Origin: a virus | Taxonomy: Duplodnaviria; Caudoviricetes | Strand: one strand, 5' to 3' | Length of the DNA stretch: 56,660 bases | IMG/VR virus record: IMGVR_UViG_3300020396_000007 | Span: 1-56,660 of that record | Shown: positions 1 to 56,660 of the stretch, in pieces | How positions within the stretch are numbered: the stretch's first letter is position 1 | Layout: every line of letters starts with the position of its first letter | Position numbers and translations under genes: made by a program | The notes under the pieces: generated by a model | Told to the model about the DNA's origin: nothing | Database searches by the model: none | The model's input: only the letters and a program-made list of their open reading frames with translations

Positions 1-127
1 TAGCAACGACATCGACACGGACGATGGGGATTGGCTCGCAACCATCCTTGTGCGTGGGTTCAAGGGCTACGGCTCAATGTCCAGCGAGCAGTTGCGCGAC
101 GAGATACGTGAGCGAGATCACATGTGC
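1..127. repeat. Terminal direct repeat, left copy (121/127 identical to 56534..56660)
   Basis: Direct comparison of the two ends; mismatches at positions 31, 46, 49, 54, 67, 84. An ORF reads across the join, so this is probably a circular-assembly overlap. Confidence 0.95.
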
Positions 128-153
128 GAAGTCATCGAGGATGAGGTAGCATC

Positions 154-489
154 ATGAAGTTCGAACCAAAAGATGTACCCACCACCATAGAGTACGAGAT
201 CGAAGTTGGTCACGTAACCTACGCATATGCAACTGACGAAGGCTGTTGGTTGGTAAATGAAAACCCCGATCACTTGGTCGAGGCCACCCATGAGACTGTA
301 CAGTTCGAAGTGTACGTACATTTGAGACTGCCGCAGACAGGGCAAATCGAGATACTACACGAGACTGAGTTCTCACCTGAACGCAAGTACATGGGCGCTA
401 ACATCGCTTTGACAAAATCAAACACCTTGTACGACCAGCTTTGCAGACTATTCCCTGACGCAGATCACTGCGCTCACGGAACGTACTAA
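154..489 (+). CDS. Hypothetical early protein (111 aa)
   Basis: GAGG SD; ATGA-coupled to the ORF that crosses the genome join. Confidence 0.8.
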   Translation: MKFEPKDVPTTIEYEIEVGHVTYAYATDEGCWLVNENPDHLVEATHETVQFEVYVHLRLPQTGQIEILHETEFSPERKYMGANIALTKSNTLYDQLCRLFPDADHCAHGTY

Positions 490-557
490 CCCAAACAAAA
501 CCTCATCACGTACGGGCGACCGACTAATCAAAGATTAGTCGAGGAACCTATAACTAT

Positions 558-590
558 AGATTTCGGCGGTCTCTGCCGAGGTCTCTTTTC
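558..590 (+). terminator. Probable intrinsic terminator
   Basis: AGATTTCGGCGG/CTGCCGAGGTCT 12-bp stem (G-U pairs valid on +) followed by CTTTTC. Confidence 0.55.
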
Positions 591-609
591 TGCTGTCCGC
601 AGATAAACT

Positions 610-642
610 TTGACAGATCGTTCGATGTGTCATATACACTAC
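610..642 (+). promoter_or_regulatory. Sigma70-type promoter for cobS-cobT operon with overlapping 19-bp operator
   Basis: TTGACA(610-615)-N17-TATACA(633-638); GATGTGTCATATACACTAC at 624-642 recurs at 15077 and 8647. Confidence 0.7.
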
Positions 643-666
643 AACCTGACAACTTAGGAGATTTAC

Positions 667-2289
667 ATGTCAGTTACTATCAGAAACCTCATACATAAAC
701 ACAACGCTCGTGATGCACAGCGTATCCTGAGTAACATCATTCGTAAACTCGTAGCAGACGAGGCATGGAAGCCTGTCATCGAGGCGGCGAAGCGTTCGCT
801 CCTCATCAACACCACGCATACTAACTCACGTACAATGAAGTCGGTGAGCATATCACAAATCCTTGACCGTATGTCAGCCCATGCCAATGCTCTGCTTCTC
901 GTAGATGTTTGGCTTGATCGTGGTTTAACCTCAGACAAAGCTCTATGGAAGCTTGTACAGTATTTCGAGGGCGATGATGCTTACGTAGACAGCATAACCT
1001 GCTGGCCGTACGCTCCTAGCCAAGAAGAAATAGACCTCGCCTTGGATCACGACATCACTGACCAACTTGACCTGTCTGATGACGTAGAACCTGTTCAAGA
1101 CGAAGCTACACATAAGACTGCTGATACTCCAACTTCCCCTACTGCGTACGATGTTTCGGCCGACATTGCGGTGGCTGCCAACGTGCTGCTCAAGGCTGCC
1201 ACGGGCGGCGAGATGGACGACTTGCAAAAGCTACTCGATGAAGTCGTAGACTTGCGTAACCGTCCGACCTCCATACTGCCGCCCAAGGTACAAGCGGACG
1301 GTGATATACCAGAAGGTACGCCTGTTCGTGTCAATGCGCTCGACGTATTCTCTGACCGCGATACGTCACCTATGAGTAAGGAAGAGCGTAAGCTGATGAA
1401 CATGGACATCACTACTTACGTCTGGGACGGTGTTCACCCATTAGTTCCCGCGAAAGATCCTAACTACATCTTCAACTGGTCGCACGTTTCAGACGTCCTT
1501 TGGGCTATCGAGAACGGTGACAACTCGTGGCTGACTGGATCAACAGGTACGGGAAAATCTACGTTAGCCGAACAGATCGCTTCGTGGACAGGTCGTATGA
1601 TCGTACGTGTGAACATGGATAGTGCGATTGAACGCCCCGATTTCGTCGGTGCAATGGCGCTCGTGTCCAATGAGGACGGATCACAAGTCACCATGTTCAA
1701 GGATGGTGTGTTGCCGAGGGCCATGCAGTTGCCGTGCATCTTGCTTCTTGACGAGTACGATGCCGTACGTCCCGACATTGCGTACGTTATGCAGCCAGTC
1801 TTGGAGGGTGCCCCTCTGCGGCTCTTAGAAGACGGTGGCCGTATGGTTCACCCACATGCTGACTTCCATATCATTGCGACAGCCAACACGACAGGCACTG
1901 GTGATAGCTCTGGTATGTATGCGGCGGCGGTCAAGGTTCAATCACGCGCACAGATCAACAGGTTCAGCGTGTTCATCAAGGTGGACTACATGGAAACCCA
2001 CCGTGAGATGGATCTTATTAAAAAGTTCGCGCCCGATGTGTCACAGCGAGCGATGGGTTTGCTACAGCAGTTCATCGAATACTATCGGAAGGGCTTTACC
2101 GATGGGACGATTGCTACACCTATCTCTCCACGTAATACGATCACGCTTGGTCGGTACTTGAATACGTTCGAGGGCAAGATCGGTACGAAAACAGCGCTCA
2201 AACGTGCGCTTCAAATGAACGTCATGCTCACGATTGACGAACAGGACGCCATTGCCGTGACAGGCATCATGGATCGTGTGTGTGCGTAA
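667..2289 (+). CDS. cobS: CobS-like / MoxR-family AAA+ ATPase with ~210-aa N-terminal extension
   Basis: Walker A GSTGTGKS, Walker B LLLDEYD, ATANT sensor, FKDGVLP and SPR motifs; AGGAG SD; adjacent to a vWA gene. Confidence 0.88.
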   Translation: MSVTIRNLIHKHNARDAQRILSNIIRKLVADEAWKPVIEAAKRSLLINTTHTNSRTMKSVSISQILDRMSAHANALLLVDVWLDRGLTSDKALWKLVQYFEGDDAYVDSITCWPYAPSQEEIDLALDHDITDQLDLSDDVEPVQDEATHKTADTPTSPTAYDVSADIAVAANVLLKAATGGEMDDLQKLLDEVVDLRNRPTSILPPKVQADGDIPEGTPVRVNALDVFSDRDTSPMSKEERKLMNMDITTYVWDGVHPLVPAKDPNYIFNWSHVSDVLWAIENGDNSWLTGSTGTGKSTLAEQIASWTGRMIVRVNMDSAIERPDFVGAMALVSNEDGSQVTMFKDGVLPRAMQLPCILLLDEYDAVRPDIAYVMQPVLEGAPLRLLEDGGRMVHPHADFHIIATANTTGTGDSSGMYAAAVKVQSRAQINRFSVFIKVDYMETHREMDLIKKFAPDVSQRAMGLLQQFIEYYRKGFTDGTIATPISPRNTITLGRYLNTFEGKIGTKTALKRALQMNVMLTIDEQDAIAVTGIMDRVCA

Positions 2290-2323
2290 TCAATCTTCAA
2301 TCTCAAACAAAAGGAACATGTAA

Positions 2324-4432
2324 ATGTTTACTCAAACTTCAGTCGCAGGACTTCAAACTGAATTGACTAAGCTATCTAAAATTATGGGTGCCGCACATGT
2401 ACGTACCACCTTCATGGGTGACGGTGCGTACACTGATGGCAACATCATCAACGTGCCGCATATGGATGTGACTGCGGAGCTTGACCCAGAGGATCAAGCC
2501 GCAATGCGAGGCTATCACATCCATGAGACAAGCCACGTAACCGATACGGACATGACGATACTGCAACGTAGAACCGTAAAGGGTAAGCCGATCAAGCGCA
2601 TCTGGAACGCGTCCGAAGATGTGTATGTGGAGCGTAAGGCTATCGAGAAGTACGAGGGTGCCAAGCGTAGTATCCAAGCGACCACTGAGAAAGTTCTCGC
2701 AAAAGAAAACAAGTTCTGGAAAGAAAATCCCTTACGTCAAGCCGCTCGGATCACGAGATGGTGGGATGAGATACCGTACGCGGCGTTGCAACAAGGCCGC
2801 AAGAACATGGGGTACGATAGCGAAGCGCTCGATGAATACCTACAAGGTCTACCCAAGCAGTTGAGACGCGAGGCAAGGAAGTACGCCAAGCGTATGGTCG
2901 CCGCTGAAAATTCAGAGCAAGCCCTGCGGGTTGCAAGGGCCATGCAAAAACGCATGAAAAAGTATGGCGATGAGTACGACACCCCCGAAGAGCCGCCTTG
3001 CGATGGCGATGACGGCGAGCAACCTAACGATGGCGATACCCAACAGACAGAGCAGGAGACTAACGAGGGTATCGAAGGGGAGAACGACGACATCGAGGAC
3101 GAAGAAGGTAACACCGATGGCGAGGGTGACGACGAAGGTGACGACGAAGGTACGGGAGATACCGACGAAAGCGACGACGACGACGACGACTTAGACGACC
3201 ACACCGATGGTGACGACGGAGACGGAGACGGCGACTTTCCCGACGACGGAGACATCGACGGGGATCTTGGATGCGACGACGACGACGACGGAGATGGTAC
3301 GCAAGGTACGGGAGATGACCAGGAAGAAGATACTCCCAGGGACGACACCCAGGATGATGGTACGCAAGAGGCCAAGGGTTTCGATCTCGAAGAGGCAGAG
3401 AAACGCGCCGACGAAGCGATGAATGATACATTCGGCAAGTACAACTCAGGCGATCTCGAAGTTAAGTCAGAGTTCAGCAACGTGTTCTACCATCACAATG
3501 AGTATTGGGCGTGGCAAAAAGTCGTGGCTGAAGAAATCATACTGCCGATGTCTAAGGACATGAACCGTACCGACGAAGCGCGAAGTATTGCAAGGCAGAT
3601 CCATAGGCAAATCAATGATTGGTGTAGGTCAATGGAGATTGATCGAACCGAAGTCCTTCACGAAATTCAAAAGAATACCAAGCGTCATATGCCTAGCGAT
3701 CTTAACGCCTACTCAGCAAGACTTGCGCGTATGTTGTTGTCGCAGGAAGAGAGACGCAATGAGGGTGGCTTCAGCTCTGGTCGCATTGATCGGCGGCGTC
3801 TCGCTTCTGTTGCGGCTGGCAATGAAAACGTGTTCGCACGTCCACAGATAATGAAGACAAGCGAGACGCGCATACTCATTGCGATTGATGGCTCATCTTC
3901 CATGAATGATAGATCCACGCGTATCGCTGTGGATGCAGTGAACACATGCCTTGGTCGAGCTAACGTAAGGTTCGACATAGCGGAATGGGGTGGCATGGAT
4001 TGGAGCCATGTCATTGATGGCCTCGATGCAGGTGCCAACTTCACGGTACACAAGAAAGCGAATGAGCATTGGAGAAAGATAGATAAGGCTTTCGACTTCT
4101 GCCCTCAGTCAAGTGACACACCTTCACACACTGGAATGTTGACGTGCGCCAAGTACATGAGCGCATGGACTGAGCCACGCAAGATACTCTTGTTTCTGAC
4201 TGACGGTATGCCAAACGGCTACAATCATGGTGAGTGCGAGATGATCAAGCAACTGACAGTCGTGATGGAACAGAACGGCATGGAAGTGTACGGCGTAGGT
4301 ATCGACGTAGATTTCCCGATGGAAAATTCATTCAACAAGTACGTCGAGTGTAACTTCGACAGCCTTGGTGCAACGATGCTTGGTGGCTTGGAAAAGTTAC
4401 TGATCGAGAAAGGTCACGCTCATGGGTCGTGA
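2324..4432 (+). CDS. cobT: CobT-like protein: N-terminal HExxH domain, acidic linker, C-terminal vWA domain
   Basis: AYTDG, HETSH, WNASED; SGRID; MIDAS DGSSSM and LTDG; long D/E/G-rich linker. Confidence 0.85.
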   Translation: MFTQTSVAGLQTELTKLSKIMGAAHVRTTFMGDGAYTDGNIINVPHMDVTAELDPEDQAAMRGYHIHETSHVTDTDMTILQRRTVKGKPIKRIWNASEDVYVERKAIEKYEGAKRSIQATTEKVLAKENKFWKENPLRQAARITRWWDEIPYAALQQGRKNMGYDSEALDEYLQGLPKQLRREARKYAKRMVAAENSEQALRVARAMQKRMKKYGDEYDTPEEPPCDGDDGEQPNDGDTQQTEQETNEGIEGENDDIEDEEGNTDGEGDDEGDDEGTGDTDESDDDDDDLDDHTDGDDGDGDGDFPDDGDIDGDLGCDDDDDGDGTQGTGDDQEEDTPRDDTQDDGTQEAKGFDLEEAEKRADEAMNDTFGKYNSGDLEVKSEFSNVFYHHNEYWAWQKVVAEEIILPMSKDMNRTDEARSIARQIHRQINDWCRSMEIDRTEVLHEIQKNTKRHMPSDLNAYSARLARMLLSQEERRNEGGFSSGRIDRRRLASVAAGNENVFARPQIMKTSETRILIAIDGSSSMNDRSTRIAVDAVNTCLGRANVRFDIAEWGGMDWSHVIDGLDAGANFTVHKKANEHWRKIDKAFDFCPQSSDTPSHTGMLTCAKYMSAWTEPRKILLFLTDGMPNGYNHGECEMIKQLTVVMEQNGMEVYGVGIDVDFPMENSFNKYVECNFDSLGATMLGGLEKLLIEKGHAHGS

Positions 4433-4742
4433 TCTTAAACTACCCACCACATTCAAACGAAAAGTCTCACCCAAGTTGAAGCGAGAATGGTTTGCGCTTG
4501 CCGATGGTTGGCGACCTCACTCGTGGTGGTGGCACGTGGCGTACGTCATTCGGATAAAACGCGTACGCCACGCTAATGCGGAAAAGATCAAGCGCGTGAT
4601 GCGCTTGATTGATGAGAAACTCCCACATCTTAGAGAGGATTATACTCGTGGAGCTAATTACACAAACACTTCTCTGCCTAGCTATGAACGTCTATCACGA
4701 GGCAAGGTCAGAGGATTTGAACGGACAAGTCGCGGTGGCTGA
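4422..4742 (+). CDS. Hypothetical basic protein (106 aa), 3' part overlapping the next gene
   Basis: Start overlaps the cobT end and fills the gap; the ~95-nt overlap with the hydrolase lowers confidence. Confidence 0.55.
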   Translation: MGRDLKLPTTFKRKVSPKLKREWFALADGWRPHSWWWHVAYVIRIKRVRHANAEKIKRVMRLIDEKLPHLREDYTRGANYTNTSLPSYERLSRGKVRGFERTSRGG

Positions 4743-5037
4743 AGTTACACTGAACAGAGTGAACAGTAGTAAGTACCCAGACAATGTATGCGATGTCGTG
4801 TGGCAGAGAAAGCAGTTCTCTTGGACATTGGATGGCAAGAGCGATGTACCCAAGGATGAACAAGCTTGGCGTAGGGCCAAGCTTGTAGCTTGGTACGCAA
4901 TGGAAAGTGATAGCCGAAAAGTAGTTGGCTACGGAGTGACACACTACCACGCAGATTACGTTCAACCGTATTGGACCACGAGCTTTGAGCGTGTTGCAAA
5001 AATTGGAACGCATATTTTTTATAGGAGTGAGACATGA
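4648..5037 (+). CDS. Cell wall hydrolase, SleB/Hydrolase_2 family
   Basis: CLAMNVYHEARSE, VTLNRV..YPDNVCDVV.Q..QFSW, THYHADYV.P.W, IGTHIFY; GTG at 4648 follows GAGGA (ORF track start 4609). Confidence 0.9.
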   Translation: MELITQTLLCLAMNVYHEARSEDLNGQVAVAEVTLNRVNSSKYPDNVCDVVWQRKQFSWTLDGKSDVPKDEQAWRRAKLVAWYAMESDSRKVVGYGVTHYHADYVQPYWTTSFERVAKIGTHIFYRSET

Positions 5038-5432
5038 AGATCGAAGACTTCAATCAGGAAGATGTACTTCGCGAGAAGATGTTAGCGTTCGAACGAGCGC
5101 AAGCTAAACGCAAGCGGGAAGATGGCAAGCCTCTGCGTGGGCCACTGCCGTGCGATGTACGAGCGAGACACTTAACAGTACCAACGCGAGCGGTGACGCG
5201 GCAAACGATTTACGAAAAACTGATAGCCGTGATCAACGAAGGTGAAGCGATACCGAGCAGTGAGTTCGCATACCGTTCGAAGTTAAATTACAATTCAGTT
5301 GCAACTTATCTGCGCCAAATGAGCGATCACGGATTACTTCATAGGTTGCCGTGCCAGCATCAACACTATGCGTACGTTTACGTTCTGACTGGCAAAAGAA
5401 TTTCCGAAATTCTTGAGGAGCTAAATTACTGA
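5034..5432 (+). CDS. Putative winged-helix DNA-binding protein (132 aa)
   Basis: SSEFAYRSKLNYNSVATYLRQMSDHGLL helix-turn-helix pattern followed by wing-like YVYVLT; AGGAG SD. Confidence 0.6.
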   Translation: MKIEDFNQEDVLREKMLAFERAQAKRKREDGKPLRGPLPCDVRARHLTVPTRAVTRQTIYEKLIAVINEGEAIPSSEFAYRSKLNYNSVATYLRQMSDHGLLHRLPCQHQHYAYVYVLTGKRISEILEELNY

Positions 5433-5689
5433 TGGACTTAAAGTACGTACGCAAAGAGATGTACGTCACCGAGAAAACACCTGCGATAGCCGTCGATGAA
5501 GACGGCTACGTACGGTGCGGATTGACGGCGAAGATGAACGACAATGACCTGCTCGTGTTGGGTCTCGTACTTGCGTTGAAGAATAAAGATTGGAAGGCGA
5601 AGGTGATTGAACGTGTTCGTACGCAAATGGAAGGCGCAAGCACACCAATGTCAGCAGTCACCCGTGCTTTTGATCTCATAAAAAAATAG
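5432..5689 (+). CDS. Hypothetical protein (85 aa)
   Basis: TGATG coupling, GAGGAG SD. Confidence 0.75.
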   Translation: MDLKYVRKEMYVTEKTPAIAVDEDGYVRCGLTAKMNDNDLLVLGLVLALKNKDWKAKVIERVRTQMEGASTPMSAVTRAFDLIKK

Positions 5690-5732
5690 CGTGTTAATAC
5701 TTGTATAGGGGGGCACCCGTCTCGGCCCACGG

Positions 5733-5769
5733 AAAAAGGCACGGCTATCAATGGCCGTGCCTCTCCTTT
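5733..5769. terminator. Bidirectional intrinsic terminator between convergent units
   Basis: AGGCACGGCTA-TCAA-TGGCCGTGCCT flanked by A5 on the left and CTCCTTT on the right. Confidence 0.7.
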
Positions 5770-5920
5770 AATAAACCGTAGTTGAACAATCTACGGTGCG
5801 TGACAGCCAATAAAAGGAGTATAGGCTTCAACGCTGACGTGGTTTACGGCCCTTATGAAACCAAAACGCACTCACGCCTTACGTATTAGGTGGCAAGGAT
5901 GGAGAACCCTGCCACGCCAA

Positions 5921-6622
5921 TTACAAAACTATAGTTGGGTCAACTTGTTCGGGTCTCACAGCATACACTATGGAGCTATACGGTTTACCGTCAGCGTTGT
6001 AAGTTGTGTACTTAGCTTCCACCAGTTTACCATTCTTTAGTAGCGTGACGCACTTGGAAGCAATCTTTTGATAGCACAAAGTTTGTATCTCATTCATGTC
6101 CTTGTATCGCACGGATGTGACCGAGAGTATTGACCAGAGTATATCCACGAAGCCCATCGGCTCTACTCGTAAGGTCTCTAGTATCATGTCAGACAACTCA
6201 CCCTCACCCATGTTTAGTAAAATGCTATACAAATGATCTCTTGCTTCGCGCAAACTAGGTGTGGCTGGTACAGAATTGACAACCTGTTTCGGGGTGTCGG
6301 GTGTGACAACTTCCTCAATGACGTCTTCATCATAGATGTAATCTACCATTGCCGAAGCAGGTATTACCTCATCTTCTTCATCTACTAGACTGCTGTCTTG
6401 GTGATCAGCGTCGAGCTTGAGGGCGATATACTCTGCTGTGTCAAGCTGTTCTGCGTAGTTCTGTTTGACGGTGGCAAAGTAAACGTCTCCGATCTGGATG
6501 TTCATGTACGTTGCCATGTTGACTGGTAAGTAACACGTCTTACCACATTTTGTTTTGCTGTATGCGCCACCTGCTCGTGTCACATACGTAACTTCAATAA
6601 CTTTAGTTGATGTATTCTTCAT
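5921..6622 (-). CDS. Hypothetical protein (233 aa) next to attP
   Basis: Long ORF; beta-rich N-terminus, acidic linker, helical C-terminus; no family recognised. Confidence 0.75.
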   Translation of the reverse strand: MKNTSTKVIEVTYVTRAGGAYSKTKCGKTCYLPVNMATYMNIQIGDVYFATVKQNYAEQLDTAEYIALKLDADHQDSSLVDEEDEVIPASAMVDYIYDEDVIEEVVTPDTPKQVVNSVPATPSLREARDHLYSILLNMGEGELSDMILETLRVEPMGFVDILWSILSVTSVRYKDMNEIQTLCYQKIASKCVTLLKNGKLVEAKYTTYNADGKPYSSIVYAVRPEQVDPTIVL

Positions 6623-6741
6623 TAGTAAACCCGTTCATATTGATGCAAACCTTACGTTTACGGTGAGGTTAAACCCATAAGACGTGACGTCTTTGGGGGT
6701 ATGAACAGACAACGAAAGAAATGTTTAGGGGGGGAGATGTA

Positions 6742-6782
6742 CCTTAGCAGGGGAGCGCCTTCGTCCACTCGGCCACGTCTCC
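6742..6782 (-). tRNA. 5' half of tRNA-Ser(GCU), 41 nt; not a complete tRNA
   Basis: GGAGACG TG GCC GAGTGGACGAA GGC G CTCCC CT-GCT-AA GG = acceptor 5' strand, D arm, anticodon arm; pairing breaks 2 nt past the anticodon loop; no variable arm, T arm or 3' acceptor strand. Confidence 0.9.
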
Positions 6783-6789
6783 GTGGGCG

Positions 6790-6818
6790 GTGATAGCGAT
6801 TACGCTTTTGATCTGCAA
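6790..6818 (-). promoter_or_regulatory. Stable-RNA-style promoter in front of the tRNA half
   Basis: TTGCAG-N17-TATCAC then GC-rich CGCCCAC, then tRNA G1. Confidence 0.65.
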
Positions 6819-6875
6819 GTAGTATTTCCATATTTCCCAAGACATCTTTCGTTGTCTGATTTAGTTGTGTGGCAG

Positions 6876-7889
6876 TCACTCCAAAGAGAGAACAGCCGAT
6901 AGATGATCCTCAAATGTCGTGTTCATGTAGCGCATGACCATCTTCAGATCAGAGTGCCCAAGTAAATCAGCGATCACCTTGGGTGGAGTTCCGTTACGCG
7001 CAAGCCGCGTAGCGAATGTGTGGCGAAGAGCATAGGGTGTCTTCGATATTCTTAAAGCGTCAGTTACCTTACGCCAGTGATAGCCAAGTTGCTTGTTCGT
7101 CTCAAAGGTTTTTCCTTCAAGCAAGAACGCAAAGTTGTGCGGCGGTGGATCACTACGTGGAATTGTAGCGAGTGCCTTTGCGTTGAGCGGTATCCGTCTT
7201 TCGCGGAGTTCGCCGCCAGCGCCTTTGTAACATCCGACCACGACTGTATTGTTTGTAAAGTCTACGTTGTCATAAGATAACGTCATAGCTTCTATTGGTC
7301 GTGCGCCAGTGTGTAATAAAAAGTTACACATTCGTCGGATGTCTGGGTGCAACTCAGGAAAGATACTATCAATCTCTTCTTGAGAAAACGTATCAGTCTT
7401 GGGCGTACCGTCCTTTGGCTTCTTTAACTTTATGGTGTCGCGGAGTTTCAGATGCGCGGCATAATTTAATACGGCTTGGAGTTGATTTAAGTCACGGCGT
7501 ATCGTGGCATTTGAATTGCCTTTGTTGACGTGCTTCTCTTCAACGTATTCCTCGACATCATTTTCGTCTAACTTATTGATCTGGTACTCACCAAAGTAAT
7601 CCGAAAGACGAAGAACATAATCTATCGTAGACTTAGATGCACCAGTGTAAGGTGACTTTAGGTAACGCCGAGCTACCGATTTAAATTTATTCTGAGCGCC
7701 GTGACCTCGAAAACCCACACCAATCTTTATTTTACCAGACAACACATCAGCTTCAAACTCTATGCAAAGTTGCCTTGCATATGCGTAATCTCTGGTGCCA
7801 AGGGAGTGACGAACGCGCAGACCGTTGTAACTTCCAGCGGCTTGGTACGAGTGACCACCACTACGTTTTTTTACTTTGAATAAGGGCAT
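6876..7889 (-). CDS. int: Tyrosine recombinase / integrase
   Basis: TGARPIE (catalytic R), YALRHTFAT, LLGHSD..MV.RY (catalytic Y); likely start MPLFKV at 7889 (ORF track 7958). Confidence 0.95.
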   Translation of the reverse strand: MPLFKVKKRSGGHSYQAAGSYNGLRVRHSLGTRDYAYARQLCIEFEADVLSGKIKIGVGFRGHGAQNKFKSVARRYLKSPYTGASKSTIDYVLRLSDYFGEYQINKLDENDVEEYVEEKHVNKGNSNATIRRDLNQLQAVLNYAAHLKLRDTIKLKKPKDGTPKTDTFSQEEIDSIFPELHPDIRRMCNFLLHTGARPIEAMTLSYDNVDFTNNTVVVGCYKGAGGELRERRIPLNAKALATIPRSDPPPHNFAFLLEGKTFETNKQLGYHWRKVTDALRISKTPYALRHTFATRLARNGTPPKVIADLLGHSDLKMVMRYMNTTFEDHLSAVLSLE

Positions 7890-7891
7890 CT

Positions 7892-8116
7892 TTATACCCC
7901 ATTCCTTTTTGGCGGGGCAATCGGGGAGAAAGGTAAATGACGCTGTTCTCCAACCCAATTGCTAATTGTCTTTACTCGGACGCAAGCTTTTAACCGCGTC
8001 TTTCTCCGCATCATAATCCCGAAGAGGTTATCCATTTTCCATACATCAGTCCACAAATACAATCCGTGGTGGCCTGTCGTGTAGGCCAAGGAATTTCTTG
8101 TTGGTCCTGCATACAT
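7892..8116 (-). CDS. Possible small protein between the LuxR-type gene and int
   Basis: TAATG coupling with AAGGA SD and fills the gap exactly; no recognisable motif. Confidence 0.35.
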   Translation of the reverse strand: MYAGPTRNSLAYTTGHHGLYLWTDVWKMDNLFGIMMRRKTRLKACVRVKTISNWVGEQRHLPFSPIAPPKRNGV

Positions 8117-8580
8117 TATTTAATTCCTTCCTGTGATATAGGTGTCGTTAAATAAATTGCGGCGTGTGGATCTGGCTCACCTTTCTTTAGGTTGTGCCCC
8201 CAATCAATCGGCAACCCACCGCTTGATCGTTGGTAGTCCTCTGGTGTGATCCTGTCCATTATATCACGCATCACCATTGCGGCTTGGCCTCTTGTTTTTG
8301 TGCCAACCTTTTTACATACGGCGCGGACGTGTAGCTTTACCGTATTTTCACCTATATTTAAGATGTAAGCGATGTCTTTATTCGCCCACCCTTCGATCAG
8401 CAGTTGTGCTGTAACGTGTTGCTTCTCTGTCATTGAGCGGCATAGGGCAAGTTCCGAGGGTGATACAGATTGAGTAATTTGTTGTGGGGAATTGGGGTTG
8501 TTCGACAAAAGAATGTTTGTAATGATGTCGAGCTTTGCTTCAAGTCGAGCAATATCATAACGAAGATTTGTATTAGACAT
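8116..8580 (-). CDS. LuxR/GerE-type HTH transcriptional regulator
   Basis: MTEKQ..AQLLIEGWANKDIAYILNIGENTVKLHVRAVCKKVG...R is a canonical GerE HTH; N-terminal short coiled coil; start uncertain (8580 or 8676). Confidence 0.88.
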   Translation of the reverse strand: MSNTNLRYDIARLEAKLDIITNILLSNNPNSPQQITQSVSPSELALCRSMTEKQHVTAQLLIEGWANKDIAYILNIGENTVKLHVRAVCKKVGTKTRGQAAMVMRDIMDRITPEDYQRSSGGLPIDWGHNLKKGEPDPHAAIYLTTPISQEGIK

Positions 8581-8641
8581 GAGGTCATGTTGATCCTTGA
8601 TAGTTGAGTTTGATAAAGCAGTAGATGTGTCTACTACCTCC

Positions 8642-8688
8642 CCAATGTAGTGTCTATGATACACCATTGTCAACACCTTTCGTTGTCT
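8642..8688 (-). promoter_or_regulatory. Promoter/operator region of the LuxR-int unit
   Basis: TTGACA-N18-TACATT with the 19-bp operator (8647-8665) across the spacer and a 12-bp copy of the attP repeat (8677-8688) just upstream. Confidence 0.6.
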
Positions 8689-8815
8689 AGTGACGCCGAA
8701 TGGGGATCAACCGTATGAAAAACCTCAATAACTTTTTTTATTTTTATGTGAAAACTATGTTGCCATATCGTAATATGCTATACAATTACCAAACGGTTTG
8801 GCTGTCAGCGCCAAG

Positions 8816-9262
8816 CTACTTGTCAGCTTTACGAAGCAATCTAAGGGCACCTTCGATGTCACCAAATCCAAGGTCGTTAGATTTTCTCGCAACCCATTTT
8901 GCATAGGCGTTCCAACAATCTACCATCAATGGCGCGGCCATATGACGGCGATAGCTGTTCGGGTCACGAGATACAGTGAGCCAACCATTGCCTTCTGTCT
9001 CACTGATCATTGTGTCAACAGCGTTCCGACTTATACCAAGTTCTACAACAACCTTACTTGGCGTGATAAAAGTTTCATCAAAGAACGCTCCGATATTTAA
9101 CAAACAAAAATGCCTACGGTTGGAGGTAGACAGTATATATGTCCTCATATCATTATGCGCTGGATCAACAGTTCTTTCTTTACGCAGGTTCGCAAGTTCA
9201 AGAGCGGCTAGGCTTTTCGCGTATGCTACATATAATAGCTGTGCTGTGTCATCATATTCCAT
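8816..9262 (-). CDS. Putative winged-helix regulator (148 aa)
   Basis: ITPSKVVVELGISRNAVDTMISETEGNGWL HTH pattern plus D...RR wing; no SD seen. Confidence 0.6.
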   Translation of the reverse strand: MEYDDTAQLLYVAYAKSLAALELANLRKERTVDPAHNDMRTYILSTSNRRHFCLLNIGAFFDETFITPSKVVVELGISRNAVDTMISETEGNGWLTVSRDPNSYRRHMAAPLMVDCWNAYAKWVARKSNDLGFGDIEGALRLLRKADK

Positions 9263-9298
9263 TCGCGGAAAACTAGACTTTTATTGTCAGGTTTATAC

Positions 9299-9508
9299 CT
9301 ATCCTTTGCAGATCTTTTGGTGCGTTTCGTTATGTACTATGATGTCTTCTAAAAGACCGCGATCATTTCTTTGCAAGTGATTTGCTATATCCGAGCTACC
9401 CATTATCAACGGGGATGTTAGGTCACAATACGTATCACCGCTTATCTTGGCGCACCCAAGGAGCAGCACGGTCAGACAACTCAGTGTCATCAAGGTTGCG
9501 TACTTCAT
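9299..9508 (-). CDS. Outer-membrane spanin (Rz1-like lipoprotein)
   Basis: Signal peptide with lipobox LLGC, additional Cys residues, overlaps 3' end of the i-spanin gene. Confidence 0.75.
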   Translation of the reverse strand: MKYATLMTLSCLTVLLLGCAKISGDTYCDLTSPLIMGSSDIANHLQRNDRGLLEDIIVHNETHQKICKG

Positions 9509-9668
9509 CTGATATTTCCTTTTGATCTGTCATGTTACTGATGCGCTTCTCATCAATGCGCCGTTTGATTTTATCTTGACCTCTTGTGACACCTACGGAG
9601 TAGATGCCGAGTAAGCCGAGTACGAAGGCCGCGCCAATGAGCGCGTAAAGTTGAAGCTTTCCTAACAT
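9435..9668 (-). CDS. Inner-membrane spanin (Rz-like)
   Basis: N-terminal TM helix plus charged helical tail, directly after the endolysin. Confidence 0.7.
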   Translation of the reverse strand: MLGKLQLYALIGAAFVLGLLGIYSVGVTRGQDKIKRRIDEKRISNMTDQKEISDEVRNLDDTELSDRAAPWVRQDKR

Positions 9669-9671
9669 ATC

Positions 9672-10337
9672 TTAGCGCCAACCCGCTGCCCATGACTTTA
9701 GCCGTTCCTTCATAATGTAGAGGCCGAGTAGAATTGTGAGGCCAGCGAAGGCGAGTACAATATACTGCGCTGTTTGATCGAGACCAGAGAGGGCGGCGGT
9801 GGTGGTGCCTACACTGGCGGCAACGGTGGCGGCAGAGGCTTTGACGGTTTTGGATTGAGCGGGGGCGGTGCGTTCTACGGCACGGTTACGTGAGAGATCT
9901 TCGCCACCTAACCATTTTTGTACACGGAACCCAGGGCAAGCCTTAGATGATACTCGGTTGTGCCCGATGACCCTCTTCAAAGGTATGGCGTACTGGCCGC
10001 GTAACTCAGAAATTAGTTTGTATAAAGAGTTAAGTTGTGCAGGTGTGTAGTGTTCCGTTGCAAGATCGTCTGCGTCAGATCCAAACCCACCAATCAAGCA
10101 AATTCCTATATCCTTATTGTGTCCCTTTGCGTGCGCTCCACTATCACCGTACGGCCTACCCTGCACTACAGTTCCATCACGAGCTACGATGGCGTGGTAT
10201 CCGATCATACGCCAGCCGCGCTCTTCACGATGCCAGCGATCTATCTCTTTCATCTGTTCGTTAGGCGTCTTGTCTGCCCACCATCCCTCTTTCGTAGCAG
10301 AACAGTGTACGATGATCCCTTTGTGTGCGACAGTCAT
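9672..10337 (-). CDS. Endolysin, N-acetylmuramoyl-L-alanine amidase (T7-lysozyme-like) with C-terminal hydrophobic helices
   Basis: IIVHCSAT, GW..IGYH, GAHAKG, IGH...KACP zinc-ligand pattern. Confidence 0.92.
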   Translation of the reverse strand: MTVAHKGIIVHCSATKEGWWADKTPNEQMKEIDRWHREERGWRMIGYHAIVARDGTVVQGRPYGDSGAHAKGHNKDIGICLIGGFGSDADDLATEHYTPAQLNSLYKLISELRGQYAIPLKRVIGHNRVSSKACPGFRVQKWLGGEDLSRNRAVERTAPAQSKTVKASAATVAASVGTTTAALSGLDQTAQYIVLAFAGLTILLGLYIMKERLKSWAAGWR

Positions 10338-10672
10338 AGTTTAAATTCCTTGCGTATAGTTGTTGTCTGATTTTCTCGCGTAAAAAATTCAGGATCTATC
10401 TTATATGATATTGGGGGAATGTCGTCCCATGTACGCGCTATGCAAATGTCCACGTCAGTAGCGACGAAGATGAAGACACCTTCGTACGCCTTATCTACTT
10501 GACGATGGTTCAGCTTAAAGCCGTACCGCAGTGTTGAGGATGGTAGGTTGTGATGCAGGGGTCGGGCAGAACTTTTGACCTGTACACAGACCATACTTCC
10601 GTCAGGCTTTCGTACCCACAGATCGTCTCCTGGCAAGTCTACGTGAGTGGTACGCAGGTCGTGCTTCTCCAA
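10334..10672 (-). CDS. PD-(D/E)xK nuclease-like protein; true start unclear
   Basis: DLW...VQVKSS core; in-frame KGRAAEFFAAYIL lies upstream of the listed TTG. Confidence 0.6.
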   Translation of the reverse strand: MEKHDLRTTHVDLPGDDLWVRKPDGSMVCVQVKSSARPLHHNLPSSTLRYGFKLNHRQVDKAYEGVFIFVATDVDICIARTWDDIPPISYKIDPEFFTRENQTTTIRKEFKL

Positions 10673-10732
10673 AATATAAGCCGCGAAAAATTCGGCGGCT
10701 CGTCCTTTGTAAATGTTTTGTTTATTGCTGAT

Positions 10733-11008
10733 TTATCTTGTACGCAAAAGGTTCTCTAAATGTGAGATGGTGACTTTGGCCGCGCTTAAATCTGATCGAA
10801 GCTCTGCGATCTCCCCTAGTAAATGTTCTATCTGTCCAGTCTTGTCGTCCAATTTCTCAGACAAACGATCCACTTGGTACTTCAAAGTGGCCTGATACTC
10901 TTGAGCAGCGTTCGTTTTTGTTTTCTCCCTCATGCTTATAAACGACCAGAACCCTGCTGAACCGATTAGCGCGACTGCCAATGTCAGTATATGTTCAAGA
11001 CCCATCAC
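10733..11008 (-). CDS. Holin-like membrane protein with coiled coil (91 aa)
   Basis: One N-terminal TM segment, heptad-rich tail, Met-Met start, lysis context. Confidence 0.55.
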   Translation of the reverse strand: MMGLEHILTLAVALIGSAGFWSFISMREKTKTNAAQEYQATLKYQVDRLSEKLDDKTGQIEHLLGEIAELRSDLSAAKVTISHLENLLRTR

Positions 11009-11241
11009 TTGTTTTCAACACTGCGTGGTGGAGCCTCAAAGGCGTAACCACTCAGTAACTTCCGCGTATCTTTATCCACCTGTATTTCCCTCTTACATTG
11101 CATCCCGTACGGTGCGACTGCTGCGACTGCGTAAGTACCACCCTTATCATCGGGACAATGAAACTCGCATACCGTTACAACGGTAGCTACGTTATGTATG
11201 AACATCGACGTAACGAATATACCAGCCGCCAAACATGTCAC
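11005..11241 (-). CDS. Hypothetical Cys-containing protein (78 aa)
   Basis: Coupled by 4-nt overlaps to both neighbours. Confidence 0.6.
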   Translation of the reverse strand: MTCLAAGIFVTSMFIHNVATVVTVCEFHCPDDKGGTYAVAAVAPYGMQCKREIQVDKDTRKLLSGYAFEAPPRSVENK

Positions 11242-11714
11242 GAGAATATACCTTTATTATTATAGGCCCACGTCACCAAGAAGTAGATGGCACCCAGAAG
11301 TAATAGGCTGCCAACTGCTGCGGCAGTACCGTTGAGTATAGCCATACGTGCTTGCTCTTTTTCTTCAGCCTCTTTCTTCTTACGTACGCGTTCTTTACCG
11401 CACCAACTTACCCAATCCCCGTACAGTCCTGGTCTCCCATACAACTGCATGTGTGACTTCATTTCTTTGCGCTGCTGGTTCATTTTTTCTAGCGCCATAA
11501 ACTCATCAATTCCGTCTGCGTTTTTTCCAAACGCCTTTCTCCACACGTTCTTTTCTTTAGAGTTCCCTTGGGCTTTAAGGGTTTCTTCCGCTGTCATTAT
11601 CTTGCCGAGAGCGCCAGCCATATCAGTGACTTCTCTACCATTCTCAACCATTTTTTTTATCGTGGCATATCCAGCATTTGCTGCACTTACCAACGCCAAA
11701 GTTTCAGCTAACAC
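11238..11714 (-). CDS. Hypothetical membrane-anchored protein (158 aa)
   Basis: AAAGGA SD plus GTG; helical body with C-terminal TM helix. Confidence 0.8.
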   Translation of the reverse strand: MLAETLALVSAANAGYATIKKMVENGREVTDMAGALGKIMTAEETLKAQGNSKEKNVWRKAFGKNADGIDEFMALEKMNQQRKEMKSHMQLYGRPGLYGDWVSWCGKERVRKKKEAEEKEQARMAILNGTAAAVGSLLLLGAIYFLVTWAYNNKGIFS

Positions 11715-11750
11715 TGACTTGTCCTTTCTCGCGGGTGAAGCTGATGTTGA

Positions 11751-11873
11751 TTACTTGCTGCGTCGAACAACGCCGCCTTTGGTTATAGTTGTACGTGGTG
11801 TACGTATAACCTTTTGGTACGCCTTCTTAGCAGCGCGACCTCGTTTTGAATTTGAGCTTGGTTTGCGTCTCAT
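11751..11873 (-). CDS. 40-aa Arg/Lys-rich peptide (not in ORF track)
   Basis: MRRKPSSNSKRGRAAKKAYQKVIRTPRTTITKGGVVRRSK; ATG lies 7 nt after a candidate -10 of the GGACGAC promoter class. Confidence 0.6.
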   Translation of the reverse strand: MRRKPSSNSKRGRAAKKAYQKVIRTPRTTITKGGVVRRSK

Positions 11874-11901
11874 ACCGTAGAAGATACGGATAGTTGCTAT
11901 G

Positions 11902-12300
11902 CTAGTCGTCCCTTGTAGAAGATTGCATCAAACCTTTTTGTAGCAGGAGAGCGGTGTACATTTCTCGCCAATCTTTTAGCCGCATGATCACGTAGCTATC
12001 TTTAAGCTCTTCTCTATTGCGTCGAGTAATTACCACTGGCTTTTCTGGGGAGCCTGTTGTTTTAATGTTTCGCTCTGCTTGCGCCATTGCGTCACGAAAA
12101 CTTAATCTCTCTACCCGCTTGGCCTCGATGAAAATCTCAGGCGTACCAAGTATGTCGGCCCCGCCTGACTGCGTACCAATAAAACCGCCACCAGATAAAG
12201 GTGCCCTTTGGCACCTGTTCTCGTTAAAGATGTGATCGTTAAACCAAGCGGCCAAGTCGCGTTCGTACTTGTCACCTTTGGATTTCTGAGGGTTGCCCAC
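11902..12300 (-). CDS. Holliday junction resolvase-like PD-(D/E)xK nuclease
   Basis: KGDKYERDLA, RAPLSG, GADI, IEAKRVE; GTG at 12300 after GGAG. Confidence 0.8.
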   Translation of the reverse strand: MGNPQKSKGDKYERDLAAWFNDHIFNENRCQRAPLSGGGFIGTQSGGADILGTPEIFIEAKRVERLSFRDAMAQAERNIKTTGSPEKPVVITRRNREELKDSYVIMRLKDWREMYTALLLQKGLMQSSTRDD

Positions 12301-12301
12301 G

Positions 12302-12670
12302 TTAGTCTCCCTTGAGTATAAAATCTGGTAGCTCAAGCGTTTTTGGCTTTCGATGTCTTAGTTCTTCTTCATCACAGAATACACGAGAAGCGTCAGCCTC
12401 TCTGTCGTGACACGCTTCGCACTTGAATTGTTGTTTGGCTCTGGCCTTCGTACACCCACAGCTAATACAAGGCCGCCGCCATTTAGGTGGAGACGGCTTG
12501 ATTTGGTATTTGGCCCCTGGAAAATACTGAAGGTTTAATCGCATCAGTATTCTTTTAATTGTGTCTACGCAGACTGAGTACCTGTCTGCTAAATATTTGT
12601 GTGAATGTTGCTCGTGATTTCCTTTTAGCCAATCAATCTCCAAAGCAGTGAGCTTTGTTTTCCTTGACAT
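12302..12670 (-). CDS. HTH plus zinc-ribbon protein
   Basis: LADRYSVCVDTIKRILMRL HTH; CISC..CEAC; start uncertain (12670-12739). Confidence 0.7.
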   Translation of the reverse strand: MSRKTKLTALEIDWLKGNHEQHSHKYLADRYSVCVDTIKRILMRLNLQYFPGAKYQIKPSPPKWRRPCISCGCTKARAKQQFKCEACHDREADASRVFCDEEELRHRKPKTLELPDFILKGD

Positions 12671-12787
12671 CGCTGCGCTAATTGCCTGTTCTGTTCTAAT
12701 TTTCCGCATGAACATGTAACGTCTATACCACATACACAACTTTTGTAAACTTTTGGTCTGTAAATGTATTGACTTTTTAGCGAAAAG

Positions 12788-12881
12788 CGGTAAACTCTGA
12801 AGCGTTTACAGCGGCCGAAGGCGAACGCGACACCGCCACAGCGGTGTTGCGTGAGAGCGGAGAACGGAGAAGAGTTTACCG
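12788..12881 (+). other. Nested stem-loop element, candidate replication origin or small RNA
   Basis: CGGTAAACTCT/AGAGTTTACCG outer stem enclosing GCC-GAA-GGC and a 12-bp ACGCGACACCGC/GCGGTGTTGCGT hairpin; AT-rich flanks. Confidence 0.5.
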
Positions 12882-12931
12882 AAATCTACGTGAACGAAAA
12901 ATTCAAAAAAAATTTGTACGCACGTACCGTT

Positions 12932-14857
12932 TTAGCTGTTGGAGATCCTAGATGAAGCTAAAGTTTCCCTTAGTTCTGCTGTCCATTCTCTTACTGTCGG
13001 GATGCCTCGCCCTACCCGATCAGAGATCTCTTGATCCGACAGAGGACTACGTGGTGCGCCCGAAGCATCGACCCAAGGTTTAGCAAAACTTATAGCTCTT
13101 TGCTTGGCAGTTCGGGGGCTGATTATCCTGACAGTCTCAGTATCTGGATCGCCAACAAAGGCGATGTTATAGACTGGCTCGTGTGCATCTGACCATTCAC
13201 GAACCTTACCAAACCTGACCTGCATCATAACCTCTATACGCTCACCCGATGGTACGAGAGAAGATTGGATGTCAGCGAATGGGCTACTTGGGAGATCACC
13301 TTCGTATAGACCTGCTTTAACTTCTGCTGTCTCTTTGTCCCAAAACACTTGAGTAACTTTCATCTGGGTTTCTAGCACAGTCAACTGGTTGCTTGACCCC
13401 GCTTCTCGACCTGATGCAGTACCCTCGCTTGGTTTGTTTGAGTGATGCAGTAACCACACGACAAGGCCAGCATTGCGTAGCTTTAAGCAAAGTTGATTTA
13501 TGTACGACCACTGTTCCGCAGAGTTCTCTTGAAGGCCAGGAAAGGCCGAGCGTATCGTGTCAATTACTATGTGCGTAGGGTTCGTAGACTTGATCCATCT
13601 CTCAAAGTTTTTGATCCCTGCGTCTGTCAGTAAGTTCATGTCGCGCTCGTCATGGAACGGTGCCCAGATCATAAAGTCGTCACCAGCATCACCGAAGCTG
13701 CGCTTGGAACGATCCAGAAAATTAGCTACGTTGGCACGAGAGTTTTCGAAATCAAAGTAGAGAACCCTTGATCTAGCGTTCAAATCGAATGGGCCAAAGC
13801 GCTGCTCACCAGAGCAAGCGCTGTACAATAGGTTGCGTACGAACATAGACTTTCCGTGTCCGCTGTACCCAAAGACTTGTATGATAGTTCCGCTTGTTGG
13901 AACAATAGGATCGATGTAAAACTTAATGTTATCTACGTATGCTCTTAGCTCATCCAAAGATGCCGTAGTGATAGGCTTAAAGTCAGAAGGTTTATACGTG
14001 GGCACAGGCTCGGCTTCTAATCCTGCGTTCCGTATCTCATTTGCTTCGGCACGTTCGCACATCTCACCAACCTTCTCGATTGGATTTTGAAAGAACGCTT
14101 CCATAAAGCGGTGCGCCCCATCAAGAAGATCCTGACCACGTTCGCCACTTCCAGCGAGTGAGCTTATATACTTATATAGTCTATCGTCTCTTCCGTTGCT
14201 GCCCCCATCAGGAAGCTTGAAGCCAAGTCGATCAATTAACTTTTGGGTGCGTTCCCATATAGGAAGGTGTACTTCTACATGCTCAAGTGACATGCCCTCA
14301 AGCCGCCACGTTGCAAAGTCTACGACATTGCTTGCCGTTATCTTTTTAACTATTGGCTTTACATAAACAGGTACATCATCAAGGTCATGTCCTTGCACTA
14401 TATCCCATGTGTAATTCGCAGACGGTGGCGCGACACAGTATCCCTTACTGCCACGCAAGTCTAAGCCATCTATGATCGGCCATTCGACACCATCGCCAAC
14501 AATCCCTGCCCTGTTCTTTATCCAATCAGAGCCTTCGGGAAAGCTATAGTAGTAGTGATAGCCCTTCTTAGTACGCACCCGCACAGGAGACTTAGTAAGA
14601 CCGTAGCTTTCAGCCGCGTCCATCGCCGCTTGATTGTCACAGTCAACTATAACAAGGTTAGATAATTCACCAGACAGAACAGCTACAGAAGCATCAGGCC
14701 ACTTAGTAAACCAACCGATTACTTCATCTTCAGAGGGTAGCGTTTTACTATCTACGTACTTACCCCACTTTACTGCTGGTACTTTTTCTCCCTTCCTTAT
14801 TGGTATTATCGCCCAACCCCTGTCCAAATATTCTAGTGCCGCGTCTAGTGTGTTCAT
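12932..14857 (-). CDS. Bifunctional primase-polymerase (Prim-Pol) fused to a RecA-like (AAA_25) helicase
   Basis: ALEYLDRGWAIIPI, LVIVDCD, T.KGYHYYY, DLRG..GYCVAPPS; Walker A GYSGHGKS, IVIDT, LHHSNK; GGAG SD before 14857. Confidence 0.92.
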   Translation of the reverse strand: MNTLDAALEYLDRGWAIIPIRKGEKVPAVKWGKYVDSKTLPSEDEVIGWFTKWPDASVAVLSGELSNLVIVDCDNQAAMDAAESYGLTKSPVRVRTKKGYHYYYSFPEGSDWIKNRAGIVGDGVEWPIIDGLDLRGSKGYCVAPPSANYTWDIVQGHDLDDVPVYVKPIVKKITASNVVDFATWRLEGMSLEHVEVHLPIWERTQKLIDRLGFKLPDGGSNGRDDRLYKYISSLAGSGERGQDLLDGAHRFMEAFFQNPIEKVGEMCERAEANEIRNAGLEAEPVPTYKPSDFKPITTASLDELRAYVDNIKFYIDPIVPTSGTIIQVFGYSGHGKSMFVRNLLYSACSGEQRFGPFDLNARSRVLYFDFENSRANVANFLDRSKRSFGDAGDDFMIWAPFHDERDMNLLTDAGIKNFERWIKSTNPTHIVIDTIRSAFPGLQENSAEQWSYINQLCLKLRNAGLVVWLLHHSNKPSEGTASGREAGSSNQLTVLETQMKVTQVFWDKETAEVKAGLYEGDLPSSPFADIQSSLVPSGERIEVMMQVRFGKVREWSDAHEPVYNIAFVGDPDTETVRIISPRTAKQRAISFAKPWVDASGAPRSPLSDQEISDRVGRGIPTVREWTAELRETLASSRISNS

Positions 14858-15047
14858 CTTTGATCTCCGTGAAGTATTGATCGAGCCTGACATGAGGCCA
14901 AGTCTCTTTGATTTTTGACAAGTAAATGGAGCTTACAAAGTTTCTCTTCACCCATCCGTACGGAGTGGTGCGGCAGATACCTAGTGACCTGGCTACGTTC
15001 GGTACGCCACCCAAGTCATCAAGAAGTTTCTGTATATTAAAGTGCAT
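14760..15047 (-). CDS. Cro/YdaS-like HTH protein
   Basis: LLDDLGGVPNVARSLGICRTTPYGW pattern; sits at the divergent promoter; tail overlaps prim-pol start by ~98 nt. Confidence 0.75.
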   Translation of the reverse strand: MHFNIQKLLDDLGGVPNVARSLGICRTTPYGWVKRNFVSSIYLSKIKETWPHVRLDQYFTEIKDEHTRRGTRIFGQGLGDNTNKEGRKSTSSKVG

Positions 15048-15062
15048 TTGTAATTTTTCCTC

Positions 15063-15095
15063 TTGCATTGCAAAAGGATGTATCATATACACTAC
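15063..15095 (+). promoter_or_regulatory. Sigma70-type promoter of the recombination operon with 19-bp operator
   Basis: TTGCAT-N17-TATACA; GATGTATCATATACACTAC at 15077-15095. Confidence 0.7.
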
Positions 15096-15149
15096 TTTAA
15101 CACAACCTATGATCTGTAAAAAGATCATCAATTTTCAAGGATCACGCTC

Positions 15150-15611
15150 ATGGACGATGAATACGGGGTTATATTCGGTGACAATGTTTTACCCTTAAAC
15201 CCACCTATAAGAAAAGATCAGCGACTTTATGAAGTAGCATGTGAATACGCCGAAGCAGACCGAAAGGTTGAGTATTGGAAAGAGATTGCCAGCTACCATA
15301 AAGAACAACTGCTAAGTGATTTGCCGCAAGATGTTGGCGAACACGAAGTCAAAGCCCACAATGATATGGGTCTGGAAATAACCCTACACGTCAGGGTTCC
15401 TGAGAAATGGACGTGGAATAAAAAGTTAGTAAAAGAAATATGCTCGGCTCAAATGTCAAACGCCCATGCGTTGCCCGACTGTATCTCCACCAACTTCACT
15501 GTCGATAGAAAGAAGTTCGAAACTGCAAGCCCAGATGTACAGGACGCATTAAGACCTGCGCTTACTATCGAGCGCGGCTTGCCAAGCATAAAGGTTAAAT
15601 TACTTACATGA
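15150..15611 (+). CDS. Hypothetical protein preceding Sak4 (153 aa)
   Basis: AAGGA SD; ATGA-coupled to the next gene. Confidence 0.8.
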   Translation: MDDEYGVIFGDNVLPLNPPIRKDQRLYEVACEYAEADRKVEYWKEIASYHKEQLLSDLPQDVGEHEVKAHNDMGLEITLHVRVPEKWTWNKKLVKEICSAQMSNAHALPDCISTNFTVDRKKFETASPDVQDALRPALTIERGLPSIKVKLLT

Positions 15612-16378
15612 AAATTACACCGCTTAAAACAAACGACACATCAATATCCTCTGCCTCTAAGACATTGGTGTATGGTCCGCATGGATCGGGCAAGACAACG
15701 CAGTGTGCAAACATGGCGCACCGCTACGGCAAAGGTCTGATCTTATCAGGTGAGAGTGGGCTTAGTTCTATTTCTGATATGGAGATAGACTACCTACCCT
15801 TTTCTACCTTTGACCGCCCTGCCAAGGATGGTCAGTATTCTTTTCGTCAACTGATGGAGTACATTAACTCCGACGAATGTAAGAAAGAGAAGTACAAATG
15901 GATTGCGATAGATAGCGCAACCGAACTCAGCCAAAAATGTTTTGCTGATGTAGAGCAAGAGCTATCGGGAAGCACTAACGGATTTGAAAAGTGGGGCTTG
16001 TATGAGCGCAAGATAACCTTCGCTCTCAAGTGGGTACGTGATCTGCCTATGCACGTTTTGATCACGGCTCTCGCGGCTGAAGAGGACGACGATAACGGAA
16101 TGACTAACTACTGGCCCATGATGGTGCAGAAGAAAGTTCAAAAACTTATACCCGCTCTCTACGATAATGTGTTTGCCCTTGTCCGCAAGACCTCAGACCA
16201 GAACGGAAAGATAGCCGTACGAAGGTACTTGGTATGCGATCAGGTCAACGGTTGGCACGGCAAGACCCGTGATCCACATCGCCGCCTTCAACCTTTTGAA
16301 GAGTGTGATGACATCACAGTTCTGCTTGAGCGCATCTACATGAGCGAAGAGCAGTGGAATAAGGGGAAGGACAAGTGA
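15608..16378 (+). CDS. Sak4-like ssDNA-annealing ATPase (AAA_24)
   Basis: LVYGPHGSGKTT, WIAIDSATEL, HVLITA, GKTR; next to SSB-like and exonuclease genes. Confidence 0.88.
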   Translation: MKITPLKTNDTSISSASKTLVYGPHGSGKTTQCANMAHRYGKGLILSGESGLSSISDMEIDYLPFSTFDRPAKDGQYSFRQLMEYINSDECKKEKYKWIAIDSATELSQKCFADVEQELSGSTNGFEKWGLYERKITFALKWVRDLPMHVLITALAAEEDDDNGMTNYWPMMVQKKVQKLIPALYDNVFALVRKTSDQNGKIAVRRYLVCDQVNGWHGKTRDPHRRLQPFEECDDITVLLERIYMSEEQWNKGKDK

Positions 16379-16656
16379 TGGCTGACGAACCGTTGGTTAT
16401 CAATCAGTTCAAGTGGTGCATCAAGTCCAACGTAGATGGTGGGTCTTGGTTATCACAGCACGGTGAGTGGTGTGAGAAAGAAAGCGCGGGTTTCTGGACC
16501 GACGATGATCACAAAATGGCGGCACCATTCTACGCGAACGATGCCGATACTGCACGAACCGCACGATGGGTGCCGATATACGATTACATGCGGCACATGT
16601 CCGAGTTTGACGATTTAGGTAACTATAAAAACTTTAAAAGAAAGATCAAAAAATGA
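16375..16656 (+). CDS. Hypothetical Trp-rich protein (93 aa)
   Basis: Coupled to both neighbours; AAGGA SD. Confidence 0.7.
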   Translation: MMADEPLVINQFKWCIKSNVDGGSWLSQHGEWCEKESAGFWTDDDHKMAAPFYANDADTARTARWVPIYDYMRHMSEFDDLGNYKNFKRKIKK

Positions 16657-17111
16657 GTGGATTTATGGGATTAGTGGGGCTTGATTTATCAGGCGTTGCA
16701 GTAAAATCAGGCCAGAGTATTCTGGATGTTGGCTTGCACGATGTTAAAATTATGGACGCCAAGGTTGTCCGTAACGACACGAAGAAGATGGCACAGCTTG
16801 AAGTATCGTACGCCAACGATGATGGTAAGATTACACAGTGGATCATTGTCTACTATGAGGGTCACAACCAAGCTGTTGAAATCGGACACAGGCAGGTCAA
16901 AGAAATATTACTTGCAATGGGTCACGATGGAAATGAGTTTCCTGAGTTCGATGTACTCAAGGGTAAGAACGTATCAATACGCGTAGGCACTGAAACCTAC
17001 AATGGAAACACAAACAAACGTGTGAAGTATGTTAACCCACCCAGAGGTAAGCAAGCAGAAGGCGATGATGCTGACGCTGCAAAACCTTTGGATGATGAGA
17101 TCCCATTTTAG
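16653..17111 (+). CDS. SSB-like protein (DUF669 type)
   Basis: OB-like beta pattern and C-terminal DDEIPF tail. Confidence 0.8.
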   Translation: MSGFMGLVGLDLSGVAVKSGQSILDVGLHDVKIMDAKVVRNDTKKMAQLEVSYANDDGKITQWIIVYYEGHNQAVEIGHRQVKEILLAMGHDGNEFPEFDVLKGKNVSIRVGTETYNGNTNKRVKYVNPPRGKQAEGDDADAAKPLDDEIPF

Positions 17112-17114
17112 ACC

Positions 17115-17942
17115 ATGCATCCAGTAGACCCACAAGCTAAGAAGCTGATTGCCGCTATAGACGAGGGCTTCACGAAAGAAGATCGTGGCCCTGCTCGTGC
17201 GTACATTGGAGCCAGTATGGCAGGGACTGACTGTGTTGCACAGATGGCCCTATCCTTGCGAGGTTTTCCTGATATAAAAATTGATCCGCAGTTACAGCGT
17301 ATCTTTTTTGCGGGGCACAAGATTGAAAATTGGGTGGTCTACGATTTAAAGAAACGAGCAGACCTACGGGTGTACGAGAAGGACGATATTACTGGCAAAC
17401 AACATAGGGCTGAATGGCTCAATGGTCATGTGGTTTGTAATACGGACGGACTAGCAGACTTCGAAGATGGCACAGGGCCGATGATCCTAGAGATCAAAAG
17501 CATGAATGATGCCAACCATAAGAAGTTTGTTGGGTATGGGGTCAAGGTTTCACATAGGAAATACTATCGCCAAATGACGATGATGATGGCGATGATGAGG
17601 ATCGAGCGTAGTTTGTTCGTAGCGTACAATAAAAATAACTCTCAATATCACATAGAGATCGTCCCTTTCGATCAAGAAGAATGGGACACAATGTACGTGA
17701 AGATACAAGCTGCGCTTGATGGGCAAGCGGAGCGCATTGCTGACAAACCCGAAGATTGGCGGTGCAAGTCGTGCTTTAAGAGGGACAGTTGTTGGGGAAT
17801 ACCTGACGTGCGCCCCGCTTGTCAGTTCTGCAAACATAGTTTCGCTAATAAATCTGGTGGCTGGACATGCACGATAAGCAATCAAGAGTGTAGTGGCACT
17901 TGCGATCAATACGAAATGTTCAGACCAACGCAAAAGGCATAG
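17115..17942 (+). CDS. Cas4-like / PD-(D/E)xK exonuclease with Cys cluster
   Basis: YIGAS..G..C, G...E, TDG, LEIKSM, YY.Q, CKSCFKRDSC plus further C-terminal Cys. Confidence 0.85.
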   Translation: MHPVDPQAKKLIAAIDEGFTKEDRGPARAYIGASMAGTDCVAQMALSLRGFPDIKIDPQLQRIFFAGHKIENWVVYDLKKRADLRVYEKDDITGKQHRAEWLNGHVVCNTDGLADFEDGTGPMILEIKSMNDANHKKFVGYGVKVSHRKYYRQMTMMMAMMRIERSLFVAYNKNNSQYHIEIVPFDQEEWDTMYVKIQAALDGQAERIADKPEDWRCKSCFKRDSCWGIPDVRPACQFCKHSFANKSGGWTCTISNQECSGTCDQYEMFRPTQKA

Positions 17943-17944
17943 AG

Positions 17945-18187
17945 ATGATACAGCAAATGGAAACCCTAGCTATGCTTAAAGAAGCAAGGCAGGGTATAAT
18001 AAGAAAAGAAGCAGAGATCGAAAGTATATTCGAAAGGCTTGAGGCTTTAGAAACTACCGATATAGATGATGTTCACCGAGCCAAGACAAAGCTTCGTCAC
18101 GAGAAGGAAAGACTTGTCGAGTTGAAGTGTAAGGCCACCGAGCATGAAATTAAACTACTTGAAATGGGATACCCGAAGAATGTCTAA
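17945..18187 (+). CDS. Hypothetical coiled-coil protein (~80 aa)
   Basis: Heptad-rich ORF filling the gap; start uncertain. Confidence 0.7.
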   Translation: MIQQMETLAMLKEARQGIIRKEAEIESIFERLEALETTDIDDVHRAKTKLRHEKERLVELKCKATEHEIKLLEMGYPKNV

Positions 18188-18485
18188 GCTACGAGATCTG
18201 CCGCTAGAAGAAGGTAAGCGGTTGATTAATACTGATCGAAACAAAGAGTACGGTGAGCCGTACGAAAACTTCTCTGACATTGCTGCAATGATTTCAGCTA
18301 TACTTCGAGGCATCTTAAAAGATGGTGAGCGCGTACGTGTTGAGCATGTCGCAATGATAATGATTATCGTCAAGCTTTCGCGTATGACTACATCACCCGA
18401 CAAGTTTGATAGTTGGGCAGATATAGCTGGCTACGTTGGTACGGGATGGGAAGCGATTGCGGTGGATCGCAAACTAGATACCTAG
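18180..18485 (+). CDS. DUF6378-like protein (putative nucleotide-metabolism helical domain)
   Basis: DRNKEYG.P..NF..IA, VAMIMIIVKLSR, DSWADIAGY. Confidence 0.8.
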   Translation: MSKLRDLPLEEGKRLINTDRNKEYGEPYENFSDIAAMISAILRGILKDGERVRVEHVAMIMIIVKLSRMTTSPDKFDSWADIAGYVGTGWEAIAVDRKLDT

Positions 18486-21400
18486 AAGCTACCACCAAAA
18501 CCGCCACCGAAACTACCGCCACCTGATTGGCCGCTCTTACCACGAGTGCCAGCGACAGCATCAACGATGCCTTCTTTGGCCCATGATACGCCACCCAACA
18601 CTGGTACACGCCCGACAATTTCACGCATCGCTGCGCGTCTTTCTCCGTTAGCTGGCTTATCGTCCCACCAAGAACGACCACCTTGCAACACAACTGTTGC
18701 ATCATTGAAGAGACCCACCGTTGGGCCACCAATAGTTTCAAGTGTCCTTTGCGTTCCGTACGCACCGTTATCAGATTGAGACGCTATGTCGTACGCCAAT
18801 TCTCCAATGAGACCCAATCCCCCAAGAGCAACCATACCATCGAAGTACCAACCCATAAGCATATCGAGGTCTTCGTTTTCTTCAAAGGCTGTTGTGAGTG
18901 TATCGGACAACCTACGTTCACGAAGTCCAAACTCTCTGTTGTCCTCACCGCCACGTCCTTGAATGATGTCCTTAGTTCCAACAGCTATTCCACCCATTGC
19001 TGGCCCTGCTACTAGGAGTGCAGCGAGTGGACCAAGGCGGTTGTCAGATTGACCTGCAAAAGCCTTGACGAAGTTGGCCCCACGTTGTGCTGGCGTATCG
19101 CCACGGAAAGCCTCACCAGCCACTGTATTGACCAGTCGGGTCATCATAAGCGGATAAGACTTTAACTGCATTGCTATAGCCCCTAGAGGCGTCTGCCCCC
19201 ACAGAGGTAAGTCGTTAGGGTTAGGCGTGAAGATCATTTGGTTTGTCAGCTTAATCATAGAAGCAGCAAGCTTATTGGCTAGTGGGTGTTCAGCACCAGT
19301 AAAGCGGCTTTCCATAACAAGATCCATGTCTAGGTTCTTATCTTTAACGAACTCAGCGAGACCCTCTTCTTGCAAGATGCGCCGAGCAATCCGACCCGCA
19401 CGAGAGTTAGGACGGTTCCTTAAAACTTTTTGCTGAGACTTGAGGTGTTCGTACGAAACCGAGGCGGCAACGTCTCGCATCATGTCAGTCCAAGGAGTGA
19501 GCAAAGTAGAGTTAAAGAAGCCAGTCATAAACTGTGTACTGTCTACACCATGAGCTACCGTAAGCCTTTGGTGTACTGCATTTTCTGTAGCTGCTCCAAT
19601 ATTTCGGATCATGTCACGATACTCAGGCTCTACTGAAAACTTACGCAATGCCTTGGCGTATGATCCTAAATCACCTGTACGTATCAATGGCAGGATCAAG
19701 TCTCCCAGGCTCGTAAGAGTTGTGAACCCCAGGAGAGTAACAGCGTTTACGCCACGCAACCATTTGGAAGCGTTCTTACCTGAGAACAATCCATGTACGC
19801 CATCAATCGGACGACGCATTGCTGCGTTCATAAAGCCCTGTGCGTGCTTGAGGTTATTATTCGAAGTAAGTTTAGTAAGACCTTCCGTATCACCCAAGGC
19901 ATTAGCTATGGCATTAGCACGTTTGCGGAAGTTGTTACGCAACATTATTGCGTCTGGATTGTCTGATAACTGATCGCCTAGAAGATCCATAATATTGGCT
20001 TCGATCTCCGCAGCAGTCTTGCCGCCTTGCGCCATGTCGATAAGCTCTTTAGCCTTTTGCTCTGACTGGAACTTGTCTTTAATGGGTGCGTAGAAATAGT
20101 TATTGTCAAACGTGTTCTCTTTAACGCCATGATCTGATGCGCCAGAGCGTGCCCATGTCGTAGAGATTATCTTATCACTAGACAGTAACGCCCCTATAAC
20201 TTTACGTGCGTTCATCGGCTGTGCAAGAATAGACATATAGTCGTGATACCCATGCATACCTGCGCCGTACTCAGTCGTAAGGTCAATGCGATGCTCAAGG
20301 TTATCTGAATACTTTGTCATCGAAACGAGCAGATCATTCTCTAAGAACACTGCTAGACTGTCAGGTGTATCAAAGTCAGCAAAGTCAGTGTACTCGTCCA
20401 GCCTGATTACACGATTATAGTCAAGGTGGTCTGCGCTATCGCCAGCTTTATCTGTCATGCGCTTAAAATTCTGCGCGGGGTTTGATAGTACGCCATCTTC
20501 ATCAATGATACGCTGCATCATTCTACGTGCTGATTTGTCTGCTAGTTCTTTAGACCCACCACCGTTTCGCTCTGCCATAAAGTATTTTGACATACGACGC
20601 ATAAACTCTTCGGGATCATTCTCGATCATGTCCTTACGCCAGATCATAGGGAAGTAGTTTTTATCTATGTTACCAACCAGTGCGCCAGCTTCATTAAGAC
20701 GGCCATTAGCTTGATCTAAATAATCACGAGTATGAGTGTAGGCAACCAACTCTTCTTGTGTAAGAGACGAGACTTTGTTCTTGTTTCTAAGTGCGGAGAT
20801 AATGCGTACGTGACTGTTGGGTTGTGACATCCTACGTTTTGGTGAGATACCAACAGCGCCGATTGCGCTTTCTATCATCATTTGCGGGCCAGTCTGGAAG
20901 TACCGCTTTATGACGCCACCACTGTCAGGAAGACCACGAAGCATCTTGGTGAGAGGAATTAAGAACTTACCCATCTGTGCGTTCGTACGCTCGAAGTGAC
21001 CGCCGCTGCCGTCTTCAGGTTCGAAGAAGCCCGCAAGCTTTCGCATACCAGACCTAGCCATAATTTTAGCGTTCGTACGTATGGGGTTAAACAAGCCACA
21101 CTTGCGTATCTCGGCTGCTGCATCTGACGGCATACCCCGCCCGCGTGCTACAGAGATCATAGCTTCTAGTGTACGTGGGGGTACGCCACCATCTTCGAGT
21201 TGCTGGGCTGCTTGCTTGAAGATACGTAATTCATTCGCACCTTCCATAGCATCGAGCATTGCCCGCCCATTCGCTGAGTTTGTACGTGCGTTTTCTCCCA
21301 GGATAGGAGTTGCGTTCTCAAACACATCGCTTCTTACGCTGCGGATACTGCGTGAGGACAGCATCATCTTGTCGCCACCCAAGGTTATACTTGTAAAGCC

Positions 21401-24400
21401 AGCCTGTTGAAGAGTTCTTTTGAGCTTGCGTTCGCCACCTAAAATCTCACTCAGGGTTCTTACCATCTCTTCTGCTGAATACACCCCGCGTATATCGTCT
21501 ATTGCTTGTGCTTGATTTACGGATGTCTCGGAAGACTTGAGGTGACTTATCAGCGTCTTAACTATAGCGTGCTTACCAGTCATTTTGTTTTCAAACATGG
21601 CTGGCTGTGTATCCCTGATAAATACAGGTGTACTTGTCGTATCTATGTTTGCGCCAATGTCCTCAAGTTCCTTTGATAAGACGTCATCGAGTGTGTACAA
21701 CCGATCAATGTGTGCGAAACTGGTAGACCCGTCTATTTTACCCATGTTTATTTTTGCGCGTACGGCTTGGAGCATATCAACTAAGTCAGTGACTGCTTCA
21801 CGTTTCTCTGCGGGCACAGAAGATATAATTTGAGTACGTGTGTTGGCTACAGTATTGCGAGGGGATACAGATACATAGTTTCCAATCCCAAACGGCCCGT
21901 CAGATACACCGCCTGAGAAATGCGGCACTACCTTGTCACCCGTAAACTCACGTATTGCGTCGTATCCTGGGCGCGTAAACGACGTCGTAACTTCATTAGC
22001 AAAATCTACGGCGTACTCCGCAGGTACTGCTTCGGAGTATCTAGCTTTGGGGCTGCCCTTGAGGACTTGGCTTTCACCAATCATATCACCGAATACAGTT
22101 AAAGGACTAAAGCGCTCGCGGGCTGCTGGATTAGCAATGGTTCCATTAAGAACGTAGGCAAGACCCTCAGTGATTTCGTTTTCCAGATCATCAATAAAGT
22201 CTGCAAACAAGTCAGCGTCTTCGCCATCCATAATCTCAGACATTATTTTAAGCTTCGGCTTGGTGGAGTTTACGTCAACAGCCTCTACCATAACGTCGGA
22301 AAATAATTTCCCTGGGTTCCCACCCAAAATAGACGCTGCTTTGGAAAATACGTTGCGCGTTGAGTGGGGCACTACCGTTGTGGAGTACAGAGCTTCAGAT
22401 ACGAACGATACGGCTTGCGTAATATCTTCGGTACGTGAGAGATTTGTACTTGCTGCGCGTACAATCTTACGAAAGTTCCCGTACGCAGCTACTTCAGGGG
22501 TAGCTGGCAAAGACGTAGCCGACAAGCGTGCCAGTCTTGCCACGATAGTTCTAGCCGTATTTTCTATAGCTGGTGTTCTATGAGTAAAGCCACGCAAGTA
22601 ATCACGGAAAGCACTGTTTGCATTTTGTGGAATACCGTTTTCAAACTGAGTACCGTGATCTTGATACTGTTCTATAGTGAGAGCTTGGCCCACAGCATCG
22701 GATTGCTTACTGGCTTTCTTGTTTGCACGTTGGTTTTTACGCATACGTATCAAGGCTTGAAGTACATTCATTGCCTGTTCTGGCGTAGCGCCAAGACCTT
22801 TAATGACTTCCTTATCAGCGCTCAAGGCCATACCCAAAACAATATCAGGTTGCTTGATGTCTATTGCTCGACCCTTATTGCCGCCACCCTTTGCCTTCTG
22901 CTTGGATTGCAGAGTATTTAGAATTGCTTGCTCATCTTCAGTTAGGTTTATGTCATTAATCTTTGTATTTGTTAGGTGGTACACGCGTTTAGCAAGCTTG
23001 TTACCAAAGTCAGACGGTGCGCCATCTGCTCCTATCTGTCGGCGGTATTCTGCGAGTGCCTCAATAAGACCGTACTTGTTTGTGTCATCACCCTTGGTGC
23101 CCTTAACAACAGTGGTTCCGTTTCGAGCCTTATTGGCCTTGGCTTGTGACGCCATAATCTTATTGAAAGAAGATTTCAGATTGCCACGCTGTACATTCGT
23201 TGCGCGTTTAACAGCTTTGAAGATTTTTTGTTTCTCCATAAGCTCGGCAGTTATTCCACGTTGCTCACGCAAAGATAGTATGCTGTCAGATAGCATTGCT
23301 TCTGGAATGTCACCAAATTCTACGTTGGTGTAGGCTTCATTTATCTCTTCAAGCTTACCTGTAGAATATTTATTGAGGTTCTTTTCCCAAAGCTCTGCAA
23401 TTTCTTTCGCCATCTCAGGACGGAAGACACTGCCACCCATTTCAAAGTCATCGCCTAGTGCGCTGACTGCGTAAGAAGTTCTTACAGTAATTTCGTTGAT
23501 CTGTCTTGATAGCGTACGCATCTTCTGATGACCACCTACGGCTCTGAATACGCCAGAGTAATTAGCAATACGCTGCGCTTCGGAGCTATCAATACGGCCT
23601 TGACGAGAAGCGGCAAAGCTTCTCTCTTTCTGTGTCATTGCCATACCTTGAAAAGCGTTGGCTATTTCACTAGCACCCAAAGCCATCTTCTCAGGATCGT
23701 GCATCTCTGGGTAGCCATCATAACCTTCTAGGAAAAGCTGCCGCCCCATACGAACTTGATCGTACCGTACGCGTAGTGACTTACCCAATGAGGTGTTCGC
23801 ATCCACTGGATTTGTGAACTGTACCCGACGCGCCTCATCCTTGTTAGCTATCATCTTGTTAAAGATAGTCTCCATCTCTGGGTCAACGATATGACGGTTT
23901 GTCATATGACGCCAAAGCTTCTTAACTATATCGGCCGCTCTCTTAAAGAAACTGCCATCTGCGGTCTTAGCCGCAAGTGGCGCTTCGTAGGTGTGATGTG
24001 CCCACAGGGCGAACTGGTTTGCGAATAGCTCACCAGCGTTATGATGTGCGTTTGAAGCGCCCGCAGCTTTATCGCCTTCCCGTACGATAGGTGAGTACGC
24101 ATCAAGTAATGTACCGTCCACCCGATCAGAGACAAAGCCACCATCGAATTTCCCTTTTTCGTCGTAGTATTTACTGACTGATTGCCAGAACTCTAGCTTC
24201 AAATCATACGGCAAAAGGTTTTCATAGGCCCAATGTCCAAGCTCATGCATCACAGTAAAGGACGTATTGATACCAGTCTTTGTACCTAGCTTATCAAGGT
24301 TCTTTTCTTGTAAGAAGATTGCGTTGGCGTCATTACCTTTGACAAGCTTGCCATCAATAATATCCATTGTGTTGTCATCAACGGGCCTGACATTCGCATA

Positions 24401-27400
24401 GTTTGCCGAAAGCCTATTGCTGTAAAGCCCTGCGGTATCTTTGCCAACTAACATAGAAACCGATAGTTCATTGATAGGCTTGAAGATTGGGGCTGATTTA
24501 TCAGGGACGATTGCCCTCATCATACGCTCGATATGAGAGAATGTGCTGTCGTTAAGGTTGCCTGATATTTTGCGTAGCTGTGCCAGGGACGTCTCGATGT
24601 CTACCGTTGGCTTGCGTATGCCATCGGGCGCTTCCTTAGAGAGTACGTGAAGAAACGCAGTAATAGCGTCTAGCCTACGCCCAAACGGGATTTCCATCTC
24701 AGTATCGCTAATGTCCATTACGACACGGAACTGCTGTTCCTCAAGCTGCTGAAGTGTTGTGTAAATGTCAGTAAGAGTTGGCTTTGAGTTAATGAACTCA
24801 TCCATATTTCCTATGAAATTTCCACCGTCAACGAACTTGTGTCCGAGGTACAGTCGATTAACTATCTGTTTGCCTTCGGGTGTAGACGAAAGACGCTTCA
24901 AGTCTATCTCTGTTCCAAACGCATCATCAAGCTCTAGTGGCCCACTTGGACCTTTCGCCTGTGGCTCTGGTGTAACTTCAGCTTGCTTTCCAATACTGTT
25001 GTTTTGGTCAAGTGGCTCGAAGATTACTTTGAGTATATCCCGATCAGTAGCGCTACTTACTTTTTTACCGTTATGCTCAAGTGGCACGTACCCGATATTA
25101 AAGTTTTCTACTTTACCCTTTGGGCCTAGTAGTTTTTGCAAACCGTCGCCGCGCTCAAGTTGCCCTGGCTTTTCTAAGTTGCCAGTATGTGTGAGTACGC
25201 GAGGTTTTTGCTCAAGTGTCTTGGGAAGAAGGATTAGTTTCTTACCGTCTTTTGTTGCTGGTACGTCAGGAAGTTCTTGTACGTCAGTTACGTCATTGCC
25301 GTTACCGTCTACTACCTTAGTCTTTGCAGGTGGATCAACAGACAGGCCACCCTTACGGGCAAGAGCCTTGGCGGTTTCTACATCAAAGTCAAACTCGTCA
25401 AAGTCACCAGTCTTTTCTAGCTTCTTCTCTGCCTGATCTATAAGTTTTTCGAAGTCTTCCTTTACGCTTATGCCTTGCTTGTTGTCATCAATAATTTTGA
25501 GAGAACCAGCCTTTTTTAGTCCACTCGCTTTGAGAGCCATGTCCTCACTGGCATAAACCTTAAACATGCCTCTGTTTGGGCTGTCATTCCTTGGCACCCA
25601 TACGCCATGTACGACTTGGCCTTCAGCAGCGGGGCCACCCCGACCCTTGCCGCCGCCCTTAATCCCAACGACAGGTTCACCAGCACGAGCCGAATAACTG
25701 TAAACGGCTTTCATAATACCCTTTTGTGCATCTGCTGATGCTTCAGCTTCTGCCAAAGACCGCTTCTCGTTTACTCTACGAAAGATGCCTTCGCCTTCGT
25801 TGACAGTGCGATTGTCGCTAGTTGGCACACCGCGCTTAAACCATTTGGATAGTTTGGAGTTTACTTTCTTTTCGCCTGTCTTGGGGTCAATGTATTCTCT
25901 AAACACCCTGCCAGCTAAAGCATCTTTCTCCATTGCCTCGCCTGATTTCGCTGTTCGATCTGCAACCCTGTTAGCAGTAAACTTTAAATCTTCCGTGTTC
26001 GAACGAGTTGCAGCTTCCGCTTTTAATCGGCTGACTTCTTCGGCAGACTTTGCTGCGTCTATTGTGGGTAGAGTGTTTTCCTCAAAGTCTTTGATACGTC
26101 TACGTAGGGCGGCTACTATCTCTTCGTCCATTGGCGTTGCGTCAGCAGCACCCGCTCTTATCAAGCCGTTTAAAACAGACCGCATTTTTTTAGGGGATAA
26201 GCCAGCCTCACGTAAAATGTCGTTAAACATATTGTCGGCAAAGTCACTGATCTCTGATTTTTCTGTGGGTACGTCAGCTTCGATTATTTTTTCGGCTTCG
26301 GTCTTACTAGGGTTTGTAAAGTCAGCTTCGTCTTTGCGTATAGGCGTGCTGTCGTTTCTCGCTATAAGACTTTTTACGTACGCTCCCCTACCACTTTTAA
26401 TAGCAGAGATACGGCCCTCTCTATTAGCTATGAATATCTTAACGGCTTGATTTCCCGCAGCAGTGATCTTGCCATCTTTCATGCCGCCATCTGTTTGACC
26501 AAGTATCTTGGATATATCTTCGTCAGTAATTGGCTTATTGTCAGTACCGTTTTTTGCGTTTGCCTTACTGACTTTGTTTACATGGCTGTCAAAAGCTTTT
26601 TTGGTTTGTTCTGTCCAGCCACCAGCTTTTGTCTTTTTAAACTTAACAGGCTTGGCATCAGGTATTGCGATGATCTCTGGAATTTTTGGCGCTTCGTCAG
26701 CCTGTACTTCCGCTTCAGCTTCATCACCTGTTGTGGTCGCGCTCTCATCTGGATCTTCAGCCTTCGTAGTGTCACCAGCGTCAGCCTCACTTTGTTGTGT
26801 GGCGTTCGTAGCTGTGCCCGTATCGGCTTTAGCTTTAGCTTTTTCTTCAGCAGCCCTAGTAGCCTCTGCTCTCTTTGCTATAATATCTTCGTTGCCTAAA
26901 CGCTCGACGGCCTCGATGTCAGCTTTGTTTATAAGATCGTTAAATTCTCGAAACTTAGTATCGTAACTAGCCTGTATTGCGCCGACGTTACCGCCTTCTT
27001 TTTTTGCTATCTCAAGCTGCTTCGCGGTGTTCTCAAGTTCTGTCTCAAGACCTACAGCCTTGTTGACTGCGGCTTGTACGTCAGCACGTTCTTTCTCAAT
27101 ATCAAGAAGATCATTTTCTGCGTCTATGCGTACGTCATCAGGCAACGTATCATCTTTAGACTGTGCTTGAGCTATACGCTCTAAGTCGGAAAGTTCGCCT
27201 ATACGGCTATCGAGCTTGTCACCCAAAGCCGTACCTTGTTTCCATTCGAGCGCTCTAGCAGCAGGGGCACGCGAAGCTAATGCACCTAATGGCGCACCAA
27301 TAGCACCAGAAAATACGCCTTCTATGGCGGCTGCCGTACCTATTCGAGAGGCATCGTACTGATCACGTAGACCTTGCTGCATTTGACGGGATTGCTGTAG

Positions 27401-27934
27401 AGCCTCAAAACCTGCGCCCATACCTGCGCCGACTGAGCCTTCAAGAAGTGCCCCACGTTTGGCCCCTTCTACAGTCGCTCTTTTTACTGCGGCTGATTTA
27501 GTTAAGCCCGCAGCCCGACCAGCCTTTGCAACCCTACCTGCTTTGGAAGCAGCGCCCGCGTACGGGATTAGGTTGATGGGATCGAATACTGTCGCAAGGG
27601 TATAGTCTTTAGCTTGCTCTAAAAAAGTACCACGTTCGGGAGCGTTCTGCCATGCTTTAGACAGGCGAGCCATAAGAGCCTGGTCATCACCAGCGTTCTT
27701 ATACTCAAGCATATCTTTACCAGCAGAAAGAAAGTTACTGTCTTTCCAGCGCTGATCTGTGTACCAGTTATCCAGCATGTCAGAAGTCGTAGCAAAGCTT
27801 TCGCCCTTGCTATCGTAATACTTTCGTACATCGCCAATAAAGCTTTGATTGTTTACAAGGGATGAGCCAGTAAGGTTTGAGTAATCATTACTGTTGTCAT
27901 TACCACTGCCGTAGATTTCGTCAAAAATTCCCAT
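18482..27934 (-). CDS. Giant (~3,150 aa) internal virion / ejection polyvalent protein
   Basis: Last gene of the virion operon; Gly/Ala-rich N-terminal segment, HELGH..GELFA zincin motif, podovirus-like C-terminus; GGAG SD before 27934. Confidence 0.8.
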   Translation of the reverse strand: MGIFDEIYGSGNDNSNDYSNLTGSSLVNNQSFIGDVRKYYDSKGESFATTSDMLDNWYTDQRWKDSNFLSAGKDMLEYKNAGDDQALMARLSKAWQNAPERGTFLEQAKDYTLATVFDPINLIPYAGAASKAGRVAKAGRAAGLTKSAAVKRATVEGAKRGALLEGSVGAGMGAGFEALQQSRQMQQGLRDQYDASRIGTAAAIEGVFSGAIGAPLGALASRAPAARALEWKQGTALGDKLDSRIGELSDLERIAQAQSKDDTLPDDVRIDAENDLLDIEKERADVQAAVNKAVGLETELENTAKQLEIAKKEGGNVGAIQASYDTKFREFNDLINKADIEAVERLGNEDIIAKRAEATRAAEEKAKAKADTGTATNATQQSEADAGDTTKAEDPDESATTTGDEAEAEVQADEAPKIPEIIAIPDAKPVKFKKTKAGGWTEQTKKAFDSHVNKVSKANAKNGTDNKPITDEDISKILGQTDGGMKDGKITAAGNQAVKIFIANREGRISAIKSGRGAYVKSLIARNDSTPIRKDEADFTNPSKTEAEKIIEADVPTEKSEISDFADNMFNDILREAGLSPKKMRSVLNGLIRAGAADATPMDEEIVAALRRRIKDFEENTLPTIDAAKSAEEVSRLKAEAATRSNTEDLKFTANRVADRTAKSGEAMEKDALAGRVFREYIDPKTGEKKVNSKLSKWFKRGVPTSDNRTVNEGEGIFRRVNEKRSLAEAEASADAQKGIMKAVYSYSARAGEPVVGIKGGGKGRGGPAAEGQVVHGVWVPRNDSPNRGMFKVYASEDMALKASGLKKAGSLKIIDDNKQGISVKEDFEKLIDQAEKKLEKTGDFDEFDFDVETAKALARKGGLSVDPPAKTKVVDGNGNDVTDVQELPDVPATKDGKKLILLPKTLEQKPRVLTHTGNLEKPGQLERGDGLQKLLGPKGKVENFNIGYVPLEHNGKKVSSATDRDILKVIFEPLDQNNSIGKQAEVTPEPQAKGPSGPLELDDAFGTEIDLKRLSSTPEGKQIVNRLYLGHKFVDGGNFIGNMDEFINSKPTLTDIYTTLQQLEEQQFRVVMDISDTEMEIPFGRRLDAITAFLHVLSKEAPDGIRKPTVDIETSLAQLRKISGNLNDSTFSHIERMMRAIVPDKSAPIFKPINELSVSMLVGKDTAGLYSNRLSANYANVRPVDDNTMDIIDGKLVKGNDANAIFLQEKNLDKLGTKTGINTSFTVMHELGHWAYENLLPYDLKLEFWQSVSKYYDEKGKFDGGFVSDRVDGTLLDAYSPIVREGDKAAGASNAHHNAGELFANQFALWAHHTYEAPLAAKTADGSFFKRAADIVKKLWRHMTNRHIVDPEMETIFNKMIANKDEARRVQFTNPVDANTSLGKSLRVRYDQVRMGRQLFLEGYDGYPEMHDPEKMALGASEIANAFQGMAMTQKERSFAASRQGRIDSSEAQRIANYSGVFRAVGGHQKMRTLSRQINEITVRTSYAVSALGDDFEMGGSVFRPEMAKEIAELWEKNLNKYSTGKLEEINEAYTNVEFGDIPEAMLSDSILSLREQRGITAELMEKQKIFKAVKRATNVQRGNLKSSFNKIMASQAKANKARNGTTVVKGTKGDDTNKYGLIEALAEYRRQIGADGAPSDFGNKLAKRVYHLTNTKINDINLTEDEQAILNTLQSKQKAKGGGNKGRAIDIKQPDIVLGMALSADKEVIKGLGATPEQAMNVLQALIRMRKNQRANKKASKQSDAVGQALTIEQYQDHGTQFENGIPQNANSAFRDYLRGFTHRTPAIENTARTIVARLARLSATSLPATPEVAAYGNFRKIVRAASTNLSRTEDITQAVSFVSEALYSTTVVPHSTRNVFSKAASILGGNPGKLFSDVMVEAVDVNSTKPKLKIMSEIMDGEDADLFADFIDDLENEITEGLAYVLNGTIANPAARERFSPLTVFGDMIGESQVLKGSPKARYSEAVPAEYAVDFANEVTTSFTRPGYDAIREFTGDKVVPHFSGGVSDGPFGIGNYVSVSPRNTVANTRTQIISSVPAEKREAVTDLVDMLQAVRAKINMGKIDGSTSFAHIDRLYTLDDVLSKELEDIGANIDTTSTPVFIRDTQPAMFENKMTGKHAIVKTLISHLKSSETSVNQAQAIDDIRGVYSAEEMVRTLSEILGGERKLKRTLQQAGFTSITLGGDKMMLSSRSIRSVRSDVFENATPILGENARTNSANGRAMLDAMEGANELRIFKQAAQQLEDGGVPPRTLEAMISVARGRGMPSDAAAEIRKCGLFNPIRTNAKIMARSGMRKLAGFFEPEDGSGGHFERTNAQMGKFLIPLTKMLRGLPDSGGVIKRYFQTGPQMMIESAIGAVGISPKRRMSQPNSHVRIISALRNKNKVSSLTQEELVAYTHTRDYLDQANGRLNEAGALVGNIDKNYFPMIWRKDMIENDPEEFMRRMSKYFMAERNGGGSKELADKSARRMMQRIIDEDGVLSNPAQNFKRMTDKAGDSADHLDYNRVIRLDEYTDFADFDTPDSLAVFLENDLLVSMTKYSDNLEHRIDLTTEYGAGMHGYHDYMSILAQPMNARKVIGALLSSDKIISTTWARSGASDHGVKENTFDNNYFYAPIKDKFQSEQKAKELIDMAQGGKTAAEIEANIMDLLGDQLSDNPDAIMLRNNFRKRANAIANALGDTEGLTKLTSNNNLKHAQGFMNAAMRRPIDGVHGLFSGKNASKWLRGVNAVTLLGFTTLTSLGDLILPLIRTGDLGSYAKALRKFSVEPEYRDMIRNIGAATENAVHQRLTVAHGVDSTQFMTGFFNSTLLTPWTDMMRDVAASVSYEHLKSQQKVLRNRPNSRAGRIARRILQEEGLAEFVKDKNLDMDLVMESRFTGAEHPLANKLAASMIKLTNQMIFTPNPNDLPLWGQTPLGAIAMQLKSYPLMMTRLVNTVAGEAFRGDTPAQRGANFVKAFAGQSDNRLGPLAALLVAGPAMGGIAVGTKDIIQGRGGEDNREFGLRERRLSDTLTTAFEENEDLDMLMGWYFDGMVALGGLGLIGELAYDIASQSDNGAYGTQRTLETIGGPTVGLFNDATVVLQGGRSWWDDKPANGERRAAMREIVGRVPVLGGVSWAKEGIVDAVAGTRGKSGQSGGGSFGGGFGGSF

Positions 27935-27995
27935 CGGGTACTCCATTTAACCTGATCTGGTCAGACTAAATAAAAGTACCCCTCTCAGTCGTCCT

Positions 27996-30938
27996 TTATT
28001 TGACTAAACGCCTACGCATTGCTTCGACAATTCCATCAATTCTGCCCTGTATAGCCAAGCCATAGCCACCTTCTTCAGCCACAGCCATTAAGTCTTGCTT
28101 GAAGAACGTAAGCTCTTGTTCATTTGTCGGCTTGTACAAACCAAGCTCTTCGTTACCTAAAAGAAGATTTAGCATGGCGTCGTCTGTTCCTTCTCTCGCC
28201 GTAGCCATTTCATTTGCCGCTTTTTGTACTTCAGTTTGAAGCACGGTAGCTTCTTGTTGCTGTTGGGCTTGTAGTTGCTCTTGTTGCTGTTGGGCCTCTA
28301 ACCTTTGAGCTTCAAGTCTGTCGGCATTTGCTTGTTCAGCGTCAAGAGCCGCTTGTTGGCTGCTGGTAATAGGGGGTTGCGATGCCTCTCTTCTTTTGGC
28401 TTCTTCTTCTTTATCAAGGCGTACACGTTCTGCTTTGCCAAGCTCTATGTTTGATATTATTTTTTCCTTAGACGCCTGTAGGGTTTGAGCGTGTTGGTTA
28501 AGTTCTTTTTGAAGACCCTGTAAATGCATCAACTCACGCTGAACATTCGCAACATTCTCTGCAAAGTGTTCTGCGTACAAGGGATTTTTCAAAAGGGTGT
28601 TGAGGCGTCTTTGCTCCCTAGAAAGCTGTATTTGCTGGCTGTGTAAGGATGCTTGTGTTTGATCTATAAGCTTTATGTTTGTACTCAAGCTCTCGTCACC
28701 CGAAGCAACACGATCCGAAAGCTGAACGAACGTCATATTGGTAAGCGAGTTAGCTACTCCAATTACATCATTCATGCTAGTTTTGAGTGTATTTCCTTGG
28801 TCAAGAAGTACCGTAGTTTTTTCTGTATCATTAGCATAGCTGTCTTTAAGTACGTCATAGGTTGACGTGCGTACTTCTTCACGAGCCGTTCTATACGCTG
28901 TAAGAAACTCCGCTTGTTCATCTACTGACAAGTTAAATACTTCAGACATGTTCGTTAGCTTCTCGCGCTGCAAAGCGAGACTGAAAGCGTCCTGCTCAAG
29001 CTGACTATATTGAGAGCCGTTAAAGCCATTGGTCTGAAACGTCGCTACAAAAGCCTTTACCAAGTCTGACCTTTTGATGCGTCCCTGCTCATCAAGCTCG
29101 AATTTGTGGTTGCCGTCCGTAAGCAAACCGTTGTTCACCCGTTTGAAAAGTTCGTTCATAAACTCATCCGACATAGGAAAGTCTACACCCGCTCTTAATT
29201 CGTCAACTTGAGACATAACGCTTTGTATAATGTTAGCTTTAACAACGCCGTTTGTATCTTTATCTTCACCAATTATTAATGGATCGGCAAGCACTAGATT
29301 TGCGTTGTCTATAATCTTTTTAGTATCAAACGAACCACGCAACTGACCAGCACTTGTGTCTCCCATCTCAACTTTGGCGGTGTTTAACTTTTTAGCTTCT
29401 TCAGCATTTGCAGCTAACCGTATCTCTTGAAGGGCACCTTGAAACTTTTCTTCTGCAATTTCTTTGTGACGATCTGTAGCTGTTATACCTTGCGTAACAA
29501 GCTGAGACACAAAGTTATCTACAAACTTGGTTTTGCTTTTTTGTATTGCCTCAAGGTAAGCCTTTGGGTTGTCGTATTTTGTGTTGGCGTGCGCTTGAAC
29601 TATTTGTGTAAGCTCGCCTATATCGGTTGTGTACTTCGACTGGATGTCGGCTTTCTGTGCATTACTTAGCTTTATTGACCGACCAAGCTCTGCACTTAAA
29701 TCTTCTTCAATTTCTGCTATCACATCTTCAAAAGGACGTGCCGCAGCAGCAATTGATGCAATTTGTTCATCAGCATTGTTTACTGTTTTTGCTACAACCT
29801 GATCTTCACTTTTCTTTAACTTTTCGTCTGCTTGCGCTTTGAGCGCGTTTCTTGTCGCGTCAATCTGTGCAAAGTTTAAAACGATACCGTCTTTAGCGGC
29901 TTTCTCCACTACACCAGATACGTAACTGTTCCAAACTTCGGGGTTATCTATAGGGTATAGTTGCGCCTGTTGAACTAGCGTTTCTTCGTATGTTGTTTTT
30001 AGATTGCCAACTCTGTCAGCCTCATTTTTCTCAACAATCGCATCCATGTCGTCAAAGTCTGGAAGCGCGGCTTGATCAAACTGCTCTATAATTTCTGACT
30101 TTAGTGCAGCATACCTTTCTGGTGGCATAGTGGTACGCGCTTTTTCAAGCTTCGCCATTGCTTGCGCTTTACGTCTTTTAAGTACGACCTCTCTGTTGTC
30201 ACCTGACCTCTTGCGTACACTAGCTGGATACCTACCGTTAAGCACTTCAACCTGTCTGTTGAACTCTGCTATGTCCGTTGCACCTTGCGTAATGTTTTCC
30301 AGTTCCGCAGCGTACGAAGCTGTCTGCTCTGATAGATGACTTTTCAGAATAGAACCGTAGCTTCCAGACACTCTTTTCCCCCACACTTCACCAGCTTCTG
30401 ATATTAGAGCATCGTAAGAAGCTTGGGACTTGTCAGTTGTGAAAGCGGCAATCGTTGCCTTGTTCGACTTTAGCCATTGTTCCCATGCGGCTTGTTCAGT
30501 TGCGGCATCTGTCTGCCCAATGTATGTTTGGTCAATACCAAACTTCTCATATATAGAATTTCTGGAAGCCTCGTAATCTTTTGTGCCCCACGTACCCGCA
30601 ATCATGGGCGCGACTTCTGACGCAAGCCTCATGTTTTCTATCTCACGTCTACGTGCCTTTTCTTTCTTAGCTTCTTCTGCGGCTGCGGCCTTCTTTGCTT
30701 CTTCGGCTTGAAACTTCTTGTAGTTCCTTGTCATAGCAGACTTAGTAGGCAACCCACCAGAACCAACGCCAGTTTCTTTTATAAGCTTATTCGCAAAGTC
30801 GAGACGCTCTTGCGTATCTGCGCCAGGATTTAACCGAATAAAGTTAGAGTACATATCCGCGTTGTCTTTGCGTATGCTTCTACGTCTTTCGTCACCACGA
30901 TCAAGAGCTTTTGAAAACTCGCCCAACCCATAAAACAT
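27996..30938 (-). CDS. Internal virion protein, alpha-helical (980 aa)
   Basis: Ala/Glu/Gln/Lys-rich; position before the giant gene; AGGAG SD. Confidence 0.7.
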   Translation of the reverse strand: MFYGLGEFSKALDRGDERRRSIRKDNADMYSNFIRLNPGADTQERLDFANKLIKETGVGSGGLPTKSAMTRNYKKFQAEEAKKAAAAEEAKKEKARRREIENMRLASEVAPMIAGTWGTKDYEASRNSIYEKFGIDQTYIGQTDAATEQAAWEQWLKSNKATIAAFTTDKSQASYDALISEAGEVWGKRVSGSYGSILKSHLSEQTASYAAELENITQGATDIAEFNRQVEVLNGRYPASVRKRSGDNREVVLKRRKAQAMAKLEKARTTMPPERYAALKSEIIEQFDQAALPDFDDMDAIVEKNEADRVGNLKTTYEETLVQQAQLYPIDNPEVWNSYVSGVVEKAAKDGIVLNFAQIDATRNALKAQADEKLKKSEDQVVAKTVNNADEQIASIAAAARPFEDVIAEIEEDLSAELGRSIKLSNAQKADIQSKYTTDIGELTQIVQAHANTKYDNPKAYLEAIQKSKTKFVDNFVSQLVTQGITATDRHKEIAEEKFQGALQEIRLAANAEEAKKLNTAKVEMGDTSAGQLRGSFDTKKIIDNANLVLADPLIIGEDKDTNGVVKANIIQSVMSQVDELRAGVDFPMSDEFMNELFKRVNNGLLTDGNHKFELDEQGRIKRSDLVKAFVATFQTNGFNGSQYSQLEQDAFSLALQREKLTNMSEVFNLSVDEQAEFLTAYRTAREEVRTSTYDVLKDSYANDTEKTTVLLDQGNTLKTSMNDVIGVANSLTNMTFVQLSDRVASGDESLSTNIKLIDQTQASLHSQQIQLSREQRRLNTLLKNPLYAEHFAENVANVQRELMHLQGLQKELNQHAQTLQASKEKIISNIELGKAERVRLDKEEEAKRREASQPPITSSQQAALDAEQANADRLEAQRLEAQQQQEQLQAQQQQEATVLQTEVQKAANEMATAREGTDDAMLNLLLGNEELGLYKPTNEQELTFFKQDLMAVAEEGGYGLAIQGRIDGIVEAMRRRLVK

Positions 30939-30947
30939 GTTTATCTC

Positions 30948-32132
30948 CTACGCTATTGGCCGAGTGTCATAACCCATATAACGATCCCAAGCGCTGCCAA
31001 AAGCACCGCCCGCGTTCTTAGCGTTAGCTACCATTGTCTGCGTTAGATTATCTGAGGACGATAAAGCTGATCCGAAGCTCGCTGCCGTACTGCCATCTGC
31101 TCCAAATTTATACGGAGAGGCGGCCATATTCATTTGAGCAGACAGGTAATCGTTAAAGACGCTCGACTGCTTATTCATGGTATCCATACCAGTTATATAG
31201 TCAGTTAGAGTTGTGTTGTTTCGTACGTTATACATCGAAGACAAATCACTTATTGCGCTAGACCGAGCGCTGTTTTGAGTATTGTACAAGTCCATGCCAT
31301 AGTTGCCGTACGCAATTTCGTTGTTAATGTTAGCTGTTGCGTAGTCTGTAGCATTACCTATTAGCTCTTGACCAAACTTACGCTCTGACAGGTTCATAAG
31401 CTGTTCGCCCGCAGTAGTTTCCTGTACGCCCCTTGTGTAACTCATCGCGTCATTCATGCCGTCAACCATAGCTTTGTTGAGAGCTTGTGCTTGAAAGTCG
31501 GCCGCGCTCTTGGATAGCTCTACTTCTAGGGTAGAACCACCACCCCTACTTTGACCACCCGTATCGCTCATCATGCCTTTACGCATTAAGTCGGCTGCAC
31601 CTTTTGAGTACATCTTGTCAGCAGCGCGTGAGGCATTTGCCATACGAGCATTAATAAACTTGCCAGCAATACGATCAATCTGGGGGGCCATGTCGTACGT
31701 ACTAGGCGAGTTGTAATTAAAGATAGCGTCCTGGCCGCTAACTGCGCCGTCACCTCTGTCTTGATAACCTTGGCCCCTACCTCTAAAATCAGCATCCATG
31801 CCAAAGAGCATCTTTAGATCTGCGGCTTCTTCTTCGTCTATCTTTCCTTCGTTCAACTGCTCTTCAAGTATTCGAGAAGTCGAAAAGTAATTTTTCATCG
31901 TAGTGAATTTTTGTGAGGATATTTCGTCCATGCCATCGAAAGAGTTAGTAAGCTCTTCGAGAACCTTCTTCATTTCCTCAGAGCCGTCATCGTAAAGACC
32001 CATGATCTTTTCGTTACGAGCAATTTCTGCCGCAGTCAAAGCACTCTGTGCCGAAGCCGCTTGACCTGCGGCTTGGTTAGACTTGATAGCGTTGTAGCCA
32101 GTTATCCCAGCTAAAATTAATGATGCAACCAT
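30948..32132 (-). CDS. Internal virion / pilot-type protein (394 aa)
   Basis: Hydrophobic N-terminus then Ala-rich helix, as in P22/T7-type ejection proteins; AAGGAG SD. Confidence 0.65.
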   Translation of the reverse strand: MVASLILAGITGYNAIKSNQAAGQAASAQSALTAAEIARNEKIMGLYDDGSEEMKKVLEELTNSFDGMDEISSQKFTTMKNYFSTSRILEEQLNEGKIDEEEAADLKMLFGMDADFRGRGQGYQDRGDGAVSGQDAIFNYNSPSTYDMAPQIDRIAGKFINARMANASRAADKMYSKGAADLMRKGMMSDTGGQSRGGGSTLEVELSKSAADFQAQALNKAMVDGMNDAMSYTRGVQETTAGEQLMNLSERKFGQELIGNATDYATANINNEIAYGNYGMDLYNTQNSARSSAISDLSSMYNVRNNTTLTDYITGMDTMNKQSSVFNDYLSAQMNMAASPYKFGADGSTAASFGSALSSSDNLTQTMVANAKNAGGAFGSAWDRYMGYDTRPIA

Positions 32133-32143
32133 CTATTCACTCC

Positions 32144-33832
32144 TTACACGAAGCTTCCGAACCCAGATCTTCGCTCGTTCCTAAAGCTCGTCAAACTGTT
32201 GTTGCCACCCAAAGACTGCATACCAATCGGTACATTCACGTACCGTATCTCGCCTGTGTCTTTGTCTTTAACTGCACGACGTTGATATACACCCTTGTTG
32301 CCGCCTTGGTTAAATGTTGGGATCATCGAGGCCATCATGCTAGGGTCAAAAGCAAACCCGTACGCGTTCAAGAACGCGGCAGGGTCGTATGCGTTTGAAC
32401 CCAGATCGAGGTCGTTGAGGTACTTGGCAAGCATCTCTTCTGTTAAGTAATCATCTGGAAGCGCCGTATTGCCAGAAACTTCAGTCGTATCACTGTAATT
32501 GTTTACAATGGTGCTTTCTTGACCTTGAAGTGCTGCAATTTGAGCTTGAAGGTCCGCGATTATCGTTGCGTAGCCCGCGCCACCATCATCAGCGGGAACC
32601 TGTATATCAGAACCATCAACCCCACCACCAGTACCATCACCACCATCACCACCATCACCACCTGATGCTGCGTCTAATGCAGCCTGTGTCGCTACGGCCA
32701 TGTCATAGTCAGATTGGCTTGTATAAGTAACGCCGTTGAACTCTTTTGAGAAGCCAGCAACTACATCGGCACCTCCGTCACCATCGCCATCACCGTCTCC
32801 ATCGCCATCTCCGTCACCGTCTCCGTCGCCGTCTCCATCACCGTCACCATCTCCGTCACCGTCACCATCTCCGTCACCATCTCCGTCACCGCCGTTGCCG
32901 ATGTAGCCAGCGCTACCTGGGCCAGATAATGGGACTGGATCGTTGGGGCTACCTGGGCCGTCACCGTCTATTCCACCTGGAAGGTTATTACCGAAACCGC
33001 CCGCTTCTGTTTCGCTTAAGGAAATATTTCCATCACCGTCCAGATCAAGCCCAGTGTTATCTATGTCACTGAAGCTGTCTCCTGAGTTACCTGGGCCACC
33101 ACCATTAATCGTGTCTGTGAAATTATCATAACCAAAGAGAGGGAAGGCACCAGCGCTGCCGTCTATTCCACCTGGCAGGTTGGCACTACCTGTTGCCGCT
33201 TCAGCCTCTACGGAAGTAATATATCCATCACCGTCCGTATCCATGCCAGTATTGTTAGCCGTACTGAAGCTGTCTCCTGCCATGCCTGGTCCACCACCAT
33301 CGAACATGTCACCAATGCCAGTATAGCCAACCCCGTCACCATCAAAGTCCAACGCTGAACCGCTGCTACCGTCAGCACCACCTGGCAGGTTATTACCGAA
33401 ACCGCCCGCTTCTGTTTCAGCGTCTGAGATGTTGCCATCACCGTCCGTATCCAGAGCAGAGTTGTCTTTTGTACTGTAACTGTCTCCCGATTTTCCAGGG
33501 CCACCACCGTCGAACATATCACCAAAGCTAATATACTTGGCAGGAGAACCAGTGCCAGTCCCACTTCCCATTATGTCGCTCTCATCTGTTGTGGCAAAAC
33601 TAGGAGGTTTATAAGTTCCGTCACGGTCTGAGACCAGTGCGTTCAGTTCATCACCATCGGTTCCCCAAGGATCATCGCTGGAAGCATAAATGTCATTGAT
33701 CCTGTCTTGGTTCGTCTTACTGCTACCGCCGCCGCCCCCGCCGCCGCCACCGCCGCCGCCGCCGCCGCTCTCACTACCGAAAACTGGCATACGTACAATA
33801 GGGAATAAAAGCTGATTTAAGGAATGTCTCAT
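32144..33832 (-). CDS. Gly/Asp-rich repeat protein with EF-hand-like loops (562 aa)
   Basis: Three ~54-aa repeats each containing DxDGDGxIxxxE; (DG)n and poly-Gly tracts. Confidence 0.8.
   Translation of the reverse strand: MRHSLNQLLFPIVRMPVFGSESGGGGGGGGGGGGGGSSKTNQDRINDIYASSDDPWGTDGDELNALVSDRDGTYKPPSFATTDESDIMGSGTGTGSPAKYISFGDMFDGGGPGKSGDSYSTKDNSALDTDGDGNISDAETEAGGFGNNLPGGADGSSGSALDFDGDGVGYTGIGDMFDGGGPGMAGDSFSTANNTGMDTDGDGYITSVEAEAATGSANLPGGIDGSAGAFPLFGYDNFTDTINGGGPGNSGDSFSDIDNTGLDLDGDGNISLSETEAGGFGNNLPGGIDGDGPGSPNDPVPLSGPGSAGYIGNGGDGDGDGDGDGDGDGDGDGDGDGDGDGDGDGDGDGDGDGGADVVAGFSKEFNGVTYTSQSDYDMAVATQAALDAASGGDGGDGGDGTGGGVDGSDIQVPADDGGAGYATIIADLQAQIAALQGQESTIVNNYSDTTEVSGNTALPDDYLTEEMLAKYLNDLDLGSNAYDPAAFLNAYGFAFDPSMMASMIPTFNQGGNKGVYQRRAVKDKDTGEIRYVNVPIGMQSLGGNNSLTSFRNERRSGFGSFV
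32774..32890. repeat. Degenerate hexamer tandem repeat encoding about 19 Asp-Gly units
   Basis: CCGTCA/CCATCT/CCGTCT/CCATCG variants on +. Confidence 0.9.
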
Positions 33833-34299
33833 TTGGTTTTCTCCAAGCGGTAGTTCGCGCCAACGACGTCGTAACCACGTTTTTTCATCAAGCTGTCAAA
33901 AGCCTTCGGGTTAATATCTGTGGTGAAGCCAAGGCGTATCTCTGACGCACCTTTATCAATCGCCCACTTTTCAAAGGCATCCAACAACCTCAAGCCAACT
34001 CGCGTACCGCGTAGGGACTTAGTAACAAACCAAGCAATATCATTCGCCACGTACTCGTCGCTGAAATAATATTTGCTCATGTATCCTGCATATAGTCCCA
34101 CAGGTTTGTCGCCTTTTCGTGCTATGATCGCTGTCTTGTTTTCATCGTTTAAGTACCAGTCAAAAGTTTCCAGAACGCGCTTTGGTTCAAAATTTAACTG
34201 TGAGTACGAACTTTCGGAGTGCATCTGTCGGCCTAGTTCAACCAACGCTTTAGCATCTTCCCCAGTTGCTTCTATGTGTGAGTATGAGACTGAAGACAA
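33829..34299 (-). CDS. GNAT-family acetyltransferase
   Basis: WFV...RGTRVGLRLLDAFEKWA...GA acetyl-CoA motif A, RGY; GAGG SD plus TTG. Confidence 0.88.
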   Translation of the reverse strand: MSSVSYSHIEATGEDAKALVELGRQMHSESSYSQLNFEPKRVLETFDWYLNDENKTAIIARKGDKPVGLYAGYMSKYYFSDEYVANDIAWFVTKSLRGTRVGLRLLDAFEKWAIDKGASEIRLGFTTDINPKAFDSLMKKRGYDVVGANYRLEKTK

Positions 34300-34307
34300 A
34301 CTTACCT

Positions 34308-34565
34308 CTACCTATATCCATACTTTGAAGTTATCTTTTTGACAGCTTCATCCATGTTGTAAAACTCAAGCATCCCGCTTTCTGGGTTAAATGAGCCAGC
34401 GCCACCAATGTCTTGGAGTAGCTTAATAGTGAATGGAGAAGCGCGAACCATCATGCTATCACCCTCACGTCCCATATCACTGGTCTTACTGTCTGATGCG
34501 GCCTGTTCCTTACGGGCAGATATAGACTTGCCTGTGTTTGGGCCAAATACGTCACTGAACGGCAT
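34308..34565 (-). CDS. Small virion-associated hypothetical protein (85 aa)
   Basis: GREGD...GGAGSFNPESGMLEF motif; AAGGAG SD before 34565. Confidence 0.75.
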   Translation of the reverse strand: MPFSDVFGPNTGKSISARKEQAASDSKTSDMGREGDSMMVRASPFTIKLLQDIGGAGSFNPESGMLEFYNMDEAVKKITSKYGYR

Positions 34566-34622
34566 CTCTTTCTCCTTGTTCAACTTTGAAACTATAAGGT
34601 AATAGACCTACTACAGTCGTCC

Positions 34623-35537
34623 TTATCGCATCATATTCTGGGCACGACGTTTTGCATCGCGTGTCAGCACTCGTCTCGAATACTTTGGGGTTACGATTTC
34701 GGGTCTTACTTTTCGACGTTTCATCTCGTCTCCTATCTCATCAGCCTTCGATAGACTTTCTGCTGAGATAGATGGATCAACTGTCATATAGTTCTTAGCG
34801 GCATTGTAATACGTCATCATCGCATCATTAAGTTGTGCGTCTGTCTCGCCTTTGTACCTTCCAGCAGATGTTGAGCGACCAGTCATTCCAGCGTCAAAGC
34901 TTGTGTCGCCCGTATTATATGCGTGAGAAAACATCTTCTTAACGTCACCCAATGCGTCAAAGTAGTTTTCGTCTAGGTTTCCGTAGGTAAGCTCGACAAA
35001 GCCAGTCTTATTGGTCCCTGTGAACATACTGTACTTTCCATCACGACCCTGCTCTACGAAAACAGATCCGCTTAGTTTGCTTTGCGTTTCTCTGGGCAAC
35101 GAAGCCCTATAGCTTTCGATTGCGTTATTTGCCATCTGAGAAGTCTGGTACGAAAGGATGTCATCTTGCTGTCGCTGTAAATGCTCTGGCGTACGGTTGC
35201 CACGAGTATCTGTCGTAAGCGATCCCCGTGCGTCTACGTACGCAAGGCCGCTCGTAGAGTTTGGGTTTTGCATAAAGACCTCTTGGCGCTCAAATCGCTT
35301 CTGCGGCAAAGGTAAGAGTGTCTGCATGTCTGTCCATCCCCACCCACTTTTTGACCTTTCTGGGTCGGTATACACACTTATCGCATCGCGGTTATCAGTA
35401 TTATCGACTGTACCTAATTGTTCTTTTAGAATTTCCAAAAGTTCGGCTTCGTCTCCATTGATATGGATGGATTGCATACCGTCTGCATCCATGTTCTGAT
35501 TAATGATTTCGCTGTCCATATCCATTATCCTGTGCAT
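34623..35537 (-). CDS. Hypothetical protein (~300 aa) in tail region
   Basis: Long ORF co-oriented in the virion operon; start uncertain. Confidence 0.75.
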   Translation of the reverse strand: MHRIMDMDSEIINQNMDADGMQSIHINGDEAELLEILKEQLGTVDNTDNRDAISVYTDPERSKSGWGWTDMQTLLPLPQKRFERQEVFMQNPNSTSGLAYVDARGSLTTDTRGNRTPEHLQRQQDDILSYQTSQMANNAIESYRASLPRETQSKLSGSVFVEQGRDGKYSMFTGTNKTGFVELTYGNLDENYFDALGDVKKMFSHAYNTGDTSFDAGMTGRSTSAGRYKGETDAQLNDAMMTYYNAAKNYMTVDPSISAESLSKADEIGDEMKRRKVRPEIVTPKYSRRVLTRDAKRRAQNMMR

Positions 35538-35557
35538 ATCTTGAGATCGTTGTTAGG

Positions 35558-37126
35558 TCAGACATTCGTAATCACAGCCGCCAATGTCACTTCAATGTCC
35601 TGTAAGCTGTTTGCTGATGAAACTGAGAACCCTACTTCGCGAGAAGTTGTCGTCGCATCTATTGCTATAGACGCAGACAAGTTCTGTTCTGTAAGGCTTG
35701 AGCTTACGGGTATAACGTCACCCGCATTGATCCCGTTGATCTTTAGCTGGATGTTTGCTGTACCTGATGAACTCTTTGCTGCAATCGCATCAATACGTAC
35801 GTTTTGCTTGAAAGCTCGCGTTATCACTAAGTCACCGTTAGAGACACTTCCACTTTTCTGAAAGAAGAAACTACGCGTAGCAAACGTATCTGGCAACTGT
35901 GCGATTGGAAGGCGACCCGTGGCGTCCAGACCTGCTACTCCATCGGCTGCTCCGATGTAAGTCTTCGGGACTACGGCGGTAAAATCTACGTCAGCAAATT
36001 CTAGCCCGCCGCCTGTAGAGTTGATACGCAAAAACTGAAGTGCGTTTACCGTACCGAACGCAGGAATACCTGTGTCTGGTGATGTAAGAAGCCAGCCCGT
36101 ACCGTTGTAAAACTTGAGTACGTTAGGGCTACTTGCTGTATCTACCCACATGTCACCCGCATTGGCTGCCGAAGGCTCCGATGGGCTTACGTACACGCGG
36201 CCCCTGTTTGTGAGGAGTGCCGTAATACCGTTTACTTTTGCCTGTGGGATTTCAGCATCTGCAATAGCCAGCTTACTAAATGGGATGAACCCCGCAGTAT
36301 TTGTAAACTTGTCTTCGGTCATAAGACCACTGACACGAACCTGAGATGTATCTTCAACAATCATAAACGTCACAAGATCGTTTTGCGTCATAGCTGACGT
36401 AAACGTAATTGTAGAGTTTGCAGGTTGCTGAGTATAATCGTTCGTACCACCTTGACGCTGAAGTACGCCGTTCCTGTGGACAAGAACCTTTTGGTCTTCG
36501 TTATGTACGAAGGGGAAAACAGCTTGCGAAACACCAGCTAAAACGTCTTGGCGGGTAAACCCACTATCGTTTGCAGACTGTACTTTGTAGATAGTAACCA
36601 AATCCGCAGCAGACGTTGCCTGACTTAAAGTAACGGTATTCGCTGTGTTCGAGTTAGTGTAAGTGGTCTCAGCTTGAAGAGCGCCGTTTAAGTACACTAC
36701 GATAGCGTCAGCAGCTTCGTGTAGAAAGTTAAATGACGTCGTGCCAGTTGGGTTAGCGATTGTGCCGCTTCCATCAGCCTCGTTAATAACAATGTCTTGA
36801 CGTGCAGAAAACAGAGGGGCACCAATCGTACCAACGTCTGATCCGCTTGCTCCTCTTATAGCAGTAGAAGCGGCTAGTAGTTGCCAACCATCTTCGGCTT
36901 CTGTGTAAGACCCAACTCTGTACTGTAATCCGTTTGTACTGTCGTTTCTTAATTCAACAGGAGCCTTCAAAACACCGTTGGTGTCGTACAGACCCTTGAT
37001 GAGTTCGGCAAGCGTATAGTCACCGACCTCGGCTGAGTTTAGGTAGCGTACGATATTTTCGACGTCCGCTCCTATATTTCCTGAACTCGTATGGTTTCCT
37101 GGAAACAGGACTTTTAAGCGAGCCAT
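35558..37126 (-). CDS. Tail / fibre-base structural protein (~522 aa)
   Basis: Repeated VYLNG.LQ...Y...T.T modules, P.....GDMW.D motif, GVAGLDATG; AAGGAG SD before MARLKV at 37126. Confidence 0.75.
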   Translation of the reverse strand: MARLKVLFPGNHTSSGNIGADVENIVRYLNSAEVGDYTLAELIKGLYDTNGVLKAPVELRNDSTNGLQYRVGSYTEAEDGWQLLAASTAIRGASGSDVGTIGAPLFSARQDIVINEADGSGTIANPTGTTSFNFLHEAADAIVVYLNGALQAETTYTNSNTANTVTLSQATSAADLVTIYKVQSANDSGFTRQDVLAGVSQAVFPFVHNEDQKVLVHRNGVLQRQGGTNDYTQQPANSTITFTSAMTQNDLVTFMIVEDTSQVRVSGLMTEDKFTNTAGFIPFSKLAIADAEIPQAKVNGITALLTNRGRVYVSPSEPSAANAGDMWVDTASSPNVLKFYNGTGWLLTSPDTGIPAFGTVNALQFLRINSTGGGLEFADVDFTAVVPKTYIGAADGVAGLDATGRLPIAQLPDTFATRSFFFQKSGSVSNGDLVITRAFKQNVRIDAIAAKSSSGTANIQLKINGINAGDVIPVSSSLTEQNLSASIAIDATTTSREVGFSVSSANSLQDIEVTLAAVITNV

Positions 37127-37127
37127 T

Positions 37128-38648
37128 TTATTTCTCCTTGTGTAATAGGAACGCAAAGCTGATGATCGTAACATCAGTCTGAGTATCTTTTTCATCAGTA
37201 CGGAAGCGTAAACGACACCCCCGAAAGATATGATTAAACGGGTAAGAATAGTCATGGAAAAGAGGTGCATCGCCCCATTTCTCATCTCCTCGTATTCGGT
37301 CTAAGTTCACTTCAAGCGAACCCATATCGGCACCTATCTCATCGCTTATATCGACGTAGAACCTGCCAGTGCCTGTTGCTTGAATAATAAAGGTGTGTGA
37401 CCTCTTAGTTCCAAGAAAATCACCCAACCAAAGGACAGGAGTTTCCGCGTTCATAGGAGACCTACGCAAATCAGATACGCCCGTATCCTGCTGAAAAGTT
37501 CTTTGGGTAGCCTCGTACACGCCGTCACTGGTTCCGAACATTAGTCGGCCACCAAGAAACGCCCCCGCTCTAGGTAGTAATGTATCGCCAAGCTGGAAGT
37601 TTACCATCTCATAACCAGACCGAAAGTTCATACTCAAGCGTACGGTTTGAGTATCGCCTGGTCGTGGGAAGAATACGTGATACGTCTGCGTATCAGGATC
37701 GTACACGGCTGAAATGGTTTCAGGGTTTGGCGTCGTACGAACAAGCTCTTGATATAAGGGTTCTACTTCGTCAGATAGTGAGGCTTCAGCAATAGTAATA
37801 CCGTTTTGTTCTGAACGCATAATCGAGTGAATACCTCGCCGCGAGCAAAACAACAGGTCAGAGCCAGCGTTTACAACTGAGTTGTGAGAGATACACCCAA
37901 TACGCAAGTTGGCACGGGCGTCTAGTTGCCATTGCTCAAAGTCAGGGTCAATAATGTAAACAAGGGTTTGATCTCGCGTGAATACAGCAAGACGGTTAGC
38001 TTCAAACGTACCCATTCCAACAATCTCGTCGGCAGTACCGATTAGGTTTGATATGTCGATAAATGCAGCGCGTGTTACTTCTTCTGTAGGGGCTTCCTCT
38101 TCTAAGAAGATGTCTGGATTATCGACACGGCTAAACTCTATGGTCGTAGGTCTATCTTTAAAACCTGAGACAGCCAAACGACGCTGTATAGGAACGCCGA
38201 ACTTTGGCTTTATTGATGCCGTAGATGTCGAAAATTCAAACCCATCATAGCGGTACATGCGAGTATCTTGGTTAAAGATATGTACCTTACCTTGGAAGTT
38301 TGTCATGCTGACTACTGAACTTTTAGCAAACGCATTATCAAGGCGGTGCCCTCGGTCAGATGCGAGGTGAGTACCAGCCGCGTCCTCTTCAGCAAAGCAA
38401 ACGCCATCTCTGTTATAAAAGCGCAAGCATTTTACGGGGAAACGGTTGGAGCCTTTGTGTAAATAAAACGAAGGATCGCGAATAAGCTGACCTCTGTAAT
38501 CCACATAACAGTTTTCCAGCGTAAAAAAGTTTTGATCTTTCTCTGTCTCTAAGGCTGTAATATCTCGCGAACGATCAATACCACGAAAGCCGAAGTAGGT
38601 TCGGCTGTCTGACTTTATAGATATTGGTGAGTAAGCAAGTCTTGCCAT
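37128..38648 (-). CDS. Tail nozzle / DNA-stabilisation protein (P22 gp10 / T7 gp12 analogue)
   Basis: FRGID, R L..SG, FS..D.P, IGC....S motifs of a propeller nozzle; follows the adaptor gene. Confidence 0.7.
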   Translation of the reverse strand: MARLAYSPISIKSDSRTYFGFRGIDRSRDITALETEKDQNFFTLENCYVDYRGQLIRDPSFYLHKGSNRFPVKCLRFYNRDGVCFAEEDAAGTHLASDRGHRLDNAFAKSSVVSMTNFQGKVHIFNQDTRMYRYDGFEFSTSTASIKPKFGVPIQRRLAVSGFKDRPTTIEFSRVDNPDIFLEEEAPTEEVTRAAFIDISNLIGTADEIVGMGTFEANRLAVFTRDQTLVYIIDPDFEQWQLDARANLRIGCISHNSVVNAGSDLLFCSRRGIHSIMRSEQNGITIAEASLSDEVEPLYQELVRTTPNPETISAVYDPDTQTYHVFFPRPGDTQTVRLSMNFRSGYEMVNFQLGDTLLPRAGAFLGGRLMFGTSDGVYEATQRTFQQDTGVSDLRRSPMNAETPVLWLGDFLGTKRSHTFIIQATGTGRFYVDISDEIGADMGSLEVNLDRIRGDEKWGDAPLFHDYSYPFNHIFRGCRLRFRTDEKDTQTDVTIISFAFLLHKEK

Positions 38649-39151
38649 TACTTGTACCTAGAGTTGGAGCCGCCATCCACGATAGTCATGCAGTACGGCT
38701 TATTGCCTTGCGTACGTTCGTGTAAAAGGTTGGACATATTTGCTTGGTATAGTTGAAGAGAAACCATAGCCTTATCGCTGCCCTGCTGGATAAAGTAATG
38801 AGCCGTTAGCCCATCAATCATTATCATGTCAGGGATAGCGCGGCTTTCTGTAATGTCGTTATAGTAATCAATATCAGTCCCATCATAATACGGGTGCTGG
38901 CGCACGTCCTCTATTACGCGGTTCGCAAGCTCAATCATTAACATCATAACCTCGCCATCCACACGAGATGGAGAGAAGTTACCCGCCCGTACAAGAGCGG
39001 AACGAATGTGATTTTCCAACGGGGTATATTTTTCTTTACCCGCAGCAAAAGGCTTCGTTGTGCTTTTTTCTGTACGAGCCGTAGTGGTCGCGGTGGTCGC
39101 GGTAGTTGTACTGTATTTATGCGAACTAGCTGGAACCTGATGATAAGACAT
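38648..39151 (-). CDS. Putative head-tail adaptor (167 aa)
   Basis: Helical protein between capsid and nozzle genes; TAATG coupling on both sides. Confidence 0.55.
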   Translation of the reverse strand: MSYHQVPASSHKYSTTTATTATTTARTEKSTTKPFAAGKEKYTPLENHIRSALVRAGNFSPSRVDGEVMMLMIELANRVIEDVRQHPYYDGTDIDYYNDITESRAIPDMIMIDGLTAHYFIQQGSDKAMVSLQLYQANMSNLLHERTQGNKPYCMTIVDGGSNSRYK

Positions 39152-39498
39152 TAATCATCCTCTGCGCTTATTATACGGCCTGTAAAGTAATGGTGATGCA
39201 TCATTGCTGCTTCTTTAAGGTCGGTGGGAACCTGCCATGTCACGTACTGACGCGTACCGTCCCAAACACCCATCACACGATTATCGGCCAAGCGAAGATC
39301 GAACACTGCGTTCTCTGGTTCTGCCGAAACAAACACAGAAAAAGACGGGGCTGCTTTTGGAGCCTTCTTTTGAACTGCTTTTTTCGCAGCGGTTTCCGAT
39401 ACGGCGACAGTTTCCGATACGTAAGCCTCATTTTCTGGGGTGCTAGGATCGTCAGCTACAAAGTGTCCGTCTTGTGTGCGTGCGCGTTTACGTGCCAT
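39151..39498 (-). CDS. Hypothetical post-capsid protein (115 aa)
   Basis: RAR..DG.F.ADDPSTPENEA N-terminal motif; AGGAG SD. Confidence 0.8.
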   Translation of the reverse strand: MARKRARTQDGHFVADDPSTPENEAYVSETVAVSETAAKKAVQKKAPKAAPSFSVFVSAEPENAVFDLRLADNRVMGVWDGTRQYVTWQVPTDLKEAAMMHHHYFTGRIISAEDD

Positions 39499-39562
39499 TA
39501 AGTTTCTCCTGAGAAATTGTCTTTCTTTTATGTGCGTTATTTGCGGTACAGTCGTCCTAAAT

Positions 39563-39591
39563 AAAAAAGGCCGCGCTACGAGCGCGGCCTT
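39563..39591 (-). terminator. Intrinsic terminator after the capsid gene
   Basis: AGGCCGCGCT-CGT-AGCGCGGCCT followed by a T run. Confidence 0.9.
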
Positions 39592-39619
39592 AGTTCACTG
39601 GATGTAGCTAGAGGGAGGA

Positions 39620-40786
39620 TTAAGCTACTGCGTTCCAGTTTTTAATGTAGTGATGCGTCTTGTCTTGAAGCAATTCCAAGCCCGCTTCGGTGAGGTACTC
39701 GTGCTTAACTTGGTCAGCATCTGGTGCCTGACGATCACGTAGAAGCTGCGTATCGCGACCTTCTAAGTAACGGTACTTGAGGTGTGGGAAATCGACGATT
39801 ATCGCCGCGTTGTCCATCCCTGGCACTTGACGGAATTGTGGGTGCAAATGCACCATCAAGTCGCCAGCAAAAGTTGCGTACCTAGTCAAATTGACCCCAT
39901 ACGTTCCTTCTACCACCGTAGGCTGCCAACGGTCTTTGCCGAACTTCTGAAGGTGTCCAGCGACTTTAGCGCCACAGAACATAATCTTTTGGTTCGAACC
40001 GAAAGCAAACACATCCTCAATCAAAGCACGATCAAACGTATCTTCGTTCATCACGTTTGAAGATGATGATCGGTCATTCACGTTAGTAATCGTGTTGATC
40101 AAGCCACCCGTGTAACGAGTAGGTTGCGCTGTAGCAGCATTTTGCTCAGTTTTCTTGCCGAAGAAGAACGCTCTTTCGAGATCCTGCATGTGCAGTTTCA
40201 AGGCTTTAGTAGCCATTTCGTCTTCTTTGTCACCAGTACGAAGGTTTGTGGCCTTCAAGGTATTGGTTACACTAAAGGCCGTACGAAAGATCTGAGTGAA
40301 ATTCGTAGCAACCGTGGCATCAAAACTTATGCCCGTAGGAGCAGACGCCCCTTCAGCATATGCTGTACCTGCTATAAACAGCTTATCAGCACTTGTGATA
40401 ACCGCACCAGCAGCAGCGCCAATACCCCGCTCAACAGTTAGAGCAGTTGATGTACTGTCTGCCGTACACCGCATTACTTCGTTAGTAGCTGAGTTTACAA
40501 CCAACGTACCTGCTACTGCAAATAGACCGTCACCGTTGTCGGTAATGGCGATTGACGTAGCTGAGTTTGTTTGGTTTCCGTCTGCAACTAATGAGCGTGC
40601 GGGTAATTCGTCGCGAAAATTTTTAAATTCACTGTCATCAGTGGCTTCCGAGGAAGTCATTGCCAACAATGCATTTAGCGGTGCATTTCCGTTTGGTTCA
40701 AGGAGACTAAAAAGCTCCCTGTAATTCTTGGGGCGAAAGTCCGAGTTGAACTGTCCTGTGCCCCGCAATCCTGCAATACCAGCCAT
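39620..40786 (-). CDS. Major capsid protein (DUF5309 / SU10-type HK97 fold)
   Basis: NFTQIFR, K.H..DLERAFFFG, RYTGG motifs; strong AAGGAG SD; bracketed by terminators. Confidence 0.88.
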   Translation of the reverse strand: MAGIAGLRGTGQFNSDFRPKNYRELFSLLEPNGNAPLNALLAMTSSEATDDSEFKNFRDELPARSLVADGNQTNSATSIAITDNGDGLFAVAGTLVVNSATNEVMRCTADSTSTALTVERGIGAAAGAVITSADKLFIAGTAYAEGASAPTGISFDATVATNFTQIFRTAFSVTNTLKATNLRTGDKEDEMATKALKLHMQDLERAFFFGKKTEQNAATAQPTRYTGGLINTITNVNDRSSSSNVMNEDTFDRALIEDVFAFGSNQKIMFCGAKVAGHLQKFGKDRWQPTVVEGTYGVNLTRYATFAGDLMVHLHPQFRQVPGMDNAAIIVDFPHLKYRYLEGRDTQLLRDRQAPDADQVKHEYLTEAGLELLQDKTHHYIKNWNAVA

Positions 40787-40957
40787 GTGATATTACTCCT
40801 TCCTAAAAGGTTATGTTACGTTATGTGCGAGGTACTCAAGTAAACTGCGGTACAATCACGCAAGTTACTATCGTCCCATATCAATGTACGAGGGCCGTAG
40901 CGCTCAATCGACATGTACAGTATTGTTTATAAATGAGGTGCGTGTCGTCCCATATGT

Positions 40958-40981
40958 AAAAAAAATCGGCCCGAAGGCCGA
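40958..40981 (-). terminator. Intrinsic terminator after the scaffold gene
   Basis: TCGGCC-TTCG-GGCCGA (cUUCGg tetraloop) plus T8. Confidence 0.9.
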
Positions 40982-40986
40982 CTTTC

Positions 40987-41970
40987 TTAACCCATGCGCT
41001 TATTCATAGCGCCTTGTGCAAGTCGTGCTAGGGTATCGTCACCCGATTGAGCAGCCTGTTGGCTTGTCGGGCCGCCTGACTGGTTCTTCAAATACGCTTC
41101 GCGGCGAGACGCCATCTCACGTAACCTGTCGAACTCAGGCGTATTCATTTGGTTTTTAAAGTCATTGACGACTTTACCCGTCAGAGACTGATCAACAAAA
41201 TCTTCGGCTGTGTACCCGCGTTCCATTGCGTACGCACGGAAATCATCAAGCGCGTCATCAGGCAAACCCGCTGACTTTTGTGCTTGATCTAAGTTGTTGC
41301 GTATCGACTGAGTAATGGCCTCTTCGCGACTATTCATTGCTTCGTCACGAGATGCAGTTGCACCCTTTCCAGCCATCTGTGCTTGCTGAAGGACTTGTTG
41401 CATCATCTGCATCTGCTGCCCCATCGCTTGCTCCATACGGCCCATACGATCAATGTTATCACGATAGCCAGGTGGTAAGCTAATAGCGTTCTCATCTTCG
41501 TACTTCTGGAACTCTGCACTAAGCTGGTTTACGTTAGTTTTCGTTTTGGTCTGAGGTTGAGCGACACCCTTCTGAGCAGGGCGGTCTTGCCCTAACTTGG
41601 TGTTCTTACTCATAGCCTTCAATGCAGCAGTCATTAGCTTTGCGGTATCTTCCGCATTGCGTCCTGTCTTTTCCATGATCATACCCGCTAGATCATTGAC
41701 GGGCTTCATCTGACCTTGCTTATAATTTAGGTCTTTATATCTCTCGTAAGTACCAGAAATCTGTGAAGGAGAAAGCTGACGTTCCTTCCCCGAAATGCTT
41801 ACATTATAAAGCAACGGTTCGGCTTTTTGCTTGTCGCCTTCTGTCTCTGGTGACGCCGCTTCTATCGCCTTCTCTTGCGTAGTTGTGGGCGCTTCTCTTG
41901 GCTCTGGCGCTGGACCCCCCATTTGTTTTTGTGCAATACGGGCAACCTGATCTTCCATTGGATTAGCCAT
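40987..41970 (-). CDS. Capsid scaffolding protein
   Basis: Gln/Ala/Glu-rich helical protein directly before the capsid gene; AAAGGA SD before 41970. Confidence 0.7.
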   Translation of the reverse strand: MANPMEDQVARIAQKQMGGPAPEPREAPTTTQEKAIEAASPETEGDKQKAEPLLYNVSISGKERQLSPSQISGTYERYKDLNYKQGQMKPVNDLAGMIMEKTGRNAEDTAKLMTAALKAMSKNTKLGQDRPAQKGVAQPQTKTKTNVNQLSAEFQKYEDENAISLPPGYRDNIDRMGRMEQAMGQQMQMMQQVLQQAQMAGKGATASRDEAMNSREEAITQSIRNNLDQAQKSAGLPDDALDDFRAYAMERGYTAEDFVDQSLTGKVVNDFKNQMNTPEFDRLREMASRREAYLKNQSGGPTSQQAAQSGDDTLARLAQGAMNKRMG

Positions 41971-42241
41971 CTTCATTCCTTTCTGAGCGGCCTTGGCGGC
42001 TCAATTCAAGTGAAAGCTCACCCTCTAACTTTTGGATGAGCCTCTCAGGCAGATTAAGCATTTGCTCTGCTGCCCATATAGCGCCCCTTTGAAAGTCCAT
42101 TCGCTGCTGCGTCATTTCCTGACTGCGTGCCATACTTAAAGCAAGTTGCAGTATTTCACCCTGCATGACCTTGTTTACGTGTGACCAACCATTACTTTCG
42201 GCTAGGGCTATTATGTCTTTGATCGTGTTATTAACTGTCAT
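41963..42241 (-). CDS. Hypothetical protein (92 aa)
   Basis: Short helical protein (GW..V, RG.I) in the usual pre-scaffold position. Confidence 0.75.
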   Translation of the reverse strand: MTVNNTIKDIIALAESNGWSHVNKVMQGEILQLALSMARSQEMTQQRMDFQRGAIWAAEQMLNLPERLIQKLEGELSLELSRQGRSERNEDG

Positions 42242-42254
42242 AGTGAATGTGTTT

Positions 42255-42353
42255 CTACTTTTTCACCTTCAAACCTGAAGGCTTTTTTGTGATCGGGGCT
42301 TTACCCGCATTGACTGGTGAGCAACCTTTTTTCTTTAGTGCTGACTTTGCCAT
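42255..42353 (-). CDS. 32-aa Lys-rich peptide (not in ORF track)
   Basis: MAKSALKKKGCSPVNAGKAPITKKPSGLKVKK; TAATG coupling. Confidence 0.65.
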   Translation of the reverse strand: MAKSALKKKGCSPVNAGKAPITKKPSGLKVKK

Positions 42354-42556
42354 TACTTTTTCCCTTTCCATGAGATCCGCTTAGAGCTTGTTTTCTTTTT
42401 AGATGCGCTTGTGCATTGTGCTTTGGTAGGGCGGCACGCAGGATAGGACTTACGCTTCTCACCCTTTTTGCGTCCGCAAGGTTTTCCTGTCTTGCAGTCG
42501 ATCCAACCCTTTCCATCGTTTTGAGCAAACCAAGTACGTAAGTCATTTTTTGCCAC
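42353..42556 (-). CDS. 67-aa Lys/Cys-rich protein
   Basis: LRTWF..W..CKTGKPCGR...YPACRP. Confidence 0.75.
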   Translation of the reverse strand: MAKNDLRTWFAQNDGKGWIDCKTGKPCGRKKGEKRKSYPACRPTKAQCTSASKKKTSSKRISWKGKK

Positions 42557-42701
42557 GGCTCTTGTTCCCCCAACTTTTTGCCCCCACTTTTCTGCACTTG
42601 GCTACGGCACCAGATGCGTACGCAGAAGGCCAAACCTTATAACGGGCCTTGACCTTCTTCGCACAAGCATCGAGCTTTTTCTTTTTAGCTTTCTTCGCCA
42701 C
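42543..42701 (-). CDS. 52-aa Lys-rich protein (not in ORF track)
   Basis: MAKKAKKKKLDACAKKVKARYKVWPSAYASGAVAKCRKVGAKSWGNKSRGKK. Confidence 0.75.
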   Translation of the reverse strand: MAKKAKKKKLDACAKKVKARYKVWPSAYASGAVAKCRKVGAKSWGNKSRGKK

Positions 42702-42703
42702 AA

Positions 42704-42799
42704 CTATTTACCCTGCGTACAAGGACAATCCTTGTGCTGCATGTTTCCAGTTTGCGTTTTGGACCCAAGCTTTTTGACAGCCTTCGAGGTCTTAGCCAT
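42704..42799 (-). CDS. 31-aa basic peptide (not in ORF track)
   Basis: MAKTSKAVKKLGSKTQTGNMQHKDCPCTQGK; TAATG coupling. Confidence 0.6.
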   Translation of the reverse strand: MAKTSKAVKKLGSKTQTGNMQHKDCPCTQGK

Positions 42800-42909
42800 T
42801 AGTAGCCCTTTTTCTTTTTCATAGGCTTGCCAGTTTTGACGGCTGCCTTCTTAGCTGCCTCTTTACCCTTTTTTGTGTACGGGAACTTTTTCTTTCCTAC
42901 AGTCGGCAT
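42799..42909 (-). CDS. 36-aa Lys-rich peptide (not in ORF track)
   Basis: MPTVGKKKFPYTKKGKEAAKKAAVKTGKPMKKKKGY; AGGAG SD. Confidence 0.8.
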   Translation of the reverse strand: MPTVGKKKFPYTKKGKEAAKKAAVKTGKPMKKKKGY

Positions 42910-42918
42910 AGTATTCTC

Positions 42919-43179
42919 CTAACAATTCCACGCTTTGCGTGACCAATAGTTTGCGGAAAGCTTGTTAGCTTTCCCTTTTATTCCACCGCTACGAGAGCAG
43001 TAGGATTTCTTGCGTGCTGGCTGTGACTTCTTGATTGTCATCTTGCTGTCACCAAAGCGAACGATCTTCTCTTTGCCGTTCGCACACGCCTTAACAATAG
43101 ACTTCTTCTTCGAACCCGCAGGGGCACGACGCGGCTTGTTGCATGGCATAGATTTCTTAGACGCACGCTTCGTAGCCAT
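42919..43179 (-). CDS. 86-aa Lys/Arg-rich protein
   Basis: K.VRFGD..M, RKKSYC.R, SANYWS...W; TAATG coupling. Confidence 0.8.
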   Translation of the reverse strand: MATKRASKKSMPCNKPRRAPAGSKKKSIVKACANGKEKIVRFGDSKMTIKKSQPARKKSYCSRSGGIKGKANKLSANYWSRKAWNC

Positions 43180-43847
43180 TATTGTTGACCTTCCTCAGAG
43201 AAAAAATCCACACCAGCTTTGTTCGGCTTTAGCTCCATATTACAACTAAGAATTACACGTTCTTTCGTATCCTCATGGGCCATAGTGTAGTGCGCCAGCC
43301 AAGACGGGAATATTATCATCATCCCCGCTTTCGGCTGTACATAAAAACTATCGGTATTTAATTTAGTTCCCATAGTGTTCATCGCGTAAAACGGATACAT
43401 CGGGTTCTTGAAAACAATTTTTCCTGTGCCTGGAGAAGCATCTCCATAAAAGACACAGCTAAGATGCGCGTTTGGATGTATATGCTCTGGAACGTAATGG
43501 CCTTCCCCGTATATTGTGGACCAAGAGTTTATAATCGAAAACTCTGTGTATTCTTTAGTGACCATATCTAAGTATTTAGAAGCTTGGGTTGATACCGCCT
43601 CGTGAACGAAATTGAAATCAGGGTTATCTATGAGGTTCGTAGTCGCAAAGCTTGTGAAGCCGTACTTCTTGTAGTCCTCTTGACCCTTTGCAAGCTTTGC
43701 GTCTCGCCATGCGCTTGAAACTAAGCCGCCATGATCCTCGTTATTACGAAGCTCCCGCGAAAGGTCACAAAGCTTTTCTGCAATTTCTTTGCCGTTGTCT
43801 ATGTCTTCAACCAAAAACGGACAACCGAAGGGGCTGACCATATTCAT
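43179..43847 (-). CDS. 2OG-Fe(II) oxygenase (TIGR02466-like)
   Basis: SW, HIHPNAHLSCVFY, IFPSWLAH, ERVILSCN. Confidence 0.88.
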   Translation of the reverse strand: MNMVSPFGCPFLVEDIDNGKEIAEKLCDLSRELRNNEDHGGLVSSAWRDAKLAKGQEDYKKYGFTSFATTNLIDNPDFNFVHEAVSTQASKYLDMVTKEYTEFSIINSWSTIYGEGHYVPEHIHPNAHLSCVFYGDASPGTGKIVFKNPMYPFYAMNTMGTKLNTDSFYVQPKAGMMIIFPSWLAHYTMAHEDTKERVILSCNMELKPNKAGVDFFSEEGQQ

Positions 43848-44062
43848 CCGATTGCTGCAAGTATTCGTTTGTTAAGATCGTTGACACTTTCAAAAGTTAA
43901 GATGTACCCACCGCTTTTGAACATGACTTTTGAAGTCCATTCATGCTTTAATGGTGGGTCGTTTGGGTGCTGGTGCATACGTTCAGTCATTGTGCAGACG
44001 ACTTGTTCTGCATCTAAAAAGTTTTCAAAGTCATTGACGTCAGTGTAAGGAATAAGCTTCAA
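43844..44062 (-). CDS. Hypothetical protein (72 aa)
   Basis: GGAG SD plus TTG; ATGA-coupled to the oxygenase. Confidence 0.65.
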   Translation of the reverse strand: MKLIPYTDVNDFENFLDAEQVVCTMTERMHQHPNDPPLKHEWTSKVMFKSGGYILTFESVNDLNKRILAAIG

Positions 44063-44064
44063 TT

Positions 44065-44310
44065 TTAGTCTCCGTCTACAATAGCTTGTTCTGCTGGTGA
44101 AAGTGGCATGGTTGGAATGGTATCTCCGTCCATGTCTTTTGGGAAAGACGCTGGAAGATCACGCAAAGCTGCGCGATATGTATTCAAAGCTGTTCTTTTT
44201 GAATTGAAGTCTGCCCATGATGTAGCCGCATCAAGCAGCTTCATCATGTCATTATCAGAAGCGGAAAGCTTTAGATCCCTAGTGGCCCGATATGTGTCTT
44301 CGATTGTCAT
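44065..44310 (-). CDS. Tail fibre assembly chaperone-like protein
   Basis: R..RD..L..SD and YR.ALRDLP motifs; follows the fibre gene. Confidence 0.75.
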   Translation of the reverse strand: MTIEDTYRATRDLKLSASDNDMMKLLDAATSWADFNSKRTALNTYRAALRDLPASFPKDMDGDTIPTMPLSPAEQAIVDGD

Positions 44311-44318
44311 AATAACTC

Positions 44319-46358
44319 CTATGATTGGCCGTTAATTGCAGGGTTTTCAGTGGTGTACGTGTTAGGGAAAGCCCTCTGTGTACCGCCAACATCACCCCAA
44401 ATTATTCGGACGCCACCGCAACCGCCTCGACCACCTGCCGTAGTGCTAGTGGCACTTCCACCACCGCCACCACCATGCGTCCCGCCAGATGCAGCGTAGT
44501 TCGTGCCTTCAAAGTGGCCCCGTCCCGTATATGGGTTTTCACCCCAATCGCCACGAGAGCCGCCAGAACCGCCACCACCACCGAAACGATAGCCGTGAGA
44601 GCCAATACTTGAGTAGCCGTTCGCAGCGTCAGGGTCCGATGATCCGTATTGGTATCCAAAGGCAGAGACGCCCTTACCATTACCGTCAAGACCGACGCCG
44701 CCGCCACCAGAGCCACCCCACGTTGAGGAATAATCCTGACCATTCATGGGACCGCCAGAACTGCTTCCAGCACTAGCCTGACTGCCGCCCGCACCATTAC
44801 CGCGCCAAGCACCACCAGCGCCGCCATGACCATAACTCGTTGACCAGCCAGAATAGAAAGCACCACCAGAGCCGTAGCTGTTGTTGTAAGAAGCCGCCCC
44901 AGGGTCGCTCTGCGTGTTGTTTTGCGCGTTTTGAGCGTGGGTCATCCCACCAGGAGCACTTGCAGAGTTATTTCTATTTGTACCAATCCATCCTTGCGGT
45001 GGTGTTGCGCGGTTGGAATAATGCCCGCCACCCCAGCCTATGACAAGGTACTCGCTGCCGCTTGCCCTCATCATAAAACTATCGCCACTGTACCACTGAT
45101 TATTATTTGTTACGTGATACATTGGAGTACCAATTTGGACCCAAAACTCTTCACCAGCAGTACAAGTTATCCCGTTTAGATACGCAAGACCCCCACCGCC
45201 GCCGCCTCTGTCGCTCCAATTGTAAGCACCTGGACCCCCAGCACCAACTGCTACAACTGAAAATTGTGTAATGCCAGCGGGTGCATACCATTTATAGACC
45301 TGCCCCGCTCCCTGTTGCGCAGTGCTAAAGTAGCCTTGGTAATTAGCAGCCAAGTAATTAGTGTTAGAGGTGGCATTACCAATGCCGCCCATACCCTGCG
45401 TAATGAACTGGGTTGGGTTACTGTCAGTCGGTTGCAAGCCGCCACGATAAGGCGTAGAGCTTCTGTTAGCATCTGTAATAAAATTTATTGCGCCAGAATT
45501 AGCATTTGTCCTGTGCCAATAAGAGCCGTCCTTTTTAGTTGCGTCGGCATCTGCTCGGTGGTCTCCATAAAAATATTCTCTATAGGCATTGGCAGGGCCA
45601 AAATACCGCGAGCCATATGGATCACCAGTGGATACGCTGCCACTGAAAGATTGAGTTGAAGTACCGTACTCTCCCAAGTCGGCAACAACGTCGAAGCTTA
45701 CCGTCTGTGCAGAGAGAACAGTGTTTGGCGTGTTGTCTACATAAACACGTCCCGCCGCATTTATTTTTAAAGTATAGCCCGCGTGTGGGTTTACTACGTT
45801 TGCCAAAGAGTATGAAACCCCAGCGTAGGTGGTGGTTGGGGCAACTGTTAAATACTGTGCGGCAACTGTGTTCCTAATGAACTTATTTGGAATTGCGGTG
45901 CTAGACCACGCTGTTGTGGTTCCAGAAGGAGCAATCGTGTATTTAAACTTTACTGTAAAAACACTGTCATCGTGAGGGTCGGTTATCGTGTAAGACCATT
46001 TATAGTCGCCCGCAGCAGCAGTGGGTGTTCCAGAGACAGTCACGTATCCGCTATCATCACTAGAGCCATCTACGTCGATGTTGTGACTGATGCCAGCGGG
46101 CAAAGAACCAACCAACGTAGCCGTTATTGAGGGTCTTGCATTGTCAAAACTATGATCCCAACTAAAGCTAACAGTCGGGCCAGCAACATTTATGTCGGAC
46201 ATAGCGGTTAGTTCTTGCTTGTCCTTCAGAAAATTTGACTTGATTGCAACTGATGTGCCCGTACCCTTCCAGAACACCATATTCGCACCGCTACCACCAC
46301 CGCCACCTACTGAGTAAGTGTCAGTCGTAATAGCGTAACTTCTGCGTTTTTTAGCCAT
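44319..46358 (-). CDS. Glycine-rich tail fibre / receptor-binding protein (679 aa)
   Basis: Ig-like GSLPAGI..SGTPT module; W.AP.G....VVAVGAGG and GGxGG repeats ending GGVRIIWG...R.FP. Confidence 0.8.
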   Translation of the reverse strand: MAKKRRSYAITTDTYSVGGGGGSGANMVFWKGTGTSVAIKSNFLKDKQELTAMSDINVAGPTVSFSWDHSFDNARPSITATLVGSLPAGISHNIDVDGSSDDSGYVTVSGTPTAAAGDYKWSYTITDPHDDSVFTVKFKYTIAPSGTTTAWSSTAIPNKFIRNTVAAQYLTVAPTTTYAGVSYSLANVVNPHAGYTLKINAAGRVYVDNTPNTVLSAQTVSFDVVADLGEYGTSTQSFSGSVSTGDPYGSRYFGPANAYREYFYGDHRADADATKKDGSYWHRTNANSGAINFITDANRSSTPYRGGLQPTDSNPTQFITQGMGGIGNATSNTNYLAANYQGYFSTAQQGAGQVYKWYAPAGITQFSVVAVGAGGPGAYNWSDRGGGGGGLAYLNGITCTAGEEFWVQIGTPMYHVTNNNQWYSGDSFMMRASGSEYLVIGWGGGHYSNRATPPQGWIGTNRNNSASAPGGMTHAQNAQNNTQSDPGAASYNNSYGSGGAFYSGWSTSYGHGGAGGAWRGNGAGGSQASAGSSSGGPMNGQDYSSTWGGSGGGGVGLDGNGKGVSAFGYQYGSSDPDAANGYSSIGSHGYRFGGGGGSGGSRGDWGENPYTGRGHFEGTNYAASGGTHGGGGGGSATSTTAGGRGGCGGVRIIWGDVGGTQRAFPNTYTTENPAINGQS

Positions 46359-46361
46359 TGT

Positions 46362-48203
46362 TTATTCCTCTATACCATACACGCGGACGATTAATCCGTC
46401 CTGATCCGAGGTGACAACTAGCTGTTCGCCAGCCGACGCCATCAAGCCTGTACGTTCCATTATTTCGTTGGAAGCAATCGCAGCCTTGTCAAATTTATCG
46501 GCTTGTGGAAGCTCGAAGAAACGCTTTTCGCGCATGTAGAGTTCGCCGTTAAACATGAGATCGTACTTGCGATACGCGTCTCCGTTGCTCGCGGTCCACG
46601 CTGTGTATGTGCTTAGTAAGGTTTGATCGTCGTGCGGAGCCGTCGTCGGCTGATCCACAATAGAAATTGGGCCACCCATCCCAGAGTGATTGTAGCAGTA
46701 CGTGTACAACGTGTTCGGCGCGTCCGATGGAACAGTCCACTCTATTATGCGAGCCTCACCGTTATAAGTTGCATGGTTCGTGAACCAATCAGCAAGCGTA
46801 GTGGTTACGGCTGTGTAATCGCCCGTTGCGCTTGGGTTTCCCATTTGGAACGTCATGCCAGTAGAGTAAGCAACACCGCCAGTGGCGTGGCCGCCATCTG
46901 CGGTTGTAGAAAATAGCAGAGGATGTGCGTTGTTCGACGTTGCATTTTGGTGGATGCGATAGGTCATGCCACGCACGAAGGTTAGCTCACCAACTGCACC
47001 AGTGATCGGAGCAGCAGCAAACTTATTACTGCCACCAATAGATTGAACCGTCATAGAGATCGGCATCTTTGCGTAGTGTTTGCTTGAGACCCAAGTTACA
47101 CCTACATCAGACGTCGAGTATTTATTCCCACCCGCTACAACGATAACAAAGTTAGAACCCTCTGACTTAACATCTACAACATTGTCGAACGTAACCCCTG
47201 ATGGGAAATCGAAAACGCTGTAGCCAGTAGTCGGGAACGGTGTGCCTGACGAATACGTGGCGTAGGCAACTTTGTTGCCGCTATAAGCGACGTACAACTT
47301 TCCATTTGTCGCGTCAGTAGCAATCGAAGCAGCACCAATCATGTAGCCCGTTGTGCCTGTTGGTGGTGACATGGTGTTGGATTGGAACTCAGCCTGAGTT
47401 TCGGGGGTGTCGTCGTTTGACATATAGCAAAAACCAGTAGTCGTGCCGATGATAAACTTCTCGACTGTTGTTTTAAGCCCAGAAATTTTACTAATCGCAC
47501 CAAGACCCCAAGTGAACGCTGTGTTGTACGTAGCTGTCGTAGCTCGCCAATCGTTTATGGAGTTTACAACTGAACCAGATCCACCTGGAACGCCGCCAAC
47601 ATAAGACATTCCCCACGGTCCATCTTCATTGGTCGCCCAAACAATATTGTCCGAGGCCGTTTGCCCATAGCTGGTAGCCGCTGTTGTGGCAGCACCGCCA
47701 ACAGTCACGTAATTCTGCATTGTGTACGTCGCGCCGTCGTCTGCGTTGCGTAGATAGAGATCTGCCCCACTGTAGAAAGACAAGGGATTACCCTTGCGTG
47801 GGTTCGGGTTTGCAGCGAAATGGTAGCCGCTACTACCGTCTTGGTAGCCAAAAAGGTTTACTGGCTGAATGGGCGTACTTGCGGTGTTTGCCGCCGCTGG
47901 CTCAACAGGCGTCGATTTCATAGACGTTATCATTATGCCACTAGCATCGCCAATAAGATCAAGGGTGTTAGCCGTGTCAGACGTCGAGTTGTACGTGTTC
48001 TGGTACAACTTTGGCGTATTGTAGGTAGAGAAATCCTCTGCCTGGTACGCTTTGTCACTTATATAAACATTGACGTTCGCAGTGTTTGCGCCGTCGTTTA
48101 ATATGTTTACGTTATATGTCGCCACTTTAGCCGCTGGAACGGTGTACACCACTTCCGTATCGCGGCTGGAAACGACTTTCTTACCTAGTAATCCATTTGC
48201 CAT
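46362..48203 (-). CDS. Tail-associated structural protein with cupredoxin-like insert (613 aa)
   Basis: YTVPA N-terminus, ERTGL..VYGIEE C-terminus, HPL...YCYNHSGMG. Confidence 0.7.
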   Translation of the reverse strand: MANGLLGKKVVSSRDTEVVYTVPAAKVATYNVNILNDGANTANVNVYISDKAYQAEDFSTYNTPKLYQNTYNSTSDTANTLDLIGDASGIMITSMKSTPVEPAAANTASTPIQPVNLFGYQDGSSGYHFAANPNPRKGNPLSFYSGADLYLRNADDGATYTMQNYVTVGGAATTAATSYGQTASDNIVWATNEDGPWGMSYVGGVPGGSGSVVNSINDWRATTATYNTAFTWGLGAISKISGLKTTVEKFIIGTTTGFCYMSNDDTPETQAEFQSNTMSPPTGTTGYMIGAASIATDATNGKLYVAYSGNKVAYATYSSGTPFPTTGYSVFDFPSGVTFDNVVDVKSEGSNFVIVVAGGNKYSTSDVGVTWVSSKHYAKMPISMTVQSIGGSNKFAAAPITGAVGELTFVRGMTYRIHQNATSNNAHPLLFSTTADGGHATGGVAYSTGMTFQMGNPSATGDYTAVTTTLADWFTNHATYNGEARIIEWTVPSDAPNTLYTYCYNHSGMGGPISIVDQPTTAPHDDQTLLSTYTAWTASNGDAYRKYDLMFNGELYMREKRFFELPQADKFDKAAIASNEIMERTGLMASAGEQLVVTSDQDGLIVRVYGIEE

Positions 48204-48212
48204 GTTATATCC

Positions 48213-48581
48213 TTAACTCTGCGACAAGAAGAAGACTTTGGACGGTGACATCTGAAACGCGTTAAGCGCTGACGTGATGCTCGTCTGTAGTCCCGATAGA
48301 GCGGCTTGCTCTGTAGTGGATGCGTTTTGTACTGCTGCGACCTGGGTATTACCTTCAGTCTGCAACTCGCTTATTTCCGTGTTACCTTTTGCGGCAACAG
48401 CATTAATTTGCGTCGTACCTTCAGCACTAACGGCGCTTAGATTTGCGGCACCGTTGAAAATTTCTATCATCCTCGTGAGGTACACAAGGTCCGCGTTAGG
48501 TGTGGAAGCACCTAAGTTCTGCAATCGTGTGGATAGTTCGTCCGCTAATGACTGCTGATCGGAAACTGAAATGTTAGGCAT
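48213..48581 (-). CDS. Putative structural protein (122 aa)
   Basis: EG.TQ...V heptad repeats; TAATG coupling. Confidence 0.75.
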   Translation of the reverse strand: MPNISVSDQQSLADELSTRLQNLGASTPNADLVYLTRMIEIFNGAANLSAVSAEGTTQINAVAAKGNTEISELQTEGNTQVAAVQNASTTEQAALSGLQTSITSALNAFQMSPSKVFFLSQS

Positions 48582-49117
48582 TATAAACTACTCCCATTGA
48601 ATAGAGATCCGTACATCTGGCTGATTAAAATGTTTTCAGCGATTGTGGTTGGTGTTGTTGCAAAAGCTTGGTTTGCAAAGGTCTGTGATAAGTCGCGAGC
48701 CGCTTCGGATGCAGCTTGCGCTGCTTCAGATGCTGTCTGGGCTGTCTCTGCCGCGTTCTCAGATGCAAGAGCATTGGTCTCTGATGTAGCAGCAGCAGCT
48801 TGCTTTACGCCCATATCGGACAGCGCGGTAGTCTTGAAATTGTTTAGGTCTGTGAAGAGTTGGGTGAAAGATGCTATCTCAGCTACCGTACCGTCCGTAC
48901 CGATCTGAAGGTTCATCTTCTCAGCGCCAGAAGTATTATCATACGTAAAGGTAAATACGTCTACGTTACCCGTACTGGCGTCAAAGATTTTATTCAGAAG
49001 TGAGGATAAAGATAGGCCACCCATCTCCGCGTCTTCAAGATACGTATCGAGAAGAGTAGTGCCCGTATTCTGCGAGCGGAAGTTTAACTGTTCTGAAGGG
49101 ACGCGTGTGCGTGCCAT
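48581..49117 (-). CDS. Putative structural protein with Ala-rich coiled coil (178 aa)
   Basis: AAATSETNA..SE.AA repeats typical of fibre stalks; AAGGAG SD. Confidence 0.75.
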   Translation of the reverse strand: MARTRVPSEQLNFRSQNTGTTLLDTYLEDAEMGGLSLSSLLNKIFDASTGNVDVFTFTYDNTSGAEKMNLQIGTDGTVAEIASFTQLFTDLNNFKTTALSDMGVKQAAAATSETNALASENAAETAQTASEAAQAASEAARDLSQTFANQAFATTPTTIAENILISQMYGSLFNGSSL

Positions 49118-49120
49118 CTA

Positions 49121-49381
49121 TTATTCTCCTTTAGCCAGCTTTGCTAGTGCGGCCACCCGACTGCTCGACATACTTATTATGTCCTCAGTATTCGTCATGC
49201 GCCCTGAGACATTACCCATGTCACGCTGCAAGCTTTCTCTAGTAAGCAATAATGCACCACGAAGCGCCTCTATGTCGTCCTTCATAGTTTTTAATTCTTC
49301 GTGGATACGGGCATCTATATACTCGCGGTACGTAGCATCTACCTGACTGGCCCATACGCTACTGCTCACGGGGTTTGGCAT
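49121..49381 (-). CDS. Hypothetical coiled-coil protein (86 aa)
   Basis: AAGGAG SD; overlaps the portal stop. Confidence 0.75.
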   Translation of the reverse strand: MPNPVSSSVWASQVDATYREYIDARIHEELKTMKDDIEALRGALLLTRESLQRDMGNVSGRMTNTEDIISMSSSRVAALAKLAKGE

Positions 49382-51290
49382 TTTGCTTCTCCTTCATAGA
49401 AACGAGATTTCCCTTCTGGACTTCACGCTCGATATTTTCTTGCGACTGCACGTTCGCACCACGTAACTTTTCCATCATCATCATTTGCTGAGAAGGTGTC
49501 GGCCCCTTGTCTTGCTGCTCTTTAGAAATCTTGAACTGATCTAAGTCAGAGACGCCCATTGAGCGAATAGCCTCTTCGACTATCTTGCCAGAGTTATATT
49601 CCATCGCCATGCCCGTCTCGTTAAGAGTGCGAAGCATAGTGATCCAAGTCTCAGCATTGCGCGTAGGCTCCAAAGGTAACGTGCCATCAACCACAAGATA
49701 CTCGATCTCGCCTTGTATATCTCTAAGCTTGAAGTCGAGGTACTCGTCCTTGACCATATCTTGAAGCTGGCTCGCAGCATCATTCTCAGAAATACGTATG
49801 GAACCTTCAGGCGAAAAGAAATCCTGAACATTAGCAACCATCATGCGTACCATCGGACGTACGGACGTAGCTGATATTGTACGTGCGAGTACGCCAAGCC
49901 TCTGCGACCCAAGTTGCGTAAGCCTTTGGATCTCCGTAGCCGTACGGATACCGTCGCTGGTCGGCATACCCTGCTGCGCGTCTGATGCTGCACTAACCCT
50001 CTGTTTTAATTCACTCATTGCGCCAATGTCGTTCCAATGTCCCTTGGTCACATCAGGAATTTGACTTATAAATACGCCCTCACCTGGCTTAACACCTGGC
50101 AACGTACGCACGATCCCGTGCGGGTTGCGGTCAACCAAGTCCTGTATGGCTATTTGCGTAGGATCTACGAACATCAAGTTAGTCAAAGCGGCCTGTACGT
50201 TGTCGATACGAGATCGAAGCAGCCAAGTCGCAACGTCGTGAAGTGGGAGCAACAGATCATACAACGATTGCGAGTAAGTCTTGTGCGCGTCATGGTACAG
50301 GCCGCCGATTACGACAGGAAACTGTCTGCCGTAAGGGTTTAACTGACATTTAATTACGACATTCTCATCAAGAATAGTTATGCACATCCATAACTGTTCT
50401 ATCTGGGGTATGCCGATCTCATATCCCGCAAGCCGCACCCAACATTCATCTACTACACGGCTGTCGCCTAGTGCGAAAAATGTATTGCCACCCTCGCGTC
50501 TATTGCGTTCGGCAGGGTCAATGCTTAATCCGCGTCCAGCTTCTTTATGCCAACGGTGTCCGTCCCACCCACCATTCGGAGGCGAGATACGGTTGCGGAG
50601 CGACGGGTATTCCTTGAGCTTGGGGTACATTCCTGATTGGAGTAGGCTGTCATAAGAAGAGAACTCAGAAAAGATGATGTATTGCATCTTGTCGAAGTCT
50701 CCCCACTGAACTCTGGGGTCGTGGAATACGCGTCGCGGGTCGAAGTTTGTGATCTGGTTTGTTCGGCTCGTAGCATCCCACGTAACTTTCGTGGGTGCGT
50801 AGCCGTACCGAATACTGTCAAGAAGGTGTTGGGCAAGGCGAGCTTCTCCTGCTGTTCTACGCATTTGCTGGTGTAACAAACGCTCGATTATTGCAGATGA
50901 TTTACGTGACTTGCGGTTCATGCCTTCTAGCTGAAACATTGGATTGCGGCCCGTGAGGGCTGCCATCAAATACGTCAACACCGTATCGCTTATTGCGCGA
51001 GTATCCGCGATCACCGCCTTCTCTCTGAAAGCCGTAGCAGTCGGATCTACGTAAACATCGTGTGCGCGATCAGCTTGCTTCCAGTGATCATAACGACGGC
51101 TAATCCTGTCATATGACATCTGCGTTGCAGATCGTACGTAATCTACGATCCGTTGCTCCTGCTCATCTGTAAGTAAAGAGGAAATATCCCCATAACCCAT
51201 GAGCGCTTCAGCGTGATCAGACAAGTCAACAACTATACCGTCGTCGGCTGGTGTGTATTCCGCTTTATAATTTGTTGTAGTCAATGCCAT
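49359..51290 (-). CDS. Portal protein
   Basis: Follows TerL; YG..P.KV.W, NPY...P, TATEI motifs of P22-like portals. Confidence 0.85.
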   Translation of the reverse strand: MALTTTNYKAEYTPADDGIVVDLSDHAEALMGYGDISSLLTDEQEQRIVDYVRSATQMSYDRISRRYDHWKQADRAHDVYVDPTATAFREKAVIADTRAISDTVLTYLMAALTGRNPMFQLEGMNRKSRKSSAIIERLLHQQMRRTAGEARLAQHLLDSIRYGYAPTKVTWDATSRTNQITNFDPRRVFHDPRVQWGDFDKMQYIIFSEFSSYDSLLQSGMYPKLKEYPSLRNRISPPNGGWDGHRWHKEAGRGLSIDPAERNRREGGNTFFALGDSRVVDECWVRLAGYEIGIPQIEQLWMCITILDENVVIKCQLNPYGRQFPVVIGGLYHDAHKTYSQSLYDLLLPLHDVATWLLRSRIDNVQAALTNLMFVDPTQIAIQDLVDRNPHGIVRTLPGVKPGEGVFISQIPDVTKGHWNDIGAMSELKQRVSAASDAQQGMPTSDGIRTATEIQRLTQLGSQRLGVLARTISATSVRPMVRMMVANVQDFFSPEGSIRISENDAASQLQDMVKDEYLDFKLRDIQGEIEYLVVDGTLPLEPTRNAETWITMLRTLNETGMAMEYNSGKIVEEAIRSMGVSDLDQFKISKEQQDKGPTPSQQMMMMEKLRGANVQSQENIEREVQKGNLVSMKEKQNAKPREQ

Positions 51291-51329
51291 AAGAACACAT
51301 TTACTCCTTTATCCAACCTTCAGTCGTCC

Positions 51330-52994
51330 TTATTCGCCCCACCCACGCCAACTGTCAGACATATTGTTGAGATCAGACGTGTGGTTCCACATACTGTCTT
51401 TGGATTTAGGGAGAGAAAACTGAGGGGGTTGGTAATATTCACCCGTGGATGGTGTTCGTGCGAGTACATCTAAACCGATAGCCATAGCATCAACCATGTC
51501 GTCGTGAGTGCCCGCTGGAAACGTCTGACACTCATCATGGAAGGCATCAAGCCATACAGCAGAAGAAGGTATGAAAACTCTCCCGCCCTCAATGATAGGC
51601 AGTACGGCAGATAAGCGTGTCACCTTGTCAGTCGATACTCTGTAAGGAATTACAGAAACGCCACTCTCTCTTTTAAGCTCTTGGATAAGGCTCTGACCTG
51701 ATGCTTTGTCCTCAATGTAAATGCCACGTAGGCCACGTCCGCGCCACTGGTTGTTAAGCTGGATCATACGACGCTTTAGTTCAGGAAACTCAAACCGTTC
51801 ACGTACACAGTCTATGATGTAGATGTCGCCCGTAGTGTCGAGGCCCATCACCATCATAACAGAGTAGTCACTGTCCTGGCGTGCCTTGAACGCTGTGTCG
51901 GCTGCAATAATGAGAGATGAAAATTTCTCTGGCTTCATATCTTCGGGGTACGTACGCCACCAACTAGAACGTATTAGGTTTCCCCCCTGGATGTACGGGG
52001 TCTGCTGGTAGAGGGAAGCGAACTCTCTGGGGTTGAGGCGTTGACGACGTTCAAGATCTTCGAGAGAGAACCGTTCGGGCCACAAGGCGATCTTTTCAGT
52101 TTTACGTATGTACCGTTTTCCCGATGAGAGCTTGCTTGCCTCGTTTGGTGCGAGGTAATCAGCGTGATCGGATGGTAAATTGGATCGGGAAATCTTACCA
52201 ACGTCTCCTTGAATTGGCTTTTCTTCGACGGCAGGGAAATTGATGTGAAGCCATCGGCCTTCCTTCCAGTCATCTGTATCCATAAGTCGGCCAGCGAGGT
52301 CGTCAGGATGCCAGCGTGTGAGGATGCAGATTTGGGCGGGGGGTACACCGTCAATGTCGGGTTGGAGACGCGTGGATAGAGCGGATACATAATAATTCCA
52401 GACGCGGTTTCTCTGTGTGGCACTCTCAGCTTCCTCTCTGCTCTTTAATGGGTCATCAAAAACTAAAAGATTTGCCGCACGCCCTGACGTGGTGCCCCCA
52501 ACACCAATGAAATAGGCCGCGCCCTGCGCGGTTGTGCGCCACTGGTCTACGGCTCGGCTGTCTGGTGACATCTCAAAGTCAGGGAAGGTCTGCGATGTGG
52601 TTGGTTCGTTGCATAAGTCACGTACTTGGCGTCCGAAATCAGTAGCAAGCTGGCTATTGTAGCTGGTGGACATAAGAAAACGTGAGGGTTTGCGCGACAT
52701 GAAGTACGCAGGGAAAATTATGCTGCCATAAGTAGACTTCCCGTGCCTTGGCGGCATGGTGATAAGCAGGTTTCGTACGGGTACGCGCTCTATGCGGGCC
52801 TTTTCCTCTGCTGACTTGCCGTAATGGCTGTCGAGGGTATTCTTTTCTAGGCGATCAAGAGCCTCAATCATGTCTAAGTGGAACTGCGGGAGTACCCAGC
52901 CTGGGTTTTGTAGGCGAACCCAGCCTAGAAAGCTTCGTTCTGCCTCACTGAGCTTGAGTAAGTGTTTGGCTGCGTCCTGTGCTGTGAGGTTCAT
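51330..52994 (-). CDS. terL: Terminase large subunit
   Basis: MPPRHGKS, GRAANLLVFDDP, TRWHPDDLAG, LYQQTP, DTA, IEDKASG, HDDMVDA. Confidence 0.97.
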   Translation of the reverse strand: MNLTAQDAAKHLLKLSEAERSFLGWVRLQNPGWVLPQFHLDMIEALDRLEKNTLDSHYGKSAEEKARIERVPVRNLLITMPPRHGKSTYGSIIFPAYFMSRKPSRFLMSTSYNSQLATDFGRQVRDLCNEPTTSQTFPDFEMSPDSRAVDQWRTTAQGAAYFIGVGGTTSGRAANLLVFDDPLKSREEAESATQRNRVWNYYVSALSTRLQPDIDGVPPAQICILTRWHPDDLAGRLMDTDDWKEGRWLHINFPAVEEKPIQGDVGKISRSNLPSDHADYLAPNEASKLSSGKRYIRKTEKIALWPERFSLEDLERRQRLNPREFASLYQQTPYIQGGNLIRSSWWRTYPEDMKPEKFSSLIIAADTAFKARQDSDYSVMMVMGLDTTGDIYIIDCVRERFEFPELKRRMIQLNNQWRGRGLRGIYIEDKASGQSLIQELKRESGVSVIPYRVSTDKVTRLSAVLPIIEGGRVFIPSSAVWLDAFHDECQTFPAGTHDDMVDAMAIGLDVLARTPSTGEYYQPPQFSLPKSKDSMWNHTSDLNNMSDSWRGWGE

Positions 52995-53317
52995 GCGCTT
53001 TCCTCTACAGCTTCGGCGTCGATAATGTTGTTTACGCCCATTGCTATAGCTTCAAGCTGCTCACGAGACATCTTCTCAGGGGCTTCTTGTATATTATGCT
53101 CATGCTGCACGAACTGAGCCGTCAGATCAGGTACAACCTTGTTGAGCATGGTGGCGAATACCCGCGCTTGTGTGGGTGTCCAGTCCTGTTTGCCCATAAC
53201 TACGTCGTGAGCTTCGTCTAACTGGTTTATGACGCGCCGATACAAGCCAGCACGCATGTTTGCCACTTGTAAAGGGGTCAATCTAGTTTCTGTTGTAGGT
53301 GTTTTTTTACGTGACAT
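52991..53317 (-). CDS. terS: Terminase small subunit (putative)
   Basis: ATGA-coupled upstream of terL; LNKVVPDL motif. Confidence 0.7.
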   Translation of the reverse strand: MSRKKTPTTETRLTPLQVANMRAGLYRRVINQLDEAHDVVMGKQDWTPTQARVFATMLNKVVPDLTAQFVQHEHNIQEAPEKMSREQLEAIAMGVNNIIDAEAVEESA

Positions 53318-53731
53318 TAAAGTTTCCTTGACGTTTTCAATTTTGCTCAGATTTCTCGTGGGGGTCGCAATGGCAATTCACGGAAACTGATCGGCGGGAA
53401 GGGGGTTGGCCCCCCCTATCTTCTCTTTTTGGCGCGATGATGACACTTACCACTGCTAACTGACTGTTTTTGCTAGGTTTTCCCTCCCCACTTAGGGGAT
53501 TTTCGGTGGTTTTTGGGTCTTCGTATATTTCGGATTTCGCTCCTCTCGCGTAAGAAAATTAGCCATACGCGTATGTTACGCAAATGCGTAACGCTCGTCG
53601 TCCTGCGTACGTGCGACCAAAGATAAATCTTTGAGGAGCTTAGATGGGTGCCAGCTTCAGATTGGAGGATGGCCTGTGTCCTGATGTCAGGATGCGGATC
53701 TATGCATGTGTAACACAAAAGGAGAAATCAC

Positions 53732-54184
53732 ATGACAAAATCACCCGTAACACCCGTACGTTGCTTCACGAAATCCAACGCCGCCGACGACTTCCTCACA
53801 GCGAAGTCGAAGGGCGCAAAGGAAGCCGTCTTAGCGCAAGCGAAAGCCGCGCACTCGAAGAACCGCAAGAAATCTTGGGGTACGCTCGTGCGTTACATGA
53901 CCACCAACGACACAACTCGCCTCGAATTGAGCGCGTACGGTACTAGCGCGGATTGGCAAGATTTCCACTCCAAGCAGGACTACGCCAAGAAGCCCAAAGC
54001 GCCCGCGAAGAAAGCGCCCGTCAAGGCCGCTCCAAAGCCGAAGGCTCCTGCCAAAGCGCCCGTAAGTAACGCCAAAGCCGCTGTAAGCTCCGTCGATGCT
54101 GCCAAGGCGCTCGCGGTGCTGATCGGCGCTGGGATGGCTGACAGTGCCGAAGCGCGTACGTTGATGAGCTTCATCAAAGCATAA
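53732..54184 (+). CDS. First early gene; basic protein with PAKK/PKA repeats (150 aa)
   Basis: AAGGAG SD; KKPKAPAKKAPVKAAPKPKAPAKAP; own terminator. Confidence 0.85.
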   Translation: MTKSPVTPVRCFTKSNAADDFLTAKSKGAKEAVLAQAKAAHSKNRKKSWGTLVRYMTTNDTTRLELSAYGTSADWQDFHSKQDYAKKPKAPAKKAPVKAAPKPKAPAKAPVSNAKAAVSSVDAAKALAVLIGAGMADSAEARTLMSFIKA

Positions 54185-54213
54185 TTCTACGCCCACATTG
54201 GAACGCATTACGT

Positions 54214-54245
54214 AAGCCCATCAAGTTCGCTTGGTGGGCTTTCTT
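54214..54245 (+). terminator. Intrinsic terminator
   Basis: AAGCCCATCAAG-TTCG-CTTGGTGGGCTT then TCTT. Confidence 0.8.
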
Positions 54246-54278
54246 GTGCAGTCCCGCACGCAATGGAGAGGAGAAACA

Positions 54279-54500
54279 ATGAGACCAACAAACGTACGCG
54301 AAGGTAAGCTTTCGCACGACTTCAGCGACCTACACCGAGCAGGTCGCATCCAGCAAACGCGAGACGCTTGGTGGAGTGAAGCGAAGCCGTGGAAGCCTGT
54401 CCAAAACAACCCTCGCGCTGGTCGCTGGCTCAAGCAACGAGCCGCCAAACTACGCCGTCAAGGTGCACTCGAAGAGATACGTGAGTTCCTTCGCGACTGA
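54279..54500 (+). CDS. Hypothetical early protein (73 aa)
   Basis: GAGGAG SD before ATG 54279. Confidence 0.75.
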   Translation: MRPTNVREGKLSHDFSDLHRAGRIQQTRDAWWSEAKPWKPVQNNPRAGRWLKQRAAKLRRQGALEEIREFLRD

Positions 54501-54574
54501 ACATATCGGTGCGAGCAGTGTTCTGCTCTCATCCCATGCGTTCAGCATGACAACCCGCATGGAAGGAGAAACCT

Positions 54575-54763
54575 ATGCAAAGAAACCCAAACCTTACCCG
54601 ACACGATGACCCGTGTGATGAGTGGCAGTCAATCGGTGATTACGTACGCAAAGTACGCGAACGAGCAGAGCAGGATCGACGCAACCTCGCTGAATTTTAC
54701 GATGCGGCAAGCGCGTACGATGACGAAGACTTTGCCATGAATTTCGTACGCTTCGCTCAATGA
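54575..54763 (+). CDS. Hypothetical early protein (62 aa)
   Basis: AAGGAG SD. Confidence 0.75.
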   Translation: MQRNPNLTRHDDPCDEWQSIGDYVRKVRERAEQDRRNLAEFYDAASAYDDEDFAMNFVRFAQ

Positions 54764-54906
54764 CCCCATTGCAAGCGTTAGCGTTCAATACAGCGGTGGC
54801 TCTGATCGGAGCCACCATCATACTCGAATGGATCTCAGGGTGCGGAACACCCGAAGGGCAGTGCCTGATACTGCCGCTATCCTTTCCTCACCTCATACCT
54901 CAATAG
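54760..54906 (+). CDS. 48-aa membrane peptide (not in ORF track)
   Basis: ATGA coupling; hydrophobic stretch then EWISGCG. Confidence 0.6.
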   Translation: MTPLQALAFNTAVALIGATIILEWISGCGTPEGQCLILPLSFPHLIPQ

Positions 54907-54916
54907 GAGAATACGA

Positions 54917-55147
54917 ATGAGCTTTCCACCCATCATAAGAGCAGACGAAGGCGATGGATATTTAATCCACCGCTTCGCCAATGTACGCGATCTTCACGCA
55001 ATGGAGTTGCTATCCGACTTCGAAGTAGTGGAGCTTGCAAGATACACGAATTGGTACGGATTAGTTGGCGCAGATGAGGGTCTCGAAACCATCCACGATG
55101 CGCTTTCAATATGCGACTATGGCTGGACGTTGGGTCTACCCCTGTAG
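54917..55147 (+). CDS. Hypothetical early protein (76 aa)
   Basis: AGGAG SD. Confidence 0.75.
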   Translation: MSFPPIIRADEGDGYLIHRFANVRDLHAMELLSDFEVVELARYTNWYGLVGADEGLETIHDALSICDYGWTLGLPL

Positions 55148-55233
55148 CGAAGAACGTACAGGTGACGAGCCGTTTGGACGCGGCTCGCATCCCGTACGCT
55201 TTTGTACGAACCCCATAACACAAGGAGAATAAC

Positions 55234-55608
55234 ATGGGAAAACTACCACACCCAGTGGAGTACCAAGAAGAGCACTTGGACGACATCAAGAAGGCCATCG
55301 AGGACGCACGTTTCGGAGCCGAAGCATTAGCAGTCGTGAAGTACGGCGACCTAGATCCTGCTGATACGTGCGGCTTTGCTTGGGTCTCATTGACACCCGA
55401 CTTCAAGGGCAACACGAAGATCGGAAAGAGAGAGCGCAAGGTGTTTGAGGCTCTTGGCGCTAGGAAAGATTGGACAGAGAGACGTTGGCAGATTTGGTGC
55501 CCAACAAATACGCAGTCCATCAACATCAAAGAGCTTGTGTGCGATCATATATGTGAACACTTGCGCCCCTTTGGTTTCACCGCACACACAGGGAGCAATG
55601 TAGACTGA
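55234..55608 (+). CDS. Hypothetical early protein (124 aa)
   Basis: AAGGAG SD; CGFAWV and QS..IKE motifs. Confidence 0.8.
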   Translation: MGKLPHPVEYQEEHLDDIKKAIEDARFGAEALAVVKYGDLDPADTCGFAWVSLTPDFKGNTKIGKRERKVFEALGARKDWTERRWQIWCPTNTQSINIKELVCDHICEHLRPFGFTAHTGSNVD

Positions 55609-56060
55609 TGAGACTGAACAACACATTATACATTGTGCGTGGGCTTGCTGGATCTGGCAAAAGCACACTCGCGAAGCACATCTGGATGTCTGATAATTGC
55701 AACGCAGTAATGATTGCCGCTGATGATTACTTCACCGACCCAAAGACGAAAGTCTACAAGTTCGACAGGGCGAAGCTCACCGAAGCGCACAACGAGTGCT
55801 TACGTAAAACCCACGAGGCGATGGTGAACATGGCAAGCACAGTCGTAGTTCACAATACGTTCAGTACGAAGTGGGAAGGTGAGCCGTACTTCTCGGCCGC
55901 TAAGATACACGGATACTCGGTCTTTGTGATCGAGTGTCAAAACGATTTCGGTAGTACGCACGATGTACCCGAAGAAACCATCGCCAACATGCGCGATAAA
56001 TGGTGCCACAATGATGGCCCCAACAATGGAACCCAAGTATTTGGAAGGGGAAAACTATGA
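55608..56060 (+). CDS. P-loop kinase (AAA_33 / polynucleotide-kinase-like)
   Basis: IVRGLAGSGKST, ADDYF, AH..C, VVVHNT, HDVPEE.I..M. Confidence 0.88.
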   Translation: MRLNNTLYIVRGLAGSGKSTLAKHIWMSDNCNAVMIAADDYFTDPKTKVYKFDRAKLTEAHNECLRKTHEAMVNMASTVVVHNTFSTKWEGEPYFSAAKIHGYSVFVIECQNDFGSTHDVPEETIANMRDKWCHNDGPNNGTQVFGRGKL

Positions 56061-56326
56061 CACTATCAGCAAGCGACTACAGCGGCTATCACGTTGGCCG
56101 CTGGAGGGCAGGACAACGCCCAACAGTGGACAAGGTACTCGCCGTTGTCATCTACGATCAGAAGTATGACGCCTACATCATCGACTATCAGGACAAGTAC
56201 GACTTCCAAGAGTGGGTGTGTGGCGAGTGGTTCGAAGACTACGATCTCGAAACCGAGGAGCCTGTTGAGTTCCTCGAACACAATGACGTGTATGTAAAAT
56301 TCACAAACTTAGGAGACATAGCATGA
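56057..56326 (+). CDS. Acidic hypothetical protein (89 aa)
   Basis: ATGA coupling on both sides. Confidence 0.75.
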   Translation: MTLSASDYSGYHVGRWRAGQRPTVDKVLAVVIYDQKYDAYIIDYQDKYDFQEWVCGEWFEDYDLETEEPVEFLEHNDVYVKFTNLGDIA

Positions 56327-56496
56327 AGACGAAGGATATACTTAATTACGTTTACGATGATTTAGATTTCGTAAGCAAGGAAACGTGGGTCACCATGATC
56401 TGTAAATACCTCACGACTAATGACTTGGAGGAGATGCTCGACATGAACGAGCTAACCCCACGTTTTCGTTTTATTGAGGATGAGGATGAAGCATGA
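56323..56496 (+). CDS. Acidic 57-aa protein (not in ORF track)
   Basis: AGGAG SD; ATGA coupling; MKTKDILNYVYDDLDF...IEDEDEA. Confidence 0.7.
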   Translation: MKTKDILNYVYDDLDFVSKETWVTMICKYLTTNDLEEMLDMNELTPRFRFIEDEDEA

Positions 56497-56660
56497 GCAA
56501 ACTTAGCAGAGACGAGATGATCGAGTGGCTTGTTAGCAACGACATCGACACGGACGATGGGGAGTGGCTCGCAACCATTCTCGTGCATGGGTTCAAGGGA
56601 TACGGCTCAATGTCCATCGAGCAGTTGCGCGACGAGATACGTGAGCGAGATCACATGTGC
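56493..56660 (+). CDS. Acidic ~65-aa protein spanning the genome join (ends at 157)
   Basis: MSKLSRDEMIEWLVSND... continues through the terminal overlap to TGA at 155-157. Confidence 0.7.
   Translation, partial: MSKLSRDEMIEWLVSNDIDTDDGEWLATILVHGFKGYGSMSIEQLRDEIRERDHMC
56534..56660. repeat. Terminal direct repeat, right copy
   Basis: Matches 1..127 with 6 substitutions. Confidence 0.95.

Follow-up and report, generated by a model that had tools for sequence, protein, structure and literature searches.

A probable phage attachment site carrying the 5' half of host tRNA-Ser(GCU) and a putative promoter

Why would a phage carry the first half of a bacterial tRNA gene directly behind its integrase gene, and how would that tRNA be expressed once the phage has integrated? 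The question is raised by the viral record IMGVR_UViG_3300020396_000007 (Duplodnaviria; Caudoviricetes), whose 56,660 nucleotides were analyzed as a whole and are called the window here. In the portions of the literature drawn on for this comparison, the typical attP of tRNA-targeting elements carries the tRNA gene's 3' half, and the rebuilt gene keeps its own promoter. An initial annotation of the window had proposed instead an attP with the 5' half of tRNA-Ser(GCU), preceded by a promoter of its own. The reading favored here, with a probability of roughly 0.82, is that positions 6706-6858 of the window constitute an attP with a 5'-half core and that integration rebuilds the tRNA under a phage promoter-like element. 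The integrase gene (int), the hexamers, the tRNA piece and a 233-aa open reading frame (ORF) all lie on the minus strand, and the features are arranged as follows.

6876..7958, minus strand: tyrosine integrase gene (int); longest ORF 7958..6876, 360 aa, TTG start
6845..6858, minus strand: candidate arm-type Int site on the P side, CAGACAACGAAAGA; left arm of a perfect 14-nt inverted repeat
6813..6818, minus strand: -35-like hexamer TTGCAG, at -36 to -31 relative to tRNA G1
6790..6795, minus strand: -10-like hexamer TATCAC, at -13 to -8 relative to tRNA G1
6742..6782, minus strand: attP core; exact match in seven genome contigs, six of them with complete tRNA-Ser(gct) genes
6706..6719, minus strand: candidate arm-type Int site on the P' side, TCTTTCGTTGTCTG; right arm of the same 14-nt inverted repeat
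6698..6674 and about 6661..6645, minus strand: two hairpins (inverted repeat I2) between the P' arm and the 233-aa gene
5921..6622, minus strand: 233-aa gene, the first gene past attP, co-oriented with int and the tRNA piece

The core, its host and the integrase

Read on the minus strand, positions 6782..6742 are identical, base for base, to nucleotides 1-41 of the host tRNA-Ser(GCU) and lie 93 nt past the int stop. As the initial annotation had described, the piece runs from G1 of the tRNA to just past the anticodon loop: it holds the 5' strand of the acceptor stem, the D arm, the 5' strand of the anticodon stem, the anticodon loop CTGCTAA and two further nucleotides. It starts at nucleotide 1 of the tRNA and ends inside the gene, the property by which elements that replace the 5' part of their target are recognized. 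The exact 41-mer was found in seven bacterial genome contigs, belonging to Planktomarina MAGs, Rhodobacteraceae IMCC1909 and Yoonia tamlensis, a match far above chance. In six of these contigs it forms the start of a 90-nt tRNA-Ser(gct) called by ARAGORN, and in the seventh the tRNA is cut by the contig end. A BLAST comparison of the host tRNA with the whole window matched nucleotides 1-41 alone (100% identity, E 1e-18), the 3' half being absent from the entire window; ARAGORN called no tRNA in the window, and Rfam gave no tRNA match at 6500-7000 with E-values up to 10.

The 41-mer makes the host assignment direct. The host search that had been suggested with the annotation points to Planktomarina-type Rhodobacteraceae, and the lack of any matching host tRNA-Ser, named there as an argument against the proposal, is contradicted by six complete genes. 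As part of the overall attP reading, the window is taken to represent a temperate marine phage whose host is a member of this group. In all five host genomes checked, tRNA-Ser(GCU) is encoded by a single copy. By established knowledge, this tRNA is the sole decoder of AGY codons, so a rebuilt gene must be expressed.

The int product belongs to the tyrosine recombinase family by its match to PF00589 (73.4 bits at a cut-off of 27.1, E 2.4e-20) and also matches the integrase group phrog_1 (E 3e-53). The catalytic set of tyrosine recombinases is R..H-x-x-R..Y; R220, R312, H313, H335 and Y344 are invariant in an alignment with 11 relatives (A3). Residue M24 is invariant in the same alignment, the ORFs of most relatives (336-340 aa) begin there, and the gene likely starts at this ATG (7889). 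Its position directly upstream of the tRNA piece, noted in the annotation, was confirmed. A repeat search revealed the inverted repeat I1, whose arms are 100% complementary, 125 nt apart and bracket the core; an equivalent pair, GACACCGAAAGTTA and TAACTTTCGGTGTT, is kept in relatives, and Int may well bind at these arms. Like a lambda-type attP, the locus lies beside int and shares a 41-nt block of identity with the chromosomal tRNA-Ser(GCU). A 74-aa ORF upstream of int, a candidate for the excisionase, had no match in Pfam or PHROG.

Relatives and their junctions with host DNA

Of 28 viral contigs whose integrase is homologous (43-78% identity), 26 repeat this layout; the two exceptions are L018, which is cut by the contig end, and L039, which has no tRNA piece. 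In these 26 contigs a 39-nt piece, from tRNA nucleotide 1 to the end of the anticodon loop, lies about 100 nt past int and derives from tRNA-Ser(GCU) in 23 cases and from tRNA-Arg(CCU) in three. The acceptor-stem letters differ by lineage (GGAGACG, GGAGATG, GGAAACG or GGAGCTG), and the pieces of relatives always end 1-4 nt past the anticodon loop. Of 109 clade sequences examined, whose counts are not independent because the two source collections overlap, 55 have a Ser(GCU) 5' piece in attP form and 17 an Arg(CCU) 5' piece. All eight viral contigs with the exact 41-mer are attP forms bearing int. A core that holds the tRNA's 5' half, rather than the usual 3' half, is borne out by the host match and by these relatives alike, and the layout is a feature of the family. 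Among cultured phages, no near DNA match was present in the phage collection, and the best protein matches to int are only about 25% identical.

Relatives also furnished junctions with host DNA. The metagenome set comprised 162 relatives, from which 80 loci were kept; in five of the latter (L071, L072, L074, L075 and L106), a complete tRNA-Ser(gct) comes after int in the same orientation. Their integrases are 70-76% identical to that of the window. Upstream of the tRNA they have the phage P arm and the promoter-like region, while the tRNA and the 49 nt that follow it are 98.6% identical to a Planktomarina MAG locus (L002), and the genes that come next, both of cellular type, encode a PhyH dioxygenase and a short-chain dehydrogenase. 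A complete tRNA with element DNA upstream is the expected product of integration at such a site, and this attR structure is visible in the lysogens of the relatives. The rebuilt tRNA gene that the annotation had proposed is seen, in relatives, behind a phage upstream region, and the promoter activity assigned to this region is suggested by the comparisons given below. The annotation had further named prophage boundaries lacking the segment as evidence against its proposal; the junctions of the relatives contain the tRNA-Ser piece. Of the two junction forms to be inspected, attR was recovered in these five contigs of relatives and attL nowhere: the P'-side stretch of L062 had no match among the viral contigs, and none of the loci examined has two copies of the tRNA piece.

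Over 1268 nt, the free-phage attP of L062 shares 97% identity with the junction L075; the two are collinear up to the anticodon, past which L062 runs into the phage P' arm and L075 into the tRNA's 3' half. Judged by this comparison, the crossover lies within nucleotides 1-41 of the tRNA. The loop reads CTGCGAA in the attP of L062 and CTGCTAA in attR and attB, a mismatch that may be ordinary strain variation. In L106 a truncated host amine-oxidase gene is followed by the last 144 aa of int, a phage-type upstream region and the tRNA; the locus is the remnant of a decayed prophage. It shares its host flank with L071-L075 (PhyH 99.4% identical) and differs from them in the phage-type upstream region, so that the two groups are read as separate integrations. 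In the five contigs the int gene is damaged, by a 44-nt insertion in L072, L074 and L075 and by truncation in L106; they represent old or locked-in prophages and not fresh integrations.

The phage of the window itself was found, nearly identical, in contigs of 20 sequencing runs from eight studies. Four runs were compared at attP, two of which (X9 and X10) have contigs of equal length and depth and may be one data set. Phage contigs stop inside 6742-6783, where the depth climbs from 12-33 to 350-700 because the host tRNA genes share this block, and contigs of host origin part from the phage sequence exactly at 6742 and at 6782-6784. One X18 contig spans the whole attP. The four runs contained the free-phage form and host tRNA genes only; contigs built from 31-letter words break in the 41-nt block, which they cannot bridge, and thus neither support nor oppose integration by this phage. 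Searches with the Int protein or alignment A3 yielded no match in the five genomes that contain the exact 41-mer or in 401 family, 23 genus and 401 class genomes, empty results that are no proof of absence.

The promoter-like element and its possible roles

The hexamers TTGCAG and TATCAC are separated by a 17-nt spacer, and a GC-rich stretch, CGCCCAC (6789..6783), lies between the second hexamer and tRNA G1, in agreement with the annotated combination of TTGCAG-N17-TATCAC and a GC-rich discriminator. Among 27 distinct phage-derived upstream regions, TTG at -36 to -34 is present in all, T-13 in 26, and both A-12 and C-8 in all 27; the spacer between the hexamers is not conserved across distant lineages. 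At the same positions, five of seven host tRNA-Ser genes have TTGTCC and TAAACG. A simple sigma-70 scan with an E. coli-type consensus did not call the element because its second hexamer lacks the final T. The comparison with host and relatives, rather than a consensus score, suggests that the element is a putative promoter, and we infer that it would keep the essential tRNA expressed in the lysogen.

On the far side of the core, the annotated 233-aa gene was confirmed as an ORF (6622..5921). Homologues with 27-51% identity begin 93-120 nt past the core in 42 of 53 other loci with an ORF there. The protein matched neither Pfam nor PHROG. Its AlphaFold2 model (mean pLDDT 75.8) predicts an OB/S1-like barrel at the N-terminus and a winged helix at the C-terminus, with an acidic disordered linker between them; a Foldseek search of the PDB gave no match at E <= 0.001, the best being a weak fold match at E 7e-3, and winged-helix families in the Atlas serve as leads only. 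The two hairpins upstream of the gene were predicted in all seven relatives folded (z-scores -1.2 to -3.4). RNAalifold yielded no consensus structure from 12 sequences, and no covariation is claimed. As terminators the hairpins were rejected, neither being followed by a U-tract.

The mechanism proposed from these elements is as follows. The core common to attP and attB would be nucleotides 1-41 of the host's single tRNA-Ser(GCU). Int would probably bind the inverted arm sites on either side of it, with strand exchange most likely in or at the 7-nt anticodon loop, bordered by CCC and GG(G). As it is the 5' half that attP holds, the tRNA would be rebuilt at the int-proximal junction from the phage 5' half and the host 3' half, unchanged in sequence and with only phage DNA upstream, and the host promoter with the host 5' half would be moved some 56 kb away to the other junction. 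This geometry would place the host tRNA promoter before the phage P' arm, the two hairpins and the 233-aa gene. The phage TTGCAG-N17-TATCAC, occupying the position of the host promoter, would keep the essential tRNA expressed in the lysogen, and transcription from it in the free phage would pass through the tRNA piece on the way to the 233-aa gene. With the phage element at the host-promoter position and the host promoter displaced, integration would amount to a reciprocal exchange of two similar promoters.

That this exchange has consequences for both phage and host is a tentative extension, with the odds clearly against it. If true, a tRNA-type promoter would drive the gene for the OB-fold and winged-helix protein via a tRNA-half leader in the free phage, and the lysogen would read the 233-aa gene from the host tRNA-Ser promoter, coupling a nucleic-acid-binding protein of the prophage to the control of stable RNA in the host. 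The only AGY-decoding tRNA of the host would depend on phage DNA, and the int-proximal end of the prophage could not be lost, which would account for remnants like L106, reduced to the int tail, the phage-type upstream region and the tRNA. The design would be common to a whole clade of abundant marine phages with Ser, Arg and possibly Thr targets.

Several other accounts of the locus have to be weighed. The 41-mer might be a functionless scar of host DNA left by faulty excision, with the phage integrating elsewhere; all that speaks for it is that no lysogen of the window's phage was found, and it is hardly credible given the layout in 26 of 28 viral relatives, the lineage-specific variants and two identities of the tRNA, the inverted repeats around the core and junction contigs that fit the attP prediction and already contradict a scar. 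If the attP is accepted, the hexamers need not be a promoter, and the rebuilt tRNA could be transcribed by read-through from int or upstream genes. The stretch from the int stop (6876) to the tRNA piece contained no terminator-like site in a scan, the hexamers fail the E. coli-type consensus, archaeal pTN3-like elements express their tRNA from the integrase promoter according to the part of a review that treats them (PMC8371274), and in the Arg(CCU)-type relatives L110 and L111 the P arm abuts tRNA nucleotide 1, leaving no room for a promoter at the spacing seen in the window. Read-through is nevertheless unlikely, since TTG and TA..C are invariant or nearly so at a fixed distance from tRNA nucleotide 1 in the 27 upstream regions while the spacer varies, the hexamers coincide with the host promoter positions, and L106 has kept the phage-type region upstream of its tRNA even though its int has lost the first two thirds and its own upstream region.

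A different product of the element can also be envisaged. It may have been retained chiefly because it serves the 233-aa gene of the free phage, the tRNA half acting as a leader and the use for the tRNA once integrated being a by-product, an account that is compatible with the favored attP reading. It is a possibility worth keeping in mind, if a minority one: the attP element precedes the 233-aa ATG by about 160 nt on the same strand with no gene between, and the gene is conserved at that position, but the fixed distance of the hexamers to tRNA nucleotide 1 and the copied geometry of the host tRNA promoter are what selection for the tRNA would lead one to expect, two hairpins intervene between core and gene, and the remnant L106 retains the element without the 233-aa gene. 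The initial annotation went further and held that the prophage would gain control over how much AGY-decoding tRNA is supplied; such control might, for instance, throttle or boost host translation. This is quite improbable. The geometry alone favors it, as the sole tRNA-Ser(GCU) gene of lysogens has phage DNA upstream, a candidate Int arm site precedes the window's -35 hexamer by 26 nt, and the distant relatives L102-L104, L122 and L043 have candidate Int arm sites inside the promoter spacer. Yet the phage element mimics the layout of the host promoter, in keeping with neutral restoration, host populations retain remnant prophages whose int is damaged, and neither a regulator site nor a condition-dependent signal was identified. 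The favored reading thus remains an attP whose promoter-like element would restore expression of the rebuilt tRNA.

Known systems and implications

Tyrosine integrases that target tRNA genes have reportedly been classified by Williams (in 2002), including those with crossover at the anticodon loop. The window resembles anticodon-loop integrases in having a tyrosine recombinase beside attP, a tRNA core, candidate arm-type repeats and a tRNA that would be rebuilt, and the 7-nt loop with the symmetry of the flanking stem is again the likely overlap region. Unlike their usual attP, which holds the 3' half, that of the window has nucleotides 1-41, and the rebuilt gene would gain phage DNA upstream.

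The novelty implied by the annotation was overstated, because such arrangements have been reported before. In the Islander collection (Hudson et al., 2015; PMC4383910, Table 1), a displaced 5' tDNA fragment was counted for 159 of the 3919 islands; by definition these elements supply the 5' part of the tRNA gene. The pTN3-like integrases of Thermococcales use the tRNA 5' half as attB (Cossu et al., 2017; Krupovic and Bamford, 2008; both via PMC8371274), and in the part of that review dealing with them, the tRNA gene ends up uninterrupted and is transcribed from the integrase promoter, bacterial cases being rarely encountered. The window phage shares with them the 5' half and, putatively, the restored tRNA and its expression from the element side. 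It differs from these archaeal elements in that a separate sigma-70-like element, at host-promoter spacing, lies between int and the tRNA piece. The dusA-specific integrases, too, replace the 5' end of their target gene by sequence of the element, with putative -35 and -10 sequences upstream before and after integration in the portion of the report concerned (Farrugia et al., 2015; PMC4482086), although their target is a protein-coding gene and not a tRNA gene. A 5'-half attP is a rare, already known arrangement of which the window phage is a further example; a literature search with narrow terms returned no description of a phage-borne promoter for a 5'-replaced bacterial tRNA.

Most methods for locating such sites presuppose a 3' half common to attP and attB. 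Integration sites of the present kind can be missed by searches for 3' halves only, and the uncultured marine phages of this clade, whose integrases are homologous, use the tRNA 5' half. In decayed remnants, the host's single tRNA-Ser(GCU) gene retains the 5' half and upstream region that came from the phage, so the DNA upstream of an essential host gene can permanently become that of a phage. Roseobacters are difficult to engineer, and the integrase with its compact attP is a possible tool for this group.

Among the nearest cultured-phage relatives of int in a tblastn search is the integrase of Pseudomonas phage D3 (about 25% identity). As in the window, this tyrosine integrase is directly followed by an attP, annotated in D3, with tRNA-derived sequence; unlike that of the window, the D3 attP has the usual 3' arrangement: judged by its letters, the T arm, acceptor strand and CCA of a tRNA are present there as reverse complement, opposite to int.

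The tRNA piece in attP and its relatives

The initial annotation had described a 41-nt 5' piece of tRNA-Ser(GCU), preceded by TTGCAG-N17-TATCAC and located directly after the tyrosine integrase gene (int), and this description proved to be base-exact.

Features of the attP region in the window
7958..6876, minus strand: tyrosine integrase gene (PF00589)
6845-6858 and 6706-6719: perfect 14-nt inverted repeat, arms on both sides of the core (P and P' arms, candidate Int arm sites)
6818..6813, minus strand: -35-like hexamer TTGCAG, 17-nt spacer before the next hexamer
6795..6790, minus strand: -10-like hexamer TATCAC, then CGCCCAC, then the tRNA piece
6782..6742, minus strand: tRNA piece (core), 41 nt, beginning 93 nt past the end of int
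6622..5921, minus strand: 233-aa ORF, next after the tRNA piece

The 41-mer takes in the acceptor and anticodon-stem 5' strands with the D arm between them, and ends two bases past the loop CTGCTAA. The search of bacterial genomes suggested for naming the host returned exact matches in seven genome contigs of Planktomarina-type Rhodobacteraceae (Planktomarina MAGs, Rhodobacteraceae IMCC1909 and Yoonia tamlensis); six of these hold a 90-nt tRNA-Ser(gct) that begins with it as nt 1-41, and in the seventh the tRNA is truncated at the contig end. No trace of the tRNA 3' half was detected within the 56,660-bp window, nor any Rfam tRNA match at 6500-7000. With a probability of about 95%, the region is an attP that replaces the 5' half of the host tRNA gene. 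A near copy of the anticodon stem-loop CTCCCCTGCTAA (window 6744-6755, minus strand) follows 19 nt on along that strand as CTCCCCCCCTAA (6725-6736); judged by eye, it is missing in the relatives from an alignment of 12 representatives and may have arisen by chance.

The same layout occurs about 100 nt past int in 26 of 28 viral contigs with a homologous integrase (43-78% identity), the exceptions being L018, where the contig end cuts the locus, and L039, which is devoid of a tRNA piece. Each of the 26 carries a 39-nt piece that starts at tRNA nt 1 and stops where the anticodon loop ends; it is of the Ser(GCU) type in 23 cases and Arg(CCU) in three. Alignment of the 12 representatives revealed a conserved order of int stop, CACACAACT motif, P-side repeat, -35-/-10-like hexamers, tRNA piece, a non-conserved stretch of about 25 bases, inverted P'-side repeat, two hairpins and the start ATG of the gene that follows. 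Acceptor stems vary in sequence by lineage (GGAGACG, GGAGATG, GGAAACG, GGAGCTG), and the tRNA identity of the phage pieces stops 1-4 nt past the anticodon loop without exception. Ser, Arg and Thr pieces share CCC, a 7-nt loop and G or A, a pattern that agrees with the anticodon-loop class of crossover sites as outlined in passages of reviews.

Other arrangements were seen among the relatives. In the metagenome loci L088-L094 (int 46-48% identical), int is followed by a nearly complete tRNA-Thr(GGU)-like sequence, called by ARAGORN in L089, L090, L092, L093 and L094, with the phage P' arm directly after it. The acceptor strands of the L089 piece pair at only four of seven positions (paired by hand), and L088 and L091 have a degenerate 5' part and a retained 3' half; the integrase clade may thus also include 3'-half or mixed attP forms. 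L039, L076-L084 and L108 (int 54-64% identical) have no tRNA piece after int; a shared, conserved stretch containing a long GCTGGC...GCCAGC hairpin takes its place, and they probably target a different site.

Junctions with the host tRNA gene

Metagenomes scanned with 11 aligned integrases as query yielded 162 relatives, from which 80 loci were kept. Five of these (L071, L072, L074, L075 and L106) contain a complete tRNA-Ser(gct) on the int strand, some 100 nt past int (ARAGORN), with a phage-type P arm and promoter-like region upstream. The claimed rebuilding of the host tRNA behind phage DNA was thus seen at the int-proximal junctions of relatives. The tRNA and 49 nt downstream are 98.6% identical to a Planktomarina MAG locus (L002), and the genes past the tRNA are cellular (PhyH dioxygenase, short-chain dehydrogenase). 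L062, the free-phage form of the L075 lineage (97% identity over 1268 nt), is collinear with L075 until the anticodon, where the phage P' arm follows in L062 and the tRNA 3' half in L075; judged by their sequences, L062, L075 and the host locus are a matched attP, attR and attB set. The anticodon loop reads CTGCGAA in L062 versus CTGCTAA in junction and host. If the integrating phage already had this difference, the exchange would have taken place 5' of anticodon position 36; strain variation may just as well account for it.

The junction contigs carry a damaged int, with a 44-nt insertion in L072, L074 and L075, and in L106 only the last 144 residues left, a truncated amine-oxidase gene of the host running into them. 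L106 and L071-L075 are read as two independent integrations at one site from their common host flank (PhyH 99.4% identical) and differing phage-type upstream regions; in either case phage DNA ended up upstream of the tRNA. In these loci the similarity to L002 ends 49 nt past the tRNA, and the next sequence, about 50-100 nt past the tRNA 3' end, has two AGTACCACG repeats, which may stem from a further element 3' of this tRNA or from mere strain variation. No whole-genome lysogen and no integrase match was found in sets of 5, 401, 23 and 401 genomes, blanks that prove nothing. When contigs of four sequencing runs were aligned to the window, phage contigs stopped inside 6742-6783, where depth rises about twenty-fold because the block is common to host tRNA genes; one contig crosses the intact attP, and such contigs cannot reveal hybrid junctions.

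tRNA-Ser(GCU) is the sole reader of AGY codons, so that the rebuilt gene must be expressed from phage-supplied sequence. The gene was single-copy in all five host genomes checked by BLAST; the second match in each (78-82% identity) is presumably another serine isoacceptor.

The promoter-like element and known systems

The "own promoter" attributed to attP held up in part: the hexamers are present and conserved at host spacing, and a sigma-70 scan with an E. coli-type consensus did not call them. Among 27 distinct phage-derived upstream regions, TTG at -36..-34 (counted from tRNA nt 1), A-12 and C-8 occur in all and T-13 in 26, the spacer varying between distant lineages. In five of seven host tRNA-Ser loci the corresponding hexamers are TTGTCC (-36..-31) and TAAACG (-13..-8), and the other two loci show a shift of 1-2 nt; the phage element therefore copies the host promoter geometry, and transcription is predicted to start near tRNA nt 1. 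This conservation suggests that the element quite probably works as a promoter. No terminator lies between int and the element, so read-through from int may contribute. In distant Ser-type loci (L102-L104, L122, L043; int 43-46% identical), the -35 hexamer is TTGACC or the full consensus TTGACA and the spacer contains an arm-repeat-like AGTTGTCAAAG or AGTTGTGAAAG, by which Int binding could affect the element.

In the free phage, the element already points towards the 233-aa gene, some 160 nt further on, so that integration would exchange two similar promoters, of host and phage, rather than add one. The suggested prophage control of tRNA supply is unsupported.

Exceptions to the use of tRNA 3' ends are on record. 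Of the 3919 islands listed by Islander, the displaced tDNA fragment is a 5' one in 159 and a 3' one in 3760 (PMC4383910). The part of a review devoted to pTN3-like archaeal integrases describes use of the tRNA-gene 5' half, with the rebuilt tRNA expressed from the integrase promoter, a situation seldom met in bacteria (PMC8371274). In dusA-specific islands, as an excerpt describes them, the 5' end of a protein-coding gene is replaced and putative promoter hexamers are brought in (PMC4482086). The window attP thus belongs to a rare, already known kind, well documented here. Among cultured phages, one of the nearest relatives of the window int (~25% identity) is the integrase of D3; by our reading, the D3 attP is of the ordinary type and holds a tRNA 3' end in reverse complement. 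Added here are a whole clade of uncultured marine phages that use 5' halves, taken from two or more tRNA identities, together with a separate promoter-like element that copies the host's spacing and host-side remnants retaining the phage-derived upstream region.

The far junction and other phage genes

By geometry, the far junction (attL) would run from the host promoter through host tRNA nt 1-41, P' arm and two hairpins to the 233-aa gene. No attL was found in a viral-contig scan with the L062 P' side, in viral contigs with the 41-mer or in loci checked for two tRNA pieces. Both hairpins are predicted in seven of seven folded sequences, without a U-tract, and RNAalifold gave no consensus structure for the region. 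Homologues of the 233-aa protein (27-51% identity) are encoded at this position in 42 of 53 other loci having an ORF there; it matched no Pfam or PHROG family. In an AlphaFold2 model built from 17 sequences (mean pLDDT 75.8), an N-terminal beta-barrel is joined by a disordered acidic linker (residues 83-120) to a C-terminal helical domain that includes a beta-hairpin. Foldseek gave weak matches (best E 7e-3) to IF1-/Rho-type OB folds and PadR-type winged-helix regulators, and Atlas leads were similar. We take the protein to be nucleic-acid-binding.

The 56,660-bp linear virus record looks complete (100% by CheckV) and has no exact terminal repeat. It encodes primase/helicase, portal protein, lysis genes, CobS/CobT-like proteins and a single 3154-aa ORF (18482-27946, minus strand) of unusual size for a 57-kb phage. 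None of 50,697 deposited phage records is a near DNA match; near-identical DNA occurs in contigs from 20 marine or seawater sequencing runs (8 studies). The gene pair at 667-4432 (plus strand), CobS-like (AAA+ ATPase; phrog_249, 'porphyrin biosynthesis') and CobT-like (phrog_1576; weak PF06213), appears to be auxiliary. A candidate lysogeny regulator, a 186-aa protein carrying a LuxR/GerE-type helix-turn-helix, is encoded two genes upstream of int (8116-8676, minus strand); at 69% DNA identity, its gene recurs ahead of int in lysogen contigs L071, L072 and L074.
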